Shown: positions 1 through 64,000 of the stretch, one piece after another
How positions within the stretch are numbered: position 1 is the first letter of the stretch
How the letters are laid out: each line of letters starts with the position of its first letter
Assembly: GCA_041657885.1 (NCBI GenBank)
Contig: JBBABB010000001.1
Coordinates: 267,184-331,183 of the forward strand
From: Minisyncoccota bacterium
GTDB taxonomy: Bacteria; Patescibacteriota; Minisyncoccia; Phycocordibacterales; UBA9973
DNA: 64,000 nt
Direction of reading: 5' to 3'
The notes under the pieces: generated by a model
Database searches by the model: none
The model's input: only the letters and a program-made list of their open reading frames with translations
Told to the model about the DNA's origin: nothing
Translations under genes and position numbers: made by a program

Positions 1-719
1 GCCATCCTCCCACCAACCGATAACCGACTGAAACCTTTTTGTATTACTTGTTCTAAATTTGACAATTCACTGTTCGTTGCAATCCGGAGCGCTTGGAAAG
101 TTTTGGTTGAAGGATTAATCCTTTTCCCTTTGTAAAACCTGCTAACGGCTTTTTCAATAATTTCATTTAGATCGAATGTCGTTTTAATCTTTTTCTCCAT
201 CCTTGCTTCTACGATTCCCTTTGCGATTTTTCTTGAAAATTTCTCTTCACCGAAACCATAAATAATATCTGCTAATGTTTCTTCACTCCAAGTGTTTACT
301 ATCTCATAAGCCGTCAGGTCATCACCACTCGGATCTCTTTTCATTGTCATCAATAGTGATTCGTTTTTAGAAAATGAGAATCCCCTATCTCCCTCTTCAA
401 GCTGGAATGAACTGAGACCTAGGTCAAGCAGAATTCGATCAACTTTTGGAATCTTTAAATCATCAAGAACTTTGTCTATGTTCTGAAATCCAGTTGTTTC
501 GAAAGTTACATTAGAATAAGTCTCATCAATTATTTTTTTTGATCTGGATATCGCATCTTTATCCAAATCAAAACAAATAATTTTTACATTCTTACCAAAA
601 CGCTTGATTATCTCAAGGGTATGACCTCCACCACCGAGTGTCCCATCTACAATCGTATCTCCAGACTTTATTTGAAGTCCATCGATTGATTCACCTAGTA
701 ATACAGAAATATGTTTCAT
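1..719 (-). CDS. rsmH: 16S rRNA (cytosine1402-N4)-methyltransferase RsmH (MraW), partial; the C-terminus runs off the window
   Basis: Translating the minus strand from the ATG at 717-719 gives MKHISVLLGESIDGLQIKSGDTIVDGTLGGGGHT..., a SAM-binding motif, followed by RsmH-like sequence. It sits immediately downstream of mraZ, the conserved mraZ-rsmH arrangement. Confidence 0.8.
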   Translation of the reverse strand, partial: MKHISVLLGESIDGLQIKSGDTIVDGTLGGGGHTLEIIKRFGKNVKIICFDLDKDAISRSKKIIDETYSNVTFETTGFQNIDKVLDDLKIPKVDRILLDLGLSSFQLEEGDRGFSFSKNESLLMTMKRDPSGDDLTAYEIVNTWSEETLADIIYGFGEEKFSRKIAKGIVEARMEKKIKTTFDLNEIIEKAVSRFYKGKRINPSTKTFQALRIATNSELSNLEQVIQKGFSRLSVGGRM

Positions 720-720
720 T

Positions 721-1155
721 TTAAAGAACACCTATCTGCCCCAATTTATCTGCGAGGGCGTCTGCCTGCGTCTCTACAACTTTTTTGTAGTCATTCCATG
801 CTTTTTCATTCCAGATTTCTGCGCGATTCTGTACACCAATAACAACAACTTTGGAAGTCAGGCCTGAACGATTTTTTAAATTTTCCGGGATTAGTATTCG
901 GCCATTCGTATCTACATCTACAATCACAGCTTGACCAAACATAAATCTCGAGAAACTTCTGTTATCACTCGCGAGCATTGAGGAGTCAGATAATTTCCCT
1001 GAAATCTTTTGCCACTCGTGGGTGGTAAAGATTGAAAGACAATTATCTAATCCTGGAGCAACAACAACACTCTTCCCCATTTCCTTTCGGAATTTAACGG
1101 GTAATGACATTCTATTCTTGTCATCCAATGTGTGAGTGTATTCTCCTATGAGCAT
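721..1155 (-). CDS. mraZ: Transcriptional regulator MraZ
   Basis: The 144 aa protein has two MraZ/SpoVT-AbrB-like halves, each with a DXXXR-type motif (LDDKNRMSLP and VDTNGRILIP). It lies directly upstream of rsmH. Confidence 0.85.
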   Translation of the reverse strand: MLIGEYTHTLDDKNRMSLPVKFRKEMGKSVVVAPGLDNCLSIFTTHEWQKISGKLSDSSMLASDNRSFSRFMFGQAVIVDVDTNGRILIPENLKNRSGLTSKVVVIGVQNRAEIWNEKAWNDYKKVVETQADALADKLGQIGVL

Positions 1156-1261
1156 AAAATTTCGTGGAATGAGTTTAATTTATAAAAAATTCTTTAACCC
1201 TAAAAATTTTCTTTATGAAAATTTCGGGCGAACAATTTTTAACAAAATTGTTTTAGCCCAC

Positions 1262-1310
1262 TTCATCCCACTTGCCTAATATTATACACCACTTCATCCC
1301 ACAAAACAAA
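1262..1310 (-). promoter_or_regulatory. Putative mraZ promoter/operator: direct repeats of GTGGGATGAAGTGG (MraZ-box-like TGGGA/GTGG repeats) flanking a TATAAT -10 hexamer
   Basis: On the gene strand the sequence reads GTGGGATGAAGTGGtgTATAATattaggcaaGTGGGATGAAGTGGG. MraZ is known to bind direct GTGGG/TGGGA repeats in its own promoter. Confidence 0.45.
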
Positions 1311-1340
1311 CAACCCCTCCCACCCTAAAACTGTGGATAA

Positions 1341-1387
1341 CTAATCAAGAAAAAACCTGTCCAAAAGACAGGTTTTTTCTTGATTAG
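1341..1387 (-). terminator. Rho-independent terminator downstream of lysS (bidirectional hairpin)
   Basis: aaaaacctgtc-caaaa-gacaggttttttt is a perfect stem flanked by A and T tracts. The outer repeat ctaatcaag...cttgattag extends the stem. Confidence 0.7.
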
Positions 1388-1390
1388 TTT

Positions 1391-2878
1391 CTATTCCTTC
1401 GGTTTCATTATCGGGAAAAAGATTACATCGCGGAGATTTTTCTGTTCTGTGAATATTGCCACGAGGCGGTCTATTCCCATTCCAAAGCCTGTCATTGGTG
1501 GCATACCGTGCTCCATGGCCGTCAGGAATCGCTCATCTATTTGCATCGCTTCTTCGTCACCCTCTTCTTTGGCTTTTGATTGTGCTGATAGAAGTTCTCT
1601 TTGTATCATTGGATTTACCAATTCAGCGTATTGATTTGTAATCTCTGCTCCAGCAATGATAAGCTGGCAAACTTTCGCTGTCCCATTTTCATTTTGTTGA
1701 GCCAAAGGTTTTAAGTCCCCCGGAAAATCTATCACAAAAGTTGGATTTATTATTTTTGAACGAGATGATTTTTTATAAATTTTATCCAGCAAGTTTCCAC
1801 GTCCAAATTTTTTTACTTCTTCTTCTTTTACTCCCCATTTTATAGCTTCCTTGCGAGCTTCATCAAGAGTGATAGTTTCTATATCAATACCGGCATCTTT
1901 TTGGAGCAATGAGCCAAAAGTAATACGAGGCCACTCCCCGCCCAAATCTACATCAGTACCATTGCCATCATTATCGTAAACTTTGTATGTTGTCTTTCCG
2001 ACTAAATTTGTCGCAATATTCTTAATAAGTTCTTCGGTCCATTCCATATTCGTCTCAAGTGTTTGATAAGCCGCATACCATTCAATCATTGTAAATTCTT
2101 GCAAGTGAGTAGGGTCGGTTCCTTCATTTCTAAAATTCTTTCCTATTTCATATACTCTTTCATACCCTCCAACCATAAGAATCTTATGGTCAAGTTCAAG
2201 AGCGATACGAAGAACCATCGGCATCGCATAATCATTGTGATAAGTCTCAAATACTTTCGCCATCGCGCCCCCTGCTTGAGTTTGCAATATTGGTGTTTCA
2301 ACTTCAAGGAAATTTTTATTATCAAAAAACTCTCGTGTAAATTTAATTATTTTTGAGCGAAGGATAAAGCGATTATATACATCTTTATCCATCAAAATAT
2401 CGAGATAGCGCTTGCGATATATCTCTTCTTGGTCTTGAAGGCCGTGCCATTTATCAGGAATAGGAAGAAGGGCTTTTGTCGCCATCTTCCAGTCTTTTAT
2501 TAAAATACTTTGTTCCCCTCTTTGAGTGACAAAAAGGGACCCAGTTACAGATATAAAATCGCCATTATCAATTGTGTCTACAAATAAATTAAATACCTCA
2601 TCGCTCAAAGAATCTTTTTTAAGAACTGCTTGTAATCTCTTGTCTCCATCTTGCAATACTATAAACAATATTGACCCTTGTCCTCGCACAACGATAACTC
2701 TACCAACAACTGAAATATTTTTCTTTTCGGAAGTGGATGCAAGTTTATCAAAAGAATTTTTTACTTCCTTTATTGAATAATCGCGCGCGACAAAAGGAGG
2801 ATACGGATCCATCCCTGCTACCCTTAATAATTCTATTTTCTTGATTCGCGCGTCGCGCAATTCTTCTATTGATGCCAT
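1391..2878 (-). CDS. lysS: Lysyl-tRNA synthetase, class II
   Basis: The 495 aa protein has an N-terminal OB anticodon-binding domain and class II motifs (FRNEG, GGAGMGIDRLVAIF-like GFGMGIDRLV). Confidence 0.9.
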   Translation of the reverse strand: MASIEELRDARIKKIELLRVAGMDPYPPFVARDYSIKEVKNSFDKLASTSEKKNISVVGRVIVVRGQGSILFIVLQDGDKRLQAVLKKDSLSDEVFNLFVDTIDNGDFISVTGSLFVTQRGEQSILIKDWKMATKALLPIPDKWHGLQDQEEIYRKRYLDILMDKDVYNRFILRSKIIKFTREFFDNKNFLEVETPILQTQAGGAMAKVFETYHNDYAMPMVLRIALELDHKILMVGGYERVYEIGKNFRNEGTDPTHLQEFTMIEWYAAYQTLETNMEWTEELIKNIATNLVGKTTYKVYDNDGNGTDVDLGGEWPRITFGSLLQKDAGIDIETITLDEARKEAIKWGVKEEEVKKFGRGNLLDKIYKKSSRSKIINPTFVIDFPGDLKPLAQQNENGTAKVCQLIIAGAEITNQYAELVNPMIQRELLSAQSKAKEEGDEEAMQIDERFLTAMEHGMPPMTGFGMGIDRLVAIFTEQKNLRDVIFFPIMKPKE

Positions 2879-2883
2879 ACCCT

Positions 2884-3348
2884 CTATTGTATATCAATTA
2901 GAGTGTATTTGACTAGTCCCTTGGGGGTTTTGATAGATATAACATCTCCCTTTCTCTTGCCGAATAGTGCTTCACCTAGCGGAGATTTATTTGATATTTT
3001 GTTATTTGTCATATCTGCTTCCTCTGCCCCTACAATACTGTAGGTTATCTCATCTTTGGAATTTTCTTTTATAACTTTAACAGTAGTTCCAATTTCAACA
3101 CTTGCACTAAAATGCTTTTTTACCACTACGGCAGATTTGAGCATATGATCTATTTGGAGTATGCGGTCTTCTGTTTTTCCTTGATCCTCGCGTGCTTGGT
3201 GATATTCGGCATTCTCCGAAAGATCCCCGAGAGCCCTAGCAGCTTCTAAAGATTCAAGTATTTCCTTGCGTTTTGTCGTCTTTAAATAATTGAGCTCATT
3301 TTCTAAGGCTTGTTTTTTCTCTTCTGTTATATAATTTATTTCATCCAT
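2884..3348 (-). CDS. greA: Transcription elongation factor GreA
   Basis: The 154 aa protein has an N-terminal coiled coil with acidic tip residues and a C-terminal FKBP-like domain, in a GreA-like arrangement. Confidence 0.8.
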   Translation of the reverse strand: MDEINYITEEKKQALENELNYLKTTKRKEILESLEAARALGDLSENAEYHQAREDQGKTEDRILQIDHMLKSAVVVKKHFSASVEIGTTVKVIKENSKDEITYSIVGAEEADMTNNKISNKSPLGEALFGKRKGDVISIKTPKGLVKYTLIDIQ

Positions 3349-3369
3349 AATTTGTCCATATTAGCTTAT

Positions 3370-5076
3370 TTAGTGATATAAGTCAAAGTATTCTGGAGTA
3401 TAAACACTTATATAATCTATGACTTCGCTCATTACTCGAGTTGCATTACCTGATGCTGCTTTGGGACCACGCTCCATAACGAGGGCAAAGGCATATTTAG
3501 GATTATCATACGGGAAAAAACCTATTATCCAAGAGTTTGTATTTGTATTACCAAGTCCGACTTGTGCCGTACCAGACTTGGCAGCAACTTTTACATTTAC
3601 TAGATTAAGCGCTGTCGCAGTCCCCTCTGTTACTGCCATTCTCATACCCTCGTGTATAACATTTATATTATTGGCATCAACGGGAATAGTTATTTTTTGT
3701 GATTCAAAACTGCTATCTGCAAGAGTAATATGCGGAGTATAAATTGTTCCCATATTTGCAATTCCTGCTATTGCTTTTACCATTTGAATAGGAGTCACTT
3801 GAAAACCATACTGACCAATGGCAGTATTATAAGTATCACCAACTCGCCATATTTCCCCTTTAAATGTTTTTGTTTTCCATTCTGGAGTCGGGATTGTGCC
3901 GTCCTTTTCACCATTAAGATTAATCCCTGTCTTTTCTCCTATTCCAAATAATCTTGAATATTTATCAATATTTACTATACCTAAACCTTTTTGACTTTCA
4001 TATCCACCACCTATTTCATAAAAATATACGTCAGAAGAAATTGCAATCGCTTTTCTCATATCCACATAACCGAAAGTCCCGTGGTCCTTAAATACCGATT
4101 TTTTATCTGGAAAATAAGGATTAGGAATAGAAATTGACCCATTTGAGAAAATTACCTTTAATGGACTAATAATATTCTCAACTAACGCTCCATATCCCAA
4201 AAATGGTTTTATTATAGAACCTGGACTATACAATCCAGAAATAGTACGATTCAAAAATACTTTTCTTTTATCTGAAAAATATCCATTTATTGTTTTACTA
4301 TCACTGCCAAGAGATAAAACATTTCCATCGTATTCTGGAAAGCTGGTGATAGCGAGTAATTCACCAGTTTTTATATCCATAATTACTCCAGCTCCACCTT
4401 GGAAATTCACGTTTTGTGCCATCGACGATATTGAATCATACATTTTTTTTTGAATTCTGGAATCGATAGAAAGATTTATATTTTCCCCCGCTTTAGGTGG
4501 TGATATTATATTTTCTGATTGAATAACTCCATTAACATCTGTTTCTGTAATACGAACCCCATTGACTCCCGTGAGAATGTCATTATAAAAATTCTCTACC
4601 CCATCTTTACCTATAAAATTATCTTGCCAATAACGTCCAGATGAGTCTTTAGCTGGAGAGCTCACATAACCAAGAAGCAACCCAAATCCTGGGGATGAAT
4701 AATAAGATCTCTCGGGCGAAGATAATTTATTTATATCTTCCTTGTCCCATGTGTTCCAAGAAAGCAAAACTCCCTTACGATCATATATTAATCCCCTGTC
4801 AGAAAAAATAGGTTGCTTCTGGAGTGTATTATTTTCACTTTTTTTGAAATATGACCCACCTTTAATTATTTGGAGATTAAAAACTTGCCCAATGAATATA
4901 AATGATATCCCAAGAAAGAACAACCCGACCCAAAAGATAGAACGCTTTGATATTGCCTTCTCTAACCTGCCTTCAAACTGTTGTATATTAAAATTAGGTA
5001 AGTTTTTAGAATCAAGAAAAATTTCATCCGGATCAATATCTTTTTTTATTCGATTGTGATTAATGTGAAACCTCAT
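3370..5076 (-). CDS. Class B penicillin-binding protein (FtsI/PBP2-type transpeptidase)
   Basis: The 568 aa protein has an N-terminal TM anchor, a dimerisation domain and a transpeptidase domain with SXXK (SIIK), SXN (SSD) and KSGT (KSGTA) motifs. Confidence 0.85.
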   Translation of the reverse strand: MRFHINHNRIKKDIDPDEIFLDSKNLPNFNIQQFEGRLEKAISKRSIFWVGLFFLGISFIFIGQVFNLQIIKGGSYFKKSENNTLQKQPIFSDRGLIYDRKGVLLSWNTWDKEDINKLSSPERSYYSSPGFGLLLGYVSSPAKDSSGRYWQDNFIGKDGVENFYNDILTGVNGVRITETDVNGVIQSENIISPPKAGENINLSIDSRIQKKMYDSISSMAQNVNFQGGAGVIMDIKTGELLAITSFPEYDGNVLSLGSDSKTINGYFSDKRKVFLNRTISGLYSPGSIIKPFLGYGALVENIISPLKVIFSNGSISIPNPYFPDKKSVFKDHGTFGYVDMRKAIAISSDVYFYEIGGGYESQKGLGIVNIDKYSRLFGIGEKTGINLNGEKDGTIPTPEWKTKTFKGEIWRVGDTYNTAIGQYGFQVTPIQMVKAIAGIANMGTIYTPHITLADSSFESQKITIPVDANNINVIHEGMRMAVTEGTATALNLVNVKVAAKSGTAQVGLGNTNTNSWIIGFFPYDNPKYAFALVMERGPKAASGNATRVMSEVIDYISVYTPEYFDLYH

Positions 5077-5083
5077 TTTAATT

Positions 5084-5347
5084 TTATTTTTTATATAAAA
5101 TAATATTATTTTTTATATACTCAATTGCAATATATAAAGTTATAAGAACTGAAGAGAAAAATATTGGGGAAGAAATTATTCTATCTCCAGGAATAGTATA
5201 TAAAGAATAGATGATTACGCTAGCTACTATAAATTCATAAAAATTATTAAAAATAAATATACCAATAAATAACAAAAAAATACTAACCCACCAAGGAAAA
5301 ATAAAAACCGAAAGAAATAATACTATATCAAAAATAACTCTTTTCAT
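5084..5347 (-). CDS. Hypothetical small integral membrane protein
   Basis: The 87 aa protein is very hydrophobic with 2-3 predicted TM helices. It sits just upstream of the PBP gene on the same strand. Confidence 0.4.
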   Translation of the reverse strand: MKRVIFDIVLFLSVFIFPWWVSIFLLFIGIFIFNNFYEFIVASVIIYSLYTIPGDRIISSPIFFSSVLITLYIAIEYIKNNIILYKK

Positions 5348-5392
5348 TATATATATATTATACTAGAGTATAACTCTATTTGACAAATATTA

Positions 5393-6223
5393 TTATCTGT
5401 TTCGTATTTTACGATATATAAAACGTAGAATAAAAAATACAACTATGACTAAAATTCCATAGAAAACAATTTTGTTACCAAAAATAAAAGAAAGGAATGT
5501 AAATAAAAAGAGCTTAATATAAGCGATTGGTTTCTTTACTGCATCTTCAATATTACTTTTTTCATCTAAGGTTTTGGCTACTGTTTTTTCTTCACTTTTA
5601 ATTAAATTTATTTCTTTTTGTGTTTCATCCTTAACCGCAGTTACTTGTGTAAAAGTTTTATCGCGAAAATTATCTAATACAGTAAAACCATCTGAAATAG
5701 AAGTACTAACTTTTTCTGGAATAATGCCATTTATTTCAGCACTTGTTTTATTTATTTGATTCTTTAGTAAATCCGTCTCGGACACAGATTCACCTAAATT
5801 ATTCTTAACTACTACAGAGACAAATTGCTTGTCGTTAGAAGTTGCGATACGAGTAAGTATAACTTTTTCTTTTTTACTAGAAACAGTTACTGCTGATGAG
5901 ATAATTTTTGCAGATAGGACATGATCCCCAGATGTAACTTTCCACGGGATATACACATCTTTTAATTCTAAAGCATTCAACACAACATCTCTATCACCTA
6001 GAACTACATTCTTATCATAAAATTCAACTTTTACGGACAATGAATTACTCTCTCCATTCCAAACTGCTGTGTGAATGTTAACAGTATCACCTTCTATAAG
6101 CTTATCTTTGGAATACCAAATCTGCCCAGGAATAAAGCCAGAAACAGCAGATACTTCAGCGTAAACTGGTAGTGAAAAGAAAATGGAAAATATAATTAAT
6201 AAAGAGAGAAAATATTTTTTCAT
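5393..6223 (-). CDS. Hypothetical secreted/membrane-anchored protein
   Basis: The 276 aa protein has an N-terminal signal peptide and a C-terminal hydrophobic anchor followed by a basic tail. I recognise no family. Confidence 0.4.
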   Translation of the reverse strand: MKKYFLSLLIIFSIFFSLPVYAEVSAVSGFIPGQIWYSKDKLIEGDTVNIHTAVWNGESNSLSVKVEFYDKNVVLGDRDVVLNALELKDVYIPWKVTSGDHVLSAKIISSAVTVSSKKEKVILTRIATSNDKQFVSVVVKNNLGESVSETDLLKNQINKTSAEINGIIPEKVSTSISDGFTVLDNFRDKTFTQVTAVKDETQKEINLIKSEEKTVAKTLDEKSNIEDAVKKPIAYIKLFLFTFLSFIFGNKIVFYGILVIVVFFILRFIYRKIRNR

Positions 6224-6241
6224 TATTTTATTATACCATAT

Positions 6242-7618
6242 TTAAATTTTTAATAAGTAATCCCCAACTTTTGAGGCTTCTCCTGCTCCCATTGTAATAA
6301 TAATGTCTTTATCATTCATATTTGGAAGTCCGACCTGCCTTGCCGTCAGGCAGGCTTCCAAATATTTTTCTACTTCCCTAAAGCCAAGAAAAGATTTTGC
6401 GTTATGTGTATTATTGTTTATTTCCTCTGCTAAAATTTCTGAACTTATCGTACCATCATCAATTTCACGAGCATAATAAATCGGTAATAATAAAACTTCG
6501 TCAGCATCGAAAAAACTTTTAGCGAAGTCCGGCAAAAGTAATTTTGTACGAGAAAATAAATGTGGTTGAAATACTACTGTTATTTTCCATCTGTCCCTCT
6601 TCGGATATAATTCGCGGAATCCTTCAAGCGTCGCTATTATTTCTGTTGGGTGGTGAGCATAATCATCGTAAAGAAGTGAACCTTGTGAGAGTTTTCCCCT
6701 AAACTCAAATCTTTTCCATGTTCCAGGAAATTCTCTCAAATATTTCTCGGAATCGGATTGAGAGACTCCGAGAACTGCGGCGGCGGCTACAGCCGCCACC
6801 GCATCCTTTTTGTTGTGTACTCCAGGAATTTTTAATTTCAAATCTGTATTAAAATAATCTTGCCAATCTACAACACGCGCATTTATGTCTTTGATTACAT
6901 CCGCAATATTTACATCGTTTGGATTACAAACTACATATCCATCACTTGGCACTTTCATCGCCATCTCATGGAATGCACTTTTTATATCTTCAATATCTTT
7001 ATAATAATCCAAATGGTCGCTATCAATATTCGTAATTACCAAAATCTTTGGATTTATATTTAAAAATGACCTTCTATACTCACAGGCCTCAACAACCAAA
7101 TACTTACTCTTTCCCGCAATAAAATTACTTTTGGTACCTATAAGTAAACTTCCCACAATAACAGTTGGATCATTACCATTATCACAAAGAATCTGTGCAA
7201 TCATTGCCGTAGTGGTTGTTTTACCGTGTGTTCCTGAAATCGCAATCGTATATTTATCACGACTTATAATATCAAGCATTTGCGGATATGAACGAACTTG
7301 GATTTCGGTTTCTTGCCCGTTTGCATTTTTATGCAAAATAGGGTGTTCTTTTATTTTTTTTGCAAGTTCTGGGTCATAAGTATCTATAGCAATTGTATAA
7401 ACTATTAAATCAGTATCTTTTGGAATATTCTCATATGATTGGCCAATTTTAATCGAAATCCCCAGCTTTTTAAGTTCCATCACAATTTCCCCTTCCTGCA
7501 TATCTTGCCCTGTCACATTCTTCCCTTCATGGAGCATCATTCTGGCCACCGCCGAAATCCCGATACCACCGATACCGATAAAGTGAACATTTTTAATTTT
7601 TGATAAATCTAGGTCCAT
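6242..7618 (-). CDS. murC: UDP-N-acetylmuramate--L-alanine ligase
   Basis: The 458 aa protein has a Mur ligase N-terminal Rossmann fold (GIGGIGISAVA) and the P-loop GTHGKTTTTAMIA. Confidence 0.85.
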   Translation of the reverse strand: MDLDLSKIKNVHFIGIGGIGISAVARMMLHEGKNVTGQDMQEGEIVMELKKLGISIKIGQSYENIPKDTDLIVYTIAIDTYDPELAKKIKEHPILHKNANGQETEIQVRSYPQMLDIISRDKYTIAISGTHGKTTTTAMIAQILCDNGNDPTVIVGSLLIGTKSNFIAGKSKYLVVEACEYRRSFLNINPKILVITNIDSDHLDYYKDIEDIKSAFHEMAMKVPSDGYVVCNPNDVNIADVIKDINARVVDWQDYFNTDLKLKIPGVHNKKDAVAAVAAAAVLGVSQSDSEKYLREFPGTWKRFEFRGKLSQGSLLYDDYAHHPTEIIATLEGFRELYPKRDRWKITVVFQPHLFSRTKLLLPDFAKSFFDADEVLLLPIYYAREIDDGTISSEILAEEINNNTHNAKSFLGFREVEKYLEACLTARQVGLPNMNDKDIIITMGAGEASKVGDYLLKI

Positions 7619-7619
7619 A

Positions 7620-8129
7620 TTATTTAAATAATTCTTCCAAATTTAATTTTCTAGGTTCTTTAATAACTAAAAACTTTTTATCTTTTATAGATTCTAATAT
7701 AGAAAATATTTTTGGTTTGCTATGATTATTCCAATTATACACCCATGAAAAAAATTTGATATCAAACTTGTTCTTAGATTCTATTGGTCGTCCATACCTT
7801 TTATCTAATCCTAGTTTAACTCTAATTAATCGTTTAATAATACGATACAACTGTAATCTTCTTGGAATATCAATAAAAATAATTAGATTTGCCCAATCCA
7901 CTCTTTGGGGTAAAGTGCTTGTATAATTTCCTTCTATAACACCAACATTTTCAGATAATAATTTTTTATTTATTTCTATTAATTCATTAATATCTTTCTT
8001 TTTCCAATTAAAATCTAAAAATAAATTATCTAAATGATATACTGGGTAACCTGTATATAAAGAAATTCTATTCGCTAAGGTAGATTTACCAGAGCCACTT
8101 CCTCCTAAAATTATGATTCTCTTATACAT
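7620..8129 (-). CDS. P-loop NTPase, adenylate-kinase-like (topology modulation/FlaR-like family)
   Basis: The 169 aa protein has the Walker A motif ILGGSGSGKSTLA at its N-terminus. Confidence 0.5.
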   Translation of the reverse strand: MYKRIIILGGSGSGKSTLANRISLYTGYPVYHLDNLFLDFNWKKKDINELIEINKKLLSENVGVIEGNYTSTLPQRVDWANLIIFIDIPRRLQLYRIIKRLIRVKLGLDKRYGRPIESKNKFDIKFFSWVYNWNNHSKPKIFSILESIKDKKFLVIKEPRKLNLEELFK

Positions 8130-8130
8130 T

Positions 8131-8739
8131 TTATTTGGCTTTATTTATAATATTTAGTATCTCAGGAAAAGCGGGTTGTTTAAAATGCCCTTTATTTTTA
8201 AATATATGGAAATTTGCATTAGAAATAATACTTTTAATAAATTCTGAATTTTTAAAGATACAAATATCATCGTCTTTTGAGTGCCAAAGATGTAATTCCT
8301 TACATTTCCTTCTAATTTTTTTAATATTTTTTACATTCAATTTAAAAGTTGAAAGCTTTTCTGGTCCCAGTCCATCATCAAAAATAGCTGGTGCAACTAA
8401 ATGAAGTTGATATATTTTTTTGGGAAAATTATTTTCAGATAGATATTTTAATAAGAAAATAGCCCCTAGTGAATGCCCAATTAAAATTGGATTTTTATCT
8501 TTAATAAAATCAAAATATTTTTTAAACCAAATTTTCCACTCTTCATACTTGGCATTTTTTTCACAAGGCATTTGTGGAATTAACACTTGATATTTATTTT
8601 TTAGACGCAAAGATAACCAATTTATCCAATATTTTTTCTTTTTATTTGGAACTAATTTATAATTTTTCAAAAAGTTCAAATAGTCCTTTTTTGAGCCAAA
8701 AGTATAACCTCCATGTATAAATAATATTTGTTTTTTCAT
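8131..8739 (-). CDS. Alpha/beta serine hydrolase (RBBP9/YdeN-like)
   Basis: The 202 aa protein has a GHSLG nucleophile elbow and downstream Asp and His residues (SKDD, KGHF) consistent with a catalytic triad. Confidence 0.5.
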   Translation of the reverse strand: MKKQILFIHGGYTFGSKKDYLNFLKNYKLVPNKKKKYWINWLSLRLKNKYQVLIPQMPCEKNAKYEEWKIWFKKYFDFIKDKNPILIGHSLGAIFLLKYLSENNFPKKIYQLHLVAPAIFDDGLGPEKLSTFKLNVKNIKKIRRKCKELHLWHSKDDDICIFKNSEFIKSIISNANFHIFKNKGHFKQPAFPEILNIINKAK

Positions 8740-9233
8740 ATATTTAATGATATTTCATCTACTTCTATTAATTCTTTACTAATAATTTTTGATGAATATT
8801 CTTTATTAGAGGGACAGTCAAAAAGAAAAGTTCCTTTGAATTTTTTTCCATCTAATAATAGTGGTAACCAAAATATATCATCTGGCCACATACTATCATA
8901 TGGTATCTCATCAACAGAAAACCAGCGTGGATTCATCTCTTCTGTTTCTTCGGGTGTTCCATCAAACTTATCAATAGAGTAAATATGAACTTCAAGCGAC
9001 GAAGAATGATCTTCAAATTCGAAATTTAATATTCCTCTTTTAGTCATTTCCTGTGCTTCCAGACAAGCCTCTTCTTTTAGTTCTCGTATAACAGCTTCTT
9101 CTATTGTCTCCTCTTGTCCTAATTTACCACCAAAACCGTTCCATCTACCAACACCAAATCCGCGCTTTTTCATTCCAAGCAATACTTTGAAATTCTGATG
9201 TATTATGCAAAGTGTTAATATTTTTTTCTGCAT
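8736..9233 (-). CDS. NUDIX hydrolase (MutT-like)
   Basis: The 165 aa protein has a NUDIX box, GGKLGQEETIEEAVIRELKEEACL, matching GX5EX7REUXEEXGU. Confidence 0.8.
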   Translation of the reverse strand: MQKKILTLCIIHQNFKVLLGMKKRGFGVGRWNGFGGKLGQEETIEEAVIRELKEEACLEAQEMTKRGILNFEFEDHSSSLEVHIYSIDKFDGTPEETEEMNPRWFSVDEIPYDSMWPDDIFWLPLLLDGKKFKGTFLFDCPSNKEYSSKIISKELIEVDEISLNI

Positions 9234-9234
9234 T

Positions 9235-10716
9235 TTATTTTACTTTCTTAACAATTTTCATGAATAAATCGTTGCGTTCATATTCGTTGTTAAACATTCC
9301 AAATGATGCAAAAGCAGGAGAGAAAAGAATTGTGTCACCTTTCTTTGCTAGTTTAATTGCTTTTTGAATTACGTCTTTCAAATCCTTCCCTATTTCATTC
9401 GTAATTGGTAATTTGTAATTCTTAATTAATTTTTCTGTTCCACTTCCTTCCAGAAAAATTACCGCTTTACAATATTTATTTATAACTTTTACAAAATCAC
9501 CAAGCGGAAGATTTTTGTCTGAACCCCCACAAATTAAAACAATTTTCTTTCCCCCTAGGCCTTGCCTAGGGGACACCAATGCTTCTATCCCCGCTATTGT
9601 CGCATCGGGGGTTGTAGCATTGTTATCATTGTAAATTTTTATTCCCTTATATATTTTTAGTAGTTGGAGACGTCCCTCTAATCCTTTAAATTTTTCTATA
9701 CTCTTTTTAATAGCTTCCATTGGCACGCCAAGCACTTGTGCGACGGCTACTGCACAAGCCATATTTTCTCGATGGTGGATTCCAGGGACATTGAATTTCC
9801 AACTTTCAACATCTTTTTTATCTATAACAATCAACTTTCCTTTTATTTCATTTTTATTTATTAACTTTTTCATTCCAGGACGGATAATAAGAATATCTCC
9901 CTTTTTTTGAAATTTAAAAATATTTGCCTTATCACTAAAATATCTCTCCATTGCTTTACTTGTAGTGAACTTAGTTGAACTATAATAATTCATATGGTCA
10001 GGCATAAATGTTGTAAAAACGGAAATATGAGGAGAAAGTTTCGCTTCGCCGAACCCTTGTAATTGCCAAGAATCTAATTCACAAACTAAAATATCACCAT
10101 CTTTTACTTTTTTAAGCAACGGTAATGTTGCAACACCACGAAGATTGCCACCTAAATATACATTTCTTTTTCCTCGTCCCGCCGTAGCCTTGGCGGAGGA
10201 GGATAAAATCTCATAAATCAAAGTTGTCGTCATCGATTTCCCTCTTGTCCCTGTTACTCCGATTATCATTACACCAGGTGCACATTTAGCAAAAAGAGAG
10301 ACGTCCATCTCAACGGGAATATTATTCTTTTTTGCCTCAGCAATATAGATGGAATCAAGAGGAACCCCTGCAGATTTTATAATCATATCTCTATCTTTAA
10401 AATTCTCAAGCCTATGTTCTCCTAAGACAAATTTTACTTTAGCTCCGTGATCGCGAAGCGATTTTACGGGGTTTTTTGAATTCTTATCCTTAATTCTTAA
10501 CCCGCCTGCTCCCGAACTATCGTGAGGGCGGGCAGGTTCGTAATTCTTAATTGCTTCTACTGAAGCTTTGAGTTGTTCTTTTGTCTTCAAGTCTGTGACT
10601 ATCAAATCTGCCCCGCATTCTGCCAAGAATTTGGTATATCCCAACCCACGTCCCAAAATCCCCAGTCCCATAACTGTAATTTTCTTCCCCTTAAAAAATT
10701 GTTTGTAATTTTTCAT
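9235..10716 (-). CDS. murD: UDP-N-acetylmuramoylalanine--D-glutamate ligase, carrying at least three in-frame GC-rich palindromic insertions
   Basis: The 493 aa protein has an N-terminal Rossmann fold (MGLGILGRGLG) and the Mur ligase P-loop GVTGTRGKSMTT. The segment ARPHDSSGAGGLRIKDKNSKNPVKSLRDHGAKV is atypical, and GC-rich repeats lie at 9551-9573, 10175-10202 and 10501-10535. Confidence 0.85.
   Translation of the reverse strand: MKNYKQFFKGKKITVMGLGILGRGLGYTKFLAECGADLIVTDLKTKEQLKASVEAIKNYEPARPHDSSGAGGLRIKDKNSKNPVKSLRDHGAKVKFVLGEHRLENFKDRDMIIKSAGVPLDSIYIAEAKKNNIPVEMDVSLFAKCAPGVMIIGVTGTRGKSMTTTLIYEILSSSAKATAGRGKRNVYLGGNLRGVATLPLLKKVKDGDILVCELDSWQLQGFGEAKLSPHISVFTTFMPDHMNYYSSTKFTTSKAMERYFSDKANIFKFQKKGDILIIRPGMKKLINKNEIKGKLIVIDKKDVESWKFNVPGIHHRENMACAVAVAQVLGVPMEAIKKSIEKFKGLEGRLQLLKIYKGIKIYNDNNATTPDATIAGIEALVSPRQGLGGKKIVLICGGSDKNLPLGDFVKVINKYCKAVIFLEGSGTEKLIKNYKLPITNEIGKDLKDVIQKAIKLAKKGDTILFSPAFASFGMFNNEYERNDLFMKIVKKVK
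9551..9573. repeat. Family B palindrome ccccctaggccttgcctagggga (in frame in murD; second copy 37527-37547 in miaA)
   Basis: It is the inverted repeat CCTAGGC/GCCTAGG flanked by C and G runs, and is identical apart from the central base in the two genes. Confidence 0.75.
10175..10202. repeat. Family C GC-rich repeat (CGCCGTAGCC-TTGG-CGGAGGCGG-like), in-frame copy in murD
   Basis: It reads cgtcccgccgtagccttggcggaggagg. Related copies are 20232-20259 (intergenic), 27369-27397 (leuS), and weaker variants at 37751-37776 and 14641-14665. Confidence 0.6.
10501..10535. repeat. Family A GC-rich palindrome (cccgcctgctcc-N-gggcgggcagg), in-frame copy in murD
   Basis: It reads cccgcctgctcccgaactatcgtgagggcgggcagg, a hairpin CCCGCC/GGCGGG. 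Other copies are at 40039-40069 (alr) and 42111-42140 (murB), and split arms lie at 19844-19854 and 19944-19953. Confidence 0.8.
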
Positions 10717-10761
10717 TATTTTACATTCTCACATTCTTGAGAATGTCGGAATGTTATTTTT

Positions 10762-12429
10762 TTAATTTATTTCTCTTTTGTAACAATCCTCACAGTATAT
10801 TTTATATTGGTTATGTTTTTCTTTGGGATATGTTGTTTGTGTTATATTACCACAAGAAGCACATTTCACTTCATTGAGAATTCTAGGATTTCGAGCATCC
10901 ATACGAGCTTGATGACGACAGTTGAAACATTTTGGTGGAATTGGTAATTTCATTCTTTTATAAAATGCAATTTCTCTTGAAATAAATTTATAATTATTAC
11001 CACAAGATTCACATTTCAAAATTTTATCAAGAAGCCCATCATCATTATACATCTCTGGATTTTTAGGTAAATCTTCATAATTACAATTTTCTTGCCCTTT
11101 TGTATGCGGAATATCATCTCGCCATCTAAATCCTTGCTCAATTGCCTCTTCTTTTGTAAGTGGCATATATTCATTAGCAATTGATTCATTATAACCAAAA
11201 GGACTCATCCAAATTGGAAAGAAGTTTCCCCAATCACCACTTTCTTTCATATTTTTAATAATTTGTGGCACAAGTTTTTCATATTCATCTTTGGGGTAAG
11301 GTTTATTTAAAATATGATATTCCTTATTTCGCAAACCAAAACAACCAAAACAATTCTTAGAATTATAGCAAGTATTCGAATAATACATGTAATTCGATTC
11401 TACAACGAGCTGTATCCCAATAACATTATTACTATTACCACCAGTTAAAACCTGATAACCGTACTCGACATCAACAGTAAAAGAAACATCTCGTGATTCA
11501 ATTGGGTTATTAACCGTATAACAATAACTACTATTTTCGCCTCCATTTTTTATATCAAAAGATTGTTGGACATTATGAGCATCATAAATATGATCCCCTG
11601 ACACATTATTATTATGAGACCCAAAGACAGTTCGCGTTGGCATTTTCTTTCTTAATTCTTCTCTTTTACCTAAAAAATATAAGATGCTTGCCTCACTATT
11701 TAGCGGATATTTTTCTAAAAATTTTTGATATTCTTCTTTTGTAAATTGTTCATTAAAAATACAATTATTTTTATGACGCAAGCCGACACAGCCAATACAA
11801 TTTACACAATCTCTGCAATCATAAAGTCCGATAGAATCTGCACAAGATTCACACTCTTGTGAATAAAATAATTTATTGCAGTTTACACAATCTATACACT
11901 CATAACAAAGCTCACATTTATTTATATAAAGATTATCTACACAATCAGTAGAATACCAAACAATATGTCCATAGTCACAATTTTCATCCTCAACACAACC
12001 AAAAATTAAATAACAATTTTTTGACCTAAGGGCAAAATTTGAATATTCACAATTTACACTATTTACATTAGTAATAGCAAAATGAGGCACTTTGTTTTCA
12101 AGTTCACCTAATTGTTCAATAAACGACTTGGTTAAATCTAAAGGAACAGCATATTCTCCTGCTTCCCAATCATCAGCCCACCATTCAGCGATATCCCAAA
12201 CAGGAAATGGAACATCAGGATTATACATAGAAATAATCATTTTGTTAGATTTGCTTGATGGTCGTTTATATAATGTTTTGAAATTTCTAAAAAGCATTTG
12301 CTGTTGTTGACGACATGTAGGGCAAAATTCTGGTACAGGTACTTTCATTCGATCGTAAAAAATATGATCATTCTGATCTACAATAAATCGATTTTTACAT
12401 TTTTGACAATTTTTTGTTTCTGTTTGCAT
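10762..12429 (-). CDS. Large cysteine-rich protein with N- and C-terminal CxxC zinc-ribbon modules (paralog 1 of 3 in the window; uncharacterised family)
   Basis: The 555 aa protein has more than 50 Cys. Terminal motifs of the form CxxC-x(n)-FY-x-K/R-x-K/D-V/L-P-x-P-x2-C-P/F-x-C-R are shared with the ORFs at 48864-50573 and 51444-53090. There is an internal duplicated block C.GC.GLR.K.Y.I.N.QY.KEEY. Confidence 0.6.
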   Translation of the reverse strand: MQTETKNCQKCKNRFIVDQNDHIFYDRMKVPVPEFCPTCRQQQQMLFRNFKTLYKRPSSKSNKMIISMYNPDVPFPVWDIAEWWADDWEAGEYAVPLDLTKSFIEQLGELENKVPHFAITNVNSVNCEYSNFALRSKNCYLIFGCVEDENCDYGHIVWYSTDCVDNLYINKCELCYECIDCVNCNKLFYSQECESCADSIGLYDCRDCVNCIGCVGLRHKNNCIFNEQFTKEEYQKFLEKYPLNSEASILYFLGKREELRKKMPTRTVFGSHNNNVSGDHIYDAHNVQQSFDIKNGGENSSYCYTVNNPIESRDVSFTVDVEYGYQVLTGGNSNNVIGIQLVVESNYMYYSNTCYNSKNCFGCFGLRNKEYHILNKPYPKDEYEKLVPQIIKNMKESGDWGNFFPIWMSPFGYNESIANEYMPLTKEEAIEQGFRWRDDIPHTKGQENCNYEDLPKNPEMYNDDGLLDKILKCESCGNNYKFISREIAFYKRMKLPIPPKCFNCRHQARMDARNPRILNEVKCASCGNITQTTYPKEKHNQYKIYCEDCYKREIN

Positions 12430-12462
12430 TTTAATTCTTAATTCGTAATTATTAATTCTTAA

Positions 12463-13959
12463 TTACTCAAAGCATTTCTGCAATTCTTCCATATCATCAA
12501 AATGGGTTTTCAAACCATTCACTTCTTGATAATCCTCATGACCTTTGCCAGCAATAAGGACGAAGTCGCCTGCGAGTGCTAACGAGCAGGCTTTCTCTAT
12601 GGCCATGTGTCTATCTTCTATTATATGAACTTTATCTTTAAGAGAGAGACCTTTCAATCCTTTTTTCATTTCTTTTAAAATATCTACTGGTTTTTCAGTT
12701 CGAGGATTATCAGACGTGAGAATAAGAATATCACTCATATCATAACCAATTTTTGCCATGATAGGCCGTTTGCTTTTATCTCGGTCTCCACCACAACCAA
12801 TAACTGCAATAACTCGTCCATTTTCCTTCATTCCATTTGCAGTTTTTAAAACATTTTCTAATGCGTCTGGAGTGTGAGCATAATCAACTATTCCAGTTAC
12901 TCCACTTTTACTTTTTATGTATTGAAATCGCCCTGGAACTGCTTCTAGTATTTTAATAATTTCTTTTATTTTTTCCCCGCCTTGTATTGCTTCAGGCGAG
13001 GCAAGTTTATCTCCATATAGAAGTAAAATTGCAACAGCATAAATTCCAAGCAAATTATAAGCATTAAATTCTCCAATTAATTTTGATTCAAATCTTTCGT
13101 TAAAATATTCGCACAGGTCTGACCTGTGCAAAATCTGCATAGGTCTGACCTGTGCATTTTTTAACCCAAAAGCATACTTTTTGGCTTTCGTCGTACTTAA
13201 CATATATTCTCCCTTTTCATCATCAATATTGGCTATTGCAAAACCTGTGGCGGGCAACATATCAAAGAAGCCCTTTTTTGCATCACAATAATTATCGATA
13301 GTTTTATGATAATCTAAGTGATCAAGTGTAAGATTTGTAAATATACCACCAACAAAAGAAAGTGCTGTTATTCTCTTTTCGCTAAACGAATGTGAGCTAA
13401 CTTCCATAAAACAATATTCGCAACTATTATCTACCATTCGAGCTAATAATTCATTTAAGGTTATGGAATCAGGAGTTGTTCTAGTTGCTTCAAAAAATTC
13501 ATCATTTATTTTGTTTACCACGGTCCCAATCATTCCAGCCTTATATCCTAAATTACGGAAAAGTTGGTGTAGAAGAGTCACGGTAGTAGTTTTTCCATTT
13601 GTTCCTGTCACCCCTATCAATTTTAATTTACGAGATGGATTACCATAAAAATTACCTGCAATTACGCCAACAACACTGTGGGTATCTGCTACTTTTATAT
13701 AAGTAACACCATTTTTAAATTCTTTAGGATTATTTTCATAAACTATTGTTGTTGCTCCTTTTTCAATAACTTCATCTATGAAAGAGTGTCCATCTAGAAC
13801 ATTCCCCCTTAACGCGACGAAAATAGCATGAGGTTCTATAACTTTAGAATTGAGCGACACGGAAGACACATGGGCTTCAAGATTACCATGACTTTCTAAA
13901 ACTGGGATATTTTCTAATAGTTCGCTTAGTATTTTCATCGATTTTATTTGTTTAACCAA
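12463..13959 (-). CDS. murE: UDP-N-acetylmuramoyl-L-alanyl-D-glutamate--2,6-diaminopimelate ligase
   Basis: The 498 aa protein has the Mur ligase P-loop GVTGTNGKTTT and a MurE-like C-terminal domain. It contains a tandem in-frame palindrome (13111-13155). Confidence 0.85.
   Translation of the reverse strand: MVKQIKSMKILSELLENIPVLESHGNLEAHVSSVSLNSKVIEPHAIFVALRGNVLDGHSFIDEVIEKGATTIVYENNPKEFKNGVTYIKVADTHSVVGVIAGNFYGNPSRKLKLIGVTGTNGKTTTVTLLHQLFRNLGYKAGMIGTVVNKINDEFFEATRTTPDSITLNELLARMVDNSCEYCFMEVSSHSFSEKRITALSFVGGIFTNLTLDHLDYHKTIDNYCDAKKGFFDMLPATGFAIANIDDEKGEYMLSTTKAKKYAFGLKNAQVRPMQILHRSDLCEYFNERFESKLIGEFNAYNLLGIYAVAILLLYGDKLASPEAIQGGEKIKEIIKILEAVPGRFQYIKSKSGVTGIVDYAHTPDALENVLKTANGMKENGRVIAVIGCGGDRDKSKRPIMAKIGYDMSDILILTSDNPRTEKPVDILKEMKKGLKGLSLKDKVHIIEDRHMAIEKACSLALAGDFVLIAGKGHEDYQEVNGLKTHFDDMEELQKCFE
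13111..13155. repeat. Family D palindrome (gcacaggtctgacctgtgc) in tandem, in frame in murE; a third copy in inverse orientation lies at 43968-43984
   Basis: It reads gcacaggtctgacctgtgcaaaatctgcataggtctgacctgtgc. The intergenic copy reads cacaggtcagacctgtg. Confidence 0.75.
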
Positions 13960-14519
13960 TTTTTATATTCTTCAATAATTTTTTGAGAAACTTCTTCAAG
14001 GGGTATTTGCGATGTATCAATTACCAAATCAAAATTATCATGAGCAGTAAAGTTCTCTATATCATATAATTTTTTATATCTTTTTCTTTCGCTTAAAAGA
14101 CGAGTGTTTATACTTTCCATAATACTTTCTCTTGTATCAAAACCAGAGGATTCAGTATGTCTGTTAGGATTTGATTTTTTATCTTCTAGAATTCTTTCCG
14201 AGGCAATACTTGGGTCAAGTTCTAAAAATACTTTAAATGATTCAGGTATAAAATAAAAACCGAGACGTGAATCTAAAACAACATCTTCTTTTTTACCTAT
14301 TTCTAAATTTCTATCATCTAACTCTTTATCTATAGAATTATCAGTTTCTGCATCTAAACCTAATTCAGCCAATGAAATTCCTTTATCATTCGCAATGGAA
14401 CGCATAAAGTCCCCAGTAGAATAATGTTTATAACCTAGAATTTCTGCCATTCTTTTTGCTGTTGATGACTTACCGCTTCCAAGCTTGCCAGCTATAGTGA
14501 TAATATGCTTTTTGTTCAT
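13944..14519 (-). CDS. cmk: Cytidylate kinase
   Basis: The 191 aa protein has the P-loop IAGKLGSGKSST and an NMP-kinase fold. Confidence 0.7.
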   Translation of the reverse strand: MNKKHIITIAGKLGSGKSSTAKRMAEILGYKHYSTGDFMRSIANDKGISLAELGLDAETDNSIDKELDDRNLEIGKKEDVVLDSRLGFYFIPESFKVFLELDPSIASERILEDKKSNPNRHTESSGFDTRESIMESINTRLLSERKRYKKLYDIENFTAHDNFDLVIDTSQIPLEEVSQKIIEEYKNWLNK

Positions 14520-14576
14520 AAACTTATTCTATCATAAATGATAGTCAAATAAAAACCCTTATGGTATAGTATTCTT

Positions 14577-15770
14577 ATGAAAATTCTGGCGATTGAAACA
14601 TCGTGTGACGAAACAGGAATAAGTATATTGGAGGTGAAAAAACCTGCCTCGCGCCAAGGCGGGTCTGGTAAAAAAGATATTTTTAAAATTTTAGCCAATA
14701 ATATACATTCCCAAGTTGAAATTCACGCCCAATATGGCGGTGTTTTCCCTGCTCTGGCTAAAAGAGAACATATAAAGAATCTACCTATTCTTTTTGAAAA
14801 AACAATTAAACAAGCAAAAATAAAAATAGAACAAATTGATGCAATCGCTGTAACATATGGACCTGGTCTTGAACCAGCCCTTTGGACTGGAATAGTTTTT
14901 GCTAAGGAACTTTCAAAGAAATACAATATTCCAATCGTGAAAGTTAATCATATGGAGGGTCATATATTTTCTATATTTCCCAAAAAAAGAAAAACATTCA
15001 CAATTGATTCTGATAAAAAAATATTCCCAATGCTTTCACTTCTTGTTTCAGGTGGACACACTGAACTTATTTTAGTAAAAAATTGGCACAAATATAAAAA
15101 AATAGGGCAAACGCGAGATGATGCAGTTGGGGAAGCTTTTGATAAAGTAGCACGTATGCTTGGACTTCCCTATCCGGGAGGACCAGAGGTCTCAAAGCTG
15201 GCAGAAATAGAACGAGAAAAAATTCCCCTCTCGAGGGGTGGCTTGAAAAGTCGGGGTGGATGCATTCCACCTCCCCCTTCGGGTACTCCTCAAGAGGAGA
15301 ATCTGCAACTCCCACGTCCTATGATTTATTCAAAAGATTATGATTTCTCTTTTTCGGGATTAAAAACCGCAGTATTGTATCTAATAAGAGATTTAAAAAA
15401 AGAACATTCCGACATTCTTGAGAATGTCGGAATAAAACAAAAAATCGCAAAAGAATTTGAAGATGCGGTAGTTGAAACATTAGTATACAAAACAATAAAA
15501 GCAATTAAAGAATATAAAATAAAAACTCTTATTGTTGGTGGTGGGGTCTCGGCAAATAAATATTTACAGGAGATAATGAACAAAGAAGTAAAAAATCTAA
15601 ATTTTAGTAGTCGGACTACTAAAATTTTAACAAAAGTTCACTTCCCTTCTAAAAGTTTAACTGGAGATAATGCTCTTATGATTGCTATCGCTGGATATTT
15701 TCAATATAAAAATAAAAAAGGAGTAAAAAATTTAAATTCTATAAAAGCCAAAGGAAATTTATCTTTATGA
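14577..15770 (+). CDS. tsaD: tRNA N6-adenosine threonylcarbamoyltransferase TsaD (Kae1/Gcp family) with a roughly 30 aa in-frame GC-rich insertion
   Basis: MKILAIETSCDETGISIL... and the HMEGH metal site match TsaD. The segment IPLSRGGLKSRGGCIPPPPSGTPQEENLQLPRP, encoded by the GC-rich palindromic DNA at 15225-15318, is not part of canonical TsaD. Confidence 0.85.
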   Translation: MKILAIETSCDETGISILEVKKPASRQGGSGKKDIFKILANNIHSQVEIHAQYGGVFPALAKREHIKNLPILFEKTIKQAKIKIEQIDAIAVTYGPGLEPALWTGIVFAKELSKKYNIPIVKVNHMEGHIFSIFPKKRKTFTIDSDKKIFPMLSLLVSGGHTELILVKNWHKYKKIGQTRDDAVGEAFDKVARMLGLPYPGGPEVSKLAEIEREKIPLSRGGLKSRGGCIPPPPSGTPQEENLQLPRPMIYSKDYDFSFSGLKTAVLYLIRDLKKEHSDILENVGIKQKIAKEFEDAVVETLVYKTIKAIKEYKIKTLIVGGGVSANKYLQEIMNKEVKNLNFSSRTTKILTKVHFPSKSLTGDNALMIAIAGYFQYKNKKGVKNLNSIKAKGNLSL

Positions 15771-15792
15771 TAAAATATGTTATATTTTATAT

Positions 15793-17994
15793 ATGAATAA
15801 TGACCAGCCCAACATTGACCCAAAATTCTTAAAACCATACAATCCACAAGAAACGGAAGATAGAATATATAAACTCTGGGAAGAGAGTGGTTTTTTTAAC
15901 CCAGATGTTTGTATTGAAAAAGGAATAATAGAGGAAAATGCTGAACCTTTTACTATAATAATGCCTCCGACTAATGCCAATGGGTCACTTCACGCCGGGC
16001 ACGGACTTGTGATGACAATTGAAGACCTAATGGTCCGATATAAAAGAATGCGCGGTTTTAAAACTCTTTGGCTTCCAGGACTTGACCATGCAGGATTTGA
16101 AACCCAAGTAGTTTATGAAAAAAAATTAGAAAAAGAAGGACGGACTCGATTTGGCATGGAAAGAAATGAACTATACAAAGAAATTTTAGATTTTACATTG
16201 CTTAACTCCTCAAATATCAAAGGTCAAGTTAGAAAAATGGGGGCCTCTTGCGATTGGTCACGAGAAAAGTTCACTCTTGATGACAATGTTATAAAAATTG
16301 TTTATAAAACATTTAAAAAACTTTATGATGATGAGTTGCTTTATAGAGGAAAAAGAATTATAAGCTGGTGTTCTAAACATCAAACTTCTTTTGCAGATAT
16401 AGAAATAAAAGACGAAGAAAAAATAGAACCTTATTATTATCTCAAATATGGTCCATTTATTATTTCTACTTCACGACCAGAAACAAAATTTGGTGATAAA
16501 TATGTCGTCATGCATCCAGACGATGAAAGATATGCTGAATACAAAGATGGACAAAAGATAGATCTCGAATGGATTAATGAACCAATAACAGCTACCATTA
16601 TTAAAGATAATGTTGTAGATATGGAATTCGGCACAGGAGTTATGACTATCACACCTTGGCATGATGTAATTGATTTTGAAATCGCTCAAAGACATAATTT
16701 AGAAAAAGAACAGATAATAGATGAAAACGGAAAACTTTTACCGATAGCCGGAGAATTTGCTGGAATGCATATAAAAAAGGCTCGTCCTTTAATCATTGAA
16801 AAATTACGAGGCAAAGGATTGGTTGAAAAAATAGAAGAAGACTACAAACACGTTATTCATACATGTTATAAATGTGGTACTACTATAGAACCTCAAATAC
16901 AAAATCAATGGTTTGTAAAAACAAAACCACTTGCTGAAAAAGCTCTTAAAAAAATACTAGAGGGAGAAATACAATATATCCCAGAACATTATAAAAAAAT
17001 TACAACTCATTGGTTAGAAAATATAATAGATTGGAATATTTCTCGTCAAATCGTATGGGGTATACCAATTCCTGCAAAAATCTGCGATAAATGTGAAAGT
17101 GGTTTTGTAGATTTAGAAGACAAAATTACAAAATGTGAAAAGTGCGGGAGTGAAGTTCGAAAAGATAATGATACCTTTGATACTTGGTTCTCATCAGCAC
17201 AGTGGCCATTTGCAGTATTTGACTATCCAGATGGAAAAGATTTTAAAATTTTTTACCCAACAAACGTTTTAGAAACTGCTGGGGATATTTTTCATTGGGT
17301 GGCAAGAATGATAATGCTAGGACTTTATATCACAGGGAAATCTCCATTTAACACAGTTTATATGCATGGTATGGTCCTTGACGCCAAAGGACAAAAAATG
17401 AGTAAAAGTAAGGGCAATGTTATTGATCCACTCACTTTAACCGATAAATATGGAATAGATGCCTTTAGAATAGGAATGGTAGTCGGGAATACTCCTGGTA
17501 CTTCTCTTTCTTTGTCCGAAGATAAAATTAGAGCTTATAAAAATTATGCGAATAAACTTTGGAATATAACTCGATTTGTATTGAGTAATACAAAATTTGT
17601 TAAATATAATGAAAAGTTTGAAGAATATACAGAAAGAGAAAATAATTTAATTGAAGAAATAGATGGATTGATAAAAGAAATCACCAAAGAAATGGATGGA
17701 TATAAATTCTATCTTGTTGGAGAAAAGATATACCAATACACTTGGTCTCGTTTTGCTGATGTAATAATAGAAGAAAGTAAGAATATTCTTATGGGAGATG
17801 ATGAAAAAGCACCTGCTTCCGCACAAGGCTCCAGCGAGACACAGAAAATTTCAAGAGCACAATTTTTGCTTGGAACATTAATAAAAATTCTTAAGATACT
17901 TCACCCATTCATGCCATTTGTGACAGAAGAAATATGGGGCATGATGCCAGTTCCCAATAAGAGATTATTAATGGTAGAAAAGTGGCCAAGTTAA
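15793..17994 (+). CDS. valS: Valyl-tRNA synthetase (short form lacking the long C-terminal coiled coil)
   Basis: It is a class I aaRS with HAGHGL (HIGH) and KMSKSKGN (KMSKS) motifs. The ValRS-type editing-domain signature TSRPETKFGDKYVVMHPDDERY is present. At 733 aa it is shorter than typical ValRS. Confidence 0.7.
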   Translation: MNNDQPNIDPKFLKPYNPQETEDRIYKLWEESGFFNPDVCIEKGIIEENAEPFTIIMPPTNANGSLHAGHGLVMTIEDLMVRYKRMRGFKTLWLPGLDHAGFETQVVYEKKLEKEGRTRFGMERNELYKEILDFTLLNSSNIKGQVRKMGASCDWSREKFTLDDNVIKIVYKTFKKLYDDELLYRGKRIISWCSKHQTSFADIEIKDEEKIEPYYYLKYGPFIISTSRPETKFGDKYVVMHPDDERYAEYKDGQKIDLEWINEPITATIIKDNVVDMEFGTGVMTITPWHDVIDFEIAQRHNLEKEQIIDENGKLLPIAGEFAGMHIKKARPLIIEKLRGKGLVEKIEEDYKHVIHTCYKCGTTIEPQIQNQWFVKTKPLAEKALKKILEGEIQYIPEHYKKITTHWLENIIDWNISRQIVWGIPIPAKICDKCESGFVDLEDKITKCEKCGSEVRKDNDTFDTWFSSAQWPFAVFDYPDGKDFKIFYPTNVLETAGDIFHWVARMIMLGLYITGKSPFNTVYMHGMVLDAKGQKMSKSKGNVIDPLTLTDKYGIDAFRIGMVVGNTPGTSLSLSEDKIRAYKNYANKLWNITRFVLSNTKFVKYNEKFEEYTERENNLIEEIDGLIKEITKEMDGYKFYLVGEKIYQYTWSRFADVIIEESKNILMGDDEKAPASAQGSSETQKISRAQFLLGTLIKILKILHPFMPFVTEEIWGMMPVPNKRLLMVEKWPS

Positions 17995-18102
17995 AACCTG
18001 TCCCGTACTAAATTTTTGATTAGGAAAAAATAAGAACATAAATAATTTATATAATATGAAGTCGAACAAAATGATGATTAATATTAAAATTTTAGTACTG
18101 GG

Positions 18103-18816
18103 ATGATTGAATTATTACAAAATCCTAAAATACTCTTGTTCGCCATTATAAGTGGTATAGTTCCAGCTATATTTTGGCTTTGGTTTTGGCTAAAAGAAGA
18201 AGATGAAGACGATCGTGAACCAATAGGACTTATCATTATATCTTTCATACTTGGTGGATTAATGGTTTTTGTTGCTGTTTGGCTTGAAAAATACTCCCTA
18301 AACTTTATTAAAGATAGTACTGTAAAAATTGTAACGTGGGCAACCATTGAAGAATTGCTTAAGTTTTTTGGCGTGGCAATTATTATATTCGGAAATCGTA
18401 ATATCAATGAGCCAATAGATTATCCTATATATTTTATAGCAACAGCACTAGGATTTGCTGCACTGGAAAATTTCCTTTATTTATTAAATCCATTTAATGT
18501 AAGCGGAACAATGGTCGGTATGCTTACTGGGAATTTGAGGTTCCTTGGTTCTACTTTACTACATGCCATATCAAGTGCTATGATAGGTAGTGCTCTGGGA
18601 TTATCTTTTTACCTAAAAAAATATCGAGCAATATATCTTTTCGCTGGTATATTATGTGCTGTCGCCTTGCATAGTGTCTTTAATTTTTTTATAATGAAAG
18701 GAAGTGGTGAAAATTTCCTTTCTGTTTTTGGATTTTTGTGGGTCGTCACGATTATTAACATACTTATATTTGAAAAATTAAAACGTATGGGCAAACATGT
18801 TCCCGTACTTAATTAA
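18103..18816 (+). CDS. PrsW-family intramembrane metalloprotease-like membrane protein
   Basis: The 237 aa polytopic protein has an EExxK motif (IEELLKFFG) and downstream His-containing helices (HAIS, ALHSVFNFF), as in PrsW/M82. Confidence 0.45.
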   Translation: MIELLQNPKILLFAIISGIVPAIFWLWFWLKEEDEDDREPIGLIIISFILGGLMVFVAVWLEKYSLNFIKDSTVKIVTWATIEELLKFFGVAIIIFGNRNINEPIDYPIYFIATALGFAALENFLYLLNPFNVSGTMVGMLTGNLRFLGSTLLHAISSAMIGSALGLSFYLKKYRAIYLFAGILCAVALHSVFNFFIMKGSGENFLSVFGFLWVVTIINILIFEKLKRMGKHVPVLN

Positions 18817-18825
18817 ATAAATAAT

Positions 18826-19323
18826 ATGATGAAAAAGAAATCATTTTTAGAACGCCTTACAGGTAGTATTCGATTTGAAGATAATGAGGAAAACGAGGAA
18901 GAAGAAGTGTCTTCTAATGGGTCAAAGAGAAAGATTAATTTTGAGTTAAAAGATAAAGACTTACCAAAAGAACCAAAATGGGAAGAAGAAATAGATGCGG
19001 AGTTAACAGTAGACCTATATCAAACCCCATCAGATATTATTGTACAGACAATGGTTGCTGGAGTACAACCAGATAACCTTTCTATAACTATTACTCGTGA
19101 TATGATTACAGTCCGTGGTAAACGTGAAGAAAATCAATCAATTGATAAAGATAATTACTTTGTCCAAGAACTTTACTGGGGATCATTCTCTAGAACCATT
19201 TCCCTACCAGAAGAAGTTGACCCCGAGGGAGCCGAAGCAATTGAAAAACATGGATTGTTAATTATTAAACTTCCGAAATTAGACAAAAATAGAGAGACGA
19301 AATTAAAAGTAAAATCAATTTAA
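18826..19323 (+). CDS. Hsp20/alpha-crystallin family small heat-shock protein
   Basis: A conserved alpha-crystallin domain (DLYQTPSDIIVQTMVAGVQPDNLSITI ... GSFSRTISLPEEVDPEGAEAIEKHGLLIIKLPK) is present. Confidence 0.8.
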   Translation: MMKKKSFLERLTGSIRFEDNEENEEEEVSSNGSKRKINFELKDKDLPKEPKWEEEIDAELTVDLYQTPSDIIVQTMVAGVQPDNLSITITRDMITVRGKREENQSIDKDNYFVQELYWGSFSRTISLPEEVDPEGAEAIEKHGLLIIKLPKLDKNRETKLKVKSI

Positions 19324-19325
19324 TT

Positions 19326-19356
19326 AAAAATCCTCCGACAATGTTGGAGGATTTTT
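19326..19356 (+). terminator. Rho-independent terminator after the hsp20 gene
   Basis: aaaaatcctccgacaatgttggaggattttt is an 8-bp GC-containing stem followed by a T-tract. Confidence 0.7.
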
Positions 19357-19365
19357 AATTTATTG

Positions 19366-19438
19366 TGCTTGGAGGCAGATTTGCACTGCCGACCCTTCCC
19401 TCTTCAGGGGAATGCTCTACTAACTGAGCTATCCAAGC
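19366..19438 (-). tRNA. tRNA-Phe (anticodon GAA)
   Basis: The minus-strand read GCTTGGATAGCTCAGTTAGTAGAGCATTCCCCTGAAGAGGGAAGGGTCGGCAGTGCAAATCTGCCTCCAAGCA folds as a cloverleaf with a 7-bp acceptor stem and anticodon loop CTGAAGA. No CCA is encoded. Confidence 0.75.
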
Positions 19439-19443
19439 GTATT

Positions 19444-19743
19444 TTATTCATTCAATGATTTTAATAAATTTTGTATGTCTGCTCCTCCGTTTTTAAGATT
19501 TTTTGTAATATCACTAACATTGTTTATTCCAGATACTCCTCCTGTATATACATTCAACAAATTTCCTAAATAAGGTTTAATAAAGTAAAAAGCTCCAACC
19601 GAAACTCCTATAATGAGAAACCAGTAAAAAATACGTGTAATCTGGGCCCAACGTTGAATTTTATAGAGTTTAAGAAGTATTTTATTATTCTCTTTAGATA
19701 ATCTTAAATTTTCCTCTAAAAGTTTTTTTGTTTCTTCTTCCAT
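19444..19743 (-). CDS. Hypothetical membrane protein with N-terminal coiled-coil
   Basis: The 99 aa protein has an N-terminal coiled-coil segment and one central TM helix. I recognise no family. Confidence 0.35.
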   Translation of the reverse strand: MEEETKKLLEENLRLSKENNKILLKLYKIQRWAQITRIFYWFLIIGVSVGAFYFIKPYLGNLLNVYTGGVSGINNVSDITKNLKNGGADIQNLLKSLNE

Positions 19744-19792
19744 TAATTATACTTTATCATATTTAAATGGAAAATAAAAGGTGCTAAAAAAG

Positions 19793-19973
19793 TGCCCTCG
19801 GCCAGAGTCGGACTGACATTAGACCCTTAGGACGGGCCGGTTCCCCGCCTGCCTAAGCCTGTGCCCCCGACACGAATCGAACGTACATCTATCCCTTAGG
19901 ACGGGACTGTTCTATCCATTGAACTACGGGGGCATAGGCACTGGCGGGCAGGTATCCGTTGAACTACGAGGGC
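19793..19973 (-). tRNA. Second tRNA-Arg(CCT)-like gene, interrupted in its D-loop by a 109-nt insertion that contains the complete tRNA-Arg above. The 5' piece is 19953-19973 and the 3' piece is 19793-19843.
   Basis: The 5' piece GCCCTCGTAGTTCAACGGATA joined to the 3' piece GAACCGGCCCGTCCTAAGGGTCTAATGTCAGTCCGACTCTGGCCGAGGGCA forms a full 72-nt cloverleaf (acceptor GCCCTCG/CGAGGGC). The insert is bounded by CCCCGCCTGCC...GGCGGGCAGG palindrome arms of repeat family A. Confidence 0.4.
19862..19933 (-). tRNA. tRNA-Arg (anticodon CCT), complete and embedded within a larger interrupted tRNA-like gene
   Basis: The minus-strand read GCCCCCGTAGTTCAATGGATAGAACAGTCCCGTCCTAAGGGATAGATGTACGTTCGATTCGTGTCGGGGGCA has a perfect 7-bp acceptor stem, a D-arm GTTC/GAAC, anticodon loop GTCCTAA and T-loop TTCGATT. 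Confidence 0.6.
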
Positions 19974-19980
19974 AATTTTG

Positions 19981-20220
19981 CTACTCTTTAATATCCAAAA
20001 GCTCCATAATTTTAGGCTTATTAAAACCAACGACTAATTTATCATCAATCGCAATAACGGGAACTCCCATTTGTCCACTTTTATCTATCATTTCTTTTCT
20101 TTTTTCTAAATTAGAAGAAACATCAAAATCTTCATAAACAATTCCTTTAGATGTAAAGAAATCTTTTGCCATGCGACAAAAATGACATGTTGGTGTACTG
20201 TAAACTGTTACTTTGCTCAT
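19981..20220 (-). CDS. Glutaredoxin-like protein (NrdH/Grx family thiol-disulfide oxidoreductase)
   Basis: The 79 aa protein has a CHFC active site after an N-terminal beta strand (VTVYSTPTCHFCRMAK) and a thioredoxin-fold C-terminal (GVPVIAIDDKLVVGF). Confidence 0.75.
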   Translation of the reverse strand: MSKVTVYSTPTCHFCRMAKDFFTSKGIVYEDFDVSSNLEKRKEMIDKSGQMGVPVIAIDDKLVVGFNKPKIMELLDIKE

Positions 20221-20392
20221 AATTTTTCTTTGGCTCGCCGTAGCGGAAGCGGAGGCGGCTATTATTAATTAATAAAGGATTTTCATTGTAACATAAAAAT
20301 AAAAATAAAAACAATTGTGCGAGTAGCGAGAATCGGACTCGCGTTTTTTGCTTGGGAAGCAAACATATTACCACTATATGATACTCGCATTT

Positions 20393-20773
20393 TTATTTAT
20401 TAAATATCTTTTTAACCCAATTCCAAAAACCATGACTCGTTTTATTGTCTATTACTGAAGAATTATTTTTATTTTCTTCATCAACTATTATTACCATTTT
20501 TTCTCCTTCTTTGGCAACTTGATATTTTTCTCTAATTATTTCTTCCTTACCTTCTTCTGTATCTAATTTTGATATGTCGAGAGATAAAGAAGATTCTCTT
20601 TGTTTTAAACTGTCTATTTGGTCTAAAATAAGTTCTTTTTTGTGAGAAGTTTCTCTTTCTTTTTGAATCAAGCCTACAATATTATATCCAAACAATACCA
20701 AAATACAAAAAAGAAATACCAGAGCAACCGGCGAATGCCAAAACTTATAATTACTTTTCTTCCATTTCTTCAT
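20393..20773 (-). CDS. FtsB/DivIC-like septum formation initiator (bitopic membrane coiled-coil protein)
   Basis: The 126 aa protein has one N-terminal TM helix, a coiled coil and an IIREKYQVAKEGEKMVII segment resembling the FtsB/DivIC C-terminal motif. Confidence 0.45.
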   Translation of the reverse strand: MKKWKKSNYKFWHSPVALVFLFCILVLFGYNIVGLIQKERETSHKKELILDQIDSLKQRESSLSLDISKLDTEEGKEEIIREKYQVAKEGEKMVIIVDEENKNNSSVIDNKTSHGFWNWVKKIFNK

Positions 20774-20918
20774 AATTAATGGTAGTATTATATCATGTTT
20801 TTCAACACAAAAAATAAGAAGAAAATAGAGAAAGCTTTTGCTATAGTTTCAATACTTGTAATCATAAGTATGATATTACTCTATATGCCTGGACTTTTTA
20901 GATAAGGGTAATAAAAAG

Positions 20919-22808
20919 CTAATTGTTACTACCACGTATCATTTTTAAAAACACATCATGGGATATGTTTATTTTTGCGTTTGATTGCATTCTTTTCTTA
21001 CCCCTTTTTTGTTTCTCAAGCAACTTTTTCTTTCTACTCACATCCCCTCCACCCACAACTTTACTTCTGTGCATAAGAACATCCTTTCTGAAAGCAGACA
21101 CTGATTCTGATGATATAATTCGCCCTAATGCCTTCCCTTGAATTTTAAAAGCAAATTGCTGTCTTGGAATAATATCTTTTAATTTTTCAACTTGGGCTTT
21201 CGCTTCATCTGTCACTTTTCTTCGTGATACCACTCGACAAAATGCCACCATTGGTTCATCAGCGACAACGATATCAAGCCTAACAACATCAGCTTCTCTG
21301 TACTCACCTATTTCATACGAAATAGAAGAATACCCCGAAGTGATGCTTTTCATATCATCAAAAAAATTACGCATGAGTTCTCGTAATGGCATTTCTAAAT
21401 CAATCGAGGACCTGTTGTCTCCAAAATTATCAGTTCCTTTAACTATGGCTTCGTGGTCATAGAAGAATGGCATAAGAGAACTTATATAGGTTGATGGGGT
21501 GATAATTTTTACATTGACCCACGGCTCAAAAACTTTGACGATATTTCCATCATCAGGGAAAAGATGAGGTGAGTAAATAATTTCTTCTTTTCCATTACGA
21601 AGTAATACTTTGTAAGTAATAGAAGGCATTGTTACTATTAATTGTAAATTAAATTCACGACTCAACCTTTCTGTAATTATTTCTAAATGAAGCATCCCCA
21701 AAAAACCACAGCGATATCCTCTCCCAAGTGAACCTGAATTTTCTTCTTCATATGAAAAAGATGAATCTGATAGTCGTAGTCGCCCCAGTGCTTGTCTGAG
21801 ATTGGGAAAATCATCCTGACTTTCTGGGTACACAGAGGCCCAAACTACTGGTTTAGGATTTTTATACCCCGGTAAAGCAAGCATCGGCTTTTTAAGAAAA
21901 GTAATAGTATCTCCAACTGATGCAATTCCTGGTTTTTTAATACCTGTCACAATATAACCAATTTCTCCACTACTTAAAAATTCACGTGGTTGTTCTTCGG
22001 GAGAAAATGTCCCAACTTCAAGTGAAATAAATTTTTCGGCAGAAACTGCAAACAAAAGTGATTCTCCTTTTTTAAATCCTCCATTAACCACACGTACATA
22101 AACTATAACTCCTCTATGATTATCATATTTGAAATCAAAAACTAAAGCTCGCCCTGTGTTTGATGATAATGCTAAATTTTCTCCAATATGAGGACAAGGA
22201 ATCTTTTTTATTATTTCTTCAAGTAACATTGCCACACCCTCACCCGTTTTTCCCGAAACAAGTAAAATAGTGTCTGGGTCGATGTCTAAAAGTAGCGCCA
22301 CTTCCATTTTTATTTCTTCAACTCGAGCCAGTGATGAATCAATCTTGGAAAGTACTGGTATAATCACAAGCCCAGAATCACGCGCCATTTGTAAGGTAGT
22401 GAGTGTTTGAGCTTGCACGCCCTGAGTCGCGTCCACGAGCAAAATAGAGCCTTCTACGGCCTTAAGAGCGCGAGAAACTTCATAAGAGAAGTCAATATGC
22501 CCAGGCGTATCTATCAAATTCAAAATATAATTCTCACCCCCTCCATGCCTCCCCCAAGAGGAGAGGTTTTGAATTTCCCCTTCCCCTTTGGGGAGGGGTT
22601 GGGGTGAGGTGTACTCCATTCTAACGGGCTGCATTTTTATAGTAATACCACGTTCTCTTTCCAATTCCATTGAATCTAAAACTTGATCTTTCATTTTACG
22701 TTTTTCTATCGTGCCAGTTATTTCTATCATTCGGTCAGCCAAAGTACTCTTGCCATGGTCAATGTGGGCAATAATTGAAAAATTTCTGATATTCTTAATA
22801 TCTGTCAT
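20919..22808 (-). CDS. lepA: Elongation factor 4 (LepA) with an in-frame MITE-like insertion of about 26 aa in the GTPase domain
   Basis: FSIIAHIDHGKSTLADR, NLIDTPGH and the LepA C-terminal domain match EF4. The insertion SPQPLPKGEGEIQNLSSWGRHGGGEN is encoded by the GC-rich element at 22534-22612. Confidence 0.9.
   Translation of the reverse strand: MTDIKNIRNFSIIAHIDHGKSTLADRMIEITGTIEKRKMKDQVLDSMELERERGITIKMQPVRMEYTSPQPLPKGEGEIQNLSSWGRHGGGENYILNLIDTPGHIDFSYEVSRALKAVEGSILLVDATQGVQAQTLTTLQMARDSGLVIIPVLSKIDSSLARVEEIKMEVALLLDIDPDTILLVSGKTGEGVAMLLEEIIKKIPCPHIGENLALSSNTGRALVFDFKYDNHRGVIVYVRVVNGGFKKGESLLFAVSAEKFISLEVGTFSPEEQPREFLSSGEIGYIVTGIKKPGIASVGDTITFLKKPMLALPGYKNPKPVVWASVYPESQDDFPNLRQALGRLRLSDSSFSYEEENSGSLGRGYRCGFLGMLHLEIITERLSREFNLQLIVTMPSITYKVLLRNGKEEIIYSPHLFPDDGNIVKVFEPWVNVKIITPSTYISSLMPFFYDHEAIVKGTDNFGDNRSSIDLEMPLRELMRNFFDDMKSITSGYSSISYEIGEYREADVVRLDIVVADEPMVAFCRVVSRRKVTDEAKAQVEKLKDIIPRQQFAFKIQGKALGRIISSESVSAFRKDVLMHRSKVVGGGDVSRKKKLLEKQKRGKKRMQSNAKINISHDVFLKMIRGSNN
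22534..22612 (-). mobile_element. Solo MITE-like GC-rich element (family F) inserted in frame in lepA
   Basis: It reads ctcacccccctccatgcctcccccaagaggagaggttttgaatttccccttcccctttggggaggggttggggtgag, with terminal inverted repeats CTCACCCC/GGGGTGAG. It is related to the leuS copies. Confidence 0.55.
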
Positions 22809-22850
22809 TCTTCTATCCTAACAAAAAAGACCCTGAAATCAAAGGTCATA

Positions 22851-22879
22851 CCTAGATAGAGGCTTCGCCTCTATCTAGG
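22851..22879 (-). terminator. Hairpin terminator between murJ and lepA
   Basis: cctagatagaggc-ttcg-gcctctatctagg is a 13-bp perfect stem with a TTCG tetraloop. Confidence 0.5.
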
Positions 22880-22885
22880 ATATGA

Positions 22886-24574
22886 TTACAGTTCGCCTTG
22901 TTCGGGGGCGATGACGCGGTTACGCCAGAATTTATTTTTAAAGGCATGGATGATATCAAATAATTCTTTATTCTTTAACATAATCAAAACTAACACTCCA
23001 GTGGTTATGCCTAAAATTCCAGACAAAAATCCCTGTAAGAAAATTCCTTTTCCTGTATTTATATTAAATATATTATCAAAAAAACCTAAAGAAATATAAG
23101 TAACTAATCCCATAACAACTGCACTTATAGTACTTTGAATAAAAGTTAAAGAGAGGTTAATTTTTTTATTGTCAAGAAAATCTCTTTTGAATAAAATCCA
23201 GATTAAAAAGAAATTGAGGAGTGAGCCCATAGCATAAGCAAGTGGCAATGCCAACATTATAGTCCCTGGAACATCTTTAACCCGTAAAATTATTTCTAAC
23301 CTTGAAAGTAATTCTGGATAATTACGGAAAATATAAATTAATATTTGGGCAAAAACAATAACCATAACAGAGGAAAAAACGTTTATTAATAAGGGTTTTT
23401 TTGTGTTTCCTGCGGCATAATATCCTCTAACAAATAAGAGTACAAGTCCCTGAGAAGCAAGTGATATTACAAAAAGTGCAACTGAAGCGGCAGTTAAACG
23501 AGTATCAAACCACGAGAAATTATTTGAACCGAGTATTACACGGACAATCTGAGCACGAAGAACAATTAAAAGAGTAATTGCGGGTAGTGACCAAAATATA
23601 ATTTGCCTAGCAGCAAAAATTATCTGCCCAATAAAATTATCCATATCTTTCATAGAAAATGATTTAACTAAAATTGGAAAAGCTGCCACGGAATAAGAAA
23701 TGCCAATAATACCGACTGGAACAGATTGAAGATTGTAAGCAAAAGTAAATAAAGATATAGACCCTTCCTTAAGAGTTGAAGCCATAGCTATAAGAAAAAT
23801 AAAAGCCAAACTATTACATGAAAGAGCTAATGTTCTCGGAGCAGATAATTTTACCACATGGATGACTTCTCGCCATTTTATTTTAAAACTAAATTTAGGG
23901 AAAAAGTTATGCTTCAACACCACGGGAACTTGTATAAGGAAATGCATAGTAGCCCCCACAATAACTCCAATACTTAAGCCATAAACTCCAAATTGGGGAT
24001 AAAGAAATATTACACCTAAAAGAATTCCAAAATTATAAAAGATAGGAGATAATGAGAAAACAAGAAAATTTCTAAATAATTGAGTCACTGTGCCAATCAA
24101 ATTAGATAATCCAATAAAAATTGGGGAGATCAACATTATGCGACTAGTTGTAATTAGTAAATGAATCTGAGAATCATTAAAACCAGGAGCTATATAAGAA
24201 ACTATATACGGAATAAAAATAGCAATTAAAATACTGGCCAATGCCATAAAGAGCATGAAGGCACTAAAAATATTATTCATAAATGCCCGAGCTTTGAGAG
24301 TTGTATCATTATCATTATTTATTTTATCCATCAAAAACGGCATAAGCACCGTAACGGAAGCAAGAGAAGCTATAGATATATATAAAAAATCCGGTATTCT
24401 AAAAGCTGCATAATAGACATCTAGTGTTGGGCCTGCTCCAACTATATGAGCAAGCGTTCTGTCTCTAATTAGCCCTAATAACTGAGACAGAAAAGCAAAG
24501 CCGCCAAGTAATAGGGCGGCTTCGTTTACTCCACGGAATTCTTTATTTAGGAATGTAAGAATACGATTAACCAT
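22886..24574 (-). CDS. murJ: Lipid II flippase MurJ (MviN)
   Basis: The 562 aa polytopic protein has a MurJ-like N-terminus (LLGGFAFLSQLLGLIRDRTLAHIVGAGPTLDVYYAAFRIPDFLY). Confidence 0.8.
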   Translation of the reverse strand: MVNRILTFLNKEFRGVNEAALLLGGFAFLSQLLGLIRDRTLAHIVGAGPTLDVYYAAFRIPDFLYISIASLASVTVLMPFLMDKINNDNDTTLKARAFMNNIFSAFMLFMALASILIAIFIPYIVSYIAPGFNDSQIHLLITTSRIMLISPIFIGLSNLIGTVTQLFRNFLVFSLSPIFYNFGILLGVIFLYPQFGVYGLSIGVIVGATMHFLIQVPVVLKHNFFPKFSFKIKWREVIHVVKLSAPRTLALSCNSLAFIFLIAMASTLKEGSISLFTFAYNLQSVPVGIIGISYSVAAFPILVKSFSMKDMDNFIGQIIFAARQIIFWSLPAITLLIVLRAQIVRVILGSNNFSWFDTRLTAASVALFVISLASQGLVLLFVRGYYAAGNTKKPLLINVFSSVMVIVFAQILIYIFRNYPELLSRLEIILRVKDVPGTIMLALPLAYAMGSLLNFFLIWILFKRDFLDNKKINLSLTFIQSTISAVVMGLVTYISLGFFDNIFNINTGKGIFLQGFLSGILGITTGVLVLIMLKNKELFDIIHAFKNKFWRNRVIAPEQGEL

Positions 24575-24592
24575 TGCTAATTTAAAGAATAA

Positions 24593-26962
24593 TTATTGTT
24601 TTTCTTGTAATGGTGGTTTTGTCGTACTATCTACTGTTTTAGTAGTATCGCTTTGTTGTGTAGGTGCATTAATTCCACTTATAGCATCTTTTATATCTTG
24701 ATTATCTGGAGCAATCTTGCTCAAGATATTAAATTGTATTAAAGCGTCACTTGTTCGTCCAACTTTCTTATATGACATACCTAAAAAGTAACGAGCGTTC
24801 AAGTAGCTATTATCTAAAATAACAGCTTTTTCAAAAGCGGAAACTGCCCCAGTATAATCACTTTTATTATAACGTAGTAACCCAAGTCTAAAGAAAACAG
24901 TAGGATCGTTTGGGGCTAATTCCCCTGCATATTCGGCTTGTTTTATAGCCTCAGAGAGATTACCTTCATTTGTTTCTATTTGAACTAGAAAGAAAATAGC
25001 ATCTATATAATTAGCCTTCAAATCGAGAGCTTGTTTTATATACTTTCTTGCTTCACTATTATTTTTATTTGTAAATTCAAGCGATGCTTTCGCTAAAATT
25101 ATAGATGGATTATTTGGAGCAAGTTGTGATGCTTTATTATAAGCAGCGATAGCACTTTCGTAGCTATTAGTGACAGATAAGGAAACTAGCGCACTATAAA
25201 CATTACCAAGGTTCATGTAATTTAAATATTGTTTTGGATTTTGATTTACCGCTAACCCTGCAGATTCTTGAGCAAGATTTATAAGTTGCTGAAGGTTTGA
25301 TTTAAGTGTATCTTGGGAAATTCCTTTATCATTAACAAGTATACCGATTTTACTTATGTATATTTGTGATAAGTTACGATAATAAACGTCATTTTTATCC
25401 AGATTTATCGCTTTTAATAACATTTCTTCTGAGGTAGATAGGGATTCCATTGTATTTTCACTATTTAATGCTTTAGAGAAATAAATAACCGAAGTAAATT
25501 TTTCAACATAAATATAGGTTAAAGAAATAGCAGAAACCATTAAAACAAGCAAAATCAGAATGGAAAAAAAACTATTGCGTGGATCAGATAAGAAGGAGAA
25601 ATCCTTGACTGGAATTGCTTGCTTATGAACCAATATACTAATCAATATACCGCTTGAAGAAAATGCCAACATTAACATCAAAATATTAGGATTATAAAAG
25701 ATAATAGTAACCCATGAATATATTGAAACCATTAAGGTCGTCATTATAAAATAGTTAGAGAGCGGATTCTGTAATGCTATACGGATAGATTGAATACCCC
25801 TTGCAACATATATAACTAAGAATAATAACAATGAAATAAGACCGAGTAATCCAGTGGTTACAACAAAGGTAGTAAACAAACTAAAACCATTTGTAAAATC
25901 AACATTCCAGAATATTGTCTGCGCTATTTCTTTTGGTTGCCAAAGAGCCCAGTCAATGACAAAGGTGTTTGGACCAGTTCCAAAGAGTGGGTTGTGTTTT
26001 ATAGATTTCCATGCAATTTGAGTTGTAGTTACTATTGATGGACGAATATCAGGATTATTAAGGTTTACATATTTAGAAATAAAACCATTTACCAAATTAC
26101 CACCAACTAAGAACATCAAAGAAACAAAGATAATAATTAAAGAAGTAAAAGGAAATTTCTTTTTATTGTTTTCACCTTGAATAATTTTAACTCCGGAATG
26201 TTGTAAAGATGTACTATAAACAAAAATAATTACAGAAAAAACACCAACAAGAATCCATGCTAAAGGAATATTTATTATAACAAGGAATAACAATCCTAGA
26301 ACCAATAACAAATATTGAGCTATTTTAAATACTCCCTTTGTTTTTAATAATTCTAGAGTAAATATTGATAGCAAAACCAAAAGACCAAACAATAGGGCAA
26401 AGTTATTCCAACTACCAACTAAATTGCCCGATGATACTCCTTGTAAAAACCCTGGTAAAATACGGTCAAAACCAATAAATATATTAAACAACTCAAATAA
26501 TGCCAAAAACAATCCCCCTATAAATAAAGCGCCTATAAAATACCATGAACGCTTCTCTGATTGAAAATAAATAGAGGATAAGAAAAAAATAATGAAAAGA
26601 ACCAGCATTGACCCGAATGTTCCAATCTCAAAACCACTACCAAAAAGTGATACATATAGAGACGATGAAAAAAATGAAGAAACCAAAAATACCAAAGGAA
26701 TAGCCATTGCAAATAAAATCAATTTATCTTTAGGAACCACAAATTTACCATCACCTAATCTAGAGATTAACCAGAAAAACAGAGAAAGCGTTACTCCGAC
26801 AGATAATAGAAATCCTTTACTTGCTTCAAGTGTGACAGAAGTATAAGGAATAAAGAAGAAAAGACACGCAAACAAAGTAAAAAGAAGAGTCACAAACGAC
26901 AATTTATTAAAAAATGCTACTTTTTTTGATTCCATTTGATTTTGCAAAATCATGTCGCGCAA
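24593..26962 (-). CDS. Polytopic membrane protein with O-antigen ligase/polymerase-like (Wzy_C-type) domain and C-terminal TPR repeats
   Basis: The 789 aa protein has about 12 TM helices followed by roughly 5 TPR-like repeats (AIAAYNKASQLAPNN..., AIKQAEYAGELAPND..., AVSAFEKAVILDNSY...). Confidence 0.45.
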   Translation of the reverse strand: MRDMILQNQMESKKVAFFNKLSFVTLLFTLFACLFFFIPYTSVTLEASKGFLLSVGVTLSLFFWLISRLGDGKFVVPKDKLILFAMAIPLVFLVSSFFSSSLYVSLFGSGFEIGTFGSMLVLFIIFFLSSIYFQSEKRSWYFIGALFIGGLFLALFELFNIFIGFDRILPGFLQGVSSGNLVGSWNNFALLFGLLVLLSIFTLELLKTKGVFKIAQYLLLVLGLLFLVIINIPLAWILVGVFSVIIFVYSTSLQHSGVKIIQGENNKKKFPFTSLIIIFVSLMFLVGGNLVNGFISKYVNLNNPDIRPSIVTTTQIAWKSIKHNPLFGTGPNTFVIDWALWQPKEIAQTIFWNVDFTNGFSLFTTFVVTTGLLGLISLLLFLVIYVARGIQSIRIALQNPLSNYFIMTTLMVSIYSWVTIIFYNPNILMLMLAFSSSGILISILVHKQAIPVKDFSFLSDPRNSFFSILILLVLMVSAISLTYIYVEKFTSVIYFSKALNSENTMESLSTSEEMLLKAINLDKNDVYYRNLSQIYISKIGILVNDKGISQDTLKSNLQQLINLAQESAGLAVNQNPKQYLNYMNLGNVYSALVSLSVTNSYESAIAAYNKASQLAPNNPSIILAKASLEFTNKNNSEARKYIKQALDLKANYIDAIFFLVQIETNEGNLSEAIKQAEYAGELAPNDPTVFFRLGLLRYNKSDYTGAVSAFEKAVILDNSYLNARYFLGMSYKKVGRTSDALIQFNILSKIAPDNQDIKDAISGINAPTQQSDTTKTVDSTTKPPLQEKQ

Positions 26963-27038
26963 TTGTCTTTTAAGCGCAACGTTGATAAATTAAATAATAA
27001 TATAACCGTTTAATTATACACAATAAGTGTAAATAAAA

Positions 27039-29849
27039 CTAGACGACTATGTTGATAACTTTACCTGTAACATAAATAACTCTTTTAATCTCTTTATTCT
27101 CTGTCCAAGCGATTATACTCTTGTTTTTGAGGGCTATATTTTTAATTTCTTCTTCAGTTATATCCTTTGATATCATGATTTCAGCCCTAACTTTACCATT
27201 TACCTGTATTGCTATTTTTATTTCTTCTTCTATAATTTTCTTTTTGTCCCATTTTGGCCATTTACTTTTATTTATGGACTTTTTTTCTCCCAATAAATAC
27301 CATAACTCTTCTGTTATATGAGGGGCAAATGGCGAGAGAATTTGAAGAAACATTTTAAAATCTTTCTTCGTCACGCCGTAGCCTTTGGCGAAGGCGGATT
27401 CCATCTCATTTATCAATACCATCATAGATGAAACCGCTGTGTTGAAATTCATGGACTCTATATCTTCCGAAACTTTTTTGATTGTTTTATGAAGAAGCGT
27501 TTGAAACGAAGCAACCCCTCCTAAATCCTCCCCAGAAGGAAGGACTTTAAATTCCACTCCCTTCCCTTTGGGAAGGGTTGGGGATGGGTTGTAATGAATC
27601 CTCTCTCCTATTCGCCAAACTTTTTCAAGAAAACGACGCGACCCGATTATACTTTTTGTGTTCCAAACAACTGTCTGGTCGAATGGGCCCATAAACATTT
27701 CATAAAGTCGCAAAGTGTCTGCGCCATAAGTTTTCACGATATCGTCTGGATTAACAATATTGCCAAAGCGTTTAGACATTTTTCTCCCATCTTCACCGAT
27801 AATTAAACCAACTGATTGTAATTTCTTAAATGGTTCAAGAGTTGAAACAACTCCAATATCATAAAGGAATTTGTGCCAAAAACGAGCATAAATTAAATGC
27901 CTTGTGGCATGTTCAGCTCCGCCGACATAAAAATCAACTTGATTCCAATATTTTTCCTTTTTCTTATCAACTAGAGCTTTGTTGTTCTTTGGATCCATAT
28001 AACGCAAGTAATACCACGAACTCCCAGCCCATTGGGGCATTGTATTTGTTTCGCGTTTCATCATTTTTGCATTTTTACCTTTACCAACTTTAACATTTAC
28101 CCAATTAGAAATATTTGCCAGTGGTGATTCCCCTGTACCAGTTGGTTCATAAAATTTTACTCTTGGTAAAACAACTGGTAAATCTTTTTCCTTAATAGGA
28201 ACAATTTTGTCGCCATCGTGCAAAACAGGAATTGGTTCCCCCCAATAACGTTGTCTTGAAAATACCCAATCACGAAGTTTGTATTTTGTAACAATTTTTC
28301 CGCCAACTTCTTTGGTAATTTCATTAGCATCAACAAGCTGTCTATTAATAATTGGCAAGTTGTATTTTTCAGCAAATTCTTTATCACGACTGTCGTGTTG
28401 TGGTACTGCCATTATTGCTCCCGTGCCGTAACTAGCCAAAACATAATCCGCAATCCAGATTGGGATTTCTTCACCGTTTGCTGGATTTATCGCTTTTATT
28501 CCTTTTAATTCAACTCCTGTTTTTAGTTTATCTTCTCTAGTTCTTTCTATGTCTGTTTTGTTTTTAATTTGTTTTATATAATCTTCTACTTCTTTTTTAT
28601 TTGAAATATTATCAGAAAGTTTCTTCACTAATTCGTGTTCAGGTGCAAGTACAAGATAAGTAGCACCGAAAATAGTATCTGCCCGAGTAGTAAATACTTT
28701 AATACTTCCTAACTCAACCCCTCCTAAATCCTCCCCAAAGGGAAGGACTTTTAATGCTTTATTAATTTTATTTATAACAGAATCTATATTTTTTAAAACT
28801 TCTTCATTTTTAAATCTGATAACTTTAAAACCAAGTATTTTTAAAATTTCAGTTCTTTCTTCATCTTTTTCTTTTTGTAAGTCATGAATATCTCCATCAA
28901 CTTCTATTACTAAATTTTTTGAGAGACACACAAAATCAACAATGAATTTATTTATGATATGTTGTCTTCTAAAATGATATTCTTTATTCTTTTTTAAGAT
29001 TTGCCATAATTTTTTCTCAGCTTCTGTAGAGTTTTCACGCATCTCAAGAACCTTACCTTGAAGCAATTTCCATGTTTGTGAATCTGTCGTATAGTACCCC
29101 GGCATTTCTCCCTTCCCTTTGGGAAGGGCTGGGGATGGGTTCTTAATTTTAAATTCTATTTCACTTCCTTCTGACTTTCCTATCCAGTTTTTTTGACTTT
29201 CTTTAATTGATTCAGGCCAATTCAGTGAATCTAAATCTTTAAGTAATCTTTCAGCATAATCTGTAATGCGAAGCACCCATTGACGCATAGGTTTTTGTTC
29301 AACAAAAAAACCACAACGTTCACATTTACCATCTTCTACATCTTCATTAGCTAAACCAGTTTTGCAAGAAGGACACCAATTAATTGGTTCATACGATTCA
29401 TAAGCTAAACCTTTTTCTAAAAGTTTCAAAAATATCCATTGGGTCCATTTATAAAATTTCGGGTCAGTTGTATTTACTTCTCTAGACCAATCATAATCAA
29501 ATCCGAGTATTTCTAATTGTTTCTTAAAACGAATAACATTTTTAGGTACCGAAACAGCAGGATTAGTTTTAGTTTTTATGGCATAATTTTCAGCCGGAAG
29601 ACCAAAAGCATCAAAACCCATGGGATGCATAACGTTTGCTCCTTGCATTCTCTTCATTCTAGATATGACGTCAGTGGCAATATAACCCTTAGGATGACCA
29701 ACATGAAGACCTTCACCAGAAAGATATGGGAACATATCAAGCACATAATATTTAGGCTTTTTAGAAAAATCTAAAGTTTTATAAATTTTCTTCTTTTCCC
29801 AATCTTTTTGCCATTTTGATTCTATTTTTTTATGGTCGTATGTTTTCAT
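27039..29849 (-). CDS. leuS: Leucyl-tRNA synthetase carrying two in-frame MITE-like insertions, one with an embedded DUF559 (Vsr-like PD-(D/E)xK) endonuclease domain
   Basis: It is a class I aaRS with HVGHPKGY (HIGH), KMSKRFGN (KMSKS) and the LeuS editing domain, 936 aa in total. Between EIEFKIK and SIKVFTTRADT there is an insert of about 145 aa containing ...LWQILKKNKEYHFRRQHIINKFIVDFVCLSKNLVIEVDGDIHDLQKEKDEERTEILKILGFKVIRFKNEEV..., which matches DUF559. Confidence 0.9.
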   Translation of the reverse strand: MKTYDHKKIESKWQKDWEKKKIYKTLDFSKKPKYYVLDMFPYLSGEGLHVGHPKGYIATDVISRMKRMQGANVMHPMGFDAFGLPAENYAIKTKTNPAVSVPKNVIRFKKQLEILGFDYDWSREVNTTDPKFYKWTQWIFLKLLEKGLAYESYEPINWCPSCKTGLANEDVEDGKCERCGFFVEQKPMRQWVLRITDYAERLLKDLDSLNWPESIKESQKNWIGKSEGSEIEFKIKNPSPALPKGKGEMPGYYTTDSQTWKLLQGKVLEMRENSTEAEKKLWQILKKNKEYHFRRQHIINKFIVDFVCLSKNLVIEVDGDIHDLQKEKDEERTEILKILGFKVIRFKNEEVLKNIDSVINKINKALKVLPFGEDLGGVELGSIKVFTTRADTIFGATYLVLAPEHELVKKLSDNISNKKEVEDYIKQIKNKTDIERTREDKLKTGVELKGIKAINPANGEEIPIWIADYVLASYGTGAIMAVPQHDSRDKEFAEKYNLPIINRQLVDANEITKEVGGKIVTKYKLRDWVFSRQRYWGEPIPVLHDGDKIVPIKEKDLPVVLPRVKFYEPTGTGESPLANISNWVNVKVGKGKNAKMMKRETNTMPQWAGSSWYYLRYMDPKNNKALVDKKKEKYWNQVDFYVGGAEHATRHLIYARFWHKFLYDIGVVSTLEPFKKLQSVGLIIGEDGRKMSKRFGNIVNPDDIVKTYGADTLRLYEMFMGPFDQTVVWNTKSIIGSRRFLEKVWRIGERIHYNPSPTLPKGKGVEFKVLPSGEDLGGVASFQTLLHKTIKKVSEDIESMNFNTAVSSMMVLINEMESAFAKGYGVTKKDFKMFLQILSPFAPHITEELWYLLGEKKSINKSKWPKWDKKKIIEEEIKIAIQVNGKVRAEIMISKDITEEEIKNIALKNKSIIAWTENKEIKRVIYVTGKVINIVV
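27513..27591 (-). mobile_element. Solo family F MITE-like element (both terminal repeats adjacent, no cargo) inserted in frame in leuS
   Basis: It reads caacccctcctaaatcctccccagaaggaaggactttaaattccactcccttccctttgggaagggttggggatgggttg. In the leuS frame this gives NPSPTLPKGKGVEFKVLPSGEDLGGVA. Confidence 0.6.
28715..29141 (-). mobile_element. Family F element with cargo: about 427 bp, with terminal inverted repeats, encoding in frame with leuS a DUF559 endonuclease-like domain
   Basis: The ends caacccctcctaaatcctccccaaagggaaggactttt (28715-28752) and ctcccttccctttgggaagggctggggatgggtt (29108-29141) are inverted repeats. Translated in the leuS frame they give LPFGEDLGGVEL and NPSPALPKGKGE. Confidence 0.6.
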
Positions 29850-30000
29850 GAATTAATGTATTATACCAGAAAAATATGATTATAGGGAAACAATATAAAA
29901 AGCTCCTCTCTGAATAGCTCTTCTTGAAGGGTACGCAAATTTTTTACTAGAAATTTGTTCAGTTCTCGCGCCGTCGCGCTCCAAAGCCCCTTCAATAAGA

Positions 30001-30600
30001 CTATTCAGAGATACGCTTTAATTTCTTCTCCCCTTGGCGTAAAATGACAAAACTATTATTTTCTAGTTTAATGAGAGTTGAAGGTTTTAATTTTCTTTTC
30101 CCGCCGTTGATATATAGATTCGGTCCTAAGCAATGCTTAGGACTGAAATATGCTTTGGCTTGTTTTATTGTTTCCGCAGGTGGTAATCCTTCAGGGTTTG
30201 CGCTTGGCGCCACAAGTGGCCCAACTTTTTTTATTAGATTGTAAAGATTTTTATTTCGAGGTCCAATCATCCGAAAAGCAATTCCATTTGTTCCTCGATG
30301 AATATATTTAAATTTTGAAAGTTTGCAAGGCAAAATGACACTGACTTTCCCCGGCCAAATTTTTTTCAAAAATTTGGCCTGTTCTTTTCCTATCTTTACC
30401 TCAAACAATCTCAAATCATTATACGAAGCAATAAGAACAATAAAAGGTTTATTTTCGTTTCTTCCTTTTATTTCGTAAATTTTTTCAACTACCCTTTTCG
30501 ACATCGCCTTTCCGATTATCCCATACAAAGTATCCGTAGATAATACAACTATCCCATCATTCTTAAGTATTTTTATCGCTTTTTTCCAATCATTTTTCAT
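30001..30600 (-). CDS. tsaC: L-threonylcarbamoyladenylate synthase (TsaC/YrdC/Sua5 family)
   Basis: The 199 aa protein has the YrdC-domain motifs VVLSTDTLYGIIG and IKGRNENKPFIVL. Confidence 0.7.
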   Translation of the reverse strand: MKNDWKKAIKILKNDGIVVLSTDTLYGIIGKAMSKRVVEKIYEIKGRNENKPFIVLIASYNDLRLFEVKIGKEQAKFLKKIWPGKVSVILPCKLSKFKYIHRGTNGIAFRMIGPRNKNLYNLIKKVGPLVAPSANPEGLPPAETIKQAKAYFSPKHCLGPNLYINGGKRKLKPSTLIKLENNSFVILRQGEKKLKRISE

Positions 30601-30602
30601 TA

Positions 30603-31592
30603 TTATATTCTAAACTCTATTACATCCCCATTTTTAACTATATAATCCTTGCCTTCTGTCCTCACTTTCCCATGGGCGCGAGCGTCAGTGTAACTTCCAG
30701 CATTGAGCAAATCCTGCCAATACACAACTTCGGCACGAATAAATTTATCTCGAAAATCCGTGTGAATTGCCATCCCAGCCACAGGTGCGGTGCTTCCCTT
30801 TTTTATTGTCCAAGCTCGTGTCTCATCAAGTCCCGTTGTAAAATAAGTTTGAAGCCCAAGCAATTCATAACTTTTTGTAATCAATTCATCAAAACCACTT
30901 TCAAAAACAGGATCAACTTTTACTGAACAAATGTTTGGAAGTTCGACTTCCAAATTTGGGCACGCCTGCGAAGTATTTAGCACATAAAGCATTGGTTTCA
31001 GTGTAAGTAAATTCAAAGATTTAATTTTAAATTTTTCATCATCATTCAAGTTTGCTTCTGTGGCCATTTCCCCTTTTTCAAAAACAACCATCAGCTTTTT
31101 CAAAATTAATTCTTCAGCAATTGCCTCTTTATCTTGTTTTTTTAATTCCTTTCCTATGCTTGCAATTCTCTTTGAAACTATTTCAAAATCAGAAAGAACA
31201 AGCTCGAGATTTATAACCCCAATATCATCCATTGGATTTATTTTATTTTCTACATGGATTACTGAATTGTCTTCAAATGTACGCACCACGTGTGCAATCG
31301 CATTCACTTCACGAATATTCGTTAAAAATTTATTTCCAAGACCTTCCCCTTTTGATGCTCCAGCTACAAGCCCGGCGATATCCACGAATTCTATAACCGC
31401 TGGAATTGTCTTGGCTGACTTGGAAAACTCCGAAAGCTTCCATAAACGCTCGTCAGGAACAGGCACAATCCCCACAGATGGGTCTATTGTGCAAAATGGG
31501 TAATTCTCACAAGGTACACTCTTTTTCGTAAGAGCGTTAAACAGCGTGGATTTCCCGACATTTGGCAAACCAACAATTCCGATACTAAGCAT
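30603..31592 (-). CDS. ychF: Ribosome-binding ATPase YchF (Obg-family GTPase/ATPase)
   Basis: The 329 aa protein has the G1 motif GIVGLPNVGKSTLFNALT and a C-terminal TGS domain (HTDFRDKFIRAEVV). Confidence 0.8.
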   Translation of the reverse strand: MLSIGIVGLPNVGKSTLFNALTKKSVPCENYPFCTIDPSVGIVPVPDERLWKLSEFSKSAKTIPAVIEFVDIAGLVAGASKGEGLGNKFLTNIREVNAIAHVVRTFEDNSVIHVENKINPMDDIGVINLELVLSDFEIVSKRIASIGKELKKQDKEAIAEELILKKLMVVFEKGEMATEANLNDDEKFKIKSLNLLTLKPMLYVLNTSQACPNLEVELPNICSVKVDPVFESGFDELITKSYELLGLQTYFTTGLDETRAWTIKKGSTAPVAGMAIHTDFRDKFIRAEVVYWQDLLNAGSYTDARAHGKVRTEGKDYIVKNGDVIEFRI

Positions 31593-31957
31593 AGAATGAG
31601 TTTAACAAAAAAAAATTATATTTCCAAATACAAAATTAAATGATAATATTAAATTATGGAAAAAATACCAGAAATAAGATTTGTTCCCTTCGAGAGATTT
31701 GCTGTAAAGGCTGAGCAAAAAGAGAATCCTAGGCTAATGCCATATTTGTCATATTCTATAGCAATACCAGATGAAGAGAGTAAAAATGTAGTTAATAATT
31801 TAATAAAAGAAGATTTGGAAAGACTTTTCGAAGAATAGATAAGGTCAGTTTTGTCTTAATATTTCCATTCAAACATCATCCCAAGTTCGGAGCCAGTTAG
31901 TATAGAGATATTCAAAGCTATTTACTATTTAAGTATAAAGGTGTTATAATATATAAT

Positions 31958-33403
31958 ATGAAAACAAATATTATAAAAAGGGGTGTTATAACTTTATTTT
32001 TATTAATAATTTTTTTAATCTCTCCTTCGGTTTTAGCTCAAGAACAAGTTCAAGTTTATTCAGGATTTAATAGATTTACTGATAATGTCAGATTACTTTT
32101 TTCTAATGGAGATAGTAAAGTTAGGTTAGCTTTAGAAATAAGAAAAAAAGAAGTAAATTCTGCTTTAGAAAATACAAAAAATGGTAAAACTGAAAATGCT
32201 ACCAATAATCTTAAGAGGGCTCAAAAAAAACTTAAAGTTATTCAAGAAAGTGTATCCCTAAAAACTTCTGAAGAGGTTAAGATAAGTGTTGAAGAAATTC
32301 AAAAAATAATAGATGAAGATAATCTCCCGGAAAAGTTTAGAGAGTACAAATTAGAAGAAGAAAAAACACAATTAGCTACAGAGCTTACTCTAAAAACTTT
32401 TGAATATTGTAAAGAACTTGCAAAAGGAGGATACGAGGAAATGCTAAAAGAAGAAGTATGTAATCCAGATACTGCGCAAGAAGGACTAGAGGATGAATTA
32501 AAAGAACTAAAAAATCTTCAAGAAAAATTATTCACTGATTTAATGTGGAATATTAGAAGTTGTATAGATGACCCTGGAACTTGTAGTTGTGATGAAGTTC
32601 TTGATATTGGACAAAAAACAAAATGCCAAAAAATGATTGCTTTTGCAATTAAATGTGAATATAAAGAGGATGAAATCTCTTGTGGTGAATTAAAAGCCAT
32701 GGAACCTAAACAAGGAGATAATTTTGCAGAAAGTTTTATCCCTAGTTTTTTAATGAATTTATTTAAAGAAAAACAATCAATGATAGATTATAATATTCAA
32801 AAGTCAGATGGTGTTCCTCCTGAATGCTGGAATTATAATAATAAACCAGAATGTAGACAATATGATTATCTAAAAGAATGGCATTATAGGGGGGAGAATG
32901 ATGAAGAAAGGCCGGGGAAACCGAAAGAAAAAGAACCAACAATGCAAGAATCAATTCCAGTATGTTTCAATAAAGATGGAACTTTTCTAGAAGAAAAATG
33001 TGGAGAAATTATAATAGTTAAAAATGAGAAAGGGTTAATAAATTATATTACTAAAAATCAGATTGATGAAATTATTAATAATTTTGAAAATGTTTCAGAA
33101 GAACATAAGATAGATATAAATGGAGAAAAAGGAGGAATCATGATAAATGAAATGAAGGAAGAAATTAATAATATTAAAGAAGAGATAGGAGAAAGAACTT
33201 TTGCTCCGGGAACTCAGGAAACTGGAAAAGTAGAAAATGATGTAAAAAATAATGTAATAGAAGAAAATAATGGTGCAAAAGATGGTGATGATGGTTTAAA
33301 ACCAGAAATTAAGATAGATGTTGATTCTGATTCTAATAATGGAGATGATGGTTTTACTAATGAAATTAAAACAGATATTTCTGGAAGTAGCCAAAATAAC
33401 TAA
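31958..33403 (+). CDS. Hypothetical secreted protein (signal peptide, Cys-containing central region, acidic Gly/Asp-rich C-terminus)
   Basis: The 481 aa protein has an N-terminal signal peptide (FLLIIFLISPSVLAQEQ) and a K/E-rich coiled-coil region. I recognise no family. Confidence 0.45.
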   Translation: MKTNIIKRGVITLFLLIIFLISPSVLAQEQVQVYSGFNRFTDNVRLLFSNGDSKVRLALEIRKKEVNSALENTKNGKTENATNNLKRAQKKLKVIQESVSLKTSEEVKISVEEIQKIIDEDNLPEKFREYKLEEEKTQLATELTLKTFEYCKELAKGGYEEMLKEEVCNPDTAQEGLEDELKELKNLQEKLFTDLMWNIRSCIDDPGTCSCDEVLDIGQKTKCQKMIAFAIKCEYKEDEISCGELKAMEPKQGDNFAESFIPSFLMNLFKEKQSMIDYNIQKSDGVPPECWNYNNKPECRQYDYLKEWHYRGENDEERPGKPKEKEPTMQESIPVCFNKDGTFLEEKCGEIIIVKNEKGLINYITKNQIDEIINNFENVSEEHKIDINGEKGGIMINEMKEEINNIKEEIGERTFAPGTQETGKVENDVKNNVIEENNGAKDGDDGLKPEIKIDVDSDSNNGDDGFTNEIKTDISGSSQNN

Positions 33404-33433
33404 AAAGGTCGAGATTAAAAAAAAATTAATTAT

Positions 33434-33781
33434 ATGAAAATAAAAATATTTTCTAATGTTGCAAAAGTTTGTGTAGTTTTATTAGTAGTTTCTACCCTTA
33501 TTTACAGAATTACTGAAATAATGCTTTTTAAAGGTACGGTGGGATACTCATTCTCTAGTGCTATTACTGGGATGATAACCTTAATTCTTCTTTTAGCAGT
33601 TTCCTTTTTTTGTTTACACAAAAAACAAAAATGGGGATTTTGGTATTGTCTTTTCTTGTTTATCTTCTTGCTCCTGGCTTATCTATTTAAAGCTCCTTTT
33701 GTTTGGCCATATGCTGTTTTTGTAATTCTGTCTATAATTCCGATTATTTCACTATTTATTTTAAAAAAGGAATTTAAATAA
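33434..33781 (+). CDS. Hypothetical integral membrane protein
   Basis: The 115 aa protein has 3-4 predicted TM helices. Confidence 0.4.
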   Translation: MKIKIFSNVAKVCVVLLVVSTLIYRITEIMLFKGTVGYSFSSAITGMITLILLLAVSFFCLHKKQKWGFWYCLFLFIFLLLAYLFKAPFVWPYAVFVILSIIPIISLFILKKEFK

Positions 33782-33829
33782 GGTCGATGTATTAAATATT
33801 AATAATTAAGATAAAAATAATTTTATTTT

Positions 33830-34468
33830 ATGAATGAAATAATAGAGAAAAAATCTATGCCAAAATGGATCAAGATCGGTATTTTGATAGCCGGTGCAAT
33901 TCTTATTGTAGTTGGTCTCTTTAAAATTTTTGGTAATGATACTAATGTCCTTGTTAATAAATTTAACGAAGTACAGGCTCCGAATGCGGTTATTAAGAAT
34001 GATCTCATAAGCGTAAGCAATATTTTACTTGGAATTGGCGCAAAGGAAACAAACAAAGATTACACTGGTATAGTTTCCGATCTTCAAACTATCTTTGTTA
34101 AACTTGATGATGCCGAAGTCCAGATTGCATCAACGTCAGCCCCCTTAACTGAACTTCAAGGTATAATTGACAGTTCTTCCGATCAGAGCGTGAAAATAAC
34201 TGGTACGCACTTTATTGACGTTTTTAAATTAAAGAATGTTGCTCAGCTGAAAATGATTAGTGACACCAGAGATTTCGTAAATCAAGCCATTACTTTCTAT
34301 AATGAAATGGCTCAGAATAAGAAAATAACTATTGATGTGAAAAAGTTTAATGCTACAGTGAGTACCCTTGGTGTGAATGCGCAGAGTATGACGGATATTG
34401 GTGTGCAGTATGAAGTAGCTGCAAATGACTTTGCCAAAGCAGCTGGGTTTATAATTGAGAGTAAATAG
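33830..34468 (+). CDS. Hypothetical membrane-anchored protein
   Basis: The 212 aa protein has a single N-terminal TM helix and a soluble helical domain. Confidence 0.4.
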   Translation: MNEIIEKKSMPKWIKIGILIAGAILIVVGLFKIFGNDTNVLVNKFNEVQAPNAVIKNDLISVSNILLGIGAKETNKDYTGIVSDLQTIFVKLDDAEVQIASTSAPLTELQGIIDSSSDQSVKITGTHFIDVFKLKNVAQLKMISDTRDFVNQAITFYNEMAQNKKITIDVKKFNATVSTLGVNAQSMTDIGVQYEVAANDFAKAAGFIIESK

Positions 34469-34550
34469 AAAAATAAACAATTCCTTAAAAAATAACCTAA
34501 TTTGATATAGCAAGTATATAGCAAGAACGATTCTTGCTACTTTTAACCTT

Positions 34551-35585
34551 TTACATTCCCATTCCAGAGCTACTTCTAGTGTCTAGATAAGTTTCTGGTA
34601 TTGGGTTTTCAAATTGCCCTTGTTCTTGTGCTTTTTTCATCCACTCTAATTGTTCAGGAGTCAGTTTATTATATTCTTCTTCCATTTTTTGTTGTAAATT
34701 ATTTAAATCTTCCATATTAAGAGAACTCCCATTAGATGGAATTGTATCTCCTTGTGGAATTAGACTATCATCTAACCCTTGCAGTTGTTTAAAAGTTTCT
34801 AAATCTTTCGGAGACAAACTATTTCCATAAAATTCTTGCATCTTTTTTAAAGCTTCTTTATTAATTCTATTATTAGCTCCAGATGGAATTTTGGTTCCAC
34901 TTGGCAGACAATTTTGCATAATTATTGACATAAAATCATTTTGACTAACTTCACCATTTTTTGTTTTATCACCAATATTATTTATTATTGATTTAAAACA
35001 ACTTTGCATTTCTGGTGGTGCCTGTTTAAGCCCTTCTCCTACTTGTTTTGATATATCTTCAGAAATTAAATTAAATTTTTTGCTGAATTCTAAACATTTA
35101 GAAAAGTTTATTTCTTTTGAGCAATATTCAATGCATGTTTTTTGGTCTTTACATTCACCTGGAAGTTTGTCAATATCTTTCAATACCTTAGAAATAGCTT
35201 TAGCTCGCTTTAATTGCTCAAGTGAAATAAGTTCATGTTTTTCTGCAAATGTTAAACATTCATTAATATGCAAAGATTCTTCACAATATTGTTCGCAAGT
35301 TCTTTGATTTGCGCATTTCCCAGGTCCACCTTGTTTTAATACTTCTGAAAATTTTCGTGTTTTTGTAGCATCCTCTGTAGAAATTATACCTGCTTTTTCA
35401 CCAAAATCCACGCATTTTAAAATATTTTCTTGTTTTTCGCAATATACATGGCAATCTTTTATGTCTTTACAATTTCCTAATTTTATTACTGGATATTTAA
35501 TGTTTTCTAAAGATGTTGTCGCTAAAACTACATTAAAAAAAATTATGCTTGTAATAAATGTTAAAATTATAAATAATGTTTTCAT
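34551..35585 (-). CDS. Secreted cysteine-repeat protein (about five tandem roughly 40-aa modules, 4 Cys each)
   Basis: It has a signal peptide and repeated modules such as NCKDIKDCHVYCEKQENILKCVDFGEKAGII, KCANQRTCEQYCEESLHINECLTFAEKHELI and ECKDQKTCIEYCSKEINFSKCLEFSKKFNLI. Confidence 0.5.
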   Translation of the reverse strand: MKTLFIILTFITSIIFFNVVLATTSLENIKYPVIKLGNCKDIKDCHVYCEKQENILKCVDFGEKAGIISTEDATKTRKFSEVLKQGGPGKCANQRTCEQYCEESLHINECLTFAEKHELISLEQLKRAKAISKVLKDIDKLPGECKDQKTCIEYCSKEINFSKCLEFSKKFNLISEDISKQVGEGLKQAPPEMQSCFKSIINNIGDKTKNGEVSQNDFMSIIMQNCLPSGTKIPSGANNRINKEALKKMQEFYGNSLSPKDLETFKQLQGLDDSLIPQGDTIPSNGSSLNMEDLNNLQQKMEEEYNKLTPEQLEWMKKAQEQGQFENPIPETYLDTRSSSGMGM

Positions 35586-35596
35586 ATTATTATTTA

Positions 35597-35797
35597 TTAA
35601 TTGCTAAATGGATTCTTGTAACTATTAGAAAAAGGGTTTGTTTCCGTTTTAAACGGATTTGTTTCTGGTAATTTTATAGGCTCTTCAATTTTTTGAGAAA
35701 AAAATTTATTTAAAAAAACAGGCTTTTTTATAAAAACTACCCATGCAATAGCTATTACGACGATTATAATAATAACTGCAATAATTATTTTTTTCAT
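35597..35797 (-). CDS. Small hypothetical membrane protein
   Basis: The 66 aa protein has one TM helix (IIAVIIIIVVIAIAWVVFI). Confidence 0.3.
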   Translation of the reverse strand: MKKIIIAVIIIIVVIAIAWVVFIKKPVFLNKFFSQKIEEPIKLPETNPFKTETNPFSNSYKNPFSN

Positions 35798-36035
35798 AAA
35801 ATACTTTAAATTAGCTTCTAGTATCTAAATTATACAACAAAAATCATAAAATAACCACAATCCAACCCTCTTTTAAGTGGCGACGGAAGTTCTATCGTAA
35901 ATTCAAATGGAATCTGTTTTTGAGCTATATTATTATCAAAAAATCGTGTTGTGTTCGTGTCGTGCCGATACTTAGTGACATATAGAGAACTCTACCAAAT
36001 TAGAGAGTAAAAAATAAAGAAATTATTAATTTTAA

Positions 36036-36635
36036 TTAGTCCACTTTTCTTGTAATATATCCAGTAATTAATCTATTCAAAAAATATATCAAAATTATCA
36101 AAGCGATAATTACCAAGAAGACATATTCACTTCTTTTTATAACTTTGCTAAGAGTTAAATATGCTTGGCCTGATAAAAAACCAACAACGGAATAAAAAAT
36201 AGTTTTGGGTATCGCAACGCTAACCGCTGTCTCAAAAAACTTTTTAAACGGTGTATGAGTCGCCCCGATAATGATTATCCCCGGAGTTCCAATAAATGGA
36301 GAGACCTTGATTAAAATAACTGCTTTGCGAGTATGTTTATGTAAAAGTTGCTCTATCCTTTTTACACGACTTTCGGTTAATCCAAGAGATTGGAAAAATG
36401 GAGTATTTATAATCTTACGACTTTTGTATCCAACAGTATAAAAAAACAAGTCTCCTCCTATATCACCCAAAATAGCAAGAATCACAATAAAAAAAAGATT
36501 AAAGACTCCCAGTGCTGCTCCAACTCCTGCAGCTATTGTAACCATCGGTCCTTCAATTAAAGATGCAATTAGAAAAAGAAAATATCCATGTGATATAACC
36601 CAAGGAACAAGAGTGGAAAGATTTGATGCGTCCAT
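36036..36635 (-). CDS. DedA-family (VTT/SNARE-associated domain) membrane protein
   Basis: The 199 aa protein has a DedA-like core (GYFLFLIASLIEGPMVTIAAGVGAALG ... G.PG.) and 4-5 TM helices. Confidence 0.6.
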   Translation of the reverse strand: MDASNLSTLVPWVISHGYFLFLIASLIEGPMVTIAAGVGAALGVFNLFFIVILAILGDIGGDLFFYTVGYKSRKIINTPFFQSLGLTESRVKRIEQLLHKHTRKAVILIKVSPFIGTPGIIIIGATHTPFKKFFETAVSVAIPKTIFYSVVGFLSGQAYLTLSKVIKRSEYVFLVIIALIILIYFLNRLITGYITRKVD

Positions 36636-36661
36636 AATTATTTTTTAATTTAAAATTTCTA

Positions 36662-36964
36662 TTATTTCTGCATTAATCCCATAAGTGGTTCTAACGCTTC
36701 GCGATGCTTCATTATTTCTGCTTTGTATTTACCCATGACTAAAACCGCAGCATATTGCTCCCCTAATCCAGTTTTTTTCTTAGCTTCAATTTCTTTGGTA
36801 ATTTTTTCAAAAAGCTCTTTAACTTCTTTGTTTGACTCAAGCTCTTTCAAACTTTTTGCAATTTCTGGATTTTCATCAAGTTGCTTTGCAATTTCTTCTG
36901 CCTTATCAGAAGATACCCCTTTCAAACGAAGAGCTTGTTTTGTAATAAATTTTTTGAATCCCAT
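36662..36964 (-). CDS. Hypothetical protein
   Basis: The 100 aa protein is a helical K/E-rich ORF with good coding periodicity. I recognise no family. Confidence 0.35.
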   Translation of the reverse strand: MGFKKFITKQALRLKGVSSDKAEEIAKQLDENPEIAKSLKELESNKEVKELFEKITKEIEAKKKTGLGEQYAAVLVMGKYKAEIMKHREALEPLMGLMQK

Positions 36965-37005
36965 AGTATATAAATTCTAACACAAAATATGCTAGAATTC
37001 AAAAT

Positions 37006-37935
37006 ATGAATAAAATCATTGTTATACTCGGCCAAACCTCTACTGGAAAGAGTGATTTTGCAGTAGAAGTAGCAAAAAATATAAATGGCGAAATAATTTC
37101 AGCAGATTCAAGACAAGTTTATAAAGGTATGAATTTAGGAACTGGTAAAATTACAAAAAAAGAAATGTGGGGTATACCGCATTATTTACTTGATATCACT
37201 TCCCCCTCACGAGTTTTTTCCGTTAGTGATTTCCAAAAATTGGCAAACAAAAAAATAAAAGAAATTTTAGAAAAAGGTAAAACTCCCATAATTTGTGGTG
37301 GTACAGGATTTTATATTGATTCCATCATAAATAGAACAATTTTCCCTGAAGTTCCACCAAATAAAAAACTCCGAGAAATTCTCGAGAGAAAAACCACAGA
37401 AAAACTTTTGGAAATATTAAAAAAAATAGATAAAAATCGCGCCCAAAATATTGACCAAAAAAATAGAATTCGCCTGATTCGTGCAATTGAAATAGTAAAA
37501 ACTCTCGGCAAGGTCCCAAGTCTTTCCCCTAGGCCGTGCCTAGGGGAAGATAAATATTTAAAAATTGGACTCACTATGCCACCTGAAGTTTTGAAAGAAA
37601 GAATCAAGACTCGTTTACTCATACGCATTAAAAAAGGTATGATAAAAGAAGTTGAAAATTTACACAATCAAGGCGTGTCTTGGAAACGAATGAATGCTCT
37701 TGGGCTTGAATATCGATACGTTAGTAATTATTTAAAAGATAGCAAAACCATGCCTCCGCTAAAGCTTCGGCAGGCGAAGAAAGAAATGATTGAAAAATTA
37801 AATACCGAGATTTGGCATTACGCTAAACGTCAAAAGACATGGTTTAAAAGAGATTTTAACACAATTTGGATAGACCCAAGAAAAAAGAGTGAGAAAAATA
37901 AAGCTCTAAAAGAGATAAAGAGATTTTTAAAATAG
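37006..37935 (+). CDS. miaA: tRNA dimethylallyltransferase MiaA (contains two in-frame GC-rich palindromes)
   Basis: The P-loop ILGQTSTGKSDFAVEVAK and the IPT-family motif SADSRQVYKGMNLGTGKI match MiaA. In-frame repeats lie at 37527-37547 (SPRPCLGE) and about 37751-37776. Confidence 0.8.
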   Translation: MNKIIVILGQTSTGKSDFAVEVAKNINGEIISADSRQVYKGMNLGTGKITKKEMWGIPHYLLDITSPSRVFSVSDFQKLANKKIKEILEKGKTPIICGGTGFYIDSIINRTIFPEVPPNKKLREILERKTTEKLLEILKKIDKNRAQNIDQKNRIRLIRAIEIVKTLGKVPSLSPRPCLGEDKYLKIGLTMPPEVLKERIKTRLLIRIKKGMIKEVENLHNQGVSWKRMNALGLEYRYVSNYLKDSKTMPPLKLRQAKKEMIEKLNTEIWHYAKRQKTWFKRDFNTIWIDPRKKSEKNKALKEIKRFLK

Positions 37936-37938
37936 AGA

Positions 37939-38277
37939 CTAATAATACAAAATGAATAAATAAACAGCAAATGGAATAATCCAAGACAACCAATCAAGTA
38001 TTCCATTTAGTAATTTCTGATTATATTTTTTAGGATGTAAATAAAATTCTTGATAAGTTATCCAAATGACTAAGAGGATAAAAACAATAATTGGTACATT
38101 TATATATACATAAAAATATAAAATGTGTGAAAGAATTATCAACAGTAATGATCCAATAATATGAAAAATCTCCCTAAAAAACTTACAAGGGAAAAATAAA
38201 AAACCATCTACTATTTTTGGTTTAAGTTGAGGAAATACTTTATCTGGTATTCTATCTAAATAATCTAAAAATAACAT
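37939..38277 (-). CDS. Hypothetical integral membrane protein
   Basis: The 112 aa protein has 3 predicted TM helices. Confidence 0.35.
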   Translation of the reverse strand: MLFLDYLDRIPDKVFPQLKPKIVDGFLFFPCKFFREIFHIIGSLLLIILSHILYFYVYINVPIIVFILLVIWITYQEFYLHPKKYNQKLLNGILDWLSWIIPFAVYLFILYY

Positions 38278-38361
38278 TATAATTATTCTAAACTACTGCG
38301 GGCAGTGTGGTTGGCTGTTGGAACTAGTTTGTTGAGAAATAAGAACATAATAGATTTTTAA

Positions 38362-38862
38362 TTACTTATTAGGTTTTGAGTTAAAAGGATAAAGGTTAAA
38401 AAAATCATTCATGAGTTTAATAAAAGCAATATGGTCATCTTCTAAGTCCCATTTAAGGTCTCCCGACACTATATGATTATTCATTAATGAAGTTGTAATT
38501 TTAATATTAGTTCCTGGTGGTGCAGAAATTGTTCCTGATGGTAGGCTAGCTATATCTATTGATTGCATATTTTCTAAATCTACTCCGTGCTCAAAGTCGT
38601 CTCGTATTTTAATTTTCTTTATTAAAGAGGTGTTTTTACCTTTAAGATTTGCTATGCGAGAATCGTAAGTAGCTACATCTTCTAATTGTCTAAATAATCT
38701 ACGTAGAAGTATTACATAAAAATCTACATCGTGAATTGGTGAAACTTTTTTCTTCCTAAATTCTTCGTGAGAAGTATTTAAAATACGTTCGCGTTGAAAT
38801 TCTAAACTATTTAGTTTTGATTTTATGTCATGTTGAAACAACATTTTATCTCTGTCATACAT
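38362..38862 (-). CDS. Hypothetical protein
   Basis: The 166 aa soluble ORF shows coding-like periodicity. I recognise no family. Confidence 0.35.
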   Translation of the reverse strand: MYDRDKMLFQHDIKSKLNSLEFQRERILNTSHEEFRKKKVSPIHDVDFYVILLRRLFRQLEDVATYDSRIANLKGKNTSLIKKIKIRDDFEHGVDLENMQSIDIASLPSGTISAPPGTNIKITTSLMNNHIVSGDLKWDLEDDHIAFIKLMNDFFNLYPFNSKPNK

Positions 38863-38873
38863 ATATTTTTTTG

Positions 38874-38944
38874 CGGGCGATGGAGGAATTGAACCCCCGC
38901 CAATTCTTTTGGAGAGAATTGTACTACCACTATACTAATCGCCC
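38874..38944 (-). tRNA. tRNA-Trp (anticodon CCA)
   Basis: The minus-strand read GGGCGATTAGTATAGTGGTAGTACAATTCTCTCCAAAAGAATTGGCGGGGGTTCAATTCCTCCATCGCCCG folds as a cloverleaf with anticodon loop CTCCAAA. Confidence 0.75.
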
Positions 38945-38967
38945 TAGAACGCTTGGATTATAACACA

Positions 38968-38995
38968 AAATTAACAAAAATAAAAATCCCATTTG
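38968..38995 (-). terminator. Hairpin terminator between rpmG and tRNA-Trp
   Basis: aaaaatcccatttgggattttt is a palindromic stem flanked by A and T tracts on both strands. Confidence 0.55.
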
Positions 38996-39001
38996 GGATT
39001 T

Positions 39002-39160
39002 TTATTTTTTGGACTCTTTATGTTTAGTGTTCTTTTTACACCATTTGCAATACTTCTTAAGCTCAATCTTTTTAGTGACGAGTTTCTTGTTCTTGCTTGA
39101 CCAATAATTTGTGCGCTTACAGGTAGTGCAAGCCAATCTAAATAATCTATCTTGTGACAT
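39002..39160 (-). CDS. rpmG: 50S ribosomal protein L33 (below the 60-aa cutoff of the ORF track)
   Basis: The minus strand translates to MSQDRLFRLACTTCKRTNYWSSKNKKLVTKKIELKKYCKWCKKNTKHKESKK. This has the L33 zinc-ribbon pattern C-x2-C ... LELKKYC-x2-C-x3-T-x-HKE and lies in the conserved rpmG/tRNA-Trp neighbourhood. Confidence 0.8.
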   Translation of the reverse strand: MSQDRLFRLACTTCKRTNYWSSKNKKLVTKKIELKKYCKWCKKNTKHKESKK

Positions 39161-39289
39161 AGTGGTTATACAATACTATAAAAGACCCCAAAATGCAAGA
39201 GAAAAACAGCAGGAATTTATTTTCAAATTATTGACTTAACTAATTTTATGTGTTAAATTTACGAAAACTGTTAAAAGAAAGGATCACAA

Positions 39290-39907
39290 ATGAAAGAAAT
39301 CTGTGTTTGGGCTGTGGGCTTCGTAATGTTATTGTTTTCCTTGAGATATATCTATCTCATCAAGAAACAAAAGATTAGCCCCGCCCTCTCAACTTGGGTT
39401 GTCTTTCTTTTGGGGACGATCTTGAGTTTGGTAACTTATGCCATCGCCGAAGATCATGATTTTCGGTCAGGTATTTTAAACACCGTAGATGTTGCTTCTG
39501 TCTCTATTATCATAATCGCTATTATAATTTATAGGGATAAAAATAGAAAAATTAAACCCTTTGATAGATGGTATATGATAGGTATAGGATTAATTGTTCT
39601 GTATGGTTTTCTTTCTAAGGATGCGTGGAATTCAAATATTTTCACCCAGATATTGATTGGAGTTGGATACATACCAACTTTCCAAAAATTAATATCAGAA
39701 AAGAAAAATACGGAATCCTTTTCAACTTGGAGCTTGAGCATTTTGTCAGGTGTGATTGCTTTTTACCCCGCGATAGTAGATGGTAATTCTTTGGCGATAA
39801 TTTACGCCACCCGTGCCATTATTATTGTCTCTCTTTTGATGTTAACTATGCTCTACTTTGAAATTTATTCAAAAAGGAAATTGGTTAATTCAAAAAAAAT
39901 AAACTGA
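39290..39907 (+). CDS. Hypothetical integral membrane protein
   Basis: The 205 aa protein has about 6 TM helices. Confidence 0.4.
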   Translation: MKEICVWAVGFVMLLFSLRYIYLIKKQKISPALSTWVVFLLGTILSLVTYAIAEDHDFRSGILNTVDVASVSIIIIAIIIYRDKNRKIKPFDRWYMIGIGLIVLYGFLSKDAWNSNIFTQILIGVGYIPTFQKLISEKKNTESFSTWSLSILSGVIAFYPAIVDGNSLAIIYATRAIIIVSLLMLTMLYFEIYSKRKLVNSKKIN

Positions 39908-39935
39908 GCCATTAAAATTTTAGTGGCTTTTGTTT

Positions 39936-41099
39936 TTATTTAATAACTCTTGGCAAAAGAGCACTTATCCTTGTTGTTGCTTCATAATTTATCGTTCCTG
40001 ACTCCTTAGCAATTTGTTCAGCAGTAATTTCATTTTTACCCCGCCTGCTCCCTCGTGAGGGCGGGCAGGCCTGTTTTCCTAAAATTACGACTTCATCCTC
40101 TGGCAACACATCTTTAATATGAGAAATATCAACTACAATCATATTCATAGCAACTCTCCCCAAAATTTTTGCTCTCTTACCTTTTACTAAAACTTCCCCA
40201 GTATTTGAAAGCAGACGTGGAATACCATCAGCATAACCCTGTGGAATTACTGCTATCTTGGTCGTTTTCTTTGTTATATATGTAAGCCCATAACCGATTG
40301 GATGATTCGCGGGGAGAACTTTAATCTGAGCTACGTGTGTCACCCATTTCAAAACTGGTTTCAAAATTATTTTCTTTTTATTTAAATATTCTAAATGTTC
40401 ACTTGGCCACATTCCATAAAGCCCGATACCAAGTCGAACAATATTGTGTAAGCTATTTCCTTTTTCATAAACTAGAATTCCAGAAGTTGCTGAAATGTGG
40501 GTTTTAATATTTTCAAAACTATTTTTTCTAAAAATTTCTACACATTTATGATACATATCTATTTGTTTCTGTGCGTAGGTGAAATTCATGGTGTCTTCAA
40601 TATTTGCAAAATGAGAATAAATTCCATCGAGTTCTATATTCTTCAACTTTTTGAGTTCAACAATAAAATTATCAATCTGGCTTGGCATTATTCCTTCTCT
40701 ACCAAGACAAGAATCAATAGCAACATGTACTTTGACTTTCATTTTTAAACTCCCAGCAATAAAATTTATTTTCAATAAATGAATCAAATCAAAAGCAGAT
40801 ATTATCGCTTTTGATTTTATGGCTCTTTTTATACCATCTCCATTCAAATAACCAAATACCAAAACGGGTTTATTTGTAACCTTTCCAACTCTTTCAAATT
40901 CTTCAATACTATTTACTTGGAAATAATCTGTATAAGGAGCAATAATTTTCGTCACCTCAACATCCCCATGCCCGTAAGCATTTGCTTTTATAACAGAAGC
41001 AATCTTTGTACCGTTTTTCAGTAATCCTCGAAACTGCTTGATATTATGTATCAAGTTTTCTTTTGAAATCTCTATATATGAAAGTGGTAAATTTTGCAT
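39936..41099 (-). CDS. alr: Alanine racemase with an in-frame family A palindrome insertion. Its start is revised to the internal Met because the longer ORF overlaps tRNA-Leu.
   Basis: ASVIKANAYGHGDVEV contains the PLP-lysine motif and the fold is Alr-like. QACPPSRGSRRGKNEI is encoded by ccccgcctgctccctcgtgagggcgggcagg at 40039-40069. The track ORF 39936-41177 would overlap the tRNA at 41102-41183. Confidence 0.75.
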   Translation of the reverse strand: MQNLPLSYIEISKENLIHNIKQFRGLLKNGTKIASVIKANAYGHGDVEVTKIIAPYTDYFQVNSIEEFERVGKVTNKPVLVFGYLNGDGIKRAIKSKAIISAFDLIHLLKINFIAGSLKMKVKVHVAIDSCLGREGIMPSQIDNFIVELKKLKNIELDGIYSHFANIEDTMNFTYAQKQIDMYHKCVEIFRKNSFENIKTHISATSGILVYEKGNSLHNIVRLGIGLYGMWPSEHLEYLNKKKIILKPVLKWVTHVAQIKVLPANHPIGYGLTYITKKTTKIAVIPQGYADGIPRLLSNTGEVLVKGKRAKILGRVAMNMIVVDISHIKDVLPEDEVVILGKQACPPSRGSRRGKNEITAEQIAKESGTINYEATTRISALLPRVIK

Positions 41100-41101
41100 T
41101 G

Positions 41102-41183
41102 TGCCGGAGGAGAGAATCGAACTCTCACCCCTTACGAGACACGATTTTGAGTCGTGCGCGTCTACCAATTCCGCCACTCCGGC
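41102..41183 (-). tRNA. tRNA-Leu (anticodon CAA), type II with a long variable arm
   Basis: The minus-strand read GCCGGAGTGGCGGAATTGGTAGACGCGCACGACTCAAAATCGTGTCTCGTAAGGGGTGAGAGTTCGATTCTCTCCTCCGGCA has anticodon loop CTCAAAA and T-loop TTCGATT. Confidence 0.8.
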
Positions 41184-41220
41184 AATAGAAGTAGTATACT
41201 AAAAATCTATTTAAAATCAA

Positions 41221-42384
41221 TTATATTATCTCCGGTTCTTGCTCTAGTGTTATCCCAAATTTTTGCTCAACTATTTTTATTATTTCATTTCTAGCATTTA
41301 TAAGATCTTCTTTTGTAGCATTTCCGTTGTTTACCAAGACAAGGGCATTCTTGTCATAGACAGAAACATTACCAAATGACTTCCCTTTTAATCCTGCATT
41401 TTCAATGAGCCAACCAGCGGGAATTTTTACTAGGTCTTGCCTAGTCGTTTCCAGTGGAAAAAATTTAGCATTTGGGAAATCTGCTTTAATTTTATCGGCT
41501 ACACTATTTGAAACAATAGGATTCTTGAAAAATGAACCGACATTTGGAATTTCTTTTGGGTTTGGTAATTTTTCTTTACGAATTTCAATAATTGCTTCGC
41601 GAATTTGTTTTAAATTAGGATTCTCTATTTTGTGTTCTTCGAAATATTTTGAGACGCCAGGATATCCTAATGCTGGAGAAAGGTTTTTTTCTCCTCCTTG
41701 TTGAGGAGGAGTGCCCTTTGGGGCGAGGTGGTGACTAATTAATTCTAAATCACCACCCCCTACCCCCTCCTCCAAAAGGAGGGGAGGAACTTTATTAAGT
41801 CTATATGTTACAGCGGTTATTATGTATTTCCCTTTATCTTCATTTTTGAAAATACTATCACGGTACCCAAATTTACAATCTTTATTTGAAATAGTTTTAA
41901 TTTTATTTTCTTTGATATCAAAAACCTCCACTTCCAAAATGGTATCTTTAACTTCTACTCCATAAGCCCCGACATTTTGGACTGGCGTTGCTCCAACTGT
42001 TCCAGGAATTGCCGAAAGTGCCTCTAATCCTTGCAGATTCATTTCAACAGTTTTCTCTACAATTTTGTCCCAAATCTCGCCAGCTCCAACTTTTATATCT
42101 GCATATTTTTCCGTTTCGTTCCCGCCTGCTCCCTTGTGAGGGCGGGCAGGTATTATTTCAAAACCTTTAATTTCTATTTTTATAGCAAACACATCAATAA
42201 TTCCATCCGAAAATACAATATTTGAACCCCCGCCTAATATAAAAATTGGGGTATTTTTTTCTCTTGCCATTAAATAAACATTTCCTAGCTCATCTTTTTT
42301 ATCAATTTTTACAAAATAGCGAAATTGCCCTCCTATATGTAGTGATGAATAATCCCGGATATCTACGTATTCTTGTATTTTCAT
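41221..42384 (-). CDS. murB: UDP-N-acetylenolpyruvoylglucosamine reductase MurB with two in-frame GC-rich palindromic insertions
   Basis: It has an FAD-binding domain (ILGGGSNIVF) and a MurB C-terminal domain. Inserts occur at ARPHKGAGGNETEK (family A, 42111-42140) and VPPLLLEEGVGGGDLELISHHLAPKGTPPQQGGEK (41690-41790). Confidence 0.8.
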   Translation of the reverse strand: MKIQEYVDIRDYSSLHIGGQFRYFVKIDKKDELGNVYLMAREKNTPIFILGGGSNIVFSDGIIDVFAIKIEIKGFEIIPARPHKGAGGNETEKYADIKVGAGEIWDKIVEKTVEMNLQGLEALSAIPGTVGATPVQNVGAYGVEVKDTILEVEVFDIKENKIKTISNKDCKFGYRDSIFKNEDKGKYIITAVTYRLNKVPPLLLEEGVGGGDLELISHHLAPKGTPPQQGGEKNLSPALGYPGVSKYFEEHKIENPNLKQIREAIIEIRKEKLPNPKEIPNVGSFFKNPIVSNSVADKIKADFPNAKFFPLETTRQDLVKIPAGWLIENAGLKGKSFGNVSVYDKNALVLVNNGNATKEDLINARNEIIKIVEQKFGITLEQEPEII

Positions 42385-42425
42385 ATTACTTGCAATTATA
42401 TCATATATGAGATAAAATAGTAAGT

Positions 42426-43940
42426 ATGAAAAAAGAACAAACCGAGCAACAAAAAATTGGGTATTTTATTAAGGAATTGAGAGAAAGCCGTGGTATGACT
42501 CAAGAAGCATTTGCGAAAGCACTGGAGACATCGCAAAGCTCTATTCCCCGCATGGAAAAGGGTGAGCAAAATTTCACAACTGAATTATTATTAAAAATAA
42601 GTAAAGTCCTAGACCATCAGGTTGTCTGCATAAATGATTCAATAGATTTTCAAGTACACGGCGGGAAAAAGTTAAGCGGAAGTATCAAAACAAATTTTTC
42701 TAAGAATGGTTCTGTTGGGCTTCTTTGTGCTTCACTACTCAACAAAGGGATAACAACCCTTCACGGCATCGCGCGCATCGAAGAAGTTAATCGTGTAATT
42801 GAAATCCTTGAAAGTATTGGAGTTCAAACAAAATGGGTTGGTCCAAATTCTCTTCAGCTTAATCCACCTAAACAACTAGCTTTAGAAAAAATAAATGTTG
42901 AATCTGCAGTTAAAACTCGTTCTATTGTAATGCTCATGGGTCCGCTCATACATTTATTCCCCACTTTTAAACTTCCTCACGCTCAAGGATGCAACCTTGG
43001 TAAACGCACTATCGCTGCTCACACTTATGCCCTTGAAGATTTAGGCGTAAAGATAAAGACAACTGCAACAAATTATGAAATAGAGTCCAAGAAATTAAAG
43101 CCTGGAAATATTGTCATGTATGAATCCGGAGATACTGCTTGCGAAAATGTCCTCACCGCTGCGTCAAAAATTGATGGAATCACAACTATTAGTTTCGCCA
43201 GTGCCAACTATATGGTTCAGGAAGTTTGTTTTTTCCTTGAAACACTTGGAGTAAAGATTGACGGCATTGGTACCTCTACTCTCGTTGTCCACGGAATAAA
43301 AGAAATTAATAAAAATATTGAATACTGGAATAGTGAAGACCCTATTGAATCAATGATGTTCATATCTGCAGCGGTTATCACTGACTCAGAACTCGTAATC
43401 ACCCGTTGCCCTATTGATTTCCTTTCGCTTGAATTAGAAAAAATGAAAAGAATGGGATTAAAATATAAAATATTGAAAAGATATCTCTCGTACAATGGAC
43501 GAACAAAATTAGCTGACATTAAAATACTACCTGGTAAATTAGTTGCTCTTGCTGACAAAATTTCTACAAATCCATACCCTGGAATAAATATTGATAATTT
43601 GCCATTTTTCGTACCTATTGCAATAAAAGCAAAAGGTCAGACCATGATTCACGACTGGGTCTACGAGAACCGCGCTATTTACTTCACAGAACTTAATCGT
43701 CTTGGAGCCAATGTCACTCTCGCTGATCCGCATCGGGTTTATATTCAAGGTGGTACACCATTAAAACCTGCTCAAGTCGTTTGTCCTCCTGCGCTTCGTC
43801 CATCTATGGTAATACTCGTCTCAATGCTTGCCGCTCCTGGTACTTCAATCTTGCGTAATGTCTATATGATTAATCGTGGTTATGAAGAAATAGCCGAACG
43901 TCTAAACTCTATTGGCGCTGATATTAAAATTTTGAAATAA
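42426..43940 (+). CDS. murA: UDP-N-acetylglucosamine 1-carboxyvinyltransferase (MurA/EPT family) fused to an N-terminal XRE-type helix-turn-helix domain
   Basis: Residues 10-65, IGYFIKELRESRGMTQEAFAKALETSQSSIPRMEKGEQNFTTELLLKISKVL, form a Cro/C1-type HTH. The remaining roughly 430 aa match MurA (KLSGSIKTNFSKNGSVGLLCASLL, active-site loop KLPHAQGCNLGKRTIAAH). Confidence 0.7.
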   Translation: MKKEQTEQQKIGYFIKELRESRGMTQEAFAKALETSQSSIPRMEKGEQNFTTELLLKISKVLDHQVVCINDSIDFQVHGGKKLSGSIKTNFSKNGSVGLLCASLLNKGITTLHGIARIEEVNRVIEILESIGVQTKWVGPNSLQLNPPKQLALEKINVESAVKTRSIVMLMGPLIHLFPTFKLPHAQGCNLGKRTIAAHTYALEDLGVKIKTTATNYEIESKKLKPGNIVMYESGDTACENVLTAASKIDGITTISFASANYMVQEVCFFLETLGVKIDGIGTSTLVVHGIKEINKNIEYWNSEDPIESMMFISAAVITDSELVITRCPIDFLSLELEKMKRMGLKYKILKRYLSYNGRTKLADIKILPGKLVALADKISTNPYPGINIDNLPFFVPIAIKAKGQTMIHDWVYENRAIYFTELNRLGANVTLADPHRVYIQGGTPLKPAQVVCPPALRPSMVILVSMLAAPGTSILRNVYMINRGYEEIAERLNSIGADIKILK

Positions 43941-44023
43941 AAAACCACAACACATTTTATTCATTTTCACAGGTCAGACCTGTGACTGTGAGAACTCAAG
44001 AAAAATGCTAAAATGTATATGTA

Positions 44024-44596
44024 ATGACGAAACGAGAACAATTGGATAAATTAAATATTTACTGGCAGGAGAACTGCAAGTGCGAACTGCGAAAAACAGC
44101 AACTCAAGCGGTTTTTGGTGATGGAAATGCGGAAAGTGATATCGTATTTATCGGAGAAGCTCCGGGGAAAAATGAAGATATTAAGGGAAGACCATTTGTT
44201 GGAGCTGCAGGAAAATTCTTAGAAGAAATGCTTGAAGGTATTGGAAAAAATCGTAGTGATATTTATATTACAAATATTGTAAAATATCGCCCGCCAAATA
44301 ATCGCGACCCAGAACCAGAAGAAAAAGAAGCTTGCAACGAATGGCTTATAAATGAACTCAAAATAATTTCTCCAAAATTAATTGTCTTTCTCGGAAGACA
44401 TTCAATGACACGGTTTTTCCCTACGGAAAAAATCTCTGAAATTCACGGGAAGCTTTTAATAAAAACTATCCCCGAACTTGGCAGACAAGCATTTCTTCCA
44501 CTTTATCATCCTGCCGCCGCTTTATATAACGGAGACATGAGGGAAAAATTAATCAAAGACTTCAAAAAAATTCCAAAAGCCCTAGAGAAAATTTGA
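44024..44596 (+). CDS. Uracil-DNA glycosylase, family 4 (Fe-S type)
   Basis: The 190 aa protein has GEAPG and a Cys cluster (CKCEL...C) at the N-terminus, followed by FVGAAGKFL and HP.A motifs typical of UDG family 4. Confidence 0.8.
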   Translation: MTKREQLDKLNIYWQENCKCELRKTATQAVFGDGNAESDIVFIGEAPGKNEDIKGRPFVGAAGKFLEEMLEGIGKNRSDIYITNIVKYRPPNNRDPEPEEKEACNEWLINELKIISPKLIVFLGRHSMTRFFPTEKISEIHGKLLIKTIPELGRQAFLPLYHPAAALYNGDMREKLIKDFKKIPKALEKI

Positions 44597-45985
44597 TTAT
44601 TCAATTATTGTCATATCTTCGACCCTGATTCCTTTTTCTATATAATCTTCCACACTATTTTTCTTTTTTATGAGTAAAAAGGAAGCTACTCCTATGCCAA
44701 TAACCACCAAAAGGCCGATAATTGGGTAAATTGATTTTGGGATATTAGAACCAGATTCTCCGGCACTTGCGCCAAGGTCATTTAAATTTATTACCTGTGA
44801 GTCTTGTGATAAATCATCATCTAGCGAACTACTGTCCGCTTGAATTGGATTGATATATGATACTACTTTGCTTACTGACGAAACTCTCGATGTTAACTTT
44901 TTTGTTTCTGTTGGATAAGTAGCAGTTATCTCTTTGTTCGGGTCTGTGATAACAACCGAGGCGATATCCCCACCCACAAAACCAGTTATCTTCGGCGATA
45001 ATTTTATTTTTTTATTTGGTAAAAGAGTTGTTTCCTCTGGAATTATAAAATAATGCGTTCCGGCCGTGACAATCCAATTTGAAAGAATTATTTCAGAACT
45101 TGATTTATTCTCAATTTCTATATATGGGTCTGATGCGCTTCCAACTGAGCTTATGAAAATTTCGGACGGAATAACTTTTATTGTAATCCTATTTGTAGCA
45201 TCAGCTATTTGACTAAAAGTGCTATCAAAATACGAAAGTGTTAAGGCGTATTCTCCAGGATACTCATATATGTATTCAAAGGAGCTAGAATCTCCAACCT
45301 TTCTCACCATCCCATCGCCGAAATTCCAAACAAAGTTACCAACAGTGTAGGTCTCTCCTCTGTTGGTAGTAGTCAGTGAACTAAGTAAAAAAGGAATTCC
45401 AGCTGTAATAATCTTTGGCGATATAATTTTGGTTGTTATTTTTAGAATTTCAGGATTGTTTTTAACAAGAGGAGTAGGGTCAATGTTTTCGTCTGTTGTA
45501 TCACTAGTATTTTCATCTAGTGAATTATTTGATGAATCAGAATTAGGTAAATTTTTTGTTGGATCTTGATTTGTTATCCATTTGCCAGATATTAAAACCC
45601 CAGACTTATCTTTTGCAGGAGCCTTAATAATTCCATCTGTACCATAGATTACCGAATCAATTGTATTAGATGAGTTATCTTTTAGAATAATTGTATCCCC
45701 ATCATTATTGAGCCAACTTTTAGAATTTTCAAAAACAATAAATCCATTTGCAGATATTGTTCCATTTAAAATTAGGTCATCTGTCACTTTGTCGTTACCA
45801 TCAACCAATTTCCATCCATTAAGAACGATTGGACTTCCTGTTGTATTTAATAATTCAATCCATTCAATTCCGTCGGTTGGGCTAGATACAAATTCATTAA
45901 TAATTACATTTGCATGCGCTAAATTTATCCAAGAGAAAAATACTACTAGCAAAATTATATAATGTTTAATTATTTTTGGTGTCAT
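44597..45985 (-). CDS. Secreted lamin-tail-domain (LTD) protein with C-terminal membrane anchor
   Basis: It has a signal peptide, an N-terminal LTD signature (ANVIINEFVSSPTDGIEWIELLN), a Ser/Asp-rich linker and a C-terminal TM helix followed by KKKN. Confidence 0.5.
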   Translation of the reverse strand: MTPKIIKHYIILLVVFFSWINLAHANVIINEFVSSPTDGIEWIELLNTTGSPIVLNGWKLVDGNDKVTDDLILNGTISANGFIVFENSKSWLNNDGDTIILKDNSSNTIDSVIYGTDGIIKAPAKDKSGVLISGKWITNQDPTKNLPNSDSSNNSLDENTSDTTDENIDPTPLVKNNPEILKITTKIISPKIITAGIPFLLSSLTTTNRGETYTVGNFVWNFGDGMVRKVGDSSSFEYIYEYPGEYALTLSYFDSTFSQIADATNRITIKVIPSEIFISSVGSASDPYIEIENKSSSEIILSNWIVTAGTHYFIIPEETTLLPNKKIKLSPKITGFVGGDIASVVITDPNKEITATYPTETKKLTSRVSSVSKVVSYINPIQADSSSLDDDLSQDSQVINLNDLGASAGESGSNIPKSIYPIIGLLVVIGIGVASFLLIKKKNSVEDYIEKGIRVEDMTIIE

Positions 45986-45995
45986 AACAATAAAT

Positions 45996-48173
45996 TTATT
46001 CTAATACTTTACGTAGCACATCTTCCGGCACTTCCCTTTTTGCCTTGCGTTTCTGCCAAGAATTTGTATTAGGTTTTATTTCGGGTTCTGGTTGCGAAAC
46101 AGGAATGTCTTTTTGAGATGGTCTGGCTCCTCGTCCTCCCTCATCCGAGGACCTCTCAAAAAGATTTTCCTGTGAAGCAACCTCTATCTTCTCTTCTTTT
46201 TTTACTTCTACTGATTGAATCACTTTTTCTTTCTCTTTAATCCTTGATAACACATCTTTAAGCGTTGCTTTCTTTTCTTCTGACGCCTCTTTTGTGGGTA
46301 AAGTATTTGCTACTCTTACATTAGAATTATTATTTTCTTTTAATGCAGAAAGAGACATAGGTTCTTGTTTAGAAATAGGCGCAACAGTTTCCTCTATTTT
46401 AAATCCTTTTTCTTCTGCCCCCTCCTTACCTCCTTTAGCAATTTTCTCCAACAATCCTCGCAAAAGTGGAGAAGGCCCAGAGTGTTTCTTTTTTTCTACA
46501 AAAGAAGTCCTTCTGTCATTGGTATTAACATTGTTTGTTGCTTGAGATGAACCCTGTGGTTTATATGAAGAATCTTTCGGCTTACTAAACCCAGAAAAAT
46601 TATTGTGAGGTGCCCCAGCTTTTTGTTCCATGGGTTTAAATTCTATCCCCAACATCGCTAACGGCTCAGTCGAAACTTTTTCTTCTTGATGAGCTGAACG
46701 AGATGCCACAAATCCGCTTTCTGGTTTAAGCTCACCACTTTTAATTTTGTACATACACTCTTTACAATAAACAGGCCTACCTTCTTTGGGCTCAAAAGGG
46801 ACCATCGTGGACTTACCACAATTTGAACAATCAGCTTTGTATTTCGCATCACCATCTCCGACTTGAAGCATTCCACTCCACTTTGAAATTTCATCTTCAA
46901 CTTCTGCTCGTGGACGAGTATATAGTTTACGTGATGACTCTATAATTTTATCTTTAACACCTTTTGATAAATCTATTTTTATTGGAGGAAGAGTTGTCGC
47001 CGAGAATGGACGACTAGTTACACCATCAATCATTAACTTAACATAAATATGAAAGTTGGGTAAATTTACCAAATCTAGTGCTGTAAATTCAGGCTCAAAT
47101 TCTTTTTCTAAAAATTCGGCATCATCTCCACCAACACGGAAAACAATCATAGTCCCAACGTTACCGAAAACAGCATCACGAACTTTTGTGCTATCTTTAC
47201 TCTCAAGTTGAGCTGTATATTGGTGAGCCACAGTAAGATTGAGTCGATATTTACGAGCTTCAGAGAGAATATTTGCAAATGCATCCGTCGCAAAGTTTTG
47301 GAATTCATCAACATACAAATAAAAATCTTTTCTATCTTCTTCGGGAATTCTGACACGCTCCATCGCGGCAAGCTGAATTTTTGTAATAATCATACCTCCT
47401 AAAAGTGCTGAATTGTCTTCACCGATACGCCCTTTTGAAACGTTGACGAGAAAAATTTTCCCCTCATTCATTATTTTGAAAATATCAATAGTTGATTTTG
47501 GCTGACCAACAACATTACGAATAATAGAAGTTGAAAGGAATTGACCGACCTTATTTTGAATCGGAGCTATTGCTTCATTACGAAATTGGTCACGCCATTG
47601 TTCATATTCATGAACCCAAAAAGCTTTAACAACAGGGTCTTTCAAATTACCAATTATCATTTGTCGATAATCTTTATCCACCAAGAGTCTTGGGATACCT
47701 AGAAGCGTTGTCCCTGGAGTATCAAGAAGCGCAAGAATTGCATTATTCAAAATGTATTCCATACGAGAACTCCAAGCATTAGCCCAAATCTTCGTAAAAA
47801 TACCCATCAGCCCTGATGCTACTAAGTGTTTATATTTTGGATCGTCAAGTTGTATAACATTAAAACCGATATGAAATTCTGTATCAGCTGGATTAAAATA
47901 TATTACATCTTTTACTCTGTGGTCTGGAATAAGATGGAGGATTTCTTCTACGGTCTCTCCGTGCGGGTCCACCACACAAACGCCTTCACCATTCTGAATA
48001 TTCTGGGCAATAAGATTGGAAAGAAGAACAGATTTACCAGTACCTGACTTTCCCAAGATATACATATGCTGGCGACGATCTTTACGTTTTATGCCAAAAA
48101 TAGCATTAGTACTACGGAAGTTTGTTCTACCAAAATAAGTAATGTCTCGATTGTGTGGAATTTCATTTTCCAT
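45996..48173 (-). CDS. FtsK/HerA/T4CP-superfamily P-loop ATPase (DUF87 or TraG/VirD4-like, soluble) with an internal CxxC zinc ribbon and a long low-complexity C-terminal tail (paralog B)
   Basis: Walker A ILGKSGTGKSVLLSNL is followed by VCVVDPHGE, Walker B FYLYVDEFQNF and VAHQY. The zinc ribbon CSNCGKSTMVPFEPKEGRPVYCKEC sits at about aa 440-470, followed by a roughly 250 aa K/E/S/P-rich tail. There is no N-terminal TM segment. Confidence 0.6.
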   Translation of the reverse strand: MENEIPHNRDITYFGRTNFRSTNAIFGIKRKDRRQHMYILGKSGTGKSVLLSNLIAQNIQNGEGVCVVDPHGETVEEILHLIPDHRVKDVIYFNPADTEFHIGFNVIQLDDPKYKHLVASGLMGIFTKIWANAWSSRMEYILNNAILALLDTPGTTLLGIPRLLVDKDYRQMIIGNLKDPVVKAFWVHEYEQWRDQFRNEAIAPIQNKVGQFLSTSIIRNVVGQPKSTIDIFKIMNEGKIFLVNVSKGRIGEDNSALLGGMIITKIQLAAMERVRIPEEDRKDFYLYVDEFQNFATDAFANILSEARKYRLNLTVAHQYTAQLESKDSTKVRDAVFGNVGTMIVFRVGGDDAEFLEKEFEPEFTALDLVNLPNFHIYVKLMIDGVTSRPFSATTLPPIKIDLSKGVKDKIIESSRKLYTRPRAEVEDEISKWSGMLQVGDGDAKYKADCSNCGKSTMVPFEPKEGRPVYCKECMYKIKSGELKPESGFVASRSAHQEEKVSTEPLAMLGIEFKPMEQKAGAPHNNFSGFSKPKDSSYKPQGSSQATNNVNTNDRRTSFVEKKKHSGPSPLLRGLLEKIAKGGKEGAEEKGFKIEETVAPISKQEPMSLSALKENNNSNVRVANTLPTKEASEEKKATLKDVLSRIKEKEKVIQSVEVKKEEKIEVASQENLFERSSDEGGRGARPSQKDIPVSQPEPEIKPNTNSWQKRKAKREVPEDVLRKVLE

Positions 48174-48255
48174 AGATTGGATTCATTATACAATGATTCT
48201 TCCAAATAAAAAAGGGGTTATAATATTCAAAACATAAATGCTATAATCTAAAAAT

Positions 48256-48849
48256 ATGATTCCAGAATATTTCGCCTATCTTTCAATTCCTTTCATTGCT
48301 ATCGGTTCTTTCTTTTATATAAGAGATACCATCAGGGGGAAAACAAAACCCAATAGAGTTTCTTGGATATTTTGGATGATTGCTCCTTTTGTTGGTGTAT
48401 ATATAGGTTATAAATCTGGAGTTAGTCTTCCCCTACTTGCATCTACATTTGCCGCAGGATTTTGTCCTTTTCTTGTTTTAATTGCATCTATCTTTAATAA
48501 AAATTCGTATTGGAAAACTACAAAGTTTGATATTTTGTGTGGAATATTATCTCTAATAGCAATTATAATATGGGTTACAACAAAAAATGGAGCTATCTCA
48601 ATCACCTTTGCTGTTCTAGCTGATTTGTTCGCAAGTATTCCAACAATTATTAAAAGTTGGAAACATAGCGAGACAGAAAACATTGGCCCATATTCTTTTG
48701 GCACGATAAATCAAATAATTACTATTTTGGCTATAAGTAAATTTTCTTTTTTAAACCTAATTTTCCCTATTTATTTTATTTTAGATAATATAATTATTAT
48801 TTTAGGAGTAAAAAGAAAAAGTATTTTCAAACTAATCACTAGAAACTAG
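48256..48849 (+). CDS. Hypothetical integral membrane protein (about 6 TM) located between the ATPase and Cys-rich genes
   Basis: The 197 aa ORF is hydrophobic. It is the only plus-strand gene inside the 45996-54700 module. Confidence 0.4.
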   Translation: MIPEYFAYLSIPFIAIGSFFYIRDTIRGKTKPNRVSWIFWMIAPFVGVYIGYKSGVSLPLLASTFAAGFCPFLVLIASIFNKNSYWKTTKFDILCGILSLIAIIIWVTTKNGAISITFAVLADLFASIPTIIKSWKHSETENIGPYSFGTINQIITILAISKFSFLNLIFPIYFILDNIIIILGVKRKSIFKLITRN

Positions 48850-48863
48850 CTACTGGAAACTAA

Positions 48864-50573
48864 TTAATAAACTTCCGCTTGATAGCATTTTTCACAATAG
48901 ATTATTTCTGGACGGTCGGGGGCATAAGGGGTTTTAATTTCTATACCACATTTATTACAATTTCTATCATATAATCCGGGCTTATTTGTCCTATTAAATC
49001 TACGAGCGTGTCGACATTTTGGGCAAGAATGTGGAATTGGTTGATTAAATTTTTCTAATAATTCAAATTCAACATCGCTTATATTAAATCCTTTGTCACA
49101 GGTGCTACACCTGATAACTTCCTTTTTTATTCCTTTTGTCGTCTCATTAAATGTCTGTGGTAAAGAATCCGCCGAGTAGGTAAAGTTGTAAGTTTGTTTT
49201 GGAATATCGCACCAATTATAACCCTGAGTTTCAGCTTGTTTTTTTGATAATGGATTATATTCATAAGCCATGGTTTCATTATATCCAAAGGGAGATAGTT
49301 CTGGCGGTAAAAATTCTCCATATGTATAAGTATGCCCTGTTTTGTTTTTCCAAGGATTCTTTTTCATATCAGCAATAATTTTTTCTTTTAGTTCAAAATA
49401 TTCTTCTTTTGTGTATTGTTTATTCAAAATACAATATTGTTTTCTTTTCAAATTTACACAACCAAAACAATCTTTTCCTTGAATACAATAAAAAGAATAT
49501 TCTACATTTTGTGCATTTGGCCAACACTCTGCGCAAAATTTATTATTGTAAGCTCCTTCTCCTACAATGTAACATTCATAAAGTAGAGACGATTCAGCCC
49601 CCCATCCAGTATAATCATAACAATCTTTTGCCCCCTTAAGAGATAAATATTGAACGAAGCGACAATCTTCAGCTCCCGAAACAAGAAAAGCATTTTTTGT
49701 ATTCTTCGATTCATAAACATATTCTCCTGTAACATTTATATTTAAACTATTACCATGATAGGATCGTTTAGGCGCACTACTCCAAAAATTTTCAGATTGA
49801 TTTTTTAATTTTTGTTGACTTCCATAAGTATCTAATTTTAATTCTTTTAACTTTTCAAAATATTCATTTTTTAAATATTTCTTATTAAAAATAAAGTAAC
49901 TTTTATTTCGTAGATTTACGCATCCAATACAATCATTACACCCATAACACGACTGGCAAAAATAACAATTTATACAACTATCTAATTCTTCGCTCCATTT
50001 GCAGTTATAACATTTATAAATTCCAACACATTCATAACACAATTCTGATTCTTTGGCACGATAACAGTCAAGAAGATCTTTATTGTGAGCAGTCATCATT
50101 GTATAAGCACAGTGTTCATCGTAGTCAGCATAGATTGTCATAAAACAATTTTTCTGATACGAGGCGTTGTTTGCATATTTTGTATTAACAAGTGATGGGT
50201 AAAGGGATTCAAGCGCAACAAAGATAGATTTCTTTCGAAGCTCAATTAATTGCTCAAAAAAAGGTCTATTTTCATCGTATTCCATCCCATATTCTGTCCC
50301 ATCCCAATTGTCTTTCCACCAACAAGGATTACAGTACATTTTTGTTTCCCCCTCTGGGGGATACAAACAAATAACAAGCTCCCCACATGAATCGCATTTT
50401 TTCTTATAAAATGACGACAAATTACCAAAAACCATTCTTCGCATCATCCTACACTCTGGACAAAAAGTTGGTGCTGGAACTTTTATTTTCTCGTAAAATG
50501 AAAAATCGTCAGGCTCGATAACGAAGTCGTGTTTGCAATTCTGACATATTCGGTTTTCGCTTTTATATTCCAT
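48864..50573 (-). CDS. Large cysteine-rich multi-zinc-ribbon protein (paralog 2)
   Basis: The 569 aa protein has the N-terminal ribbon CQNCKHDFVIEPDDFSFYEKIKVPAPTFCPECR and the C-terminal ribbons CPKCRHARR...CNKCGIEIKTPYAPDRPEIIYCEKCY. Its internal repeat blocks are shared with the ORFs at 10762-12429 and 51444-53090. Confidence 0.6.
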   Translation of the reverse strand: MEYKSENRICQNCKHDFVIEPDDFSFYEKIKVPAPTFCPECRMMRRMVFGNLSSFYKKKCDSCGELVICLYPPEGETKMYCNPCWWKDNWDGTEYGMEYDENRPFFEQLIELRKKSIFVALESLYPSLVNTKYANNASYQKNCFMTIYADYDEHCAYTMMTAHNKDLLDCYRAKESELCYECVGIYKCYNCKWSEELDSCINCYFCQSCYGCNDCIGCVNLRNKSYFIFNKKYLKNEYFEKLKELKLDTYGSQQKLKNQSENFWSSAPKRSYHGNSLNINVTGEYVYESKNTKNAFLVSGAEDCRFVQYLSLKGAKDCYDYTGWGAESSLLYECYIVGEGAYNNKFCAECWPNAQNVEYSFYCIQGKDCFGCVNLKRKQYCILNKQYTKEEYFELKEKIIADMKKNPWKNKTGHTYTYGEFLPPELSPFGYNETMAYEYNPLSKKQAETQGYNWCDIPKQTYNFTYSADSLPQTFNETTKGIKKEVIRCSTCDKGFNISDVEFELLEKFNQPIPHSCPKCRHARRFNRTNKPGLYDRNCNKCGIEIKTPYAPDRPEIIYCEKCYQAEVY

Positions 50574-50628
50574 GTTGAATTTTTCTTATCCATAACACTT
50601 TTTGACGACCGCATTAATCCGTTATTGT

Positions 50629-51054
50629 CTATTCTTTATCCTTTTTATTTAAAATTGAAGAATGGAAAATTTCGGGGTTGTGTGGTTTGCCACACACAAT
50701 TTCTATTTTTGGTAAATTACCATTTTTTATGGATTTATTTAAATTATTTAAAAGTGCATGTTGGTCATAGCCGAGATAAACAACATCCGGTTTAACTTCT
50801 TTTAAAATATTATATGTCCCTATTTTAAGGTCACCTAAAAGAACTAAATCTATATCTGGAACTTCTAAAAGTGTATTTATTCTTTCCACTTCATTATTTT
50901 CTGGTAATTGACCCTTCAACTCTTTTACAACACTATCACGCGCAATAATAGCCACAAGATGATTACCTTGCTTTTTTGCATCCTTTATAAAAGATGAGTG
51001 TCCATCATGTATCCCATCAAAAACACCAAAAATTACTACGGTTTTATTAATCAT
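50629..51054 (-). CDS. Cytidylyltransferase-like nucleotidyltransferase (TagD/RibL-like HxGH family)
   Basis: The 141 aa protein has VVIFGVFDGIHDGHSSFIKDAKKQG, an HxGH nucleotidyltransferase motif, and a Rossmann-like fold. Confidence 0.5.
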   Translation of the reverse strand: MINKTVVIFGVFDGIHDGHSSFIKDAKKQGNHLVAIIARDSVVKELKGQLPENNEVERINTLLEVPDIDLVLLGDLKIGTYNILKEVKPDVVYLGYDQHALLNNLNKSIKNGNLPKIEIVCGKPHNPEIFHSSILNKKDKE

Positions 51055-51057
51055 ATT

Positions 51058-51363
51058 TTATTCAATAACTTTCATCATCCATTCTTTGTATGGGTGGTTT
51101 ATTCGGCGGACATCTACCCCTGCAATAAGTGGAACACTATAAGTGTGGTGTTCTGAAATAATCTGATTCACTTCTTCTATTTTTAATTCAAATGTAGTGA
51201 CCAAAAGCATCGCTTGCGACACACATTGAAAAGAACCTTCCCAACTATAACAAGAAGATATTGACCAAAAATCAACACAAGCCGCTATCTTTTTATTTAC
51301 AATTAATGACCCAAGTTCTTGAGCTTCGTCCATATTTTTACATGTTGTATATATAAATACCAT
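51058..51363 (-). CDS. cutA: Divalent-cation tolerance protein CutA
   Basis: The 101 aa protein has IAACV, SISSCYSWEGS and HTYSVPLIA...NHPYKEWM motifs that match the CutA1 family pattern. Confidence 0.55.
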   Translation of the reverse strand: MVFIYTTCKNMDEAQELGSLIVNKKIAACVDFWSISSCYSWEGSFQCVSQAMLLVTTFELKIEEVNQIISEHHTYSVPLIAGVDVRRINHPYKEWMMKVIE

Positions 51364-51443
51364 AAAATATATAGATAAATTAGGTTACGACCCTTATTTT
51401 TTAATTATATCACTATTTAAAGAGAGGTCTATATAAAAACACT

Positions 51444-53090
51444 TTAGTTTATATTTTGCTTATAGCACTCTTCACAAGCAATTTTTTTATATCCCCACTC
51501 GGGAGGATAATAGGCATCGATATTTTTCTTGCAGTAATAACAATTATATGGATAAGCCGTCAAAACTGTCGTGTACTTCATATTATTTTTTATTCGCACA
51601 TCAAAATGATATCGTGGAAGTGGAATATTATTTTGTTTGTAAAAAATTAATTCATTTTCAGCTATATTAAACCGCCAACCTGTCTCTGGACAAATAAGTG
51701 CTTGAGTTATTATAGTATCAGGAACATCATCTATGGAATCAGGTAATTCACTTGTTGGTATTCCTTCTATATGACTTTCACTAACATCTTCCCAATAACC
51801 ACCAAGTTTTAAAATATCTTCTTTTTTGGTTTCTGGAAAATATAAGAAGCTAGTAGAAAAATTAAATGGCCCAGCACTCATAGAATATGGCAAAAACTTT
51901 CCATATTCGCCTCTTTCTTTCATATCTTCAATAATTCTTGTCCTGAGCTTGTCGAAGGATTCTTTCGTATATTGTTTATTCAAAATACAATATTTCTTTT
52001 TCTTCAAACCAACACAACCGAAACAATATTCACATTCAAGACATAAATCCAAATATTCGGAATATCTTGATTGGGTCCAAGCCGAATATTTTAAAGCAAA
52101 AATATTCATACAACCGGCACAATTACCAGATAATTCTCCATACCAGCAACCATTACAATCTATATTGGATGTCTCTTTCATCCCTCTGACGCAATTATAA
52201 CTATCTTCAGAGTCGCTGATAGTAAAACAATTATGACAATTTTTCGTGTTCATCAGATTATCTCCATCAGAATTATAAGTTTTCAAATTAAAGTTTTCCC
52301 TATGAATTGCTTCTTTTTGCGCAATTTCTTCGAAATGTTTTTTGTGTAATTGAATTGATTTATATGAGCCAAGAAAGAATAACCCTAATTTTTTATCATA
52401 TTCCTCCTTAGAATACTGAACATTCTCTATGCAGTATGATTTGCCTCGCAAATTCCAACACATAAAACAATCCTGGCAGTTGCGACAATCTTGTAAAAAA
52501 TATGAATCAATACAATCCTTGGAATTTCTGGAATAGAACAATTTAAAAGAATTGAAACAATTAACCGAATCAAAACACTTTTCCGAATCAAAACAAACTA
52601 CTACATCTATTGAATTTCTAACTCTTAGATTTCTGTATGAATAATATAAATCTTCACATACTTCCATTGAACGAGATAAGTAACAATTTTTAGAATTCCA
52701 AACATCATCACACCAATCACAATTCGTATTTTTACTTCCATTCTGATGCGGATGTGGAACTTTTTCTTGAAGTTTTTGTAATTGAGTAAAAAATGGTTTT
52801 GAAGAATCATAATCTTGTCCAAAACTCATCACATCCCAAGCATCACTATGCCATTCTGTTAAAGTATAAATCGGATATCTATTCTTTTCTGGAAAAGTTG
52901 TAATTAAACTGTCCCCTGATAAATCAGAAACCCCTTTACGAAATTTACCAAACAACCAAAAAGACAAGTGTAATTTTATTCGGCAAAAGAAACACAATGT
53001 CGGTAATTCAATATCAACCTTTTCATACATAGATAATTTATCTTTTGTTATAGAAAACTCTTTCTTACAGTGTTCGCAAACTTTTTTCAT
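51444..53090 (-). CDS. Large cysteine-rich multi-zinc-ribbon protein (paralog 3)
   Basis: The 548 aa protein has the N-terminal ribbon CEHCKKEFSITKDKLSMYEKVDIELPTLCFFCR and the C-terminal ribbon CYYCKKNIDAYYPPEWGYKKIACEECY. Its internal block CFGCVGLKKKKYCILNKQYTKESFDKL is conserved with the other two paralogs. Confidence 0.6.
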   Translation of the reverse strand: MKKVCEHCKKEFSITKDKLSMYEKVDIELPTLCFFCRIKLHLSFWLFGKFRKGVSDLSGDSLITTFPEKNRYPIYTLTEWHSDAWDVMSFGQDYDSSKPFFTQLQKLQEKVPHPHQNGSKNTNCDWCDDVWNSKNCYLSRSMEVCEDLYYSYRNLRVRNSIDVVVCFDSEKCFDSVNCFNSFKLFYSRNSKDCIDSYFLQDCRNCQDCFMCWNLRGKSYCIENVQYSKEEYDKKLGLFFLGSYKSIQLHKKHFEEIAQKEAIHRENFNLKTYNSDGDNLMNTKNCHNCFTISDSEDSYNCVRGMKETSNIDCNGCWYGELSGNCAGCMNIFALKYSAWTQSRYSEYLDLCLECEYCFGCVGLKKKKYCILNKQYTKESFDKLRTRIIEDMKERGEYGKFLPYSMSAGPFNFSTSFLYFPETKKEDILKLGGYWEDVSESHIEGIPTSELPDSIDDVPDTIITQALICPETGWRFNIAENELIFYKQNNIPLPRYHFDVRIKNNMKYTTVLTAYPYNCYYCKKNIDAYYPPEWGYKKIACEECYKQNIN

Positions 53091-53170
53091 AATATTTTTA
53101 ATTCATAGAATTTTTCTCCTCAAGGACTTGCCTTGGGCTCTCTAAAGGCAAGACCTTTTCCCGAAAAATT

Positions 53171-54700
53171 CTAAATCAACGGCTCGCCACCTTTTTCTCC
53201 TTTTTTTGGTTTCTCTCTAGGGTTTGATTCTTTATTTATACTTTCACTTTTATTTTCTTCATTACCTATTTCTTCTTCACCTTCTTCTTTTTTATCTGCC
53301 ATTATGGCAGCTTTTTCTTGAGCAGACCTTATGATAGTTGCTTCTTCTTCAGCAATTAATCTCTGCGCTTCACCTGCCAAAATAGAATATTTGCGTCGAG
53401 AGGCCTCTATAGCTTCTTGACGATAAGAAGGATGAGTGGCTGGCAATACACGCAATGTTTCAGCAGAAAATGGGTCATAACTTTCTCCATCAATTGTCAT
53501 CTTAATAAAAAATTCCCCAACTCCAAGATTAATCATATCTTTTACATCAAAAATAGGAGCAAAATCCGATTTAAGTTTTACGGCGTCATCTCCCCCAACA
53601 CGAAAGGCAATAATAGAACCTGTATTACCAAGTACTGCTTCTTCAACCTTAGGCATAAGTTGACCAACATATTGGTGGGCTACTATAAGATTTATGCCAT
53701 ATTTACGAGCTTCTGAAATAATATTTTCAAAAGTATCAGTAACAATATTATGGAACTCATCCACATATAGATAAAAATCATTACGATCTTGTGGTTCTAA
53801 TTTAGCACGAGCCATACCAGCTTGCTTAATTTTAGTAAGAAACATTGCTCCAAAGAAAGAAGAGTTCTCCTCACCTATTTTCCCTTTTGACAGATTAATC
53901 AAAAGAATCTTTCGCTCATTCATTAATTCTTCCAGATCAATTTTATTTTCTTTTTGTCCAAAAATATTACGGAGCATTGGGTCAGAAAGAAACTGGCCTA
54001 ATTTGTTAACCAGAGGAATAATAGCATCAGTATCAAATTTCTCAGACCAGTCAGCGAATTCTATTGCCCAGAATCTTTTTACCATATCATCCCCTATATA
54101 CTCCACAACCTTCTGACGATAGTTACGATCAGTAAGCATACTAATCATTCCCCGCATAGTAGCATGAGGATAATCAAGAAGAGCAAGCGTTGTAAAACGA
54201 AAAACGTGCTCAAGACGAGGAGTCCAGTTTGCTCCGAATTGTTTTCTTAAAACTTCTATCAATCCTTGAGTGAGTTGATGTTTAAAAGTTGGGTCGATGT
54301 TTGCTAGAGGATTAAATGATGAAGGATAATTTATGTCGCCTGGGTCGATTATACAAATATCTTCAATTCTCTCTTTAGGAATAAAATTTAAAATATCTTC
54401 AATAAGCTCTCCGTGTGGGTCTATAACACAAACACCTTGGCCGTAAGCTATATCTTGTCTAATCATTAATTCTAAAAGCTTAGACTTACCAGTACCTGAC
54501 TTTCCAATTATGTACATATGACGTCTACGGTCAATACGCTTGATACCAAAGACGAATTTCTTTTCTTCTAGAGATGCAACATAGTTCGTACGCCCAATAA
54601 AAACAACATCACTTGGGTCTGATTTCCCGAGAGTTGGAAGATCTGGAGGCGGCGGAGCATATTTAATTATCTGAATTTTGTTTGGCTTATTGAGTGACAT
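53171..54700 (-). CDS. FtsK/HerA/T4CP-superfamily P-loop ATPase (paralog A, shorter, lacking the zinc ribbon and tail)
   Basis: The 509 aa protein has Walker A IIGKSGTGKSKLLELM, then VCVIDPHGE, Walker B FYLYVDEFHNI and VAHQY. It is collinear with residues 1-430 of the ATPase at 45996-48173. Confidence 0.6.
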   Translation of the reverse strand: MSLNKPNKIQIIKYAPPPPDLPTLGKSDPSDVVFIGRTNYVASLEEKKFVFGIKRIDRRRHMYIIGKSGTGKSKLLELMIRQDIAYGQGVCVIDPHGELIEDILNFIPKERIEDICIIDPGDINYPSSFNPLANIDPTFKHQLTQGLIEVLRKQFGANWTPRLEHVFRFTTLALLDYPHATMRGMISMLTDRNYRQKVVEYIGDDMVKRFWAIEFADWSEKFDTDAIIPLVNKLGQFLSDPMLRNIFGQKENKIDLEELMNERKILLINLSKGKIGEENSSFFGAMFLTKIKQAGMARAKLEPQDRNDFYLYVDEFHNIVTDTFENIISEARKYGINLIVAHQYVGQLMPKVEEAVLGNTGSIIAFRVGGDDAVKLKSDFAPIFDVKDMINLGVGEFFIKMTIDGESYDPFSAETLRVLPATHPSYRQEAIEASRRKYSILAGEAQRLIAEEEATIIRSAQEKAAIMADKKEEGEEEIGNEENKSESINKESNPREKPKKGEKGGEPLI

Positions 54701-54751
54701 ATGTTTATATATTGTATCAAATTACAATAAAATAGTATAATATAGACGTAT

Positions 54752-56065
54752 ATGGAGAAGGAAGAAAAGAAAGAACCATTATCACAAGAAGGAGACCTGC
54801 CCGAAATGCACAAGCAGGCGGGAAATTATATTAAAAAGCTTGGCCCAGGAATTATTACTGGAGCAGCCGATGATGACCCCGCTGGAATTGCTACCTATTC
54901 TCAAGCTGGTGCTCAATATGGAACAGGTCTAACTTGGCTTGCTGCTTGGACATATCCCTTTGTAGCTACCGTTCAAGAAATGTGCGCTCGTATTGCTCTC
55001 GTCACCGGACGAGGTTTGGCCGCTAACATAAAACATACCTATTCAAGAGAAATACTTTACGTTTGTACAATTCTTTTATTTTTTGCTAACACATTAAATA
55101 TTGGTGCTGATTTAGGGGCCATGGCAAAAGCAGTCCAGCTACTAGCTCCCGGGGCTTCATTTATTTTTTTAGTTGTGTTTATTGGTATCGTTGGATTATT
55201 TTTAGAAATATTAATTCCCTATAGAAGATATACAAAATATCTCAAATGGTTAGTTATCGCCGTTTTTGCATATATTGCCACTGGATTAATTATCAATATG
55301 GATTGGTCTGTGTTGCTACGAGATGGACTTATTCCACAAATTACATTTTCTAAAACTCAAATTCTTCTCATCACCGGAATATTGGGAACTACCATTTCTC
55401 CATATTTATTTTTCTGGCAAACTTCACAAGAAATAGAAGAGGAAATTTCCGAAGGCAAGACGACTGTTCGCTCACGCAAAGGAACTACCCACGCCGAAAT
55501 TAAAGAAATGCGAGTTGATATTTGGGCTGGAATGTTTTTGTCTAATCTCGTCATGTTCTTTATTATTGCTGTCTGCGCTAATACTCTTTTTGTCAATGGA
55601 ATTACAAACATAAGTACCGCCGCCGATGCTGCTCGTGCACTTCGTCCTCTTGCTGGACAATGGGCATCGTTACTTTTTGCCGTAGGAATTATTGGAACTG
55701 GATTGTTGGCTATTCCAGTACTGGCGGGTTCCGCTGCTTACGCAATTTCTGAAAGTTTTGGATGGAGAGAAGGATTATACCGAAAATTTAAAACAGCTCA
55801 TGCATTTTATGGAGTCATCGCTGTTTCAATTATCATCGGTATTTTAATTAATTTTATTGGCATTGACCCGATTAAAGCGCTCATTTATTCGGCCATTGTA
55901 AACGGAGTTGTTGCTCCAGTAATTCTGATATTCATAGTTAAAATAAGTAGTAGTAAAAAAATAATGGGTGAATTTAAAAATTCCCTGATAATAAAAATAT
56001 TAGGATGGACAGCAACCATATTTATGGGCATTGCCGCAGTTGCTACAATTATTTCCTTGTTCTAA
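54752..56065 (+). CDS. mntH: NRAMP-family divalent metal (Mn2+/Fe2+) transporter
   Basis: The 437 aa protein has about 11 TM helices and an NRAMP signature near the N-terminus (GPGIITGAADDDPAGIATYSQAGAQYG). Confidence 0.7.
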   Translation: MEKEEKKEPLSQEGDLPEMHKQAGNYIKKLGPGIITGAADDDPAGIATYSQAGAQYGTGLTWLAAWTYPFVATVQEMCARIALVTGRGLAANIKHTYSREILYVCTILLFFANTLNIGADLGAMAKAVQLLAPGASFIFLVVFIGIVGLFLEILIPYRRYTKYLKWLVIAVFAYIATGLIINMDWSVLLRDGLIPQITFSKTQILLITGILGTTISPYLFFWQTSQEIEEEISEGKTTVRSRKGTTHAEIKEMRVDIWAGMFLSNLVMFFIIAVCANTLFVNGITNISTAADAARALRPLAGQWASLLFAVGIIGTGLLAIPVLAGSAAYAISESFGWREGLYRKFKTAHAFYGVIAVSIIIGILINFIGIDPIKALIYSAIVNGVVAPVILIFIVKISSSKKIMGEFKNSLIIKILGWTATIFMGIAAVATIISLF

Positions 56066-56084
56066 TAAAAATGTAATTGGGTTT

Positions 56085-56495
56085 TTATCCATGGTTTAGT
56101 TTATTTCGGAATCTCTTATTTTCAAGTTGGCGGATACCTGCTTCACTAAAACCGAAATGATGCCCGACTTCATGCCAGACAACTTCGTAAACTAGCTCCT
56201 TTATTTTTTCTGGGTCGCCTGCGCAAATATTTTCTATCGGTTTCTGAAAGATAGTAATCTTGTCGGGTAGAACATTGAAATACCCTTCCCCCCGCTTCGT
56301 CCGAGGTACACCTTCATAGAGCCCAAGAAGTGTTTGTCTGAGCATTATATTTTTCTCTCTTAATTTTCTGCTTCGAGTCTCGTCTTCCACAAAAAAAGCA
56401 ACATTGTTGATTTTCTTTTTTATGTTATCTGGAAACCTCTTTAGTGCGTCCGCCACCAACTTTTCAAAATCTTCTGTTCTCATATTGTGCCCCAC
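56085..56495 (-). CDS. Zincin-like metallopeptidase (DUF1025/Zincin_1 family)
   Basis: The 136 aa protein has an HExxH motif in VVWHEVGHHFGFSE. Confidence 0.5.
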   Translation of the reverse strand: MGHNMRTEDFEKLVADALKRFPDNIKKKINNVAFFVEDETRSRKLREKNIMLRQTLLGLYEGVPRTKRGEGYFNVLPDKITIFQKPIENICAGDPEKIKELVYEVVWHEVGHHFGFSEAGIRQLENKRFRNKLNHG

Positions 56496-56500
56496 TAATA

Positions 56501-56755
56501 TTACTCTGCCGGGAAAATTGCCAAACCTTCCCCTGCTTTTTGTGAAAGCTTTATTGCTATCTCTTGTCCCTTTTTCCCTGACTGGATTGGCTTATGATCC
56601 AGTTCCATGGAAGTGATTGTCTCCTCAAACTCTTGGCCACCGTGTTTTATTTTTATCTTGTCTCCAACTCGAAGAACTTCATTGAGTTTGACCACAGCTA
56701 CGCTAATCTTGTCGTACCAGTGGGTTATTTTCCCAATTGAATTATTTTTTACCAT
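56501..56755 (-). CDS. Hypothetical small beta-barrel protein (EF-Tu domain-2-like)
   Basis: The 84 aa protein has the G-x-I-x-G ... GD-x-I pattern (IGKITHWYDKISVAVVKLNEVLRVGDKIKIK) of translation-factor beta-barrel domains. Confidence 0.3.
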   Translation of the reverse strand: MVKNNSIGKITHWYDKISVAVVKLNEVLRVGDKIKIKHGGQEFEETITSMELDHKPIQSGKKGQEIAIKLSQKAGEGLAIFPAE

Positions 56756-56858
56756 AAAATTTATATGTTAAATTGTTTTATAAAATCGACTCCTTTTTTC
56801 TCTCTAATACTATAATTGTAATACAAACAACAAAAAAAGAAAACAAGCCAACCAAATA

Positions 56859-56890
56859 ACATTCTCACATTCTTGAGAATGTGAGAATGT
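56859..56890. repeat. Family E perfect palindrome (acattctcacattcttgagaatgtgagaatgt) immediately downstream of the ArsR-family gene
   Basis: It is a 32-bp near-perfect inverted repeat. Related copies lie at 57184-57219, 10723-10754 and 15403-15432. Confidence 0.8.
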
Positions 56891-57171
56891 TAAAATTGGC
56901 TAATAAAAAGACAGAAATTCTTTCCGTAGGGGGAAATAGTATGTTCTACTTTGCGTCCTCTATATGATTTATTTAGCAAACCGGCTTGAACTAGACGTCG
57001 AGTATGTTCAGATATAGTTTTCATATTACAATCCAGACTCTCTGCAATATCTTCTAATGTAATCCCTGAATTTTTAAACACAAGCATTAATATCGCAATA
57101 CGACGATGATTTGCTACTCCCTTAAAATGCCTTTCAAGTTGTTTGGCTGTTTTTAATTTATTTGTTTTCAT
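56890..57171 (-). CDS. ArsR/SmtB-family winged-helix transcriptional regulator
   Basis: The 93 aa protein has an HTH in ANHRRIAILMLVFKNSGITLEDIAESLDCNMKTISEHTRRLVQAGLL followed by a wing (SYRGRKVEHTI). Confidence 0.65.
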   Translation of the reverse strand: MKTNKLKTAKQLERHFKGVANHRRIAILMLVFKNSGITLEDIAESLDCNMKTISEHTRRLVQAGLLNKSYRGRKVEHTISPYGKNFCLFISQF

Positions 57172-57183
57172 ATTTTTATTCTA

Positions 57184-57219
57184 CCACATTCCGACATTCT
57201 TGAGAATGTCGGAATGTGG
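57184..57219. promoter_or_regulatory. Family E 36-bp perfect palindrome (ccacattccgacattcttgagaatgtcggaatgtgg) in the promoter region of the ArsR-family gene; candidate operator
   Basis: It lies between the sppA stop (57234) and the ArsR start (57171). It shares the core ACATTCTTGAGAATGT with three other copies. Confidence 0.5.
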
Positions 57220-57233
57220 TTTAATACTTATTT

Positions 57234-58130
57234 TTACTCCCAGCAAATCTCTAGTTTCTCCCCTATTACTCCTTCGAGATATTTCTCAACTTCATTTATT
57301 CCCCCTATCTCATCTATCAAACCTAGTTCTTTCGCTTTCTCTCCAAGTACTGTTGAACCATCGGCAAATTTTTTGACTTCCTCTATCGGTATTTTACGAT
57401 TATCTGAAACTGCTTTGACGAAATTCTCATAAATAATATTTACATCTCTCATAAACAAATCTTTTTCTTCTTTAGTTAAAGACATATCAGGACTTCCAGA
57501 ATCTTTAAATTTACCTGAACTTAACTGCTCATATGCATATCCCTCTTTTTTATTATTTTCTGCATTATTCAAATAAGACATTGTCACTCCAATACTTCCC
57601 ACATCTGAATTCTTTGATGCCCATATTCTACTTGCGCTACTTATTGACCAATATGCAGACGAAGCTCCTATATCTCTTATGAAAGCAATGACTGGCTTAT
57701 CACTATTTTTAATCGCGTCAGCAATCTCTTCTCCAGCTACAGGTGAACCACCAACTGAATCCACTTCAACTACAATAGCTTTAATATCAGGATTTGCATT
57801 GGCATTTTGTATTGACCAGAGAACGTTTTCACTCGCAACAACATCATAATCAACAGAAGGGTCACCCTCTGCATGCTCCGGTATATACGTCATTACAGTT
57901 CCATGCAAGTTAATACCTGTAACTGTGCAATCCTCATTTATATATTTATCAGAACCATCTGAAAATGAATTATTACCAGAAGGCCAACCAATCACAAAAT
58001 AAAGGATAATTCCCCCAATCCCGATACCTAAAGCAATAATCAATATCCACCTAATAGGTGACACAAGTTTTTTAAAAAATGTTTTAATTTTTTCCAATAT
58101 AATTTTCCCTTTAAATGTCGGCTCGTCCAT
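57234..58130 (-). CDS. sppA: Signal peptide peptidase SppA (S49 family, 36K type)
   Basis: The 298 aa protein has an N-terminal TM segment and an S49 catalytic region (IRDIGASSAYWSISSASRIWASKNSDVGSIGV). Confidence 0.75.
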   Translation of the reverse strand: MDEPTFKGKIILEKIKTFFKKLVSPIRWILIIALGIGIGGIILYFVIGWPSGNNSFSDGSDKYINEDCTVTGINLHGTVMTYIPEHAEGDPSVDYDVVASENVLWSIQNANANPDIKAIVVEVDSVGGSPVAGEEIADAIKNSDKPVIAFIRDIGASSAYWSISSASRIWASKNSDVGSIGVTMSYLNNAENNKKEGYAYEQLSSGKFKDSGSPDMSLTKEEKDLFMRDVNIIYENFVKAVSDNRKIPIEEVKKFADGSTVLGEKAKELGLIDEIGGINEVEKYLEGVIGEKLEICWE

Positions 58131-58226
58131 AAAGTTATACTTTCATCATAAACCTTTTTATAAAAGATGACAAATTATTCCATAATAAGAACTGCTCTTG
58201 TTATACAATGGAGGATATAATTGAAG

Positions 58227-58541
58227 TTATTTTATCATTTTAAAAACGACTTCATCACCATCAAAAAGTGGAGAATATTGTTTTGGTGGATAACCATTGA
58301 TAGTAAACCCTAATTCCCCTGGCTTACAAACTTTCATCATTTTGGGATATTCCATAAAAATACTATTAAGTAAAAACATAAAATTAGCACTAGTACTCAT
58401 CGCTACTTTGTGACCAGAAGTACCTGTTATTTTTTCTAAATTTTTATCAAATATAACATTAATAGAGATAGAACTTGAAAAATTTTTTTCATCTTGAATT
58501 TCAGGCTTATATGATTTTACTTTTTGTATTTTTGTTTTCAT
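58227..58541 (-). CDS. Hypothetical protein
   Basis: The 104 aa ORF overlaps the upstream ORF by 4 nt, which suggests translational coupling. I recognise no family. Confidence 0.35.
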   Translation of the reverse strand: MKTKIQKVKSYKPEIQDEKNFSSSISINVIFDKNLEKITGTSGHKVAMSTSANFMFLLNSIFMEYPKMMKVCKPGELGFTINGYPPKQYSPLFDGDEVVFKMIK

Positions 58542-58753
58542 AAAATTATTCTTTTCTTAATCTCATCTAGCACTTTTAAAAACTCCTCAATGTGATCATG
58601 AAATATGACGATATTATTTTTGATTCGCTCTTCATTTTCTTGCCTAGATTCTGTGATGTGGAGATATTTCTCACCTGATTTAGTCATCCTTATATCAAAA
58701 AAGTATGTCCGACCCCCGGCTTTAATGTTTTTTGAATAAATAGATTCTTGCAT
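58538..58753 (-). CDS. PUR-alpha-like (DUF3276-like) nucleic-acid-binding protein
   Basis: The 71 aa protein has KAGGRTYFFDIRMTKSGEKYLHITESR, which matches the bacterial PUR-like repeat pattern. Confidence 0.35.
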   Translation of the reverse strand: MQESIYSKNIKAGGRTYFFDIRMTKSGEKYLHITESRQENEERIKNNIVIFHDHIEEFLKVLDEIKKRIIL

Positions 58754-58774
58754 AATATTTATTATTTAGTTATT

Positions 58775-59374
58775 TTATTTTTTCCAGATAATATGTCCAT
58801 TAATACTATGCTTTTCATAAGTTTCTAGGATATCGGTACAAAACTTTTCTAATTCCCTATTATTTTCACTTTTTGCTAATTCATATAAACGAATGAACAT
58901 TCTCTTGCCAGTTTCGGTTTGTTTTAAATTTTTCTTAATAAAATTATGTTGTGAGCATAAAATTTGTCCATTTTCAATTGTTGCTTCACCTCCAAGATCT
59001 TTGGGTTTTATATGATCAACATGTAAATCAATACCGTCTTTTTTACCTCTGCCACAAATTACACATTTATATCCATCTCTTTTCAGAATTATCACTTTTT
59101 GAGCAACAGTAAAATCTTCCAATTCTCTTTTGTATGCTTTATCGGGATCATATTTATAAATCCCTTTTGCAATTTTTATTAAAAAACCACTTTGAGATAA
59201 ATGACGAATAGCTCTGTCGGGGTCACGAAAAACATTGCCTGTTCTTTTCAGATAAGTTGATACCACCCAATCAACAACTTCTGGGTGTTTTATATCTCTA
59301 TTTGGATTTTTCTTAAAAAACTCAATAATAAGGTTTTTTTGAATATTATTATTTTTCTTATTGTTTTTTTTCAT
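58775..59374 (-). CDS. HNH endonuclease (candidate restriction endonuclease partner of the adjacent methyltransferase)
   Basis: The 199 aa protein has an HNH/zinc-finger core DGYKCVICGRGKKDGIDLHVDHIKPKDLGGEATIENGQILCSQHN. The N-terminal winged-helix-like domain is K-rich. Confidence 0.65.
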   Translation of the reverse strand: MKKNNKKNNNIQKNLIIEFFKKNPNRDIKHPEVVDWVVSTYLKRTGNVFRDPDRAIRHLSQSGFLIKIAKGIYKYDPDKAYKRELEDFTVAQKVIILKRDGYKCVICGRGKKDGIDLHVDHIKPKDLGGEATIENGQILCSQHNFIKKNLKQTETGKRMFIRLYELAKSENNRELEKFCTDILETYEKHSINGHIIWKK

Positions 59375-59378
59375 AAAA

Positions 59379-60305
59379 TTATTTCAATAAATTTAATTGA
59401 TTAATTTTTGCTTCTTCTTGTAAGCGTTTTATTGCCATATTACAATAATCTTTATCTATATCAATACCAATTCCTTTTCTATTATGTAAATAAGAAGCAA
59501 TAAGAGTTGACCCACTACCTAAAAATGGATCCAATACTATATCACCAATAAAACTAAAAAGTTTTATGCATCGTTTTGGTAATTCAACTGGAAATGGTGC
59601 AGGATGTCCACCTGCCCCCTTTTTACTTTGTCCATTAAATGTCCAAATGCCATTTGTCCAATCCATAAATTCTTTTTTAGTAATATCATTTTCTCTACTA
59701 TTTCCAGTTTTTTTCCAGCTATCTTTATATAAAACTAATATTAGTTCTACTGGTGCAATAACATAAGGAGCAGAGGCAGACATAAAAGAACCCCATGCGG
59801 TACGACGAGATATATTTCCTTCGTTCCAAATAATTGTTGAGTGATATTTCCAGCCAACATCTTTTGCAATTTTTGTAATATCCGCACCAACAGACTTCTG
59901 TCCTCCTTTATTTTTATCAAGTGGAATGTTGAGTAAAAATCGTCCTTCATTTTTAGCTAAATCAAAACATTTTTTAATCCATTTTTGAGTAAATTCTAAA
60001 TAATCTTCATAGGTTAAATTATCACCATTGGAATTATAATGAATGTCAACATTATATGGTGGCGAAGTAATAATCAAATCAACTGAATTGTTTGGAATTG
60101 TGGAAATTTTTAAAATATCATCATTAAAAATTTTTATATTCTTTGTTTCAAAATAAACCCCATCCATTTTTTTTGCAATTGGAACAGAGTATGAGGCCAC
60201 TGAAGTCTCGCGAACTAAATCATTTTTCAAAGATGGTTTTTTATAATATTTCCTGATTATTTTTTGTGTTTTTTTATAAATCTTTTTTTGTTTTTTATTT
60301 TTCAT
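59379..60305 (-). CDS. DNA methyltransferase, beta-class amino-MTase (N4-cytosine or N6-adenine)
   Basis: Motif IV DLIITSPPYN precedes motif I VLDPFLGSGSTLIAS, the beta permutation found in PF01555 N4/N6 methyltransferases. Confidence 0.75.
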   Translation of the reverse strand: MKNKKQKKIYKKTQKIIRKYYKKPSLKNDLVRETSVASYSVPIAKKMDGVYFETKNIKIFNDDILKISTIPNNSVDLIITSPPYNVDIHYNSNGDNLTYEDYLEFTQKWIKKCFDLAKNEGRFLLNIPLDKNKGGQKSVGADITKIAKDVGWKYHSTIIWNEGNISRRTAWGSFMSASAPYVIAPVELILVLYKDSWKKTGNSRENDITKKEFMDWTNGIWTFNGQSKKGAGGHPAPFPVELPKRCIKLFSFIGDIVLDPFLGSGSTLIASYLHNRKGIGIDIDKDYCNMAIKRLQEEAKINQLNLLK

Positions 60306-60342
60306 TAGTCATATTATATCATATTTAAAAGCTTTTTGTATA

Positions 60343-60603
60343 TTACCAACTCTTATACGCATCTTTGCGATGGTGGATTCTAAGGATTAAAATAACGAGT
60401 TCTTTTTTTCTTATTTCATATATAATCCGAAAAGGCCAGGCTCGCATAGAATATTGATTTGGTAATTCACCACTCAATTTCTTCCCAGAAAAAGGATACT
60501 TGAGAATTGCTTCAAGAATTACACGAGCTTTTATACGGTCTGCATCTTCTAAATTAGCGAGTCCTTTTTTTGCTCTTGGTTTTAGAACGAGTATAAACGC
60601 CAT
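60343..60603 (-). CDS. RelE/ParE-family type II toxin
   Basis: The 86 aa protein has WPFRIIYEIRKKELVILILRIHHRKDAYK, which matches the RelE/ParE C-terminal pattern. Confidence 0.6.
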   Translation of the reverse strand: MAFILVLKPRAKKGLANLEDADRIKARVILEAILKYPFSGKKLSGELPNQYSMRAWPFRIIYEIRKKELVILILRIHHRKDAYKSW

Positions 60604-60925
60604 ATTTTCTTTTTGGTTTTTCTGCGACCTTTACTGCCATCCCCCATTCTCTTTTTAAATCATCAAATGTGGACCATTTTTTCCATTCACCAGTACGAAA
60701 TGCTTCATCTGCTTCTGCAATGTCTTTTTTAATATCAGGAAATTCTTCTAAAACAGAAATTGTTTCAATCAATGATTCATATTCCTCGGCAGACATAATA
60801 ACTACCTTTGGTTTGCCACCTTCGGTAATAGTATAAACTCTGTTTGGTATTTGCACTTCTTCGGCAATATCAAATATGCGCTTACGAGCCTCTGTTATTG
60901 AAATTGTTCTTTTTGTATCCATCAT
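60554..60925 (-). CDS. Phd/YefM-family antitoxin (overlaps the toxin start; basic C-terminal extension)
   Basis: The N-terminus ISITEARKRIFDIAEEVQIPNRVYTITEGGKPKVVIMSAEEYESLIETISVLE is Phd/YefM-like. It lies upstream of and overlaps the RelE-like ORF. Confidence 0.6.
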   Translation of the reverse strand: MMDTKRTISITEARKRIFDIAEEVQIPNRVYTITEGGKPKVVIMSAEEYESLIETISVLEEFPDIKKDIAEADEAFRTGEWKKWSTFDDLKREWGMAVKVAEKPKRKYGVYTRSKTKSKKRTR

Positions 60926-60964
60926 ATGTGTACATTATAACGTACATACTTTTTTAAAGCAAGC

Positions 60965-61624
60965 TTATAAAATTTTTGCTTGTTGAAAACTCAAATAGCC
61001 ACTTTTACTTAAAATGATATGATCTATAATATTAATGCCAAGAATTTTACCAGCTTCCACTAAACGCTTTGTAACTTCTTTATCTTCAGGCGAAGGTTCT
61101 AAATCTCCAGATGGATGATTATGTGCAATAATTATACTCGCTGCATGAAAAGATAATGCAGGTTCAAAAACTTCCCGTGGGTGCACAAGACTGGCATTCA
61201 ATGTTCCGATAGAAATAGTCTGACGTTCTATAAGACAATTTTGAGTATCAAGATAAAAAGCAACGAAATTTTCTCTTTGCAATGTACGAATATCCGCGCA
61301 AAAATTCCAAACATCACTCGCAGAAAGAATTTCTGGTTTATTTTCAGTATTTAATCTTTTTCCTAATTCAAGGAGAGCTGTGATTTGTGAAGCTTTTGCA
61401 GAGCCAAGACCTTTTATTTCTAATAAATCCTTGAGAGTTATTTTTTTAATTCCTATTTTTTTTATCTTTACTAAAATTTTCTTTGATAATTCAAGAACAT
61501 TTAACCCTTGAATTCCAGAACCTAAGAGAAGTGCTAAAAGTTCATAATCTTTTAATTTTTCAGAACCATATTTTGCAAGTTTTTCACGGGGTAAATCTAC
61601 TTTTTGTAAATCTTTAATTTTCAT
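60965..61624 (-). CDS. radC: RadC-like JAB/MPN-domain protein (UPF0758)
   Basis: The 219 aa protein has an N-terminal HhH-like region and the JAMM motif HNHPSGDLEPSPED. Confidence 0.75.
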   Translation of the reverse strand: MKIKDLQKVDLPREKLAKYGSEKLKDYELLALLLGSGIQGLNVLELSKKILVKIKKIGIKKITLKDLLEIKGLGSAKASQITALLELGKRLNTENKPEILSASDVWNFCADIRTLQRENFVAFYLDTQNCLIERQTISIGTLNASLVHPREVFEPALSFHAASIIIAHNHPSGDLEPSPEDKEVTKRLVEAGKILGINIIDHIILSKSGYLSFQQAKIL

Positions 61625-61693
61625 AATTAATTCGTAATTACTCTTCCATCATACTCCTTTTTTCTCATCTTCTCAAACCCCCAAAGAAAAAGG

Positions 61694-61726
61694 TCGCATC
61701 CAATCTGATTGGGCGACCTTAATTAG
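61694..61726 (-). terminator. Hairpin plus T-tract (minus strand) ending an ORF-less transcription unit
   Basis: The minus strand reads AAGGTCGCCCAATCAGATTGGATGCGACCTTTTTCTTTGG, an 8-bp outer stem plus inner palindrome followed by T-rich sequence. Confidence 0.45.
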
Positions 61727-62282
61727 CATCTTGAATTTTCATGGGGGAATTTTTTTGTAAAACTTTTAATAATTAAACAAATTTTTCTGCGTATTTTCGG
61801 CAGTGTTTATTGCCACAGCAATAAACGGAATTGTTATTTAAAGACACTTTCCATTTTGCTGATTTTTTACAATCTGGCTTTAAACAAATTTTTTTTCGAC
61901 TTAAACTCCAAGATACTTTTTGAAAAATCAGTCGTTCTTTTGTCATAGTAGTGCGTTTTTAGATTAACGAATTTTGCCTTCATTTTACAATTTATGGAGG
62001 GAGTTGTCAAATTAAACTTTTTGCACAAAATTAAAAGATGAAATTTTTTGTATGCTTCGCATGCAGAATTATTGTGTATCACGAGTTACTAAGTATAGCG
62101 GACCATGAGTACATTTCTCGCCCGCGACTAAAATTAGTGTTGTATGCTTCATATGCTAAATTATTGTGTATCACGAGTTACTAAATTTTTTGCTTCATTA
62201 AATCGCAAAAAACGTAAGTACTCGCGACCCCGGCTCGGTAATTTTTGTACTCAAAAATTATACCTGCGCCTTCCACAGACTA

Positions 62283-62310
62283 AAAATCCCCAAGCAGTTG
62301 GGGATTTTTT
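62283..62310 (-). terminator. Rho-independent terminator immediately after tRNA-Ala
   Basis: aaaaatccccaagcagttggggatttttt is a 10-bp stem with flanking A and T tracts. The outer repeat cacagac...gtctgtg extends it. Confidence 0.6.
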
Positions 62311-62317
62311 ACGTCTG

Positions 62318-62390
62318 TGGACCTTAGCGGACTCGGACCGCTTGCCTCCTCATTGCAAATGAGGCGCTCTACCAGATGAGCTAAAGGCCC
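62318..62390 (-). tRNA. tRNA-Ala (anticodon TGC)
   Basis: The minus-strand read GGGCCTTTAGCTCATCTGGTAGAGCGCCTCATTTGCAATGAGGAGGCAAGCGGTCCGAGTCCGCTAAGGTCCA has a G3:U70 identity pair, anticodon loop TTTGCAA and an unusual T-loop TCCGAGT. Confidence 0.75.
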
Positions 62391-62484
62391 AATGTAAACA
62401 TCTTACCGTATTTTTATTTTTTTGCAATAGTTAGTTTTATACTTTTCAATAAAAAACAAAAGTGATCTCCCTCTTTTTTATATA

Positions 62485-63621
62485 CTATCTCACAGGAAAA
62501 TATTCTCCTGTGAGATTCTTTGAAAGGACAAACTGATACAGCTGACTCTTTCTTGAACGGAAGGAGGCAGCGGAAGATAAAAGGTAATACTCCCACATAC
62601 GATAAAACCTTTCATCGTAATAATCGGATTTTACCTTGTCCCAATTTCTTTTGAAATTTCTATACCAAGCCATTAATGTTTTATCATAATGTCTTGGCCC
62701 AAAATTGTGAAGATCATGGATTGTAAACAACCTCTCAGATGCTTTCGCTATTTGTTTTATTGAAGGCACCATAGAATTCGGGAAGATGTACTTTCCGAGC
62801 CAAGGTTCAGAGTGTGTTACAGACTTCAATTCTCCGATAGTATGCAAGAGAAATAAACCACCATCGGCAAGAGATTTGTGAACAATTTTCATAAACTCTC
62901 TGTGGTTTTTGTAACCAACATGTTCAATCATGCCACAAACTACTATTTTGGAAAATTTCTCTTTTTCTAGGTCACGGTAATCCATTTGTATTATCGTGAC
63001 GGGTAAACCACTCGTAAAATTGCGAGCGTATTCGGCCTGTTCCGAAGAAATAGTTACGCCAGTTACCCGGCAACCATAATTCTTTGAAGCAAACTTTGCA
63101 AACCCTCCCCAGCCACAACCAATGTCTAAAACATGGTCTTCGGGGGTAAGTTTTAATTTCTGACAAATGAGATGAAGTTTTTGTTCTTGGGCTACACCAA
63201 GAGCATCAGTATTTTTAAAATATCCACATGTGTATTGATTATATGGGTCTAAAAATGATTCATATAATTCCGGGGACAAATCGTAGTGATCTCTCGCCAC
63301 TTTCGTACTCCCTGAGCGGGTTTGGGGATTGAAAAGAATAGCTCCAAGGTATGAAAACGCTATTCTCCACGGATTTATTTTTTTATCCAAATTCGCGTTT
63401 AAAATCTTCGTGAAAAACTCATCAAGTTTTTCACAATTAAACCACCCGTCCATATATGCCTCACCTAATCCAAGCGAGCCATAGCGGATGACACGGTAGT
63501 AAAGCGGAACAAGAAATTGAGGCTCAATACGGATATCCCAAGGATTTGGGCCATTGACCTCGACCCCTGAACCACTTAATAAGTGATTAATTTTATGCAA
63601 CGCTTTTTCTTCTTTCTTCAT
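62485..63621 (-). CDS. cfa: Cyclopropane-fatty-acyl-phospholipid synthase family SAM-dependent methyltransferase
   Basis: The 378 aa protein has SAM motif I VLDIGCGWGGFAKFASKNYGCRVTGVTIS and a CFA-synthase-like N-terminal and C-terminal organisation. Confidence 0.75.
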   Translation of the reverse strand: MKKEEKALHKINHLLSGSGVEVNGPNPWDIRIEPQFLVPLYYRVIRYGSLGLGEAYMDGWFNCEKLDEFFTKILNANLDKKINPWRIAFSYLGAILFNPQTRSGSTKVARDHYDLSPELYESFLDPYNQYTCGYFKNTDALGVAQEQKLHLICQKLKLTPEDHVLDIGCGWGGFAKFASKNYGCRVTGVTISSEQAEYARNFTSGLPVTIIQMDYRDLEKEKFSKIVVCGMIEHVGYKNHREFMKIVHKSLADGGLFLLHTIGELKSVTHSEPWLGKYIFPNSMVPSIKQIAKASERLFTIHDLHNFGPRHYDKTLMAWYRNFKRNWDKVKSDYYDERFYRMWEYYLLSSAASFRSRKSQLYQFVLSKNLTGEYFPVR

Positions 63622-63813
63622 ATTTTTATATTATACATTAAACCTAAAAAGAGTAAAATTATGTGCGCGTCCATTTGGGAAACCTAGTTGACAACAATTT
63701 TCACTTGTGGCACTATAGTGAAGATATTGGCTCTTTGATATTTGAGTTAAGTATTTGGTTAGTTTTCTTAGCTTCTTTAGGGAATTTAAGATAACTAACC
63801 AAAAAATAAAAAT

Positions 63814-64000
63814 ATGATACAAGCCGTTGCTTTATTAGCTGAATTGTTCTTTGGTGATTTAATGACTGAAGAACAACCCACTGTAGAAAAATACCCGAAT
63901 TTTACTAACCGAAGAGGGGAAGAGTTATCTTTGGAAGATATTATAGATGGAAGAGTAGTGACTATTGCAGAAATTACTTATCTTTTTAAAAAACCCGCAA
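63814..64000 (+). CDS. Hypothetical protein, 5' partial ORF running off the window end
   Basis: The ATG at 63814 opens a frame with no stop before the window end (MIQAVALLAELFFGDLMTEEQPTVEKYPNFTNRRGEELSLEDIIDGRVVTIAEITYLFKKP...). It is preceded by an AT-rich spacer. Confidence 0.3.
   Translation, partial: MIQAVALLAELFFGDLMTEEQPTVEKYPNFTNRRGEELSLEDIIDGRVVTIAEITYLFKKPA

What the first reader, a model, noticed from the sequence alone, without database searches (positions are those of the whole stretch)
42426..43940. MurA fused to an N-terminal XRE-family HTH DNA-binding domain
The first roughly 65 residues form a Cro/C1-type helix-turn-helix (ELRESRGMTQEAFAKALETSQSSIPRMEKGEQNFTTELLLKISKVL). The rest is a full-length enolpyruvyl transferase with the catalytic Cys loop. 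A DNA-binding domain on the first committed enzyme of peptidoglycan synthesis is unusual. It could couple enzyme abundance or substrate state to transcription (a one-component regulator), or it could be an annotation artefact of an upstream small regulator gene fused by a missing stop.
Basis: seen in the sequence. Interest (0 to 1): 0.55.

Follow-up and report, generated by a model that had tools for sequence, protein, structure and literature searches.

The report
Self-regulating MurA enzyme with DNA-binding head
The first enzyme of cell-wall synthesis (MurA) in this small uncultured bacterium really is fused to a DNA-binding domain. A conserved palindromic DNA site sits inside its own promoter wherever the fusion exists, so the enzyme most likely switches off its own gene, and possibly the neighbouring murB.

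Summary
Window 42426..43940 (+) is one uninterrupted 504-aa ORF with an XRE/Cro-C1 HTH (aa 15-63), a short linker, and a full MurA domain (aa 75-502) that keeps K22, N23, R91, C115, R120, D305, R371 and R397.

It is not an assembly artefact. At least 120 protein clusters and 66 of the 80 best species-level genomes (Patescibacteria: Paceibacteria/Nomurabacteria) carry the same fusion, and the HTH is under purifying selection (dN/dS about 0.07).

The new finding is an 18-bp palindrome, TATMTCATATATGAKATA (window 42397-42414). It fills the spacer between a -35 (TTGCAA) and a -10 (TAAAAT) box, 11 nt before the ATG.
- It is present upstream of all 65 testable fused genes, whatever the upstream neighbour.
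- It is absent from all 14 close relatives whose MurA lacks the HTH.
- It is also present at distant HTH-MurA-like paralogues that have lost the catalytic residues. These sit divergent to a canonical murA, with murB or a Mur ligase gene downstream.
- The same palindrome occurs at promoters of XRE antitoxins with a closely similar recognition-helix motif.

Best reading: a bifunctional "trigger enzyme" that represses its own promoter, which here lies back to back with murB. Ligand control of binding is inferred, not shown. No paper describing this fusion was found in four full-text searches.

The parts
42426..43940 (+). HTH-murA gene: one ORF of 504 aa plus its stop codon
42444..42614 (+). XRE/Cro-C1-type helix-turn-helix domain (aa 7-63). 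The recognition helix region reads TSQSSIPRMEKGEQN.
   Evidence: Pfam HTH_3 at aa 15-63. AF2 helices at aa 7-21, 26-33, 39-44 and 52-61. The nearest solved proteins are dimeric operator-binding XRE proteins such as C.AhdI, XRE antitoxin 4pu3, C.Esp1396I and HipB. dN/dS is about 0.07.
42615..42647 (+). Linker (aa 64-74, HQVVCINDSID) between the HTH and the MurA domain
   Evidence: Lower pLDDT block (about 71). Unfused orthologues begin just before the SIDFQV motif.
42648..43937 (+). MurA (UDP-GlcNAc 1-carboxyvinyltransferase) domain, aa 75-504
42975..43013 (+). Catalytic loop LPHAQGCNLGKRT, with Cys189 (= E. coli C115; codon 42990-42992) and Arg194 (= R120)
   Evidence: Alignments. The loop has low pLDDT, as expected for the mobile MurA loop.
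42397..42414 (.). 18-bp palindromic operator TATATCATATATGAGATA (family consensus TATMTCATATATGAKATA). It is the only copy in the 64-kb window, even allowing 3 mismatches.
42390..42395 (+). -35-like hexamer TTGCAA of the HTH-murA promoter
   Evidence: TTGCA is conserved directly upstream of the palindrome in nearly all loci
42413..42418 (+). -10-like hexamer TAAAAT. It overlaps the last 2 bp of the palindrome and ends 7 nt before the ATG, with no Shine-Dalgarno sequence. This predicts a leaderless or near-leaderless mRNA.
   Evidence: (TATAAT, TATACT or TAAAAT in 50 of 66 loci),
41221..42384 (-). murB, transcribed divergently. Its start codon lies 12 nt from the other edge of the palindrome, so it is possibly co-regulated.
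   Evidence: murB is divergent and adjacent in 27-29 of 66 fused loci and in none of 14 unfused loci. The same murB/murA-operator-HTH arrangement is seen in L082 and L205.

Best explanation
The gene encodes a genuine bifunctional protein. It is a catalytically competent MurA whose N-terminal XRE-type HTH binds, presumably as a dimer, an 18-bp palindrome. The palindrome occupies the spacer and the edge of the -10 box of the gene's own sigma-70-type promoter. Occupancy would block RNA polymerase, so the amount of MurA protein feeds back negatively on murA transcription. In this genome the palindrome lies midway in the 41-bp gap between the start codons of murA and the divergent murB, so the same binding event probably also controls murB. 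By analogy with BirA and PutA, binding is probably tuned by the ligand state of the MurA domain (open or closed; UDP-GlcNAc, PEP or UDP-MurNAc bound). Shown: the fusion, its conservation, the operator, its position in the promoter, and its strict co-occurrence with the HTH. Inferred: that this HTH is the binder, that binding represses, that murB is co-regulated, and that ligands modulate binding.
For: (1) The fusion is real and under selection. At least 120 clusters at 81-100% identity all carry PF00275 plus PF01381. 66 of 80 species genomes carry it. dN/dS is 0.07 for the HTH against 0.04 for MurA segments.
(2) The palindrome is present at 16/18 or better upstream of all 65 fused loci that have upstream sequence. 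14 of its 18 positions are invariant or nearly so. This holds whether the upstream neighbour is murB, a tRNA or something else.
(3) It occurs exactly once per roughly 9-kb locus and once in the 64-kb window.
(4) None of the 14 close orthologues without the HTH (80-84% identical to the window's MurA domain by tblastn) has a match better than 14/18 anywhere. Their murA starts 3-15 nt after a tRNA gene in most of them (11 of 14), with no recognisable promoter of its own.
(5) Variation is symmetric. Positions 4/15 are A-T or C-G in 38 of 66 loci. Positions 8/11 are changed on both sides in L056 (TATATCACATGTGATATA).
(6) The palindrome lies between the conserved TTGCA(A) and TAnAnT boxes, with a 17-nt spacer in the window.
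(7) Distant relatives found by protein search, not by motif, also carry it. P0190, P0189, P0254 and P0160 (HTH 47-56% identical) have the palindrome with 1-2 mismatches in front of their gene or operon. Background expectation is 0.01-0.04 per locus.
(8) Those paralogues have lost R91, C115 and, in four of five, R120. Three of them sit divergent to a canonical unfused murA, with murB or a Mur ligase gene downstream, and head Mur-ligase or ddl operons. This is the behaviour of a regulator of peptidoglycan-precursor genes.
(9) Unrelated small XRE proteins and Gp49-toxin/XRE-antitoxin operons have the same palindrome at their promoters, and their recognition helix fits the same motif ([TK]Q[SG]x[VI]A[RK]xExG).
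(10) The nearest solved HTHs are all dimeric autoregulators that bind palindromes overlapping their own promoters.
Against: No binding or expression data exist; everything is comparative. The association counts are not phylogenetically independent. The minus-strand murB promoter is weak by consensus (the -35 matches only 3 of 6) and was not called by the scan. How the protein would dimerise is unknown: MurA is usually a monomer, and the HTH here has four helices with no obvious dimerisation helix. D369, a conserved MurA residue, is Ala in the whole family, and the protein falls below the TIGR01072 equivalog cutoff, so full MurA activity is not proven. A second murA elsewhere in the genome could not be excluded; none lies in the 64-kb window. 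The HTH has been lost in some lineages, so this regulation is dispensable.
Confidence: 0.7

Rival explanations
1. The fusion is an assembly or annotation artefact. A small XRE regulator gene and murA were joined by a lost stop codon or a frameshift.
For: Unfused MurA orthologues exist in 14 of 80 related genomes. Short HTH-only proteins appear in the representative library.
Against: The same in-frame architecture is found in at least 120 clusters and hundreds of independent assemblies from different projects. The linker is conserved and there is no stop in any frame-consistent relative. dN/dS is about 0.07 across the HTH. The two short HTH-only entries whose contigs were checked (P0129 and P0131) lie on contigs of only 572-605 nt, so they are truncated fragments. 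The unfused genomes lack the HTH coding sequence altogether; it is not separated off by a stop codon.
Confidence: 0.01
2. In this genome the protein is a pure transcription factor. Its MurA-like domain only senses a ligand, and the real enzyme is encoded elsewhere.
For: Such a division of labour exists in distant relatives. P0190, P0189 and P0254 have lost R91, C115 and R120 and sit beside a canonical 438-452-aa MurA. The window protein is below the TIGR01072 equivalog cutoff and has D369 replaced by Ala.
Against: K22, N23, R91, C115, R120, D305, R371 and R397 are all retained here and in every window-type fusion examined, down to 56% identity. Orthologues without the HTH are about 84% identical and share the D369A change, so these orthologues are presumably the working MurA in those genomes. 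There is no second EPSP-synthase-family gene in the 64-kb window. NF006873 is above its cutoff. D369N variants of E. coli MurA occur in viable clinical isolates (PMC4790336).
Confidence: 0.1
3. The HTH does not bind DNA. Instead it is a protein-protein or localisation module, as in RodZ, whose XRE-type HTH binds MreB. The conserved palindrome would then be the site of another regulator, or simply part of the promoter.
For: XRE-type HTH domains can be recruited for protein binding (RodZ; my own knowledge). No binding data exist. The palindrome overlaps promoter elements, so part of its conservation could reflect promoter function.
Against: The palindrome is present in 65 of 65 fused loci and absent from 0 of 14 unfused loci. 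It follows the HTH across very divergent paralogues and gene contexts. It is also found next to independent XRE genes whose helix-3 fits the same motif. Pfam gives no RodZ-type HTH_25 hit. Dyad symmetry with symmetric substitutions is not a property of sigma-70 promoters.
Confidence: 0.08
4. The palindrome acts at the RNA level, as a 5'-UTR hairpin that affects translation or stability, not as a DNA operator.
For: A perfect palindrome can fold as a hairpin. The TSS has not been mapped.
Against: The palindrome lies between well-conserved -35 and -10 hexamers at canonical 17-nt spacing. The predicted TSS is therefore downstream of it, at or next to the ATG. The stem would be almost purely A-U with no loop. 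Co-occurrence with an HTH domain is not explained by an RNA role.
Confidence: 0.03

Closest known systems
BirA (biotin-protein ligase / bio operon repressor, E. coli)
   Same: An N-terminal HTH-type DNA-binding domain is fused to an enzyme of the pathway it controls. It binds a palindromic operator overlapping divergent promoters. It is the textbook 'trigger enzyme' (my own knowledge).
   Different: BirA has a winged HTH, not an XRE-type one, and a different enzyme class. Its DNA binding is known to depend on ligand-induced (bio-5'-AMP) dimerisation. Here ligand dependence and dimerisation are untested.
PutA (proline dehydrogenase/P5C dehydrogenase with ribbon-helix-helix domain) and NadR (HTH + NMN adenylyltransferase/ribosylnicotinamide kinase)
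   Same: Each is an enzyme plus a DNA-binding domain in one chain that autoregulates its own pathway genes. PutA binds the intergenic region between divergent putA and putP, much like the murB / HTH-murA arrangement here (my own knowledge).
   Different: The DNA-binding folds, enzymes and pathways differ. Neither is involved in cell-wall synthesis.
Small XRE-family autoregulators: R-M controller proteins (C.AhdI 1y7y, C.Esp1396I 3clc) and TA antitoxins (XRE antitoxin 4pu3, HipB, HigA, PezA)
   Same: These are the closest solved HTH sequences. They act as dimers on palindromes that overlap their own promoters. In metagenomes, Gp49-toxin/XRE-antitoxin operons carry the very same 18-bp palindrome.
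   Different: They are stand-alone proteins of 70-120 aa, or they carry toxin-binding tails. None is fused to a biosynthetic enzyme.
Canonical MurA (E. coli 1uae, C. jejuni 5ujs and others)
   Same: Same two-lobed enolpyruvyl-transferase fold (TM 0.86-0.88). Same catalytic set of K22, N23, R91, C115, R120, D305, R371 and R397. Linked to murB.
   Different: About 27% identity only. A 74-aa N-terminal HTH and linker are added. D369 is Ala. The protein is below the TIGR01072 equivalog cutoff. Known MurA control acts on the protein, through UDP-MurNAc feedback complexes (for example 3su9 and 3swd) and ClpCP/ReoM proteolysis in Firmicutes (my own knowledge). It does not act through a built-in DNA-binding domain.
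XRE-HTH fused to shikimate-kinase-like domain (NCBIfam NF006015 / PRK08154, 'anaerobic benzoate catabolism transcriptional regulator')
   Same: An XRE HTH precedes a small-molecule-metabolising enzyme fold. It was hit weakly by the HTH part (E 2.6e-06).
   Different: The enzyme domain and pathway are different. There is no relation to the MurA part.

Membership tests
MurA (UDP-N-acetylglucosamine 1-carboxyvinyltransferase, EC 2.5.1.7) | EPSP-synthase/MurA two-domain fold | tested here: met
   Pfam PF00275 at aa 78-493, E 1.9e-38. The AF2 model matches MurA structures at TMt 0.86-0.88.
MurA (UDP-N-acetylglucosamine 1-carboxyvinyltransferase, EC 2.5.1.7) | Curated family HMM above its cutoff | tested here: inconclusive
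   NF006873 (subfamily) scores 308 against a cutoff of 297, so it is met. TIGR01072 (equivalog) scores 296.9 against 392.7, so it is not met.
MurA (UDP-N-acetylglucosamine 1-carboxyvinyltransferase, EC 2.5.1.7) | Catalytic and substrate-binding residues K22, N23, R91, C115 (or D), R120, D305, R371, R397 | tested here: met
   All are conserved in the window protein and in 15 other operator-linked fusions. They also align.
MurA (UDP-N-acetylglucosamine 1-carboxyvinyltransferase, EC 2.5.1.7) | Conserved Asp369 | tested here: not met
   It is Ala in the window protein, in all the window-type fusions compared and in unfused orthologues. The residue also varies in a canonical unfused MurA of a related, unidentified uncultured lineage (L082, Ile). 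E. coli D369N is viable.
MurA (UDP-N-acetylglucosamine 1-carboxyvinyltransferase, EC 2.5.1.7) | Enolpyruvyl transfer from PEP to UDP-GlcNAc | not testable with these tools
   This needs an enzyme assay or complementation.
XRE / Cro-C1-type HTH transcription factors | HTH_3 domain above the Pfam gathering score, with the helical-bundle fold | tested here: met
   47.7 bits against a cutoff of 23. The model has four helices at pLDDT of about 84-92.
XRE / Cro-C1-type HTH transcription factors | Cognate palindromic operator at or near the regulated promoter | tested here: met
   An 18-bp palindrome lies in the promoter spacer. It is present in 65 of 65 fused loci and 0 of 14 unfused loci. That this HTH is the binder is inferred.
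XRE / Cro-C1-type HTH transcription factors | Sequence-specific DNA binding as a dimer | not testable with these tools
   This needs EMSA or footprinting, or a multimer-plus-DNA structure.
Trigger enzymes (bifunctional enzyme-repressors such as BirA, PutA, NadR) | Active enzyme domain and DNA-binding domain in one polypeptide | tested here: met
   Met at sequence level only. Activity was not assayed.
Trigger enzymes (bifunctional enzyme-repressors such as BirA, PutA, NadR) | Regulates genes of its own pathway | tested here: inconclusive
   The operator lies at the gene's own promoter and is shared with divergent murB in 27-29 of 66 loci. In paralogue loci it lies between murA (with murB or a Mur ligase gene downstream) and Mur-ligase/ddl operons. 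There are no expression data.
Trigger enzymes (bifunctional enzyme-repressors such as BirA, PutA, NadR) | DNA binding switched by substrate or ligand state of the enzyme domain | not testable with these tools
   The existence of catalytically dead paralogues that keep the fold hints at a sensor role, but this was not tested.

The most novel reading that the evidence does not exclude
HTH-MurA would be a one-component feedback regulator of peptidoglycan-precursor synthesis across Patescibacteria. The MurA domain would act as both enzyme and metabolite sensor. Its open/closed or UDP-MurNAc-locked state would set occupancy of the palindromic operator, matching transcription of murA, murB and, in other lineages, Mur ligases, ddl, NUDIX/NTP-transferase genes and perhaps glmS to precursor supply. 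The catalytically dead paralogues next to canonical murA would be pure sensor-regulators derived from it.
Probability: 0.3. Interest if true: 0.8.

Novelty: new variant of a known kind. Interest (0 to 1): 0.62.

Why it matters
MurA catalyses the first committed step of cell-wall synthesis and is the target of fosfomycin. Its known control acts on the protein itself, through feedback inhibition by UDP-MurNAc and regulated proteolysis.

A MurA that carries its own DNA-binding domain and sits on an operator in its own promoter would be a new, directly testable example of an enzyme that regulates its own gene. It would be a trigger enzyme for the cell-wall pathway. It would also be one of the few concrete transcriptional circuits predicted for the uncultivated, genome-reduced Patescibacteria, which have few regulators.

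Two features make it a good system for studying how enzymes become transcription factors. Nature has supplied controls in the lineages that lost the HTH and operator together. The family also includes pseudoenzyme paralogues beside a canonical murA.

The operator, protein and candidate ligands are all defined, so a simple in-vitro experiment can settle the question.

Tried and rejected
(1) Artefact hypothesis. Rejected on conservation and purifying selection.

(2) Search for a second HTH copy or a second MurA/EPSP-family gene in the window. None was found.

(3) Search for further operator copies in the window at up to 3 mismatches. Only the one at 42397-42414 was found, so no wider regulon is visible in these 64 kb.

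(4) Search for a separately encoded homologous HTH in the flanks of unfused loci. Only insignificant hits appeared (E 0.9-1.5).

(5) Recognition-helix versus operator covariation. SS[IV]P goes with G15 in 30 of 32 loci, and SAVA with T15 in 28 of 34. This is suggestive, but it is confounded by phylogeny and is not used as proof.

(6) NJ tree to count HTH losses. Unfused forms appear at several places, but identities are all about 85-91% and there is no support analysis. I claim only that the fused state is ancestral, because more distant relatives are fused, and that at least one loss occurred.

(7) Metagenome scan for the palindrome to define a regulon. One glmS promoter hit (L161) is a lead only.

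(8) A minus-strand murB promoter. Only a weak -35 was found and the scanner did not call it, so it is kept as a possibility.

(9) Literature. Four full-text searches found no paper on an HTH-MurA fusion.

(10) Short HTH-only entries in the representative library. The two whose contigs were checked are contig-end fragments.
Full report
**1. Observation**

Window 42426..43940 (+) is a single ATG-initiated ORF of 504 aa with no internal stop.
- Pfam places an HTH_3 (Cro/C1, XRE-type) domain at aa 15-63 (E 1.6e-12) and an EPSP_synthase-family domain at aa 78-493 (E 1.9e-38).
- NCBIfam's MurA subfamily model NF006873 is above its cutoff (308 against 297). The equivalog TIGR01072 is below its cutoff (296.9 against 392.7), so this is a divergent MurA.
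- The best solved relatives are MurA structures (5ujs, E 3e-49).
The numbering is checked by the expected residues appearing at K22, N23, R91, C115, R120, D305, D369, R371 and R397. In the window protein all of these are conserved except D369, which is Ala.
- AlphaFold2 on a 51-sequence alignment (pLDDT 86.7) gives four helices (aa 7-21, 26-33, 39-44, 52-61), a lower-confidence linker, then a MurA fold with a low-confidence Cys loop. Foldseek matches solved MurA structures at TM 0.86-0.88. No solved structure has the N-terminal HTH.

**2. Not an artefact**

- The exact protein and at least 120 clusters at 81-100% identity, all about 500-511 aa, carry PF00275 plus PF01381. They come from NCBI, JGI, ENA and Logan assemblies named Nomurabacteria, Paceibacterota or Patescibacteria.
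- A scan of one genome per GTDB species found at least 573 related stretches. Of the 80 best, 66 encode the full fusion at 69-93% identity.
- NG86 dN/dS against the window is about 0.07 for the HTH codons and about 0.04 for two MurA segments. dS is near saturation, so these values are approximate, but the HTH is clearly under purifying selection.
- The organism is therefore a member of the Paceibacteria/Nomurabacteria (CPR). The fusion is the common state there.

**3. The key new observation: a conserved palindrome in the promoter**

Aligning the DNA upstream of the fused genes showed a striking motif that does not depend on the upstream neighbour: TTGCA(A)-n-TATMTCATATATGAKATA-(TAAT/TACT/AAAT).
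- In the window it reads TTGCAA (42390-42395), then TTATATCATATATGAGA, then TAAAAT (42413-42418). The 18-bp palindrome sits at 42397-42414. The consensus scanner calls this a sigma-70-like promoter with a 17-nt spacer.
- The -10 box ends 7 nt before the ATG and there is no Shine-Dalgarno sequence. The mRNA is therefore predicted to be leaderless or nearly so; this is an inference.
- All 65 fused loci that have upstream sequence carry the palindrome at 16/18 or better. In 47 loci plus the window it ends 10-16 nt before the start codon.
- 14 of the 18 positions are invariant or nearly so.
- It occurs once per roughly 9-kb locus. It occurs once in the 64-kb window even when 3 mismatches are allowed.
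- Variation is largely symmetric. Positions 4/15 are A-T or C-G in 38 of 66 loci. L056 has the doubly changed but still perfect palindrome TATATCACATGTGATATA.

**4. A natural control**

- Fourteen of the 80 loci encode a MurA that is 80-84% identical to the window's MurA domain by tblastn but lacks the HTH (start MKK..SIDFQVNGGKKL).
- None of them has a match better than 14/18 to the palindrome anywhere.
- In most of them (11 of 14) murA starts 3-15 nt after a tRNA gene, with no recognisable promoter of its own.
- No homologous HTH is encoded in their flanks.
- More distant relatives (53-64% MurA identity) are fused and carry the operator. The fused state is therefore ancestral, and HTH and operator were lost together. 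How many times is unresolved.

**5. Distant paralogues point to regulation of the pathway**

- A full-library HMMER search with the HTH alone found five proteins of about 500 aa: P0160, P0189, P0190, P0248 and P0254. Their HTH is 46-56% identical to the query. Their MurA-like part is 33-41% identical to the window and only 21-24% identical to E. coli MurA or to a canonical unfused MurA from the same kind of contig (L082).
- All five have lost R91 and C115, and all but P0160 have lost R120.
- Three of them sit divergent to a canonical unfused murA and are followed by cell-wall genes:
  - L082: murB, murA (438 aa, with the Cys), operator, HTH-MurA-like, ddl, Mur ligase.
  - L205: murB, murA, operator, HTH-MurA-like, Mur ligase.
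  - L204: murA, Mur ligase, 164-aa ORF, operator, HTH-MurA-like, Mur ligase.
- These loci were found through the protein, not the motif. Each has the palindrome with 1-2 mismatches in the divergent intergenic region, against 0.01-0.04 expected by chance.
- In L081 the palindrome precedes a NUDIX - NTP_transferase - HTH-MurA-like operon. This is the same gene insertion as in the window-type locus L056.
- L206 has no site, but there the gene overlaps an upstream ORF on a 2.8-kb contig.

The HTH-operator pair is thus conserved far beyond the window's clade. It stays tied to peptidoglycan-precursor genes even where the MurA-like domain can no longer be an enzyme.

**6. Independent support for the HTH-operator pairing**

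- 18 loci have an HTH-MurA fusion directly beside the site. Fifteen were aligned, and all keep the catalytic set wherever the contig covers it (two are cut short).
- At least 11 others are Gp49-like toxin / XRE antitoxin operons or small XRE genes. Their helix 3 fits the same motif, [TK]Q[SG]x[VI]A[RK]xExG.
- The closest solved HTH sequences are R-M controller proteins and XRE antitoxins (C.AhdI, 4pu3, C.Esp1396I, PezA, CylR2, HipB). All are dimeric autoregulators on palindromes that overlap their own promoters.
- The HTH and its operator look like a module borrowed from that world.

**7. Mechanism**

Best explanation (confidence about 0.7): HTH-MurA binds the palindrome that fills the -35/-10 spacer of its own promoter and represses it. 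MurA abundance is therefore self-limiting.
- In the window the palindrome is almost exactly centred in the 41-bp gap between the murB and HTH-murA start codons, 12 and 11 nt from each.
- murB is divergent and adjacent in 27-29 of 66 fused loci and in none of 14 unfused loci. Co-repression of murB is therefore plausible.
- However, the murB-side promoter is weak by consensus and was not called by the scanner.
- Ligand control is a hypothesis. By analogy with BirA and PutA, the open/closed or UDP-MurNAc-locked states of MurA could set binding. Such MurA/UDP-MurNAc complexes are in the PDB, for example 3su9 and 3swd. The existence of catalytically dead but fold-preserving paralogues is the only indirect support.

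Rivals:
- Sensor-only protein with a second murA elsewhere: about 0.1.
- Non-DNA-binding HTH, or another protein binding the site: about 0.08.
- RNA hairpin: about 0.03.
- Artefact: about 0.01.

**8. Comparison with known systems, and novelty**

- It works like the trigger enzymes BirA, PutA and NadR, and like XRE autoregulators.
- By fold, subfamily HMM and catalytic residues it is a MurA, with two caveats: D369 is Ala, and the score is below the equivalog cutoff. D369N E. coli variants are viable and less sensitive to fosfomycin (PMC4790336).
- Four full-text searches found no paper on an HTH-MurA fusion. Public annotation simply calls these proteins MurA or 'XRE family regulator'.
- I rate it a new variant of a known kind, with interest of about 0.6. 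The evidence is purely comparative but unusually coherent, and one EMSA would test it.

Noticed in passing
window 41690-41790 (minus strand, inside murB 41221..42384): murB carries an in-frame G+C-rich insertion that is absent from an orthologue (L056). It is made of three consecutive hairpin-forming inverted repeats: CCTCCCCTCCTTTTGGAGGAGGGG, GGTGGTGATTTAGAATTAATTAGTCACCACC and CTCCTCCTCAACAAGGAGGAG. It translates as LLLEEGVGGGDLELISHHLAPKGTPPQQGGEK. A second short G+C-rich insert (ARPHKGAGGNETEK) lies earlier in murB.
   Followed up: partly
window about 39990-40060 (minus strand, inside alr 39936..about 41100); tRNA-Leu 41101-41183 (-): The alanine racemase ORF has a similar G+C-rich stretch (GKQACPPSRGSRRGKNEI). 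The mechanical ORF's N-terminus (MAELVDAHDSKSC...) is really a translated tRNA-Leu gene that lies between murB and alr.
   Followed up: partly
L082 8598-11477; L204 95-5003; L205 2714-6740: Distant HTH-MurA-like paralogues that have lost R91, C115 and R120 (likely pseudoenzymes) sit divergent to a canonical unfused murA, with murB or a Mur ligase gene downstream. They head Mur-ligase or ddl operons, and the same palindrome lies in the intergenic region.
   Followed up: yes
L085, L098, L104, L112, L113, L114, L118, L129, L142, L144, L155, L157 (metagenome loci): The identical 18-bp palindrome TATATCATATATGATATA lies at the promoters of Gp49-like toxin / XRE antitoxin operons and of small XRE genes, and the XRE proteins checked (all of these loci except L144) have a helix-3 fitting the same motif. 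This suggests the HTH-operator module of HTH-MurA came from, or is shared with, toxin-antitoxin regulators.
   Followed up: partly
L161 2169-2186: An exact copy of the palindrome lies 9 nt upstream of a glmS gene (611 aa; GATase plus SIS domains), the first step toward UDP-GlcNAc. The organism is unknown. This could be a regulon member or chance.
   Followed up: no
L022 2292-2867; L036 3409-3987; L056 2727-3989; L081 8735-9996: In some genomes extra genes have been inserted between the operator-promoter and HTH-murA. They are a P-loop kinase-like protein (191 aa), a histidine-phosphatase-like protein (192 aa), or a NUDIX hydrolase plus a sugar-phosphate nucleotidyltransferase. These are candidate co-regulated functions.
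   Followed up: partly
L060-L080 unfused loci (for example L064 about 3850-3960): In most orthologues that lack the HTH (11 of 14), murA starts only 3-15 nt after the 3' end of a tRNA gene, with no recognisable promoter. This implies co-transcription with the tRNA.
   Followed up: partly
16 of 65 fused loci (for example L013, L040, L075), 6-25 nt upstream of the palindrome (at or just upstream of the -35 box): A perfect DnaA-box-like nonamer TTATNCACA (mostly TTATCCACA) lies just upstream of the HTH-murA promoter in loci where murB is not the neighbour. It is not present in the window, which has ATATCTACG inside the murB coding sequence.
   Followed up: no
window 43791-43793 (codon of Ala456): The residue equivalent to E. 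coli MurA Asp369 is Ala in all the window-type fused and unfused MurAs compared. D369N in E. coli lowers fosfomycin susceptibility (PMC4790336), so these MurAs may bind PEP or fosfomycin differently.
   Followed up: partly

What the first reader, a model, noticed from the sequence alone, without database searches (positions are those of the whole stretch)
45996..54700. Duplicated two-gene module: multi-zinc-ribbon Cys-rich protein plus FtsK/HerA/T4CP-like ATPase, of unknown function
On the minus strand the order is ATPase-A (53171-54700), Cys-rich-A (51444-53090), then cutA and a nucleotidyltransferase, then Cys-rich-B (48864-50573), a 6-TM protein on the plus strand, and ATPase-B (45996-48173). 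The ATPases have Walker A GKSGTGKS, then DPHGE, Walker B YLYVDEF and AHQY. This places them in the FtsK/HerA/TraG-VirD4 translocase superfamily, but they lack the N-terminal TM anchor of canonical coupling proteins. The Cys-rich proteins are about 550 aa with more than 50 Cys. They share N- and C-terminal ribbons of the form C-x2-C-x(10-12)-FY-x-K/R-x-K-V/L-P-x-P-x2-C-x2-C-R and a duplicated internal block C.GC.(N/G)L(R/K).K.Y.I.NKQYTKEEY. I know of no characterised system that pairs such proteins. Candidate roles include a DNA or protein translocation machine, a conjugation or competence-like apparatus, or an uncharacterised defence system. The tandem duplication in inverted gene order suggests recent expansion.
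Basis: partly seen in the sequence, partly recalled or inferred. Interest (0 to 1): 0.8.

Follow-up and report, generated by a model that had tools for sequence, protein, structure and literature searches.

The report
Orphan coupling-ATPase pair with zinc-ribbon proteins
Two very strongly conserved motor-like ATPases of an ultra-small (Patescibacteria) bacterium sit beside members of a large, uncharacterised family of zinc-binding cysteine-rich proteins, and in many relatives the block lies inside the dnaK-dnaJ chaperone operon, so it is probably an undescribed housekeeping machine and not a conjugation or defence system.

Summary
The ORFs, ATPase motifs and repeated Cys motifs are real at the stated coordinates. 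Two claims are wrong. The Cys-rich proteins have 41 and 34 Cys, not more than 50. The duplication is ancient, not recent: 30% and 45% identity between the paralogues.

The pairing recurs. Of ATPase-anchored loci of at least 15 kb, 29/32 carry a Cys-rich gene and 30/32 the second ATPase. 229 of 230 Cys-rich genes share the ATPase strand, with operon-like gaps.

Cys-rich genes form arrays of up to nine full-length copies, and a third copy lies at 10762-12429. 57 loci read dnaK - ATPase-B - Cys-rich(n) - ATPase-A - dnaJ - TM6. The window shows the other common layout, beside Nramp with CutA and a nucleotidyltransferase.

ATPase-A is as conserved as DnaK. ATPase-B adds the CxxC-x17-CxxC zinc knuckle also found in the Cys-rich proteins, a disordered tether and an invariant C-terminal peptide. 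The ATPases fall between coupling proteins (TrwB, Cagbeta, DotL) and HerA, not with FtsK. They lack a membrane anchor and T4SS neighbours.

The Cys-rich protein is built A-B-B'-A', with no structural match. It is absent from the phage, plasmid and viral collections searched.

Best reading (0.4): exapted coupling-protein-like ATPases with the Cys-rich proteins as clients or adaptors.

The parts
53171..54700 (-). ATPase-A: soluble ring-ATPase-like protein of the VirD4/TraG-HerA clade, 509 aa. Orthologues are about 500 aa, have no zinc finger and end in EP(L/M)I.
   Evidence: ORF. Pfam TrwB_AAD_bind 35 bits, T4SS-DNA_transf 32.8, TraG-D_C 28.1, DUF87 34.3. No TM segment. Orthologues 75-92% identical. 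As conserved as DnaK in the same locus pairs. AF2 model with Foldseek hits to HerA, Cagbeta, DotL and TrwB.
53174..53185 (-). Extreme C-terminal peptide EPLI of ATPase-A, at the end of a low-confidence acidic/Lys-rich tail (aa 456-509).
   Evidence: Last four residues are EPMI or EPLI in 96 of 101 ATPase-A orthologues. The tail has pLDDT below 50.
51444..53090 (-). Cys-rich protein A (548 aa, 34 Cys). It belongs to the subfamily usually found next to ATPase-A and CutA. Ribbons 2 and 3 are degenerate.
   Evidence: Its orthogroup (OG8) is next to an ATPase in 7 of 12 loci and next to CutA in 5 of 12. Orthologues 70-84% identical.
51058..51363 (-). CutA1 (PII-like trimer family). A recurrent member of the block.
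   Evidence: Pfam CutA1 83.7 bits. Found in 31 loci. ATPase-A to CutA adjacency in 17 loci, median gap 94 bp.
50629..51054 (-). Cytidylyltransferase-like nucleotidyltransferase (141 aa), likely translationally coupled to cutA (CutA-to-NTase median gap 2 bp). Present in window-like lineages only.
   Evidence: Pfam CTP_transf_like 43.1 bits. CutA to NTase adjacency in 18 loci, median gap 2 bp.
48864..50573 (-). Cys-rich protein B (569 aa, 41 Cys), the best-conserved subfamily, with all four zinc ribbons intact. Built A-B-B'-A'.
   Evidence: Cys-column conservation. AF2 model pLDDT 73, pTM 0.76. Its orthogroup is next to an ATPase in only 1 of 25 loci.
50313..50558 (-). CysB N-terminal two-ribbon module (aa 6-87). 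Ribbon 1: C10, C13, C38, C41. Ribbon 2, a CxxC-x17-CxxC: C60, C63, C81, C84.
   Evidence: Ribbon 1 Cys are 98-100% conserved and ribbon 2 about 51% across 280 members. Homologous to the C-terminal module, E 2.6e-27. Pfam zf_Tbcl weak hit.
49839..50171 (-). CysB middle repeat 1 (aa 135-245): Cys-ladder, beta-solenoid-like segment ending in C.GC.NL+.K.Y.I.N..Y.K.EY.
49377..49724 (-). CysB middle repeat 2 (aa 284-399), ending in CFGCVNLKRKQYCILNKQYTKEEY.
   Evidence: C372 96%, N384 99%, Y387 98% conserved.
48876..49121 (-). CysB C-terminal two-ribbon module (aa 485-566). Ribbon 3: C489, C492, C517, C520. Ribbon 4, a CxxC-x17-CxxC: C539, C542, C560, C563.
   Evidence: Ribbon 3 Cys 89-99% and ribbon 4 Cys 98-99% conserved. 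Pfam zf_Tbcl_2 24.4 bits at aa 535-566.
48256..48849 (+). TM6: small polytopic membrane protein (197 aa) that travels with the block in different gene orders.
   Evidence: Family of 44 members in 42 loci. DnaJ to TM6 median gap 3 bp in 29 loci. No Pfam or NCBIfam family. Weak profile hit to SemiSWEET 4x5m, E 0.068.
46869..48173 (-). ATPase-B core (aa 1-435), paralogue of ATPase-A (45% identical).
   Evidence: Orthologues 67-94% identical.
46746..46841 (-). CxxC-x17-CxxC zinc knuckle of ATPase-B (aa 445-476), the same domain type as ribbons 2 and 4 of the Cys-rich proteins.
   Evidence: Pfam zf_Tbcl_2 53.6 bits and TIGR04272 56.4 bits. Present in 54 of 59 ATPase-B and 0 of 105 ATPase-A. An HMM of it hits 85 of 280 Cys-rich proteins and 1 of 1,721 other neighbour proteins.
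46035..46745 (-). Low-complexity K/E/S/P-rich tether of ATPase-B (aa 477-713).
   Evidence: Tail length 143-291 aa and composition across orthologues.
45999..46034 (-). Invariant C-terminal peptide EVPEDVLRKVLE of ATPase-B.
   Evidence: The motif lies within the last 25 residues of 46 of 54 ATPase-B orthologues. No protein outside the ATPase family among the 2,238 locus proteins carries it.
44597..45985 (-). Signal-peptide and C-terminal-TM surface protein with lamin-tail and PKD domains, 10 bp downstream of ATPase-B. A lineage-specific recurrent neighbour.
   Evidence: Pfam LTD 76 bits plus PKD. TM-like segments at aa 5-23 and 421-439. Directly follows an ATPase gene (by position ATPase-B; my table labels both ATPases alike) in 11 of the 12 loci that carry it (10 window-like plus L073; in L026 it is 2 genes downstream of the Cys-rich array).
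54752..56065 (+). Nramp divalent-metal transporter, divergent from ATPase-A. A lineage-specific conserved neighbour.
   Evidence: Pfam Nramp 289 bits. Adjacent in 16 of 80 ATPase-A-anchored loci, median gap 100 bp.
10762..12429 (-). Third Cys-rich paralogue (555 aa, 34 Cys), standing alone between two Mur ligase genes.
   Evidence: 30-31% identical to CysA and CysB. Pfam zf_Tbcl and zf_Tbcl_2 weak hits at its C-terminus.
39290..39907 (+). Distant TM6-family paralogue (205 aa). Its relatives lie between dnaK and ATPase-B in some loci. Membership of the block is uncertain.
   Evidence: Clustered with TM6. 18% identical to TM6 in alignment A5. Matches L143:3574-4173.

Best explanation
This is one copy of a vertically inherited, housekeeping-grade gene block of Paceibacteria-type Patescibacteria.

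Constant parts: two paralogous soluble ATPases of the VirD4/TraG-HerA clade.
- ATPase-A is about 500 aa and ends in EP(L/M)I.
- ATPase-B has the same core plus a CxxC-x17-CxxC zinc knuckle, a 143-291 aa disordered tether and the invariant end peptide EVPEDVLRK(I/V)LE.

Variable and accessory parts:
- Between or beside the ATPases lie 0-6 members of an ancient family of about 570-aa cytoplasmic proteins. They are built A-B-B'-A': a basic two-zinc-ribbon end module, two Cys-ladder solenoid-like repeats, and a second two-ribbon end module.
- CutA and small membrane proteins accompany them.

Proposed mechanism: the ATPases act like exapted type IV coupling proteins. They would be ring motors or receptors that dock partners through tethered end peptides and the shared zinc knuckle. 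The Cys-rich proteins would be their clients or adaptors. The conserved ribbon ends would serve as the common handle, and the variable acidic middle as the paralogue-specific part. DnaK and DnaJ would take part, because the block is apparently co-transcribed with them in the largest lineage.

Shown: composition, conservation, linkage, operon-like spacing, domain sharing, and the absence of T4SS, mobile-element or defence context.

Inferred: ring assembly, physical contact, and whether the outcome is delivery to or through the membrane or remodelling in the cytoplasm.
For: Linkage:
- In ATPase-A-anchored loci of at least 15 kb, 29 of 32 have a Cys-rich gene and 30 of 32 have ATPase-B. The nearest Cys-rich gene is a median 132 bp away.
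- 229 of 230 Cys-rich genes are on the ATPase strand.
- Median gaps: ATPase-B to Cys-rich 4 bp, Cys-rich to Cys-rich 24 bp, Cys-rich to ATPase-A 64 bp, DnaK to ATPase-B 68 bp, ATPase-A to DnaJ 23 bp.
- The adjacency survives in 3 or more different gene orders: dnaK-embedded (57 loci), Nramp/CutA/NTase type (28) and DUF8128/s176 type (6).

Shared parts:
- The zinc knuckle is in 54 of 59 ATPase-B. An HMM of it hits 85 of 280 Cys-rich proteins against 1 of 1,721 other neighbour proteins.
- The end peptides are invariant.

ATPase placement:
- T4CP Pfam profiles score above their cut-offs.
- Foldseek places the ATPase-A model with HerA, Cagbeta, DotL and TrwB (TM-score 0.60 normalised to TrwB). FtsK scores only E 0.078.

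Housekeeping grade:
- ATPase-A is 86% identical between locus pairs in which DnaK is 84%.

Cys-rich family shape:
- Termini are conserved and basic (pI 8.4-8.7). The middle is acidic (pI 5.4) and is the least conserved part.
- 12 orthogroups of 5 or more members; within each, ribbon 2 is either mostly kept or mostly lost.

Literature (PMC12102498): 5,713 VirD4-like genes in 2,918 of 3,035 Patescibacteria genomes, only 148 near virB4. The authors say exaptation cannot be excluded.
Against: - No interaction was tested, and no multimer prediction tool was available.
- Many Cys-rich genes stand alone, far from any ATPase. The orthogroup of CysB is next to an ATPase in 1 of 25 loci, and the third window copy lies among mur genes.
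- 12 of 52 loci with both ATPases have no Cys-rich gene between them.
- Synteny in small, slowly rearranging genomes can persist without function.
- My loci are phylogenetically related, and were picked as the best matches to this window's own proteins.
- Zinc ribbons with basic flanks would fit nucleic-acid binding just as well.
- Both structural models are only of moderate confidence (pLDDT 73 and 68).
Confidence: 0.4

Rival explanations
1. Nucleic-acid machine. The ring ATPases translocate DNA or RNA, as TrwB, HerA and FtsK do. The Cys-rich proteins are nucleic-acid-binding accessory factors that hold the polymer through their basic zinc ribbons. The role could be DNA uptake or scavenging, nucleoid compaction or RNA handling in ultra-small cells.
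For: - The closest solved relatives are DNA-dependent motors: TrwB, HerA-NurA and DotL.
- The NCBIfam CedD DNA-translocating ATPase gives a partial hit.
- The ribbon modules are basic (pI 8.4-8.7) and carry CR..RR motifs.
- The extreme conservation of ATPase-A fits a universal polymer substrate.
- Some lone Cys-rich copies lie beside ribosomal protein genes.
Against: - No nuclease, helicase, recombinase or competence gene recurs in the block.
- The function of the zinc-ribbon domain types is unknown. Only zinc binding has been shown for CxxC-x17-CxxC proteins (PMC12704099).
- This reading does not explain the dnaK-dnaJ embedding or the tethered end peptides.
Confidence: 0.2
2. Conserved synteny without functional coupling. 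The ATPases and the Cys-rich genes are neighbours only by descent in small genomes with stable gene order, and each has its own unrelated role.
For: - Many Cys-rich genes are unlinked to ATPases.
- 12 of 52 ATPase pairs have no Cys-rich gene between them.
- Unrelated housekeeping genes (cysS, an arginase-family gene, recR, dnaB) are also syntenic.
- The sampled loci are phylogenetically related.
Against: - The adjacency persists through at least 3 different rearrangements.
- Strand concordance is 229 of 230.
- Spacing is operon-like.
- One zinc-knuckle type is shared almost exclusively by the two families.
Confidence: 0.15
3. Stress buffer. The Cys-rich proteins are zinc-thiolate redox or metal sinks, or Hsp33-like holdases. 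They would work with DnaK-DnaJ, CutA and Nramp, and the ATPases would recycle or unfold them.
For: - The block is embedded in dnaK-dnaJ in 57 loci.
- CutA recurs (31 loci), and Nramp is adjacent in the window lineage.
- There are four predicted Cys4 sites per protein.
- CxxC-x17-CxxC proteins bind zinc (PMC12704099).
- The zinc-centre logic of Hsp33 and DnaJ is established knowledge (recalled, not tested here).
Against: - Cys content is only 6-7%, and many conserved aromatic residues point to a defined fold, unlike metallothioneins.
- A generic buffer would not be expected to diversify anciently into many orthogroups with a variable middle region.
- Nramp linkage is lineage-specific.
Confidence: 0.12
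4. Canonical mobile-element or defence function. The ATPases are coupling proteins of a conjugative element, or HerA-type defence ATPases, with the Cys-rich proteins as effectors.
For: - T4CP Pfam hits.
- PADLOC mad8 and HerA partial hits.
- Cousins 29-55% identical to the ATPase-B core lie on IMG/VR contigs beside an M23 peptidase, a PLD nuclease, a serine recombinase and a phage portal.
- HerA-effector complexes are a known defence design (PDB hits 8suw and 8zir).
Against: - None of the neighbour families I annotated is a T4SS or relaxase gene, and defence genes are limited to a methylase/ResIII pair in L166, beside an IMG/VR cousin of the ATPase rather than the block itself.
- Conservation equals that of DnaK.
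- The block sits at fixed chromosomal positions inside core operons.
- There are no Cys-rich homologues in phage, plasmid or IMG/VR collections.
- NCBIfam equivalog cut-offs are missed by far.
- No N-terminal TM anchor and no HAS-barrel-sized N-terminus.
Confidence: 0.04

Closest known systems
Type IV coupling proteins with C-terminal docking tails (TrwB/VirD4/Cagbeta; F-plasmid TraD-TraM; Legionella DotL with its IcmSW/DotN/LvgA adaptor complex)
   Same: - Profile matches to the P-loop domain (PF10412, PF02534, PF12696 above cut-off).
- A helical insertion between Walker A and Walker B in the model.
- Foldseek hits to TrwB, Cagbeta and DotL.
- A long disordered C-terminal extension ending in a conserved peptide. 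This resembles the TraD and DotL tails that dock partners or adaptors (recalled knowledge, not tested here).
- T4CPs are often encoded beside their substrate genes and not with the channel genes (PMC12102498).
   Different: - No N-terminal membrane anchor.
- No T4SS or relaxase gene among the neighbour families I annotated.
- Two fixed paralogues.
- Conservation at DnaK level.
- A zinc knuckle on one paralogue.
- A position inside dnaK-dnaJ.
- Sequence similarity to solved T4CPs is confined largely to the Walker A region.
- NCBIfam T4CP cut-offs are not reached.
HerA ring ATPases with adjacent partner proteins (HerA-NurA; Sir2-HerA; DUF4297-HerA defence complexes)
   Same: - The best Foldseek E-value is to HerA (1.9e-9).
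- A DUF87 Pfam hit.
- The design of a ring ATPase encoded next to the protein that assembles on it.
   Different: - Only about 55 residues precede Walker A, so there is no HAS-barrel-sized domain.
- No nuclease, Sir2 or other effector gene.
- Not in defence islands.
- NCBIfam HerA models score 16-17 bits against cut-offs of 800-970.
Type VII secretion EccC/EssC FtsK-like ATPases with multigene substrate families
   Same: Analogy only: a superfamily ATPase genetically linked to arrays of paralogous client proteins recognised through conserved terminal signals.
   Different: - EccC/EssC are membrane-anchored, multi-domain FtsK-type ATPases.
- Here there is no FtsK_SpoIIIE hit at all.
- The clients here are 570-aa zinc-ribbon proteins, not small WXG-type helical hairpins.
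Zinc-centre chaperones working with DnaK (DnaJ Cys-rich domain, Hsp33)
   Same: Cys4 zinc sites, and genetic linkage to dnaK-dnaJ.
   Different: - No sequence or fold similarity detected.
- A different motif (CxxC-x17-CxxC and C-x2-C-x24-C-x2-C, against CxxCxGxG).
- Much larger proteins with solenoid-like repeats and many paralogues.

Membership tests
Type IV coupling protein (VirD4/TraG/TraD/TrwB) | P-loop NTPase domain matching T4CP profiles | tested here: met
   PF10412 51.1 and 35.0 bits (cut-off 20.5). PF02534 31.4 and 32.8 (cut-off 20.1). PF12696 31.8 and 28.1 (cut-off 22)..
Type IV coupling protein (VirD4/TraG/TraD/TrwB) | All-alpha domain inserted in the nucleotide-binding domain | tested here: inconclusive
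   The model has a helical insertion at aa 137-261 between Walker A and Walker B. TM-score to TrwB is 0.60 normalised to TrwB. The model pLDDT is only 68.
Type IV coupling protein (VirD4/TraG/TraD/TrwB) | N-terminal transmembrane anchor | tested here: not met
   No TM-like segment in either ATPase; highest 19-residue hydropathy means 0.99 and 1.23.
Type IV coupling protein (VirD4/TraG/TraD/TrwB) | Encoded with a T4SS (virB4 and others) or a relaxase | tested here: not met
   None of the neighbour families I annotated by Pfam is a T4SS or relaxase gene, and none occurs among the window ORFs I scanned. Several smaller families were not annotated. Literature: 148 of 5,713 lie near virB4 (PMC12102498).
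Type IV coupling protein (VirD4/TraG/TraD/TrwB) | Reaches curated NCBIfam T4CP model cut-offs | tested here: not met
   The best score is conju_CD1115 at 57.2 bits against a cut-off of 250. TraD models score 33-53 bits against cut-offs of 366-648.
HerA helicase | N-terminal HAS-barrel plus HerA model score | tested here: not met
   About 55 residues precede Walker A, with three short strands only. NF040819 scores 16.1 bits against 970, and NF042943 17.3 against 800.
FtsK/SpoIIIE | FtsK_SpoIIIE motor-domain profile and fold | tested here: not met
   No PF01580 hit at E 0.01 or better. The FtsK motor ranks 44th in Foldseek, E 0.078, TM-score 0.25.
Known anti-phage defence systems (PADLOC-DB) | Matches to the components of a described system, in a defence or mobile context | tested here: not met
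   Only generic ATPase hits (mad8 E 1e-16, HerA fragments) and nothing for the Cys-rich or TM6 proteins. Neighbours are housekeeping genes. No Cys-rich homologues in phages, plasmids or IMG/VR.
CxxC-x17-CxxC / zf_Tbcl_2 zinc-knuckle domain (TIGR04272, PF23477) | Two CxxC pairs 17 residues apart, with the model score reached | tested here: met
   ATPase-B scores 56.4 bits (cut-off 36) and 53.6 bits (cut-off 27). CysB has the exact spacing twice (C60/63-x17-C81/84 and C539/542-x17-C560/563) but scores 24.4 bits, just under the cut-off.
CutA1 | Full-length match to the CutA1 model | tested here: met
   PF03091 83.7 bits (cut-off 22.4), covering positions 2-97 of 99.
Metallothionein-like metal sink | Small protein, about 30% Cys, few aromatic residues | tested here: not met
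   548-569 aa and 6-7% Cys. Many Tyr, Phe and Trp positions are at least 90% conserved.

The most novel reading that the evidence does not exclude
The block is a previously undescribed, Patescibacteria-specific core cellular machine. It would consist of a hetero-paralogous pair of exapted coupling-protein ATPases, co-expressed with Hsp70/Hsp40, that handles a large ancient family of multi-zinc solenoid proteins. One possibility is loading or exporting them at the cell envelope for the episymbiotic lifestyle. This would also explain the two orphan 'T4CP' genes found in most Patescibacteria genomes.
Probability: 0.3. Interest if true: 0.85.

Novelty: new variant of a known kind. Interest (0 to 1): 0.68.

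Why it matters
About 96% of the Patescibacteria genomes surveyed carry roughly two VirD4-like genes that are not next to a type IV secretion system, and their role is an acknowledged open point (PMC12102498).

This analysis gives those orphans, at least in the Paceibacteria-type genomes sampled here, a concrete setting:
- two fixed paralogues with distinctive tails;
- conservation equal to DnaK;
- operon-like linkage to a very large uncharacterised protein family (5,100 clusters at 50% identity);
- frequent insertion into the dnaK-dnaJ operon.

The question 'what do these ATPases do?' therefore becomes a set of direct binding, ATPase and localisation experiments on a few defined proteins. If the proposed link holds, it would be a lineage-specific core machine in organisms with minimal genomes.

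Tried and rejected
- **Defence.** PADLOC gave nothing specific.
- **Mobile elements.** No CysB homologue in GenBank phages, PLSDB plasmids or IMG/VR.
- **Literature.** Five searches found no description of the Cys-rich family or of the pairing. The Lipocone preprint that matched my search terms is unrelated.
- **Accessory proteins.**
  - The TM6 profile gave only a weak SemiSWEET hit, E 0.068.
  - DUF8128 gave no PDB hit and no hit in the Pfam copy used.
- **Promoter and terminator scan.** The window region held no more promoter-like sites than shuffled sequence, and no convincing internal terminator in the intergenic gaps, so it does not define transcription units.
- **Recent duplication.** Rejected on identity and orthology.
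- **FtsK assignment.** Rejected.
- **IMG/VR cousins of the ATPase.** I looked at their contexts for hints. The contexts were mixed mobile-element, phage and chromosomal, and carried no Cys-rich genes.

Full report
**1. What is in the window**

| Feature | Coordinates | Strand | Length |
|---|---|---|---|
| ATPase-B | 45996-48173 | - | 725 aa |
| Polytopic membrane protein (TM6) | 48256-48849 | + | 197 aa |
| CysB | 48864-50573 | - | 569 aa |
| Nucleotidyltransferase | 50629-51054 | - | 141 aa |
| CutA | 51058-51363 | - | 101 aa |
| CysA | 51444-53090 | - | 548 aa |
| ATPase-A | 53171-54700 | - | 509 aa |

- Both ATPases contain GKSGTGKS, DPHGE, YLYVDEF and AHQY. Neither has a TM-like segment.
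CysB has 41 Cys and CysA 34, and the family median is 34.
- ATPase-A is 100% identical to a protein of an NCBI 'Candidatus Paceibacterota' MAG on a 362-kb contig. The closest CysB relatives are labelled Nomurabacteria.
- The rest of the window is housekeeping: mur genes, LepA, MurJ and aminoacyl-tRNA synthetases. I found no T4SS gene among the ORFs I scanned.

**2. The ATPases**

- Pfam places both in the coupling-protein/HerA group. TrwB_AAD_bind, T4SS-DNA_transf, TraG-D_C and DUF87 all score above their cut-offs, and there is no FtsK_SpoIIIE hit.
- Curated NCBIfam T4CP and HerA models are missed by a wide margin.
- A family profile finds TrwB (E 3e-5), HerA (1.5e-3) and DotL (4.6e-3) among solved structures, matching little beyond the Walker A region.
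- The AF2 model of ATPase-A (pLDDT 68) has a helical insertion between Walker A and Walker B.
- That model matches HerA, Cagbeta, DotL, TrwB (TM-score 0.60 normalised to TrwB) and VirB4. FtsK scores only E 0.078.
- The family therefore sits between coupling proteins and HerA, without the membrane anchor of the former or a HAS-barrel-sized N-terminus like the latter.

**3. Two fixed ATPase paralogues with different tails**

- ATPase-A and ATPase-B are 45% identical.
- Across fetched loci, 105 ATPase-A orthologues have a median length of 500 aa and none has a zinc finger.
- 96 of 101 ATPase-A orthologues end in EPMI or EPLI.
- 59 ATPase-B orthologues have a median length of 707 aa. 54 of them carry a CxxC-x17-CxxC knuckle right after the core.
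- The knuckle is followed by a 143-291 aa K/E/P/S-rich tail. 46 of 54 have the motif VPEDVL(R/K)K(I/V)L within the last 25 residues. No protein outside the ATPase family among the 2,238 locus proteins has this motif.
- In 91 locus pairs, median identities were:

| Protein | Median identity |
|---|---|
| ATPase-A | 86% |
| DnaK | 84% |
| DnaJ | 76% |
| ATPase-B (tail included) | 72% |
| CysS | 62% |

- This is housekeeping-grade constraint.

**4. The Cys-rich family**

- A word-indexed search found more than 7,000 relatives. All that carry a name are Patescibacteria, and their length is very constant.
- An exhaustive profile search found 5,100 clusters at 50% identity with E of 1e-3 or better, and 2,072 with E of 1e-30 or better.
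- The protein is internally duplicated as A-B-B'-A'. The N-module (aa 6-87) matches the C-module (aa 485-566) at E 2.6e-27. Middle repeat 1 (aa 135-245) matches middle repeat 2 (aa 284-399) at E 7e-37.
- Each end module is a C-x2-C-x24-C-x2-C ribbon followed by a CxxC-x17-CxxC ribbon.
- Cys conservation over 280 members:

| Ribbon | Cys conservation |
|---|---|
| 1 | 98-100% |
| 2 | about 51% |
| 3 | 89-99% |
| 4 | 98-99% |

- Ribbon 2 is mostly kept or mostly lost within each orthogroup.
- The ends are basic (pI 8.4-8.7). The middle is acidic (pI 5.4) and is the least conserved part. No member has a long hydrophobic run of the kind that would form a TM helix or signal anchor.
- CxxC-x17-CxxC proteins of Methanosarcina have been shown to bind zinc (PMC12704099).
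- The AF2 model (pLDDT 73, pTM 0.76) is confident at both ends and poor in the Cys-ladder repeats.

**5. The paralogues are ancient**

- CysA and CysB are 30% identical.
- Of 236 family members that have a same-locus paralogue, 232 have their closest relative in another locus. Median best identity is 41% within a locus and 66% between loci.
- At 52% identity there are 12 orthogroups of 5 or more members.
- 'Recent expansion' is therefore refuted.

**6. Linkage, tested in both directions**

Forward test:
- A scan of GTDB species genomes with the Cys-rich profile gave at least 588 relatives, and I kept 80 loci.
- 48 of the 80 hold two or more copies, and arrays reach nine full-length copies.
- 13 of the 29 loci of at least 20 kb contain an ATPase orthologue.

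Reverse test:
- A metagenome scan with ATPase-A gave another 80 loci.
- Of the 32 loci of at least 15 kb, 29 contain a Cys-rich gene and 30 contain ATPase-B.
- The nearest Cys-rich gene lies a median 132 bp away.

Strand and spacing:
- 229 of 230 Cys-rich genes share the ATPase strand.
- Median intergenic gaps are operon-like:

| Adjacent genes | Median gap |
|---|---|
| ATPase-B to Cys-rich | 4 bp |
| Cys-rich to Cys-rich | 24 bp |
| Cys-rich to ATPase-A | 64 bp |

Expectation by chance:
- This is my own rough estimate. With two ATPase genes in a genome of about 0.7 Mb, a random gene would lie within 10 kb of one about 6% of the time.

Caveats:
- The loci are related to each other.
- They were chosen as the best matches to this window's proteins.
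- Genes were called with a simple longest-ORF rule.

**7. Three gene orders keep the pairing**

(a) dnaK-embedded, 57 loci:
- The order is PaaX-like(-) | dnaK - ATPase-B - Cys-rich(n) - ATPase-A - dnaJ - TM6 - ... cysS(-).
- Median gaps are DnaK to ATPase-B 68 bp, ATPase-A to DnaJ 23 bp and DnaJ to TM6 3 bp.

(b) Window-like, 28 loci:
- The order is Nramp(-) | ATPase-A - [Cys-rich] - CutA - NTase - [Cys-rich] - TM6 or a second small protein on the other strand - ATPase-B - LTD/PKD surface protein.

(c) Jorgensenbacteria/Niyogibacteria-like, 6-8 loci:
- The order is SecD - SecF - sigma-like - DUF8128 (apparent N-terminal hydrophobic anchor, about two helices by eye) - a 176-aa protein with one apparent N-terminal hydrophobic helix - ATPase-A - CutA - Cys-rich(n).

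- In loci with both ATPases, 0-6 Cys-rich genes lie between them. 12 of 52 have none.
- CutA (31 loci) and TM6 (42 loci) move with the block.
- Many Cys-rich copies stand alone beside ribosomal-protein, pseudouridine-synthase or mur genes.
- The orthogroup of CysB is next to an ATPase in 1 of 25 loci. That of CysA is next to one in 7 of 12.

**8. A shared domain links the two families**

- An HMM built from the ATPase-B knuckle hits ribbon 2 or ribbon 4 of 85 of 280 Cys-rich proteins.
- It hits only 1 of 1,721 other proteins encoded in the same loci.

**9. What it is not**

- Not defence: PADLOC gives only generic ATPase matches, and the neighbours are housekeeping genes.
- Not a mobile element: CysB has no homologue in GenBank phages, PLSDB plasmids or IMG/VR.
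- Not a canonical conjugation module: none of the neighbour families I annotated is a T4SS or relaxase gene.
- More distant ATPase cousins (29-55% identical to the ATPase-B core) do occur on IMG/VR contigs. They lie beside an M23 peptidase, a PLD nuclease, a serine recombinase or a phage portal. This is consistent with an origin from mobile-element ATPases.
- The literature I could search reports 5,713 VirD4-like genes in 2,918 of 3,035 Patescibacteria genomes, only 148 of them near virB4. The homologue is non-essential in Ca. S. epibionticum. The authors state that exaptation cannot be excluded (PMC12102498).
- I found no paper describing the Cys-rich family or the pairing.

**10. Most likely mechanism (confidence 0.4)**

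- The two ATPases are exapted coupling-protein-like ring motors or receptors.
- Tethered, invariant end peptides on flexible tails are how TraD and DotL dock their partners. That is recalled knowledge and was not tested here.
- ATPase-B also carries the zinc knuckle that caps the Cys-rich proteins.
- The Cys-rich proteins have conserved basic ribbon ends and a variable acidic solenoid-like body. This is the shape expected of a family of clients or adaptors that share one docking handle.
- Operon-like linkage to dnaK-dnaJ suggests handling together with Hsp70/Hsp40.
- The recurring small membrane proteins (TM6, DUF8128 with the 176-aa protein, and the LTD surface protein) suggest activity near the membrane.

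Shown: composition, conservation, linkage, domain sharing, and exclusion of FtsK, defence and mobile-element contexts.

Inferred: ring formation, contacts, and whether the result is export or cytoplasmic remodelling.

**11. Rivals**

- A nucleic-acid machine (0.2).
- Conserved synteny without functional coupling (0.15).
- A redox or metal stress buffer acting with DnaK-DnaJ, CutA and Nramp (0.12).
- A canonical mobile-element or defence function (0.04).

**12. Verdict**

- The pairing is non-random and, as far as I could find, undescribed.
- Function remains unproven.
- I rate it a new variant of a known kind: coupling-protein/HerA-type ATPases with partner proteins.
- I give about 30% chance that it is a new lineage-specific core machine.

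Noticed in passing
window 27039-29849 (-): The leucyl-tRNA synthetase (936 aa) carries a DUF559/Vsr-like restriction-endonuclease-fold domain inserted at aa 269-366, between the catalytic and editing regions.
   Followed up: no
window 10762-12429 (-): A third Cys-rich paralogue (555 aa, 34 Cys) sits between two Mur ligase genes, far from any ATPase. It was not in the finding.
   Followed up: partly
window 44597-45985 (-): A signal-peptide and C-terminal-TM surface protein with lamin-tail and PKD domains starts 10 bp after ATPase-B. It directly follows an ATPase gene (by position ATPase-B) in 11 of the 12 loci that carry it (10 window-like plus L073; in L026 it is 2 genes downstream of the Cys-rich array).
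   Followed up: partly
window 48256-48849 (+); alignment A5: The TM6 family profile gives a weak hit (E 0.068) to E. coli SemiSWEET 4x5m, so it may be a SWEET/PQ-loop-like transporter. In dnaK-type loci it lies 3 bp after dnaJ and close to cysS, which raises an untested 'cysteine supply' idea.
   Followed up: partly
window 42426-43940 (+): This 504-aa protein begins with an XRE-type helix-turn-helix-looking segment followed by a MurA/EPSP-synthase-like body (read from the translation). It recurs near the block in 6 loci. Pfam was not run on it.
   Followed up: no
L003, L020, L036, L062, L073, L155, L164 (e.g. L003:6254-8170): In Jorgensenbacteria/Niyogibacteria-like loci, ATPase-A is preceded by a 464-aa protein with an apparent N-terminal hydrophobic anchor (DUF8128 in precomputed Pfam) and, in six of these seven loci, by a 176-aa protein with one apparent N-terminal hydrophobic helix. 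SecD, SecF and a sigma-like gene lie just upstream in several of them. No structural or family match was found.
   Followed up: partly
L165-L174 (IMG/VR contigs): ATPase cousins (29-55% identical to the ATPase-B core) lie on contigs called viral, next to an M23 peptidase, a PLD-like nuclease, a serine recombinase, a methylase/ResIII pair or an SU10-type portal. No Cys-rich genes are present there.
   Followed up: partly
L143:910-1416 and 23 other loci: A small PaaX-like protein (a Cas2-like PaaX_M domain plus a weak, below-cut-off winged-helix match) is encoded divergently just upstream of dnaK in the dnaK-embedded loci. It may be the operon's regulator.
   Followed up: no
window 59379-60305 (-): An N6/N4 DNA methylase gene lies about 4.7 kb from ATPase-A. 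It is not adjacent to the block and does not recur with it.
   Followed up: no
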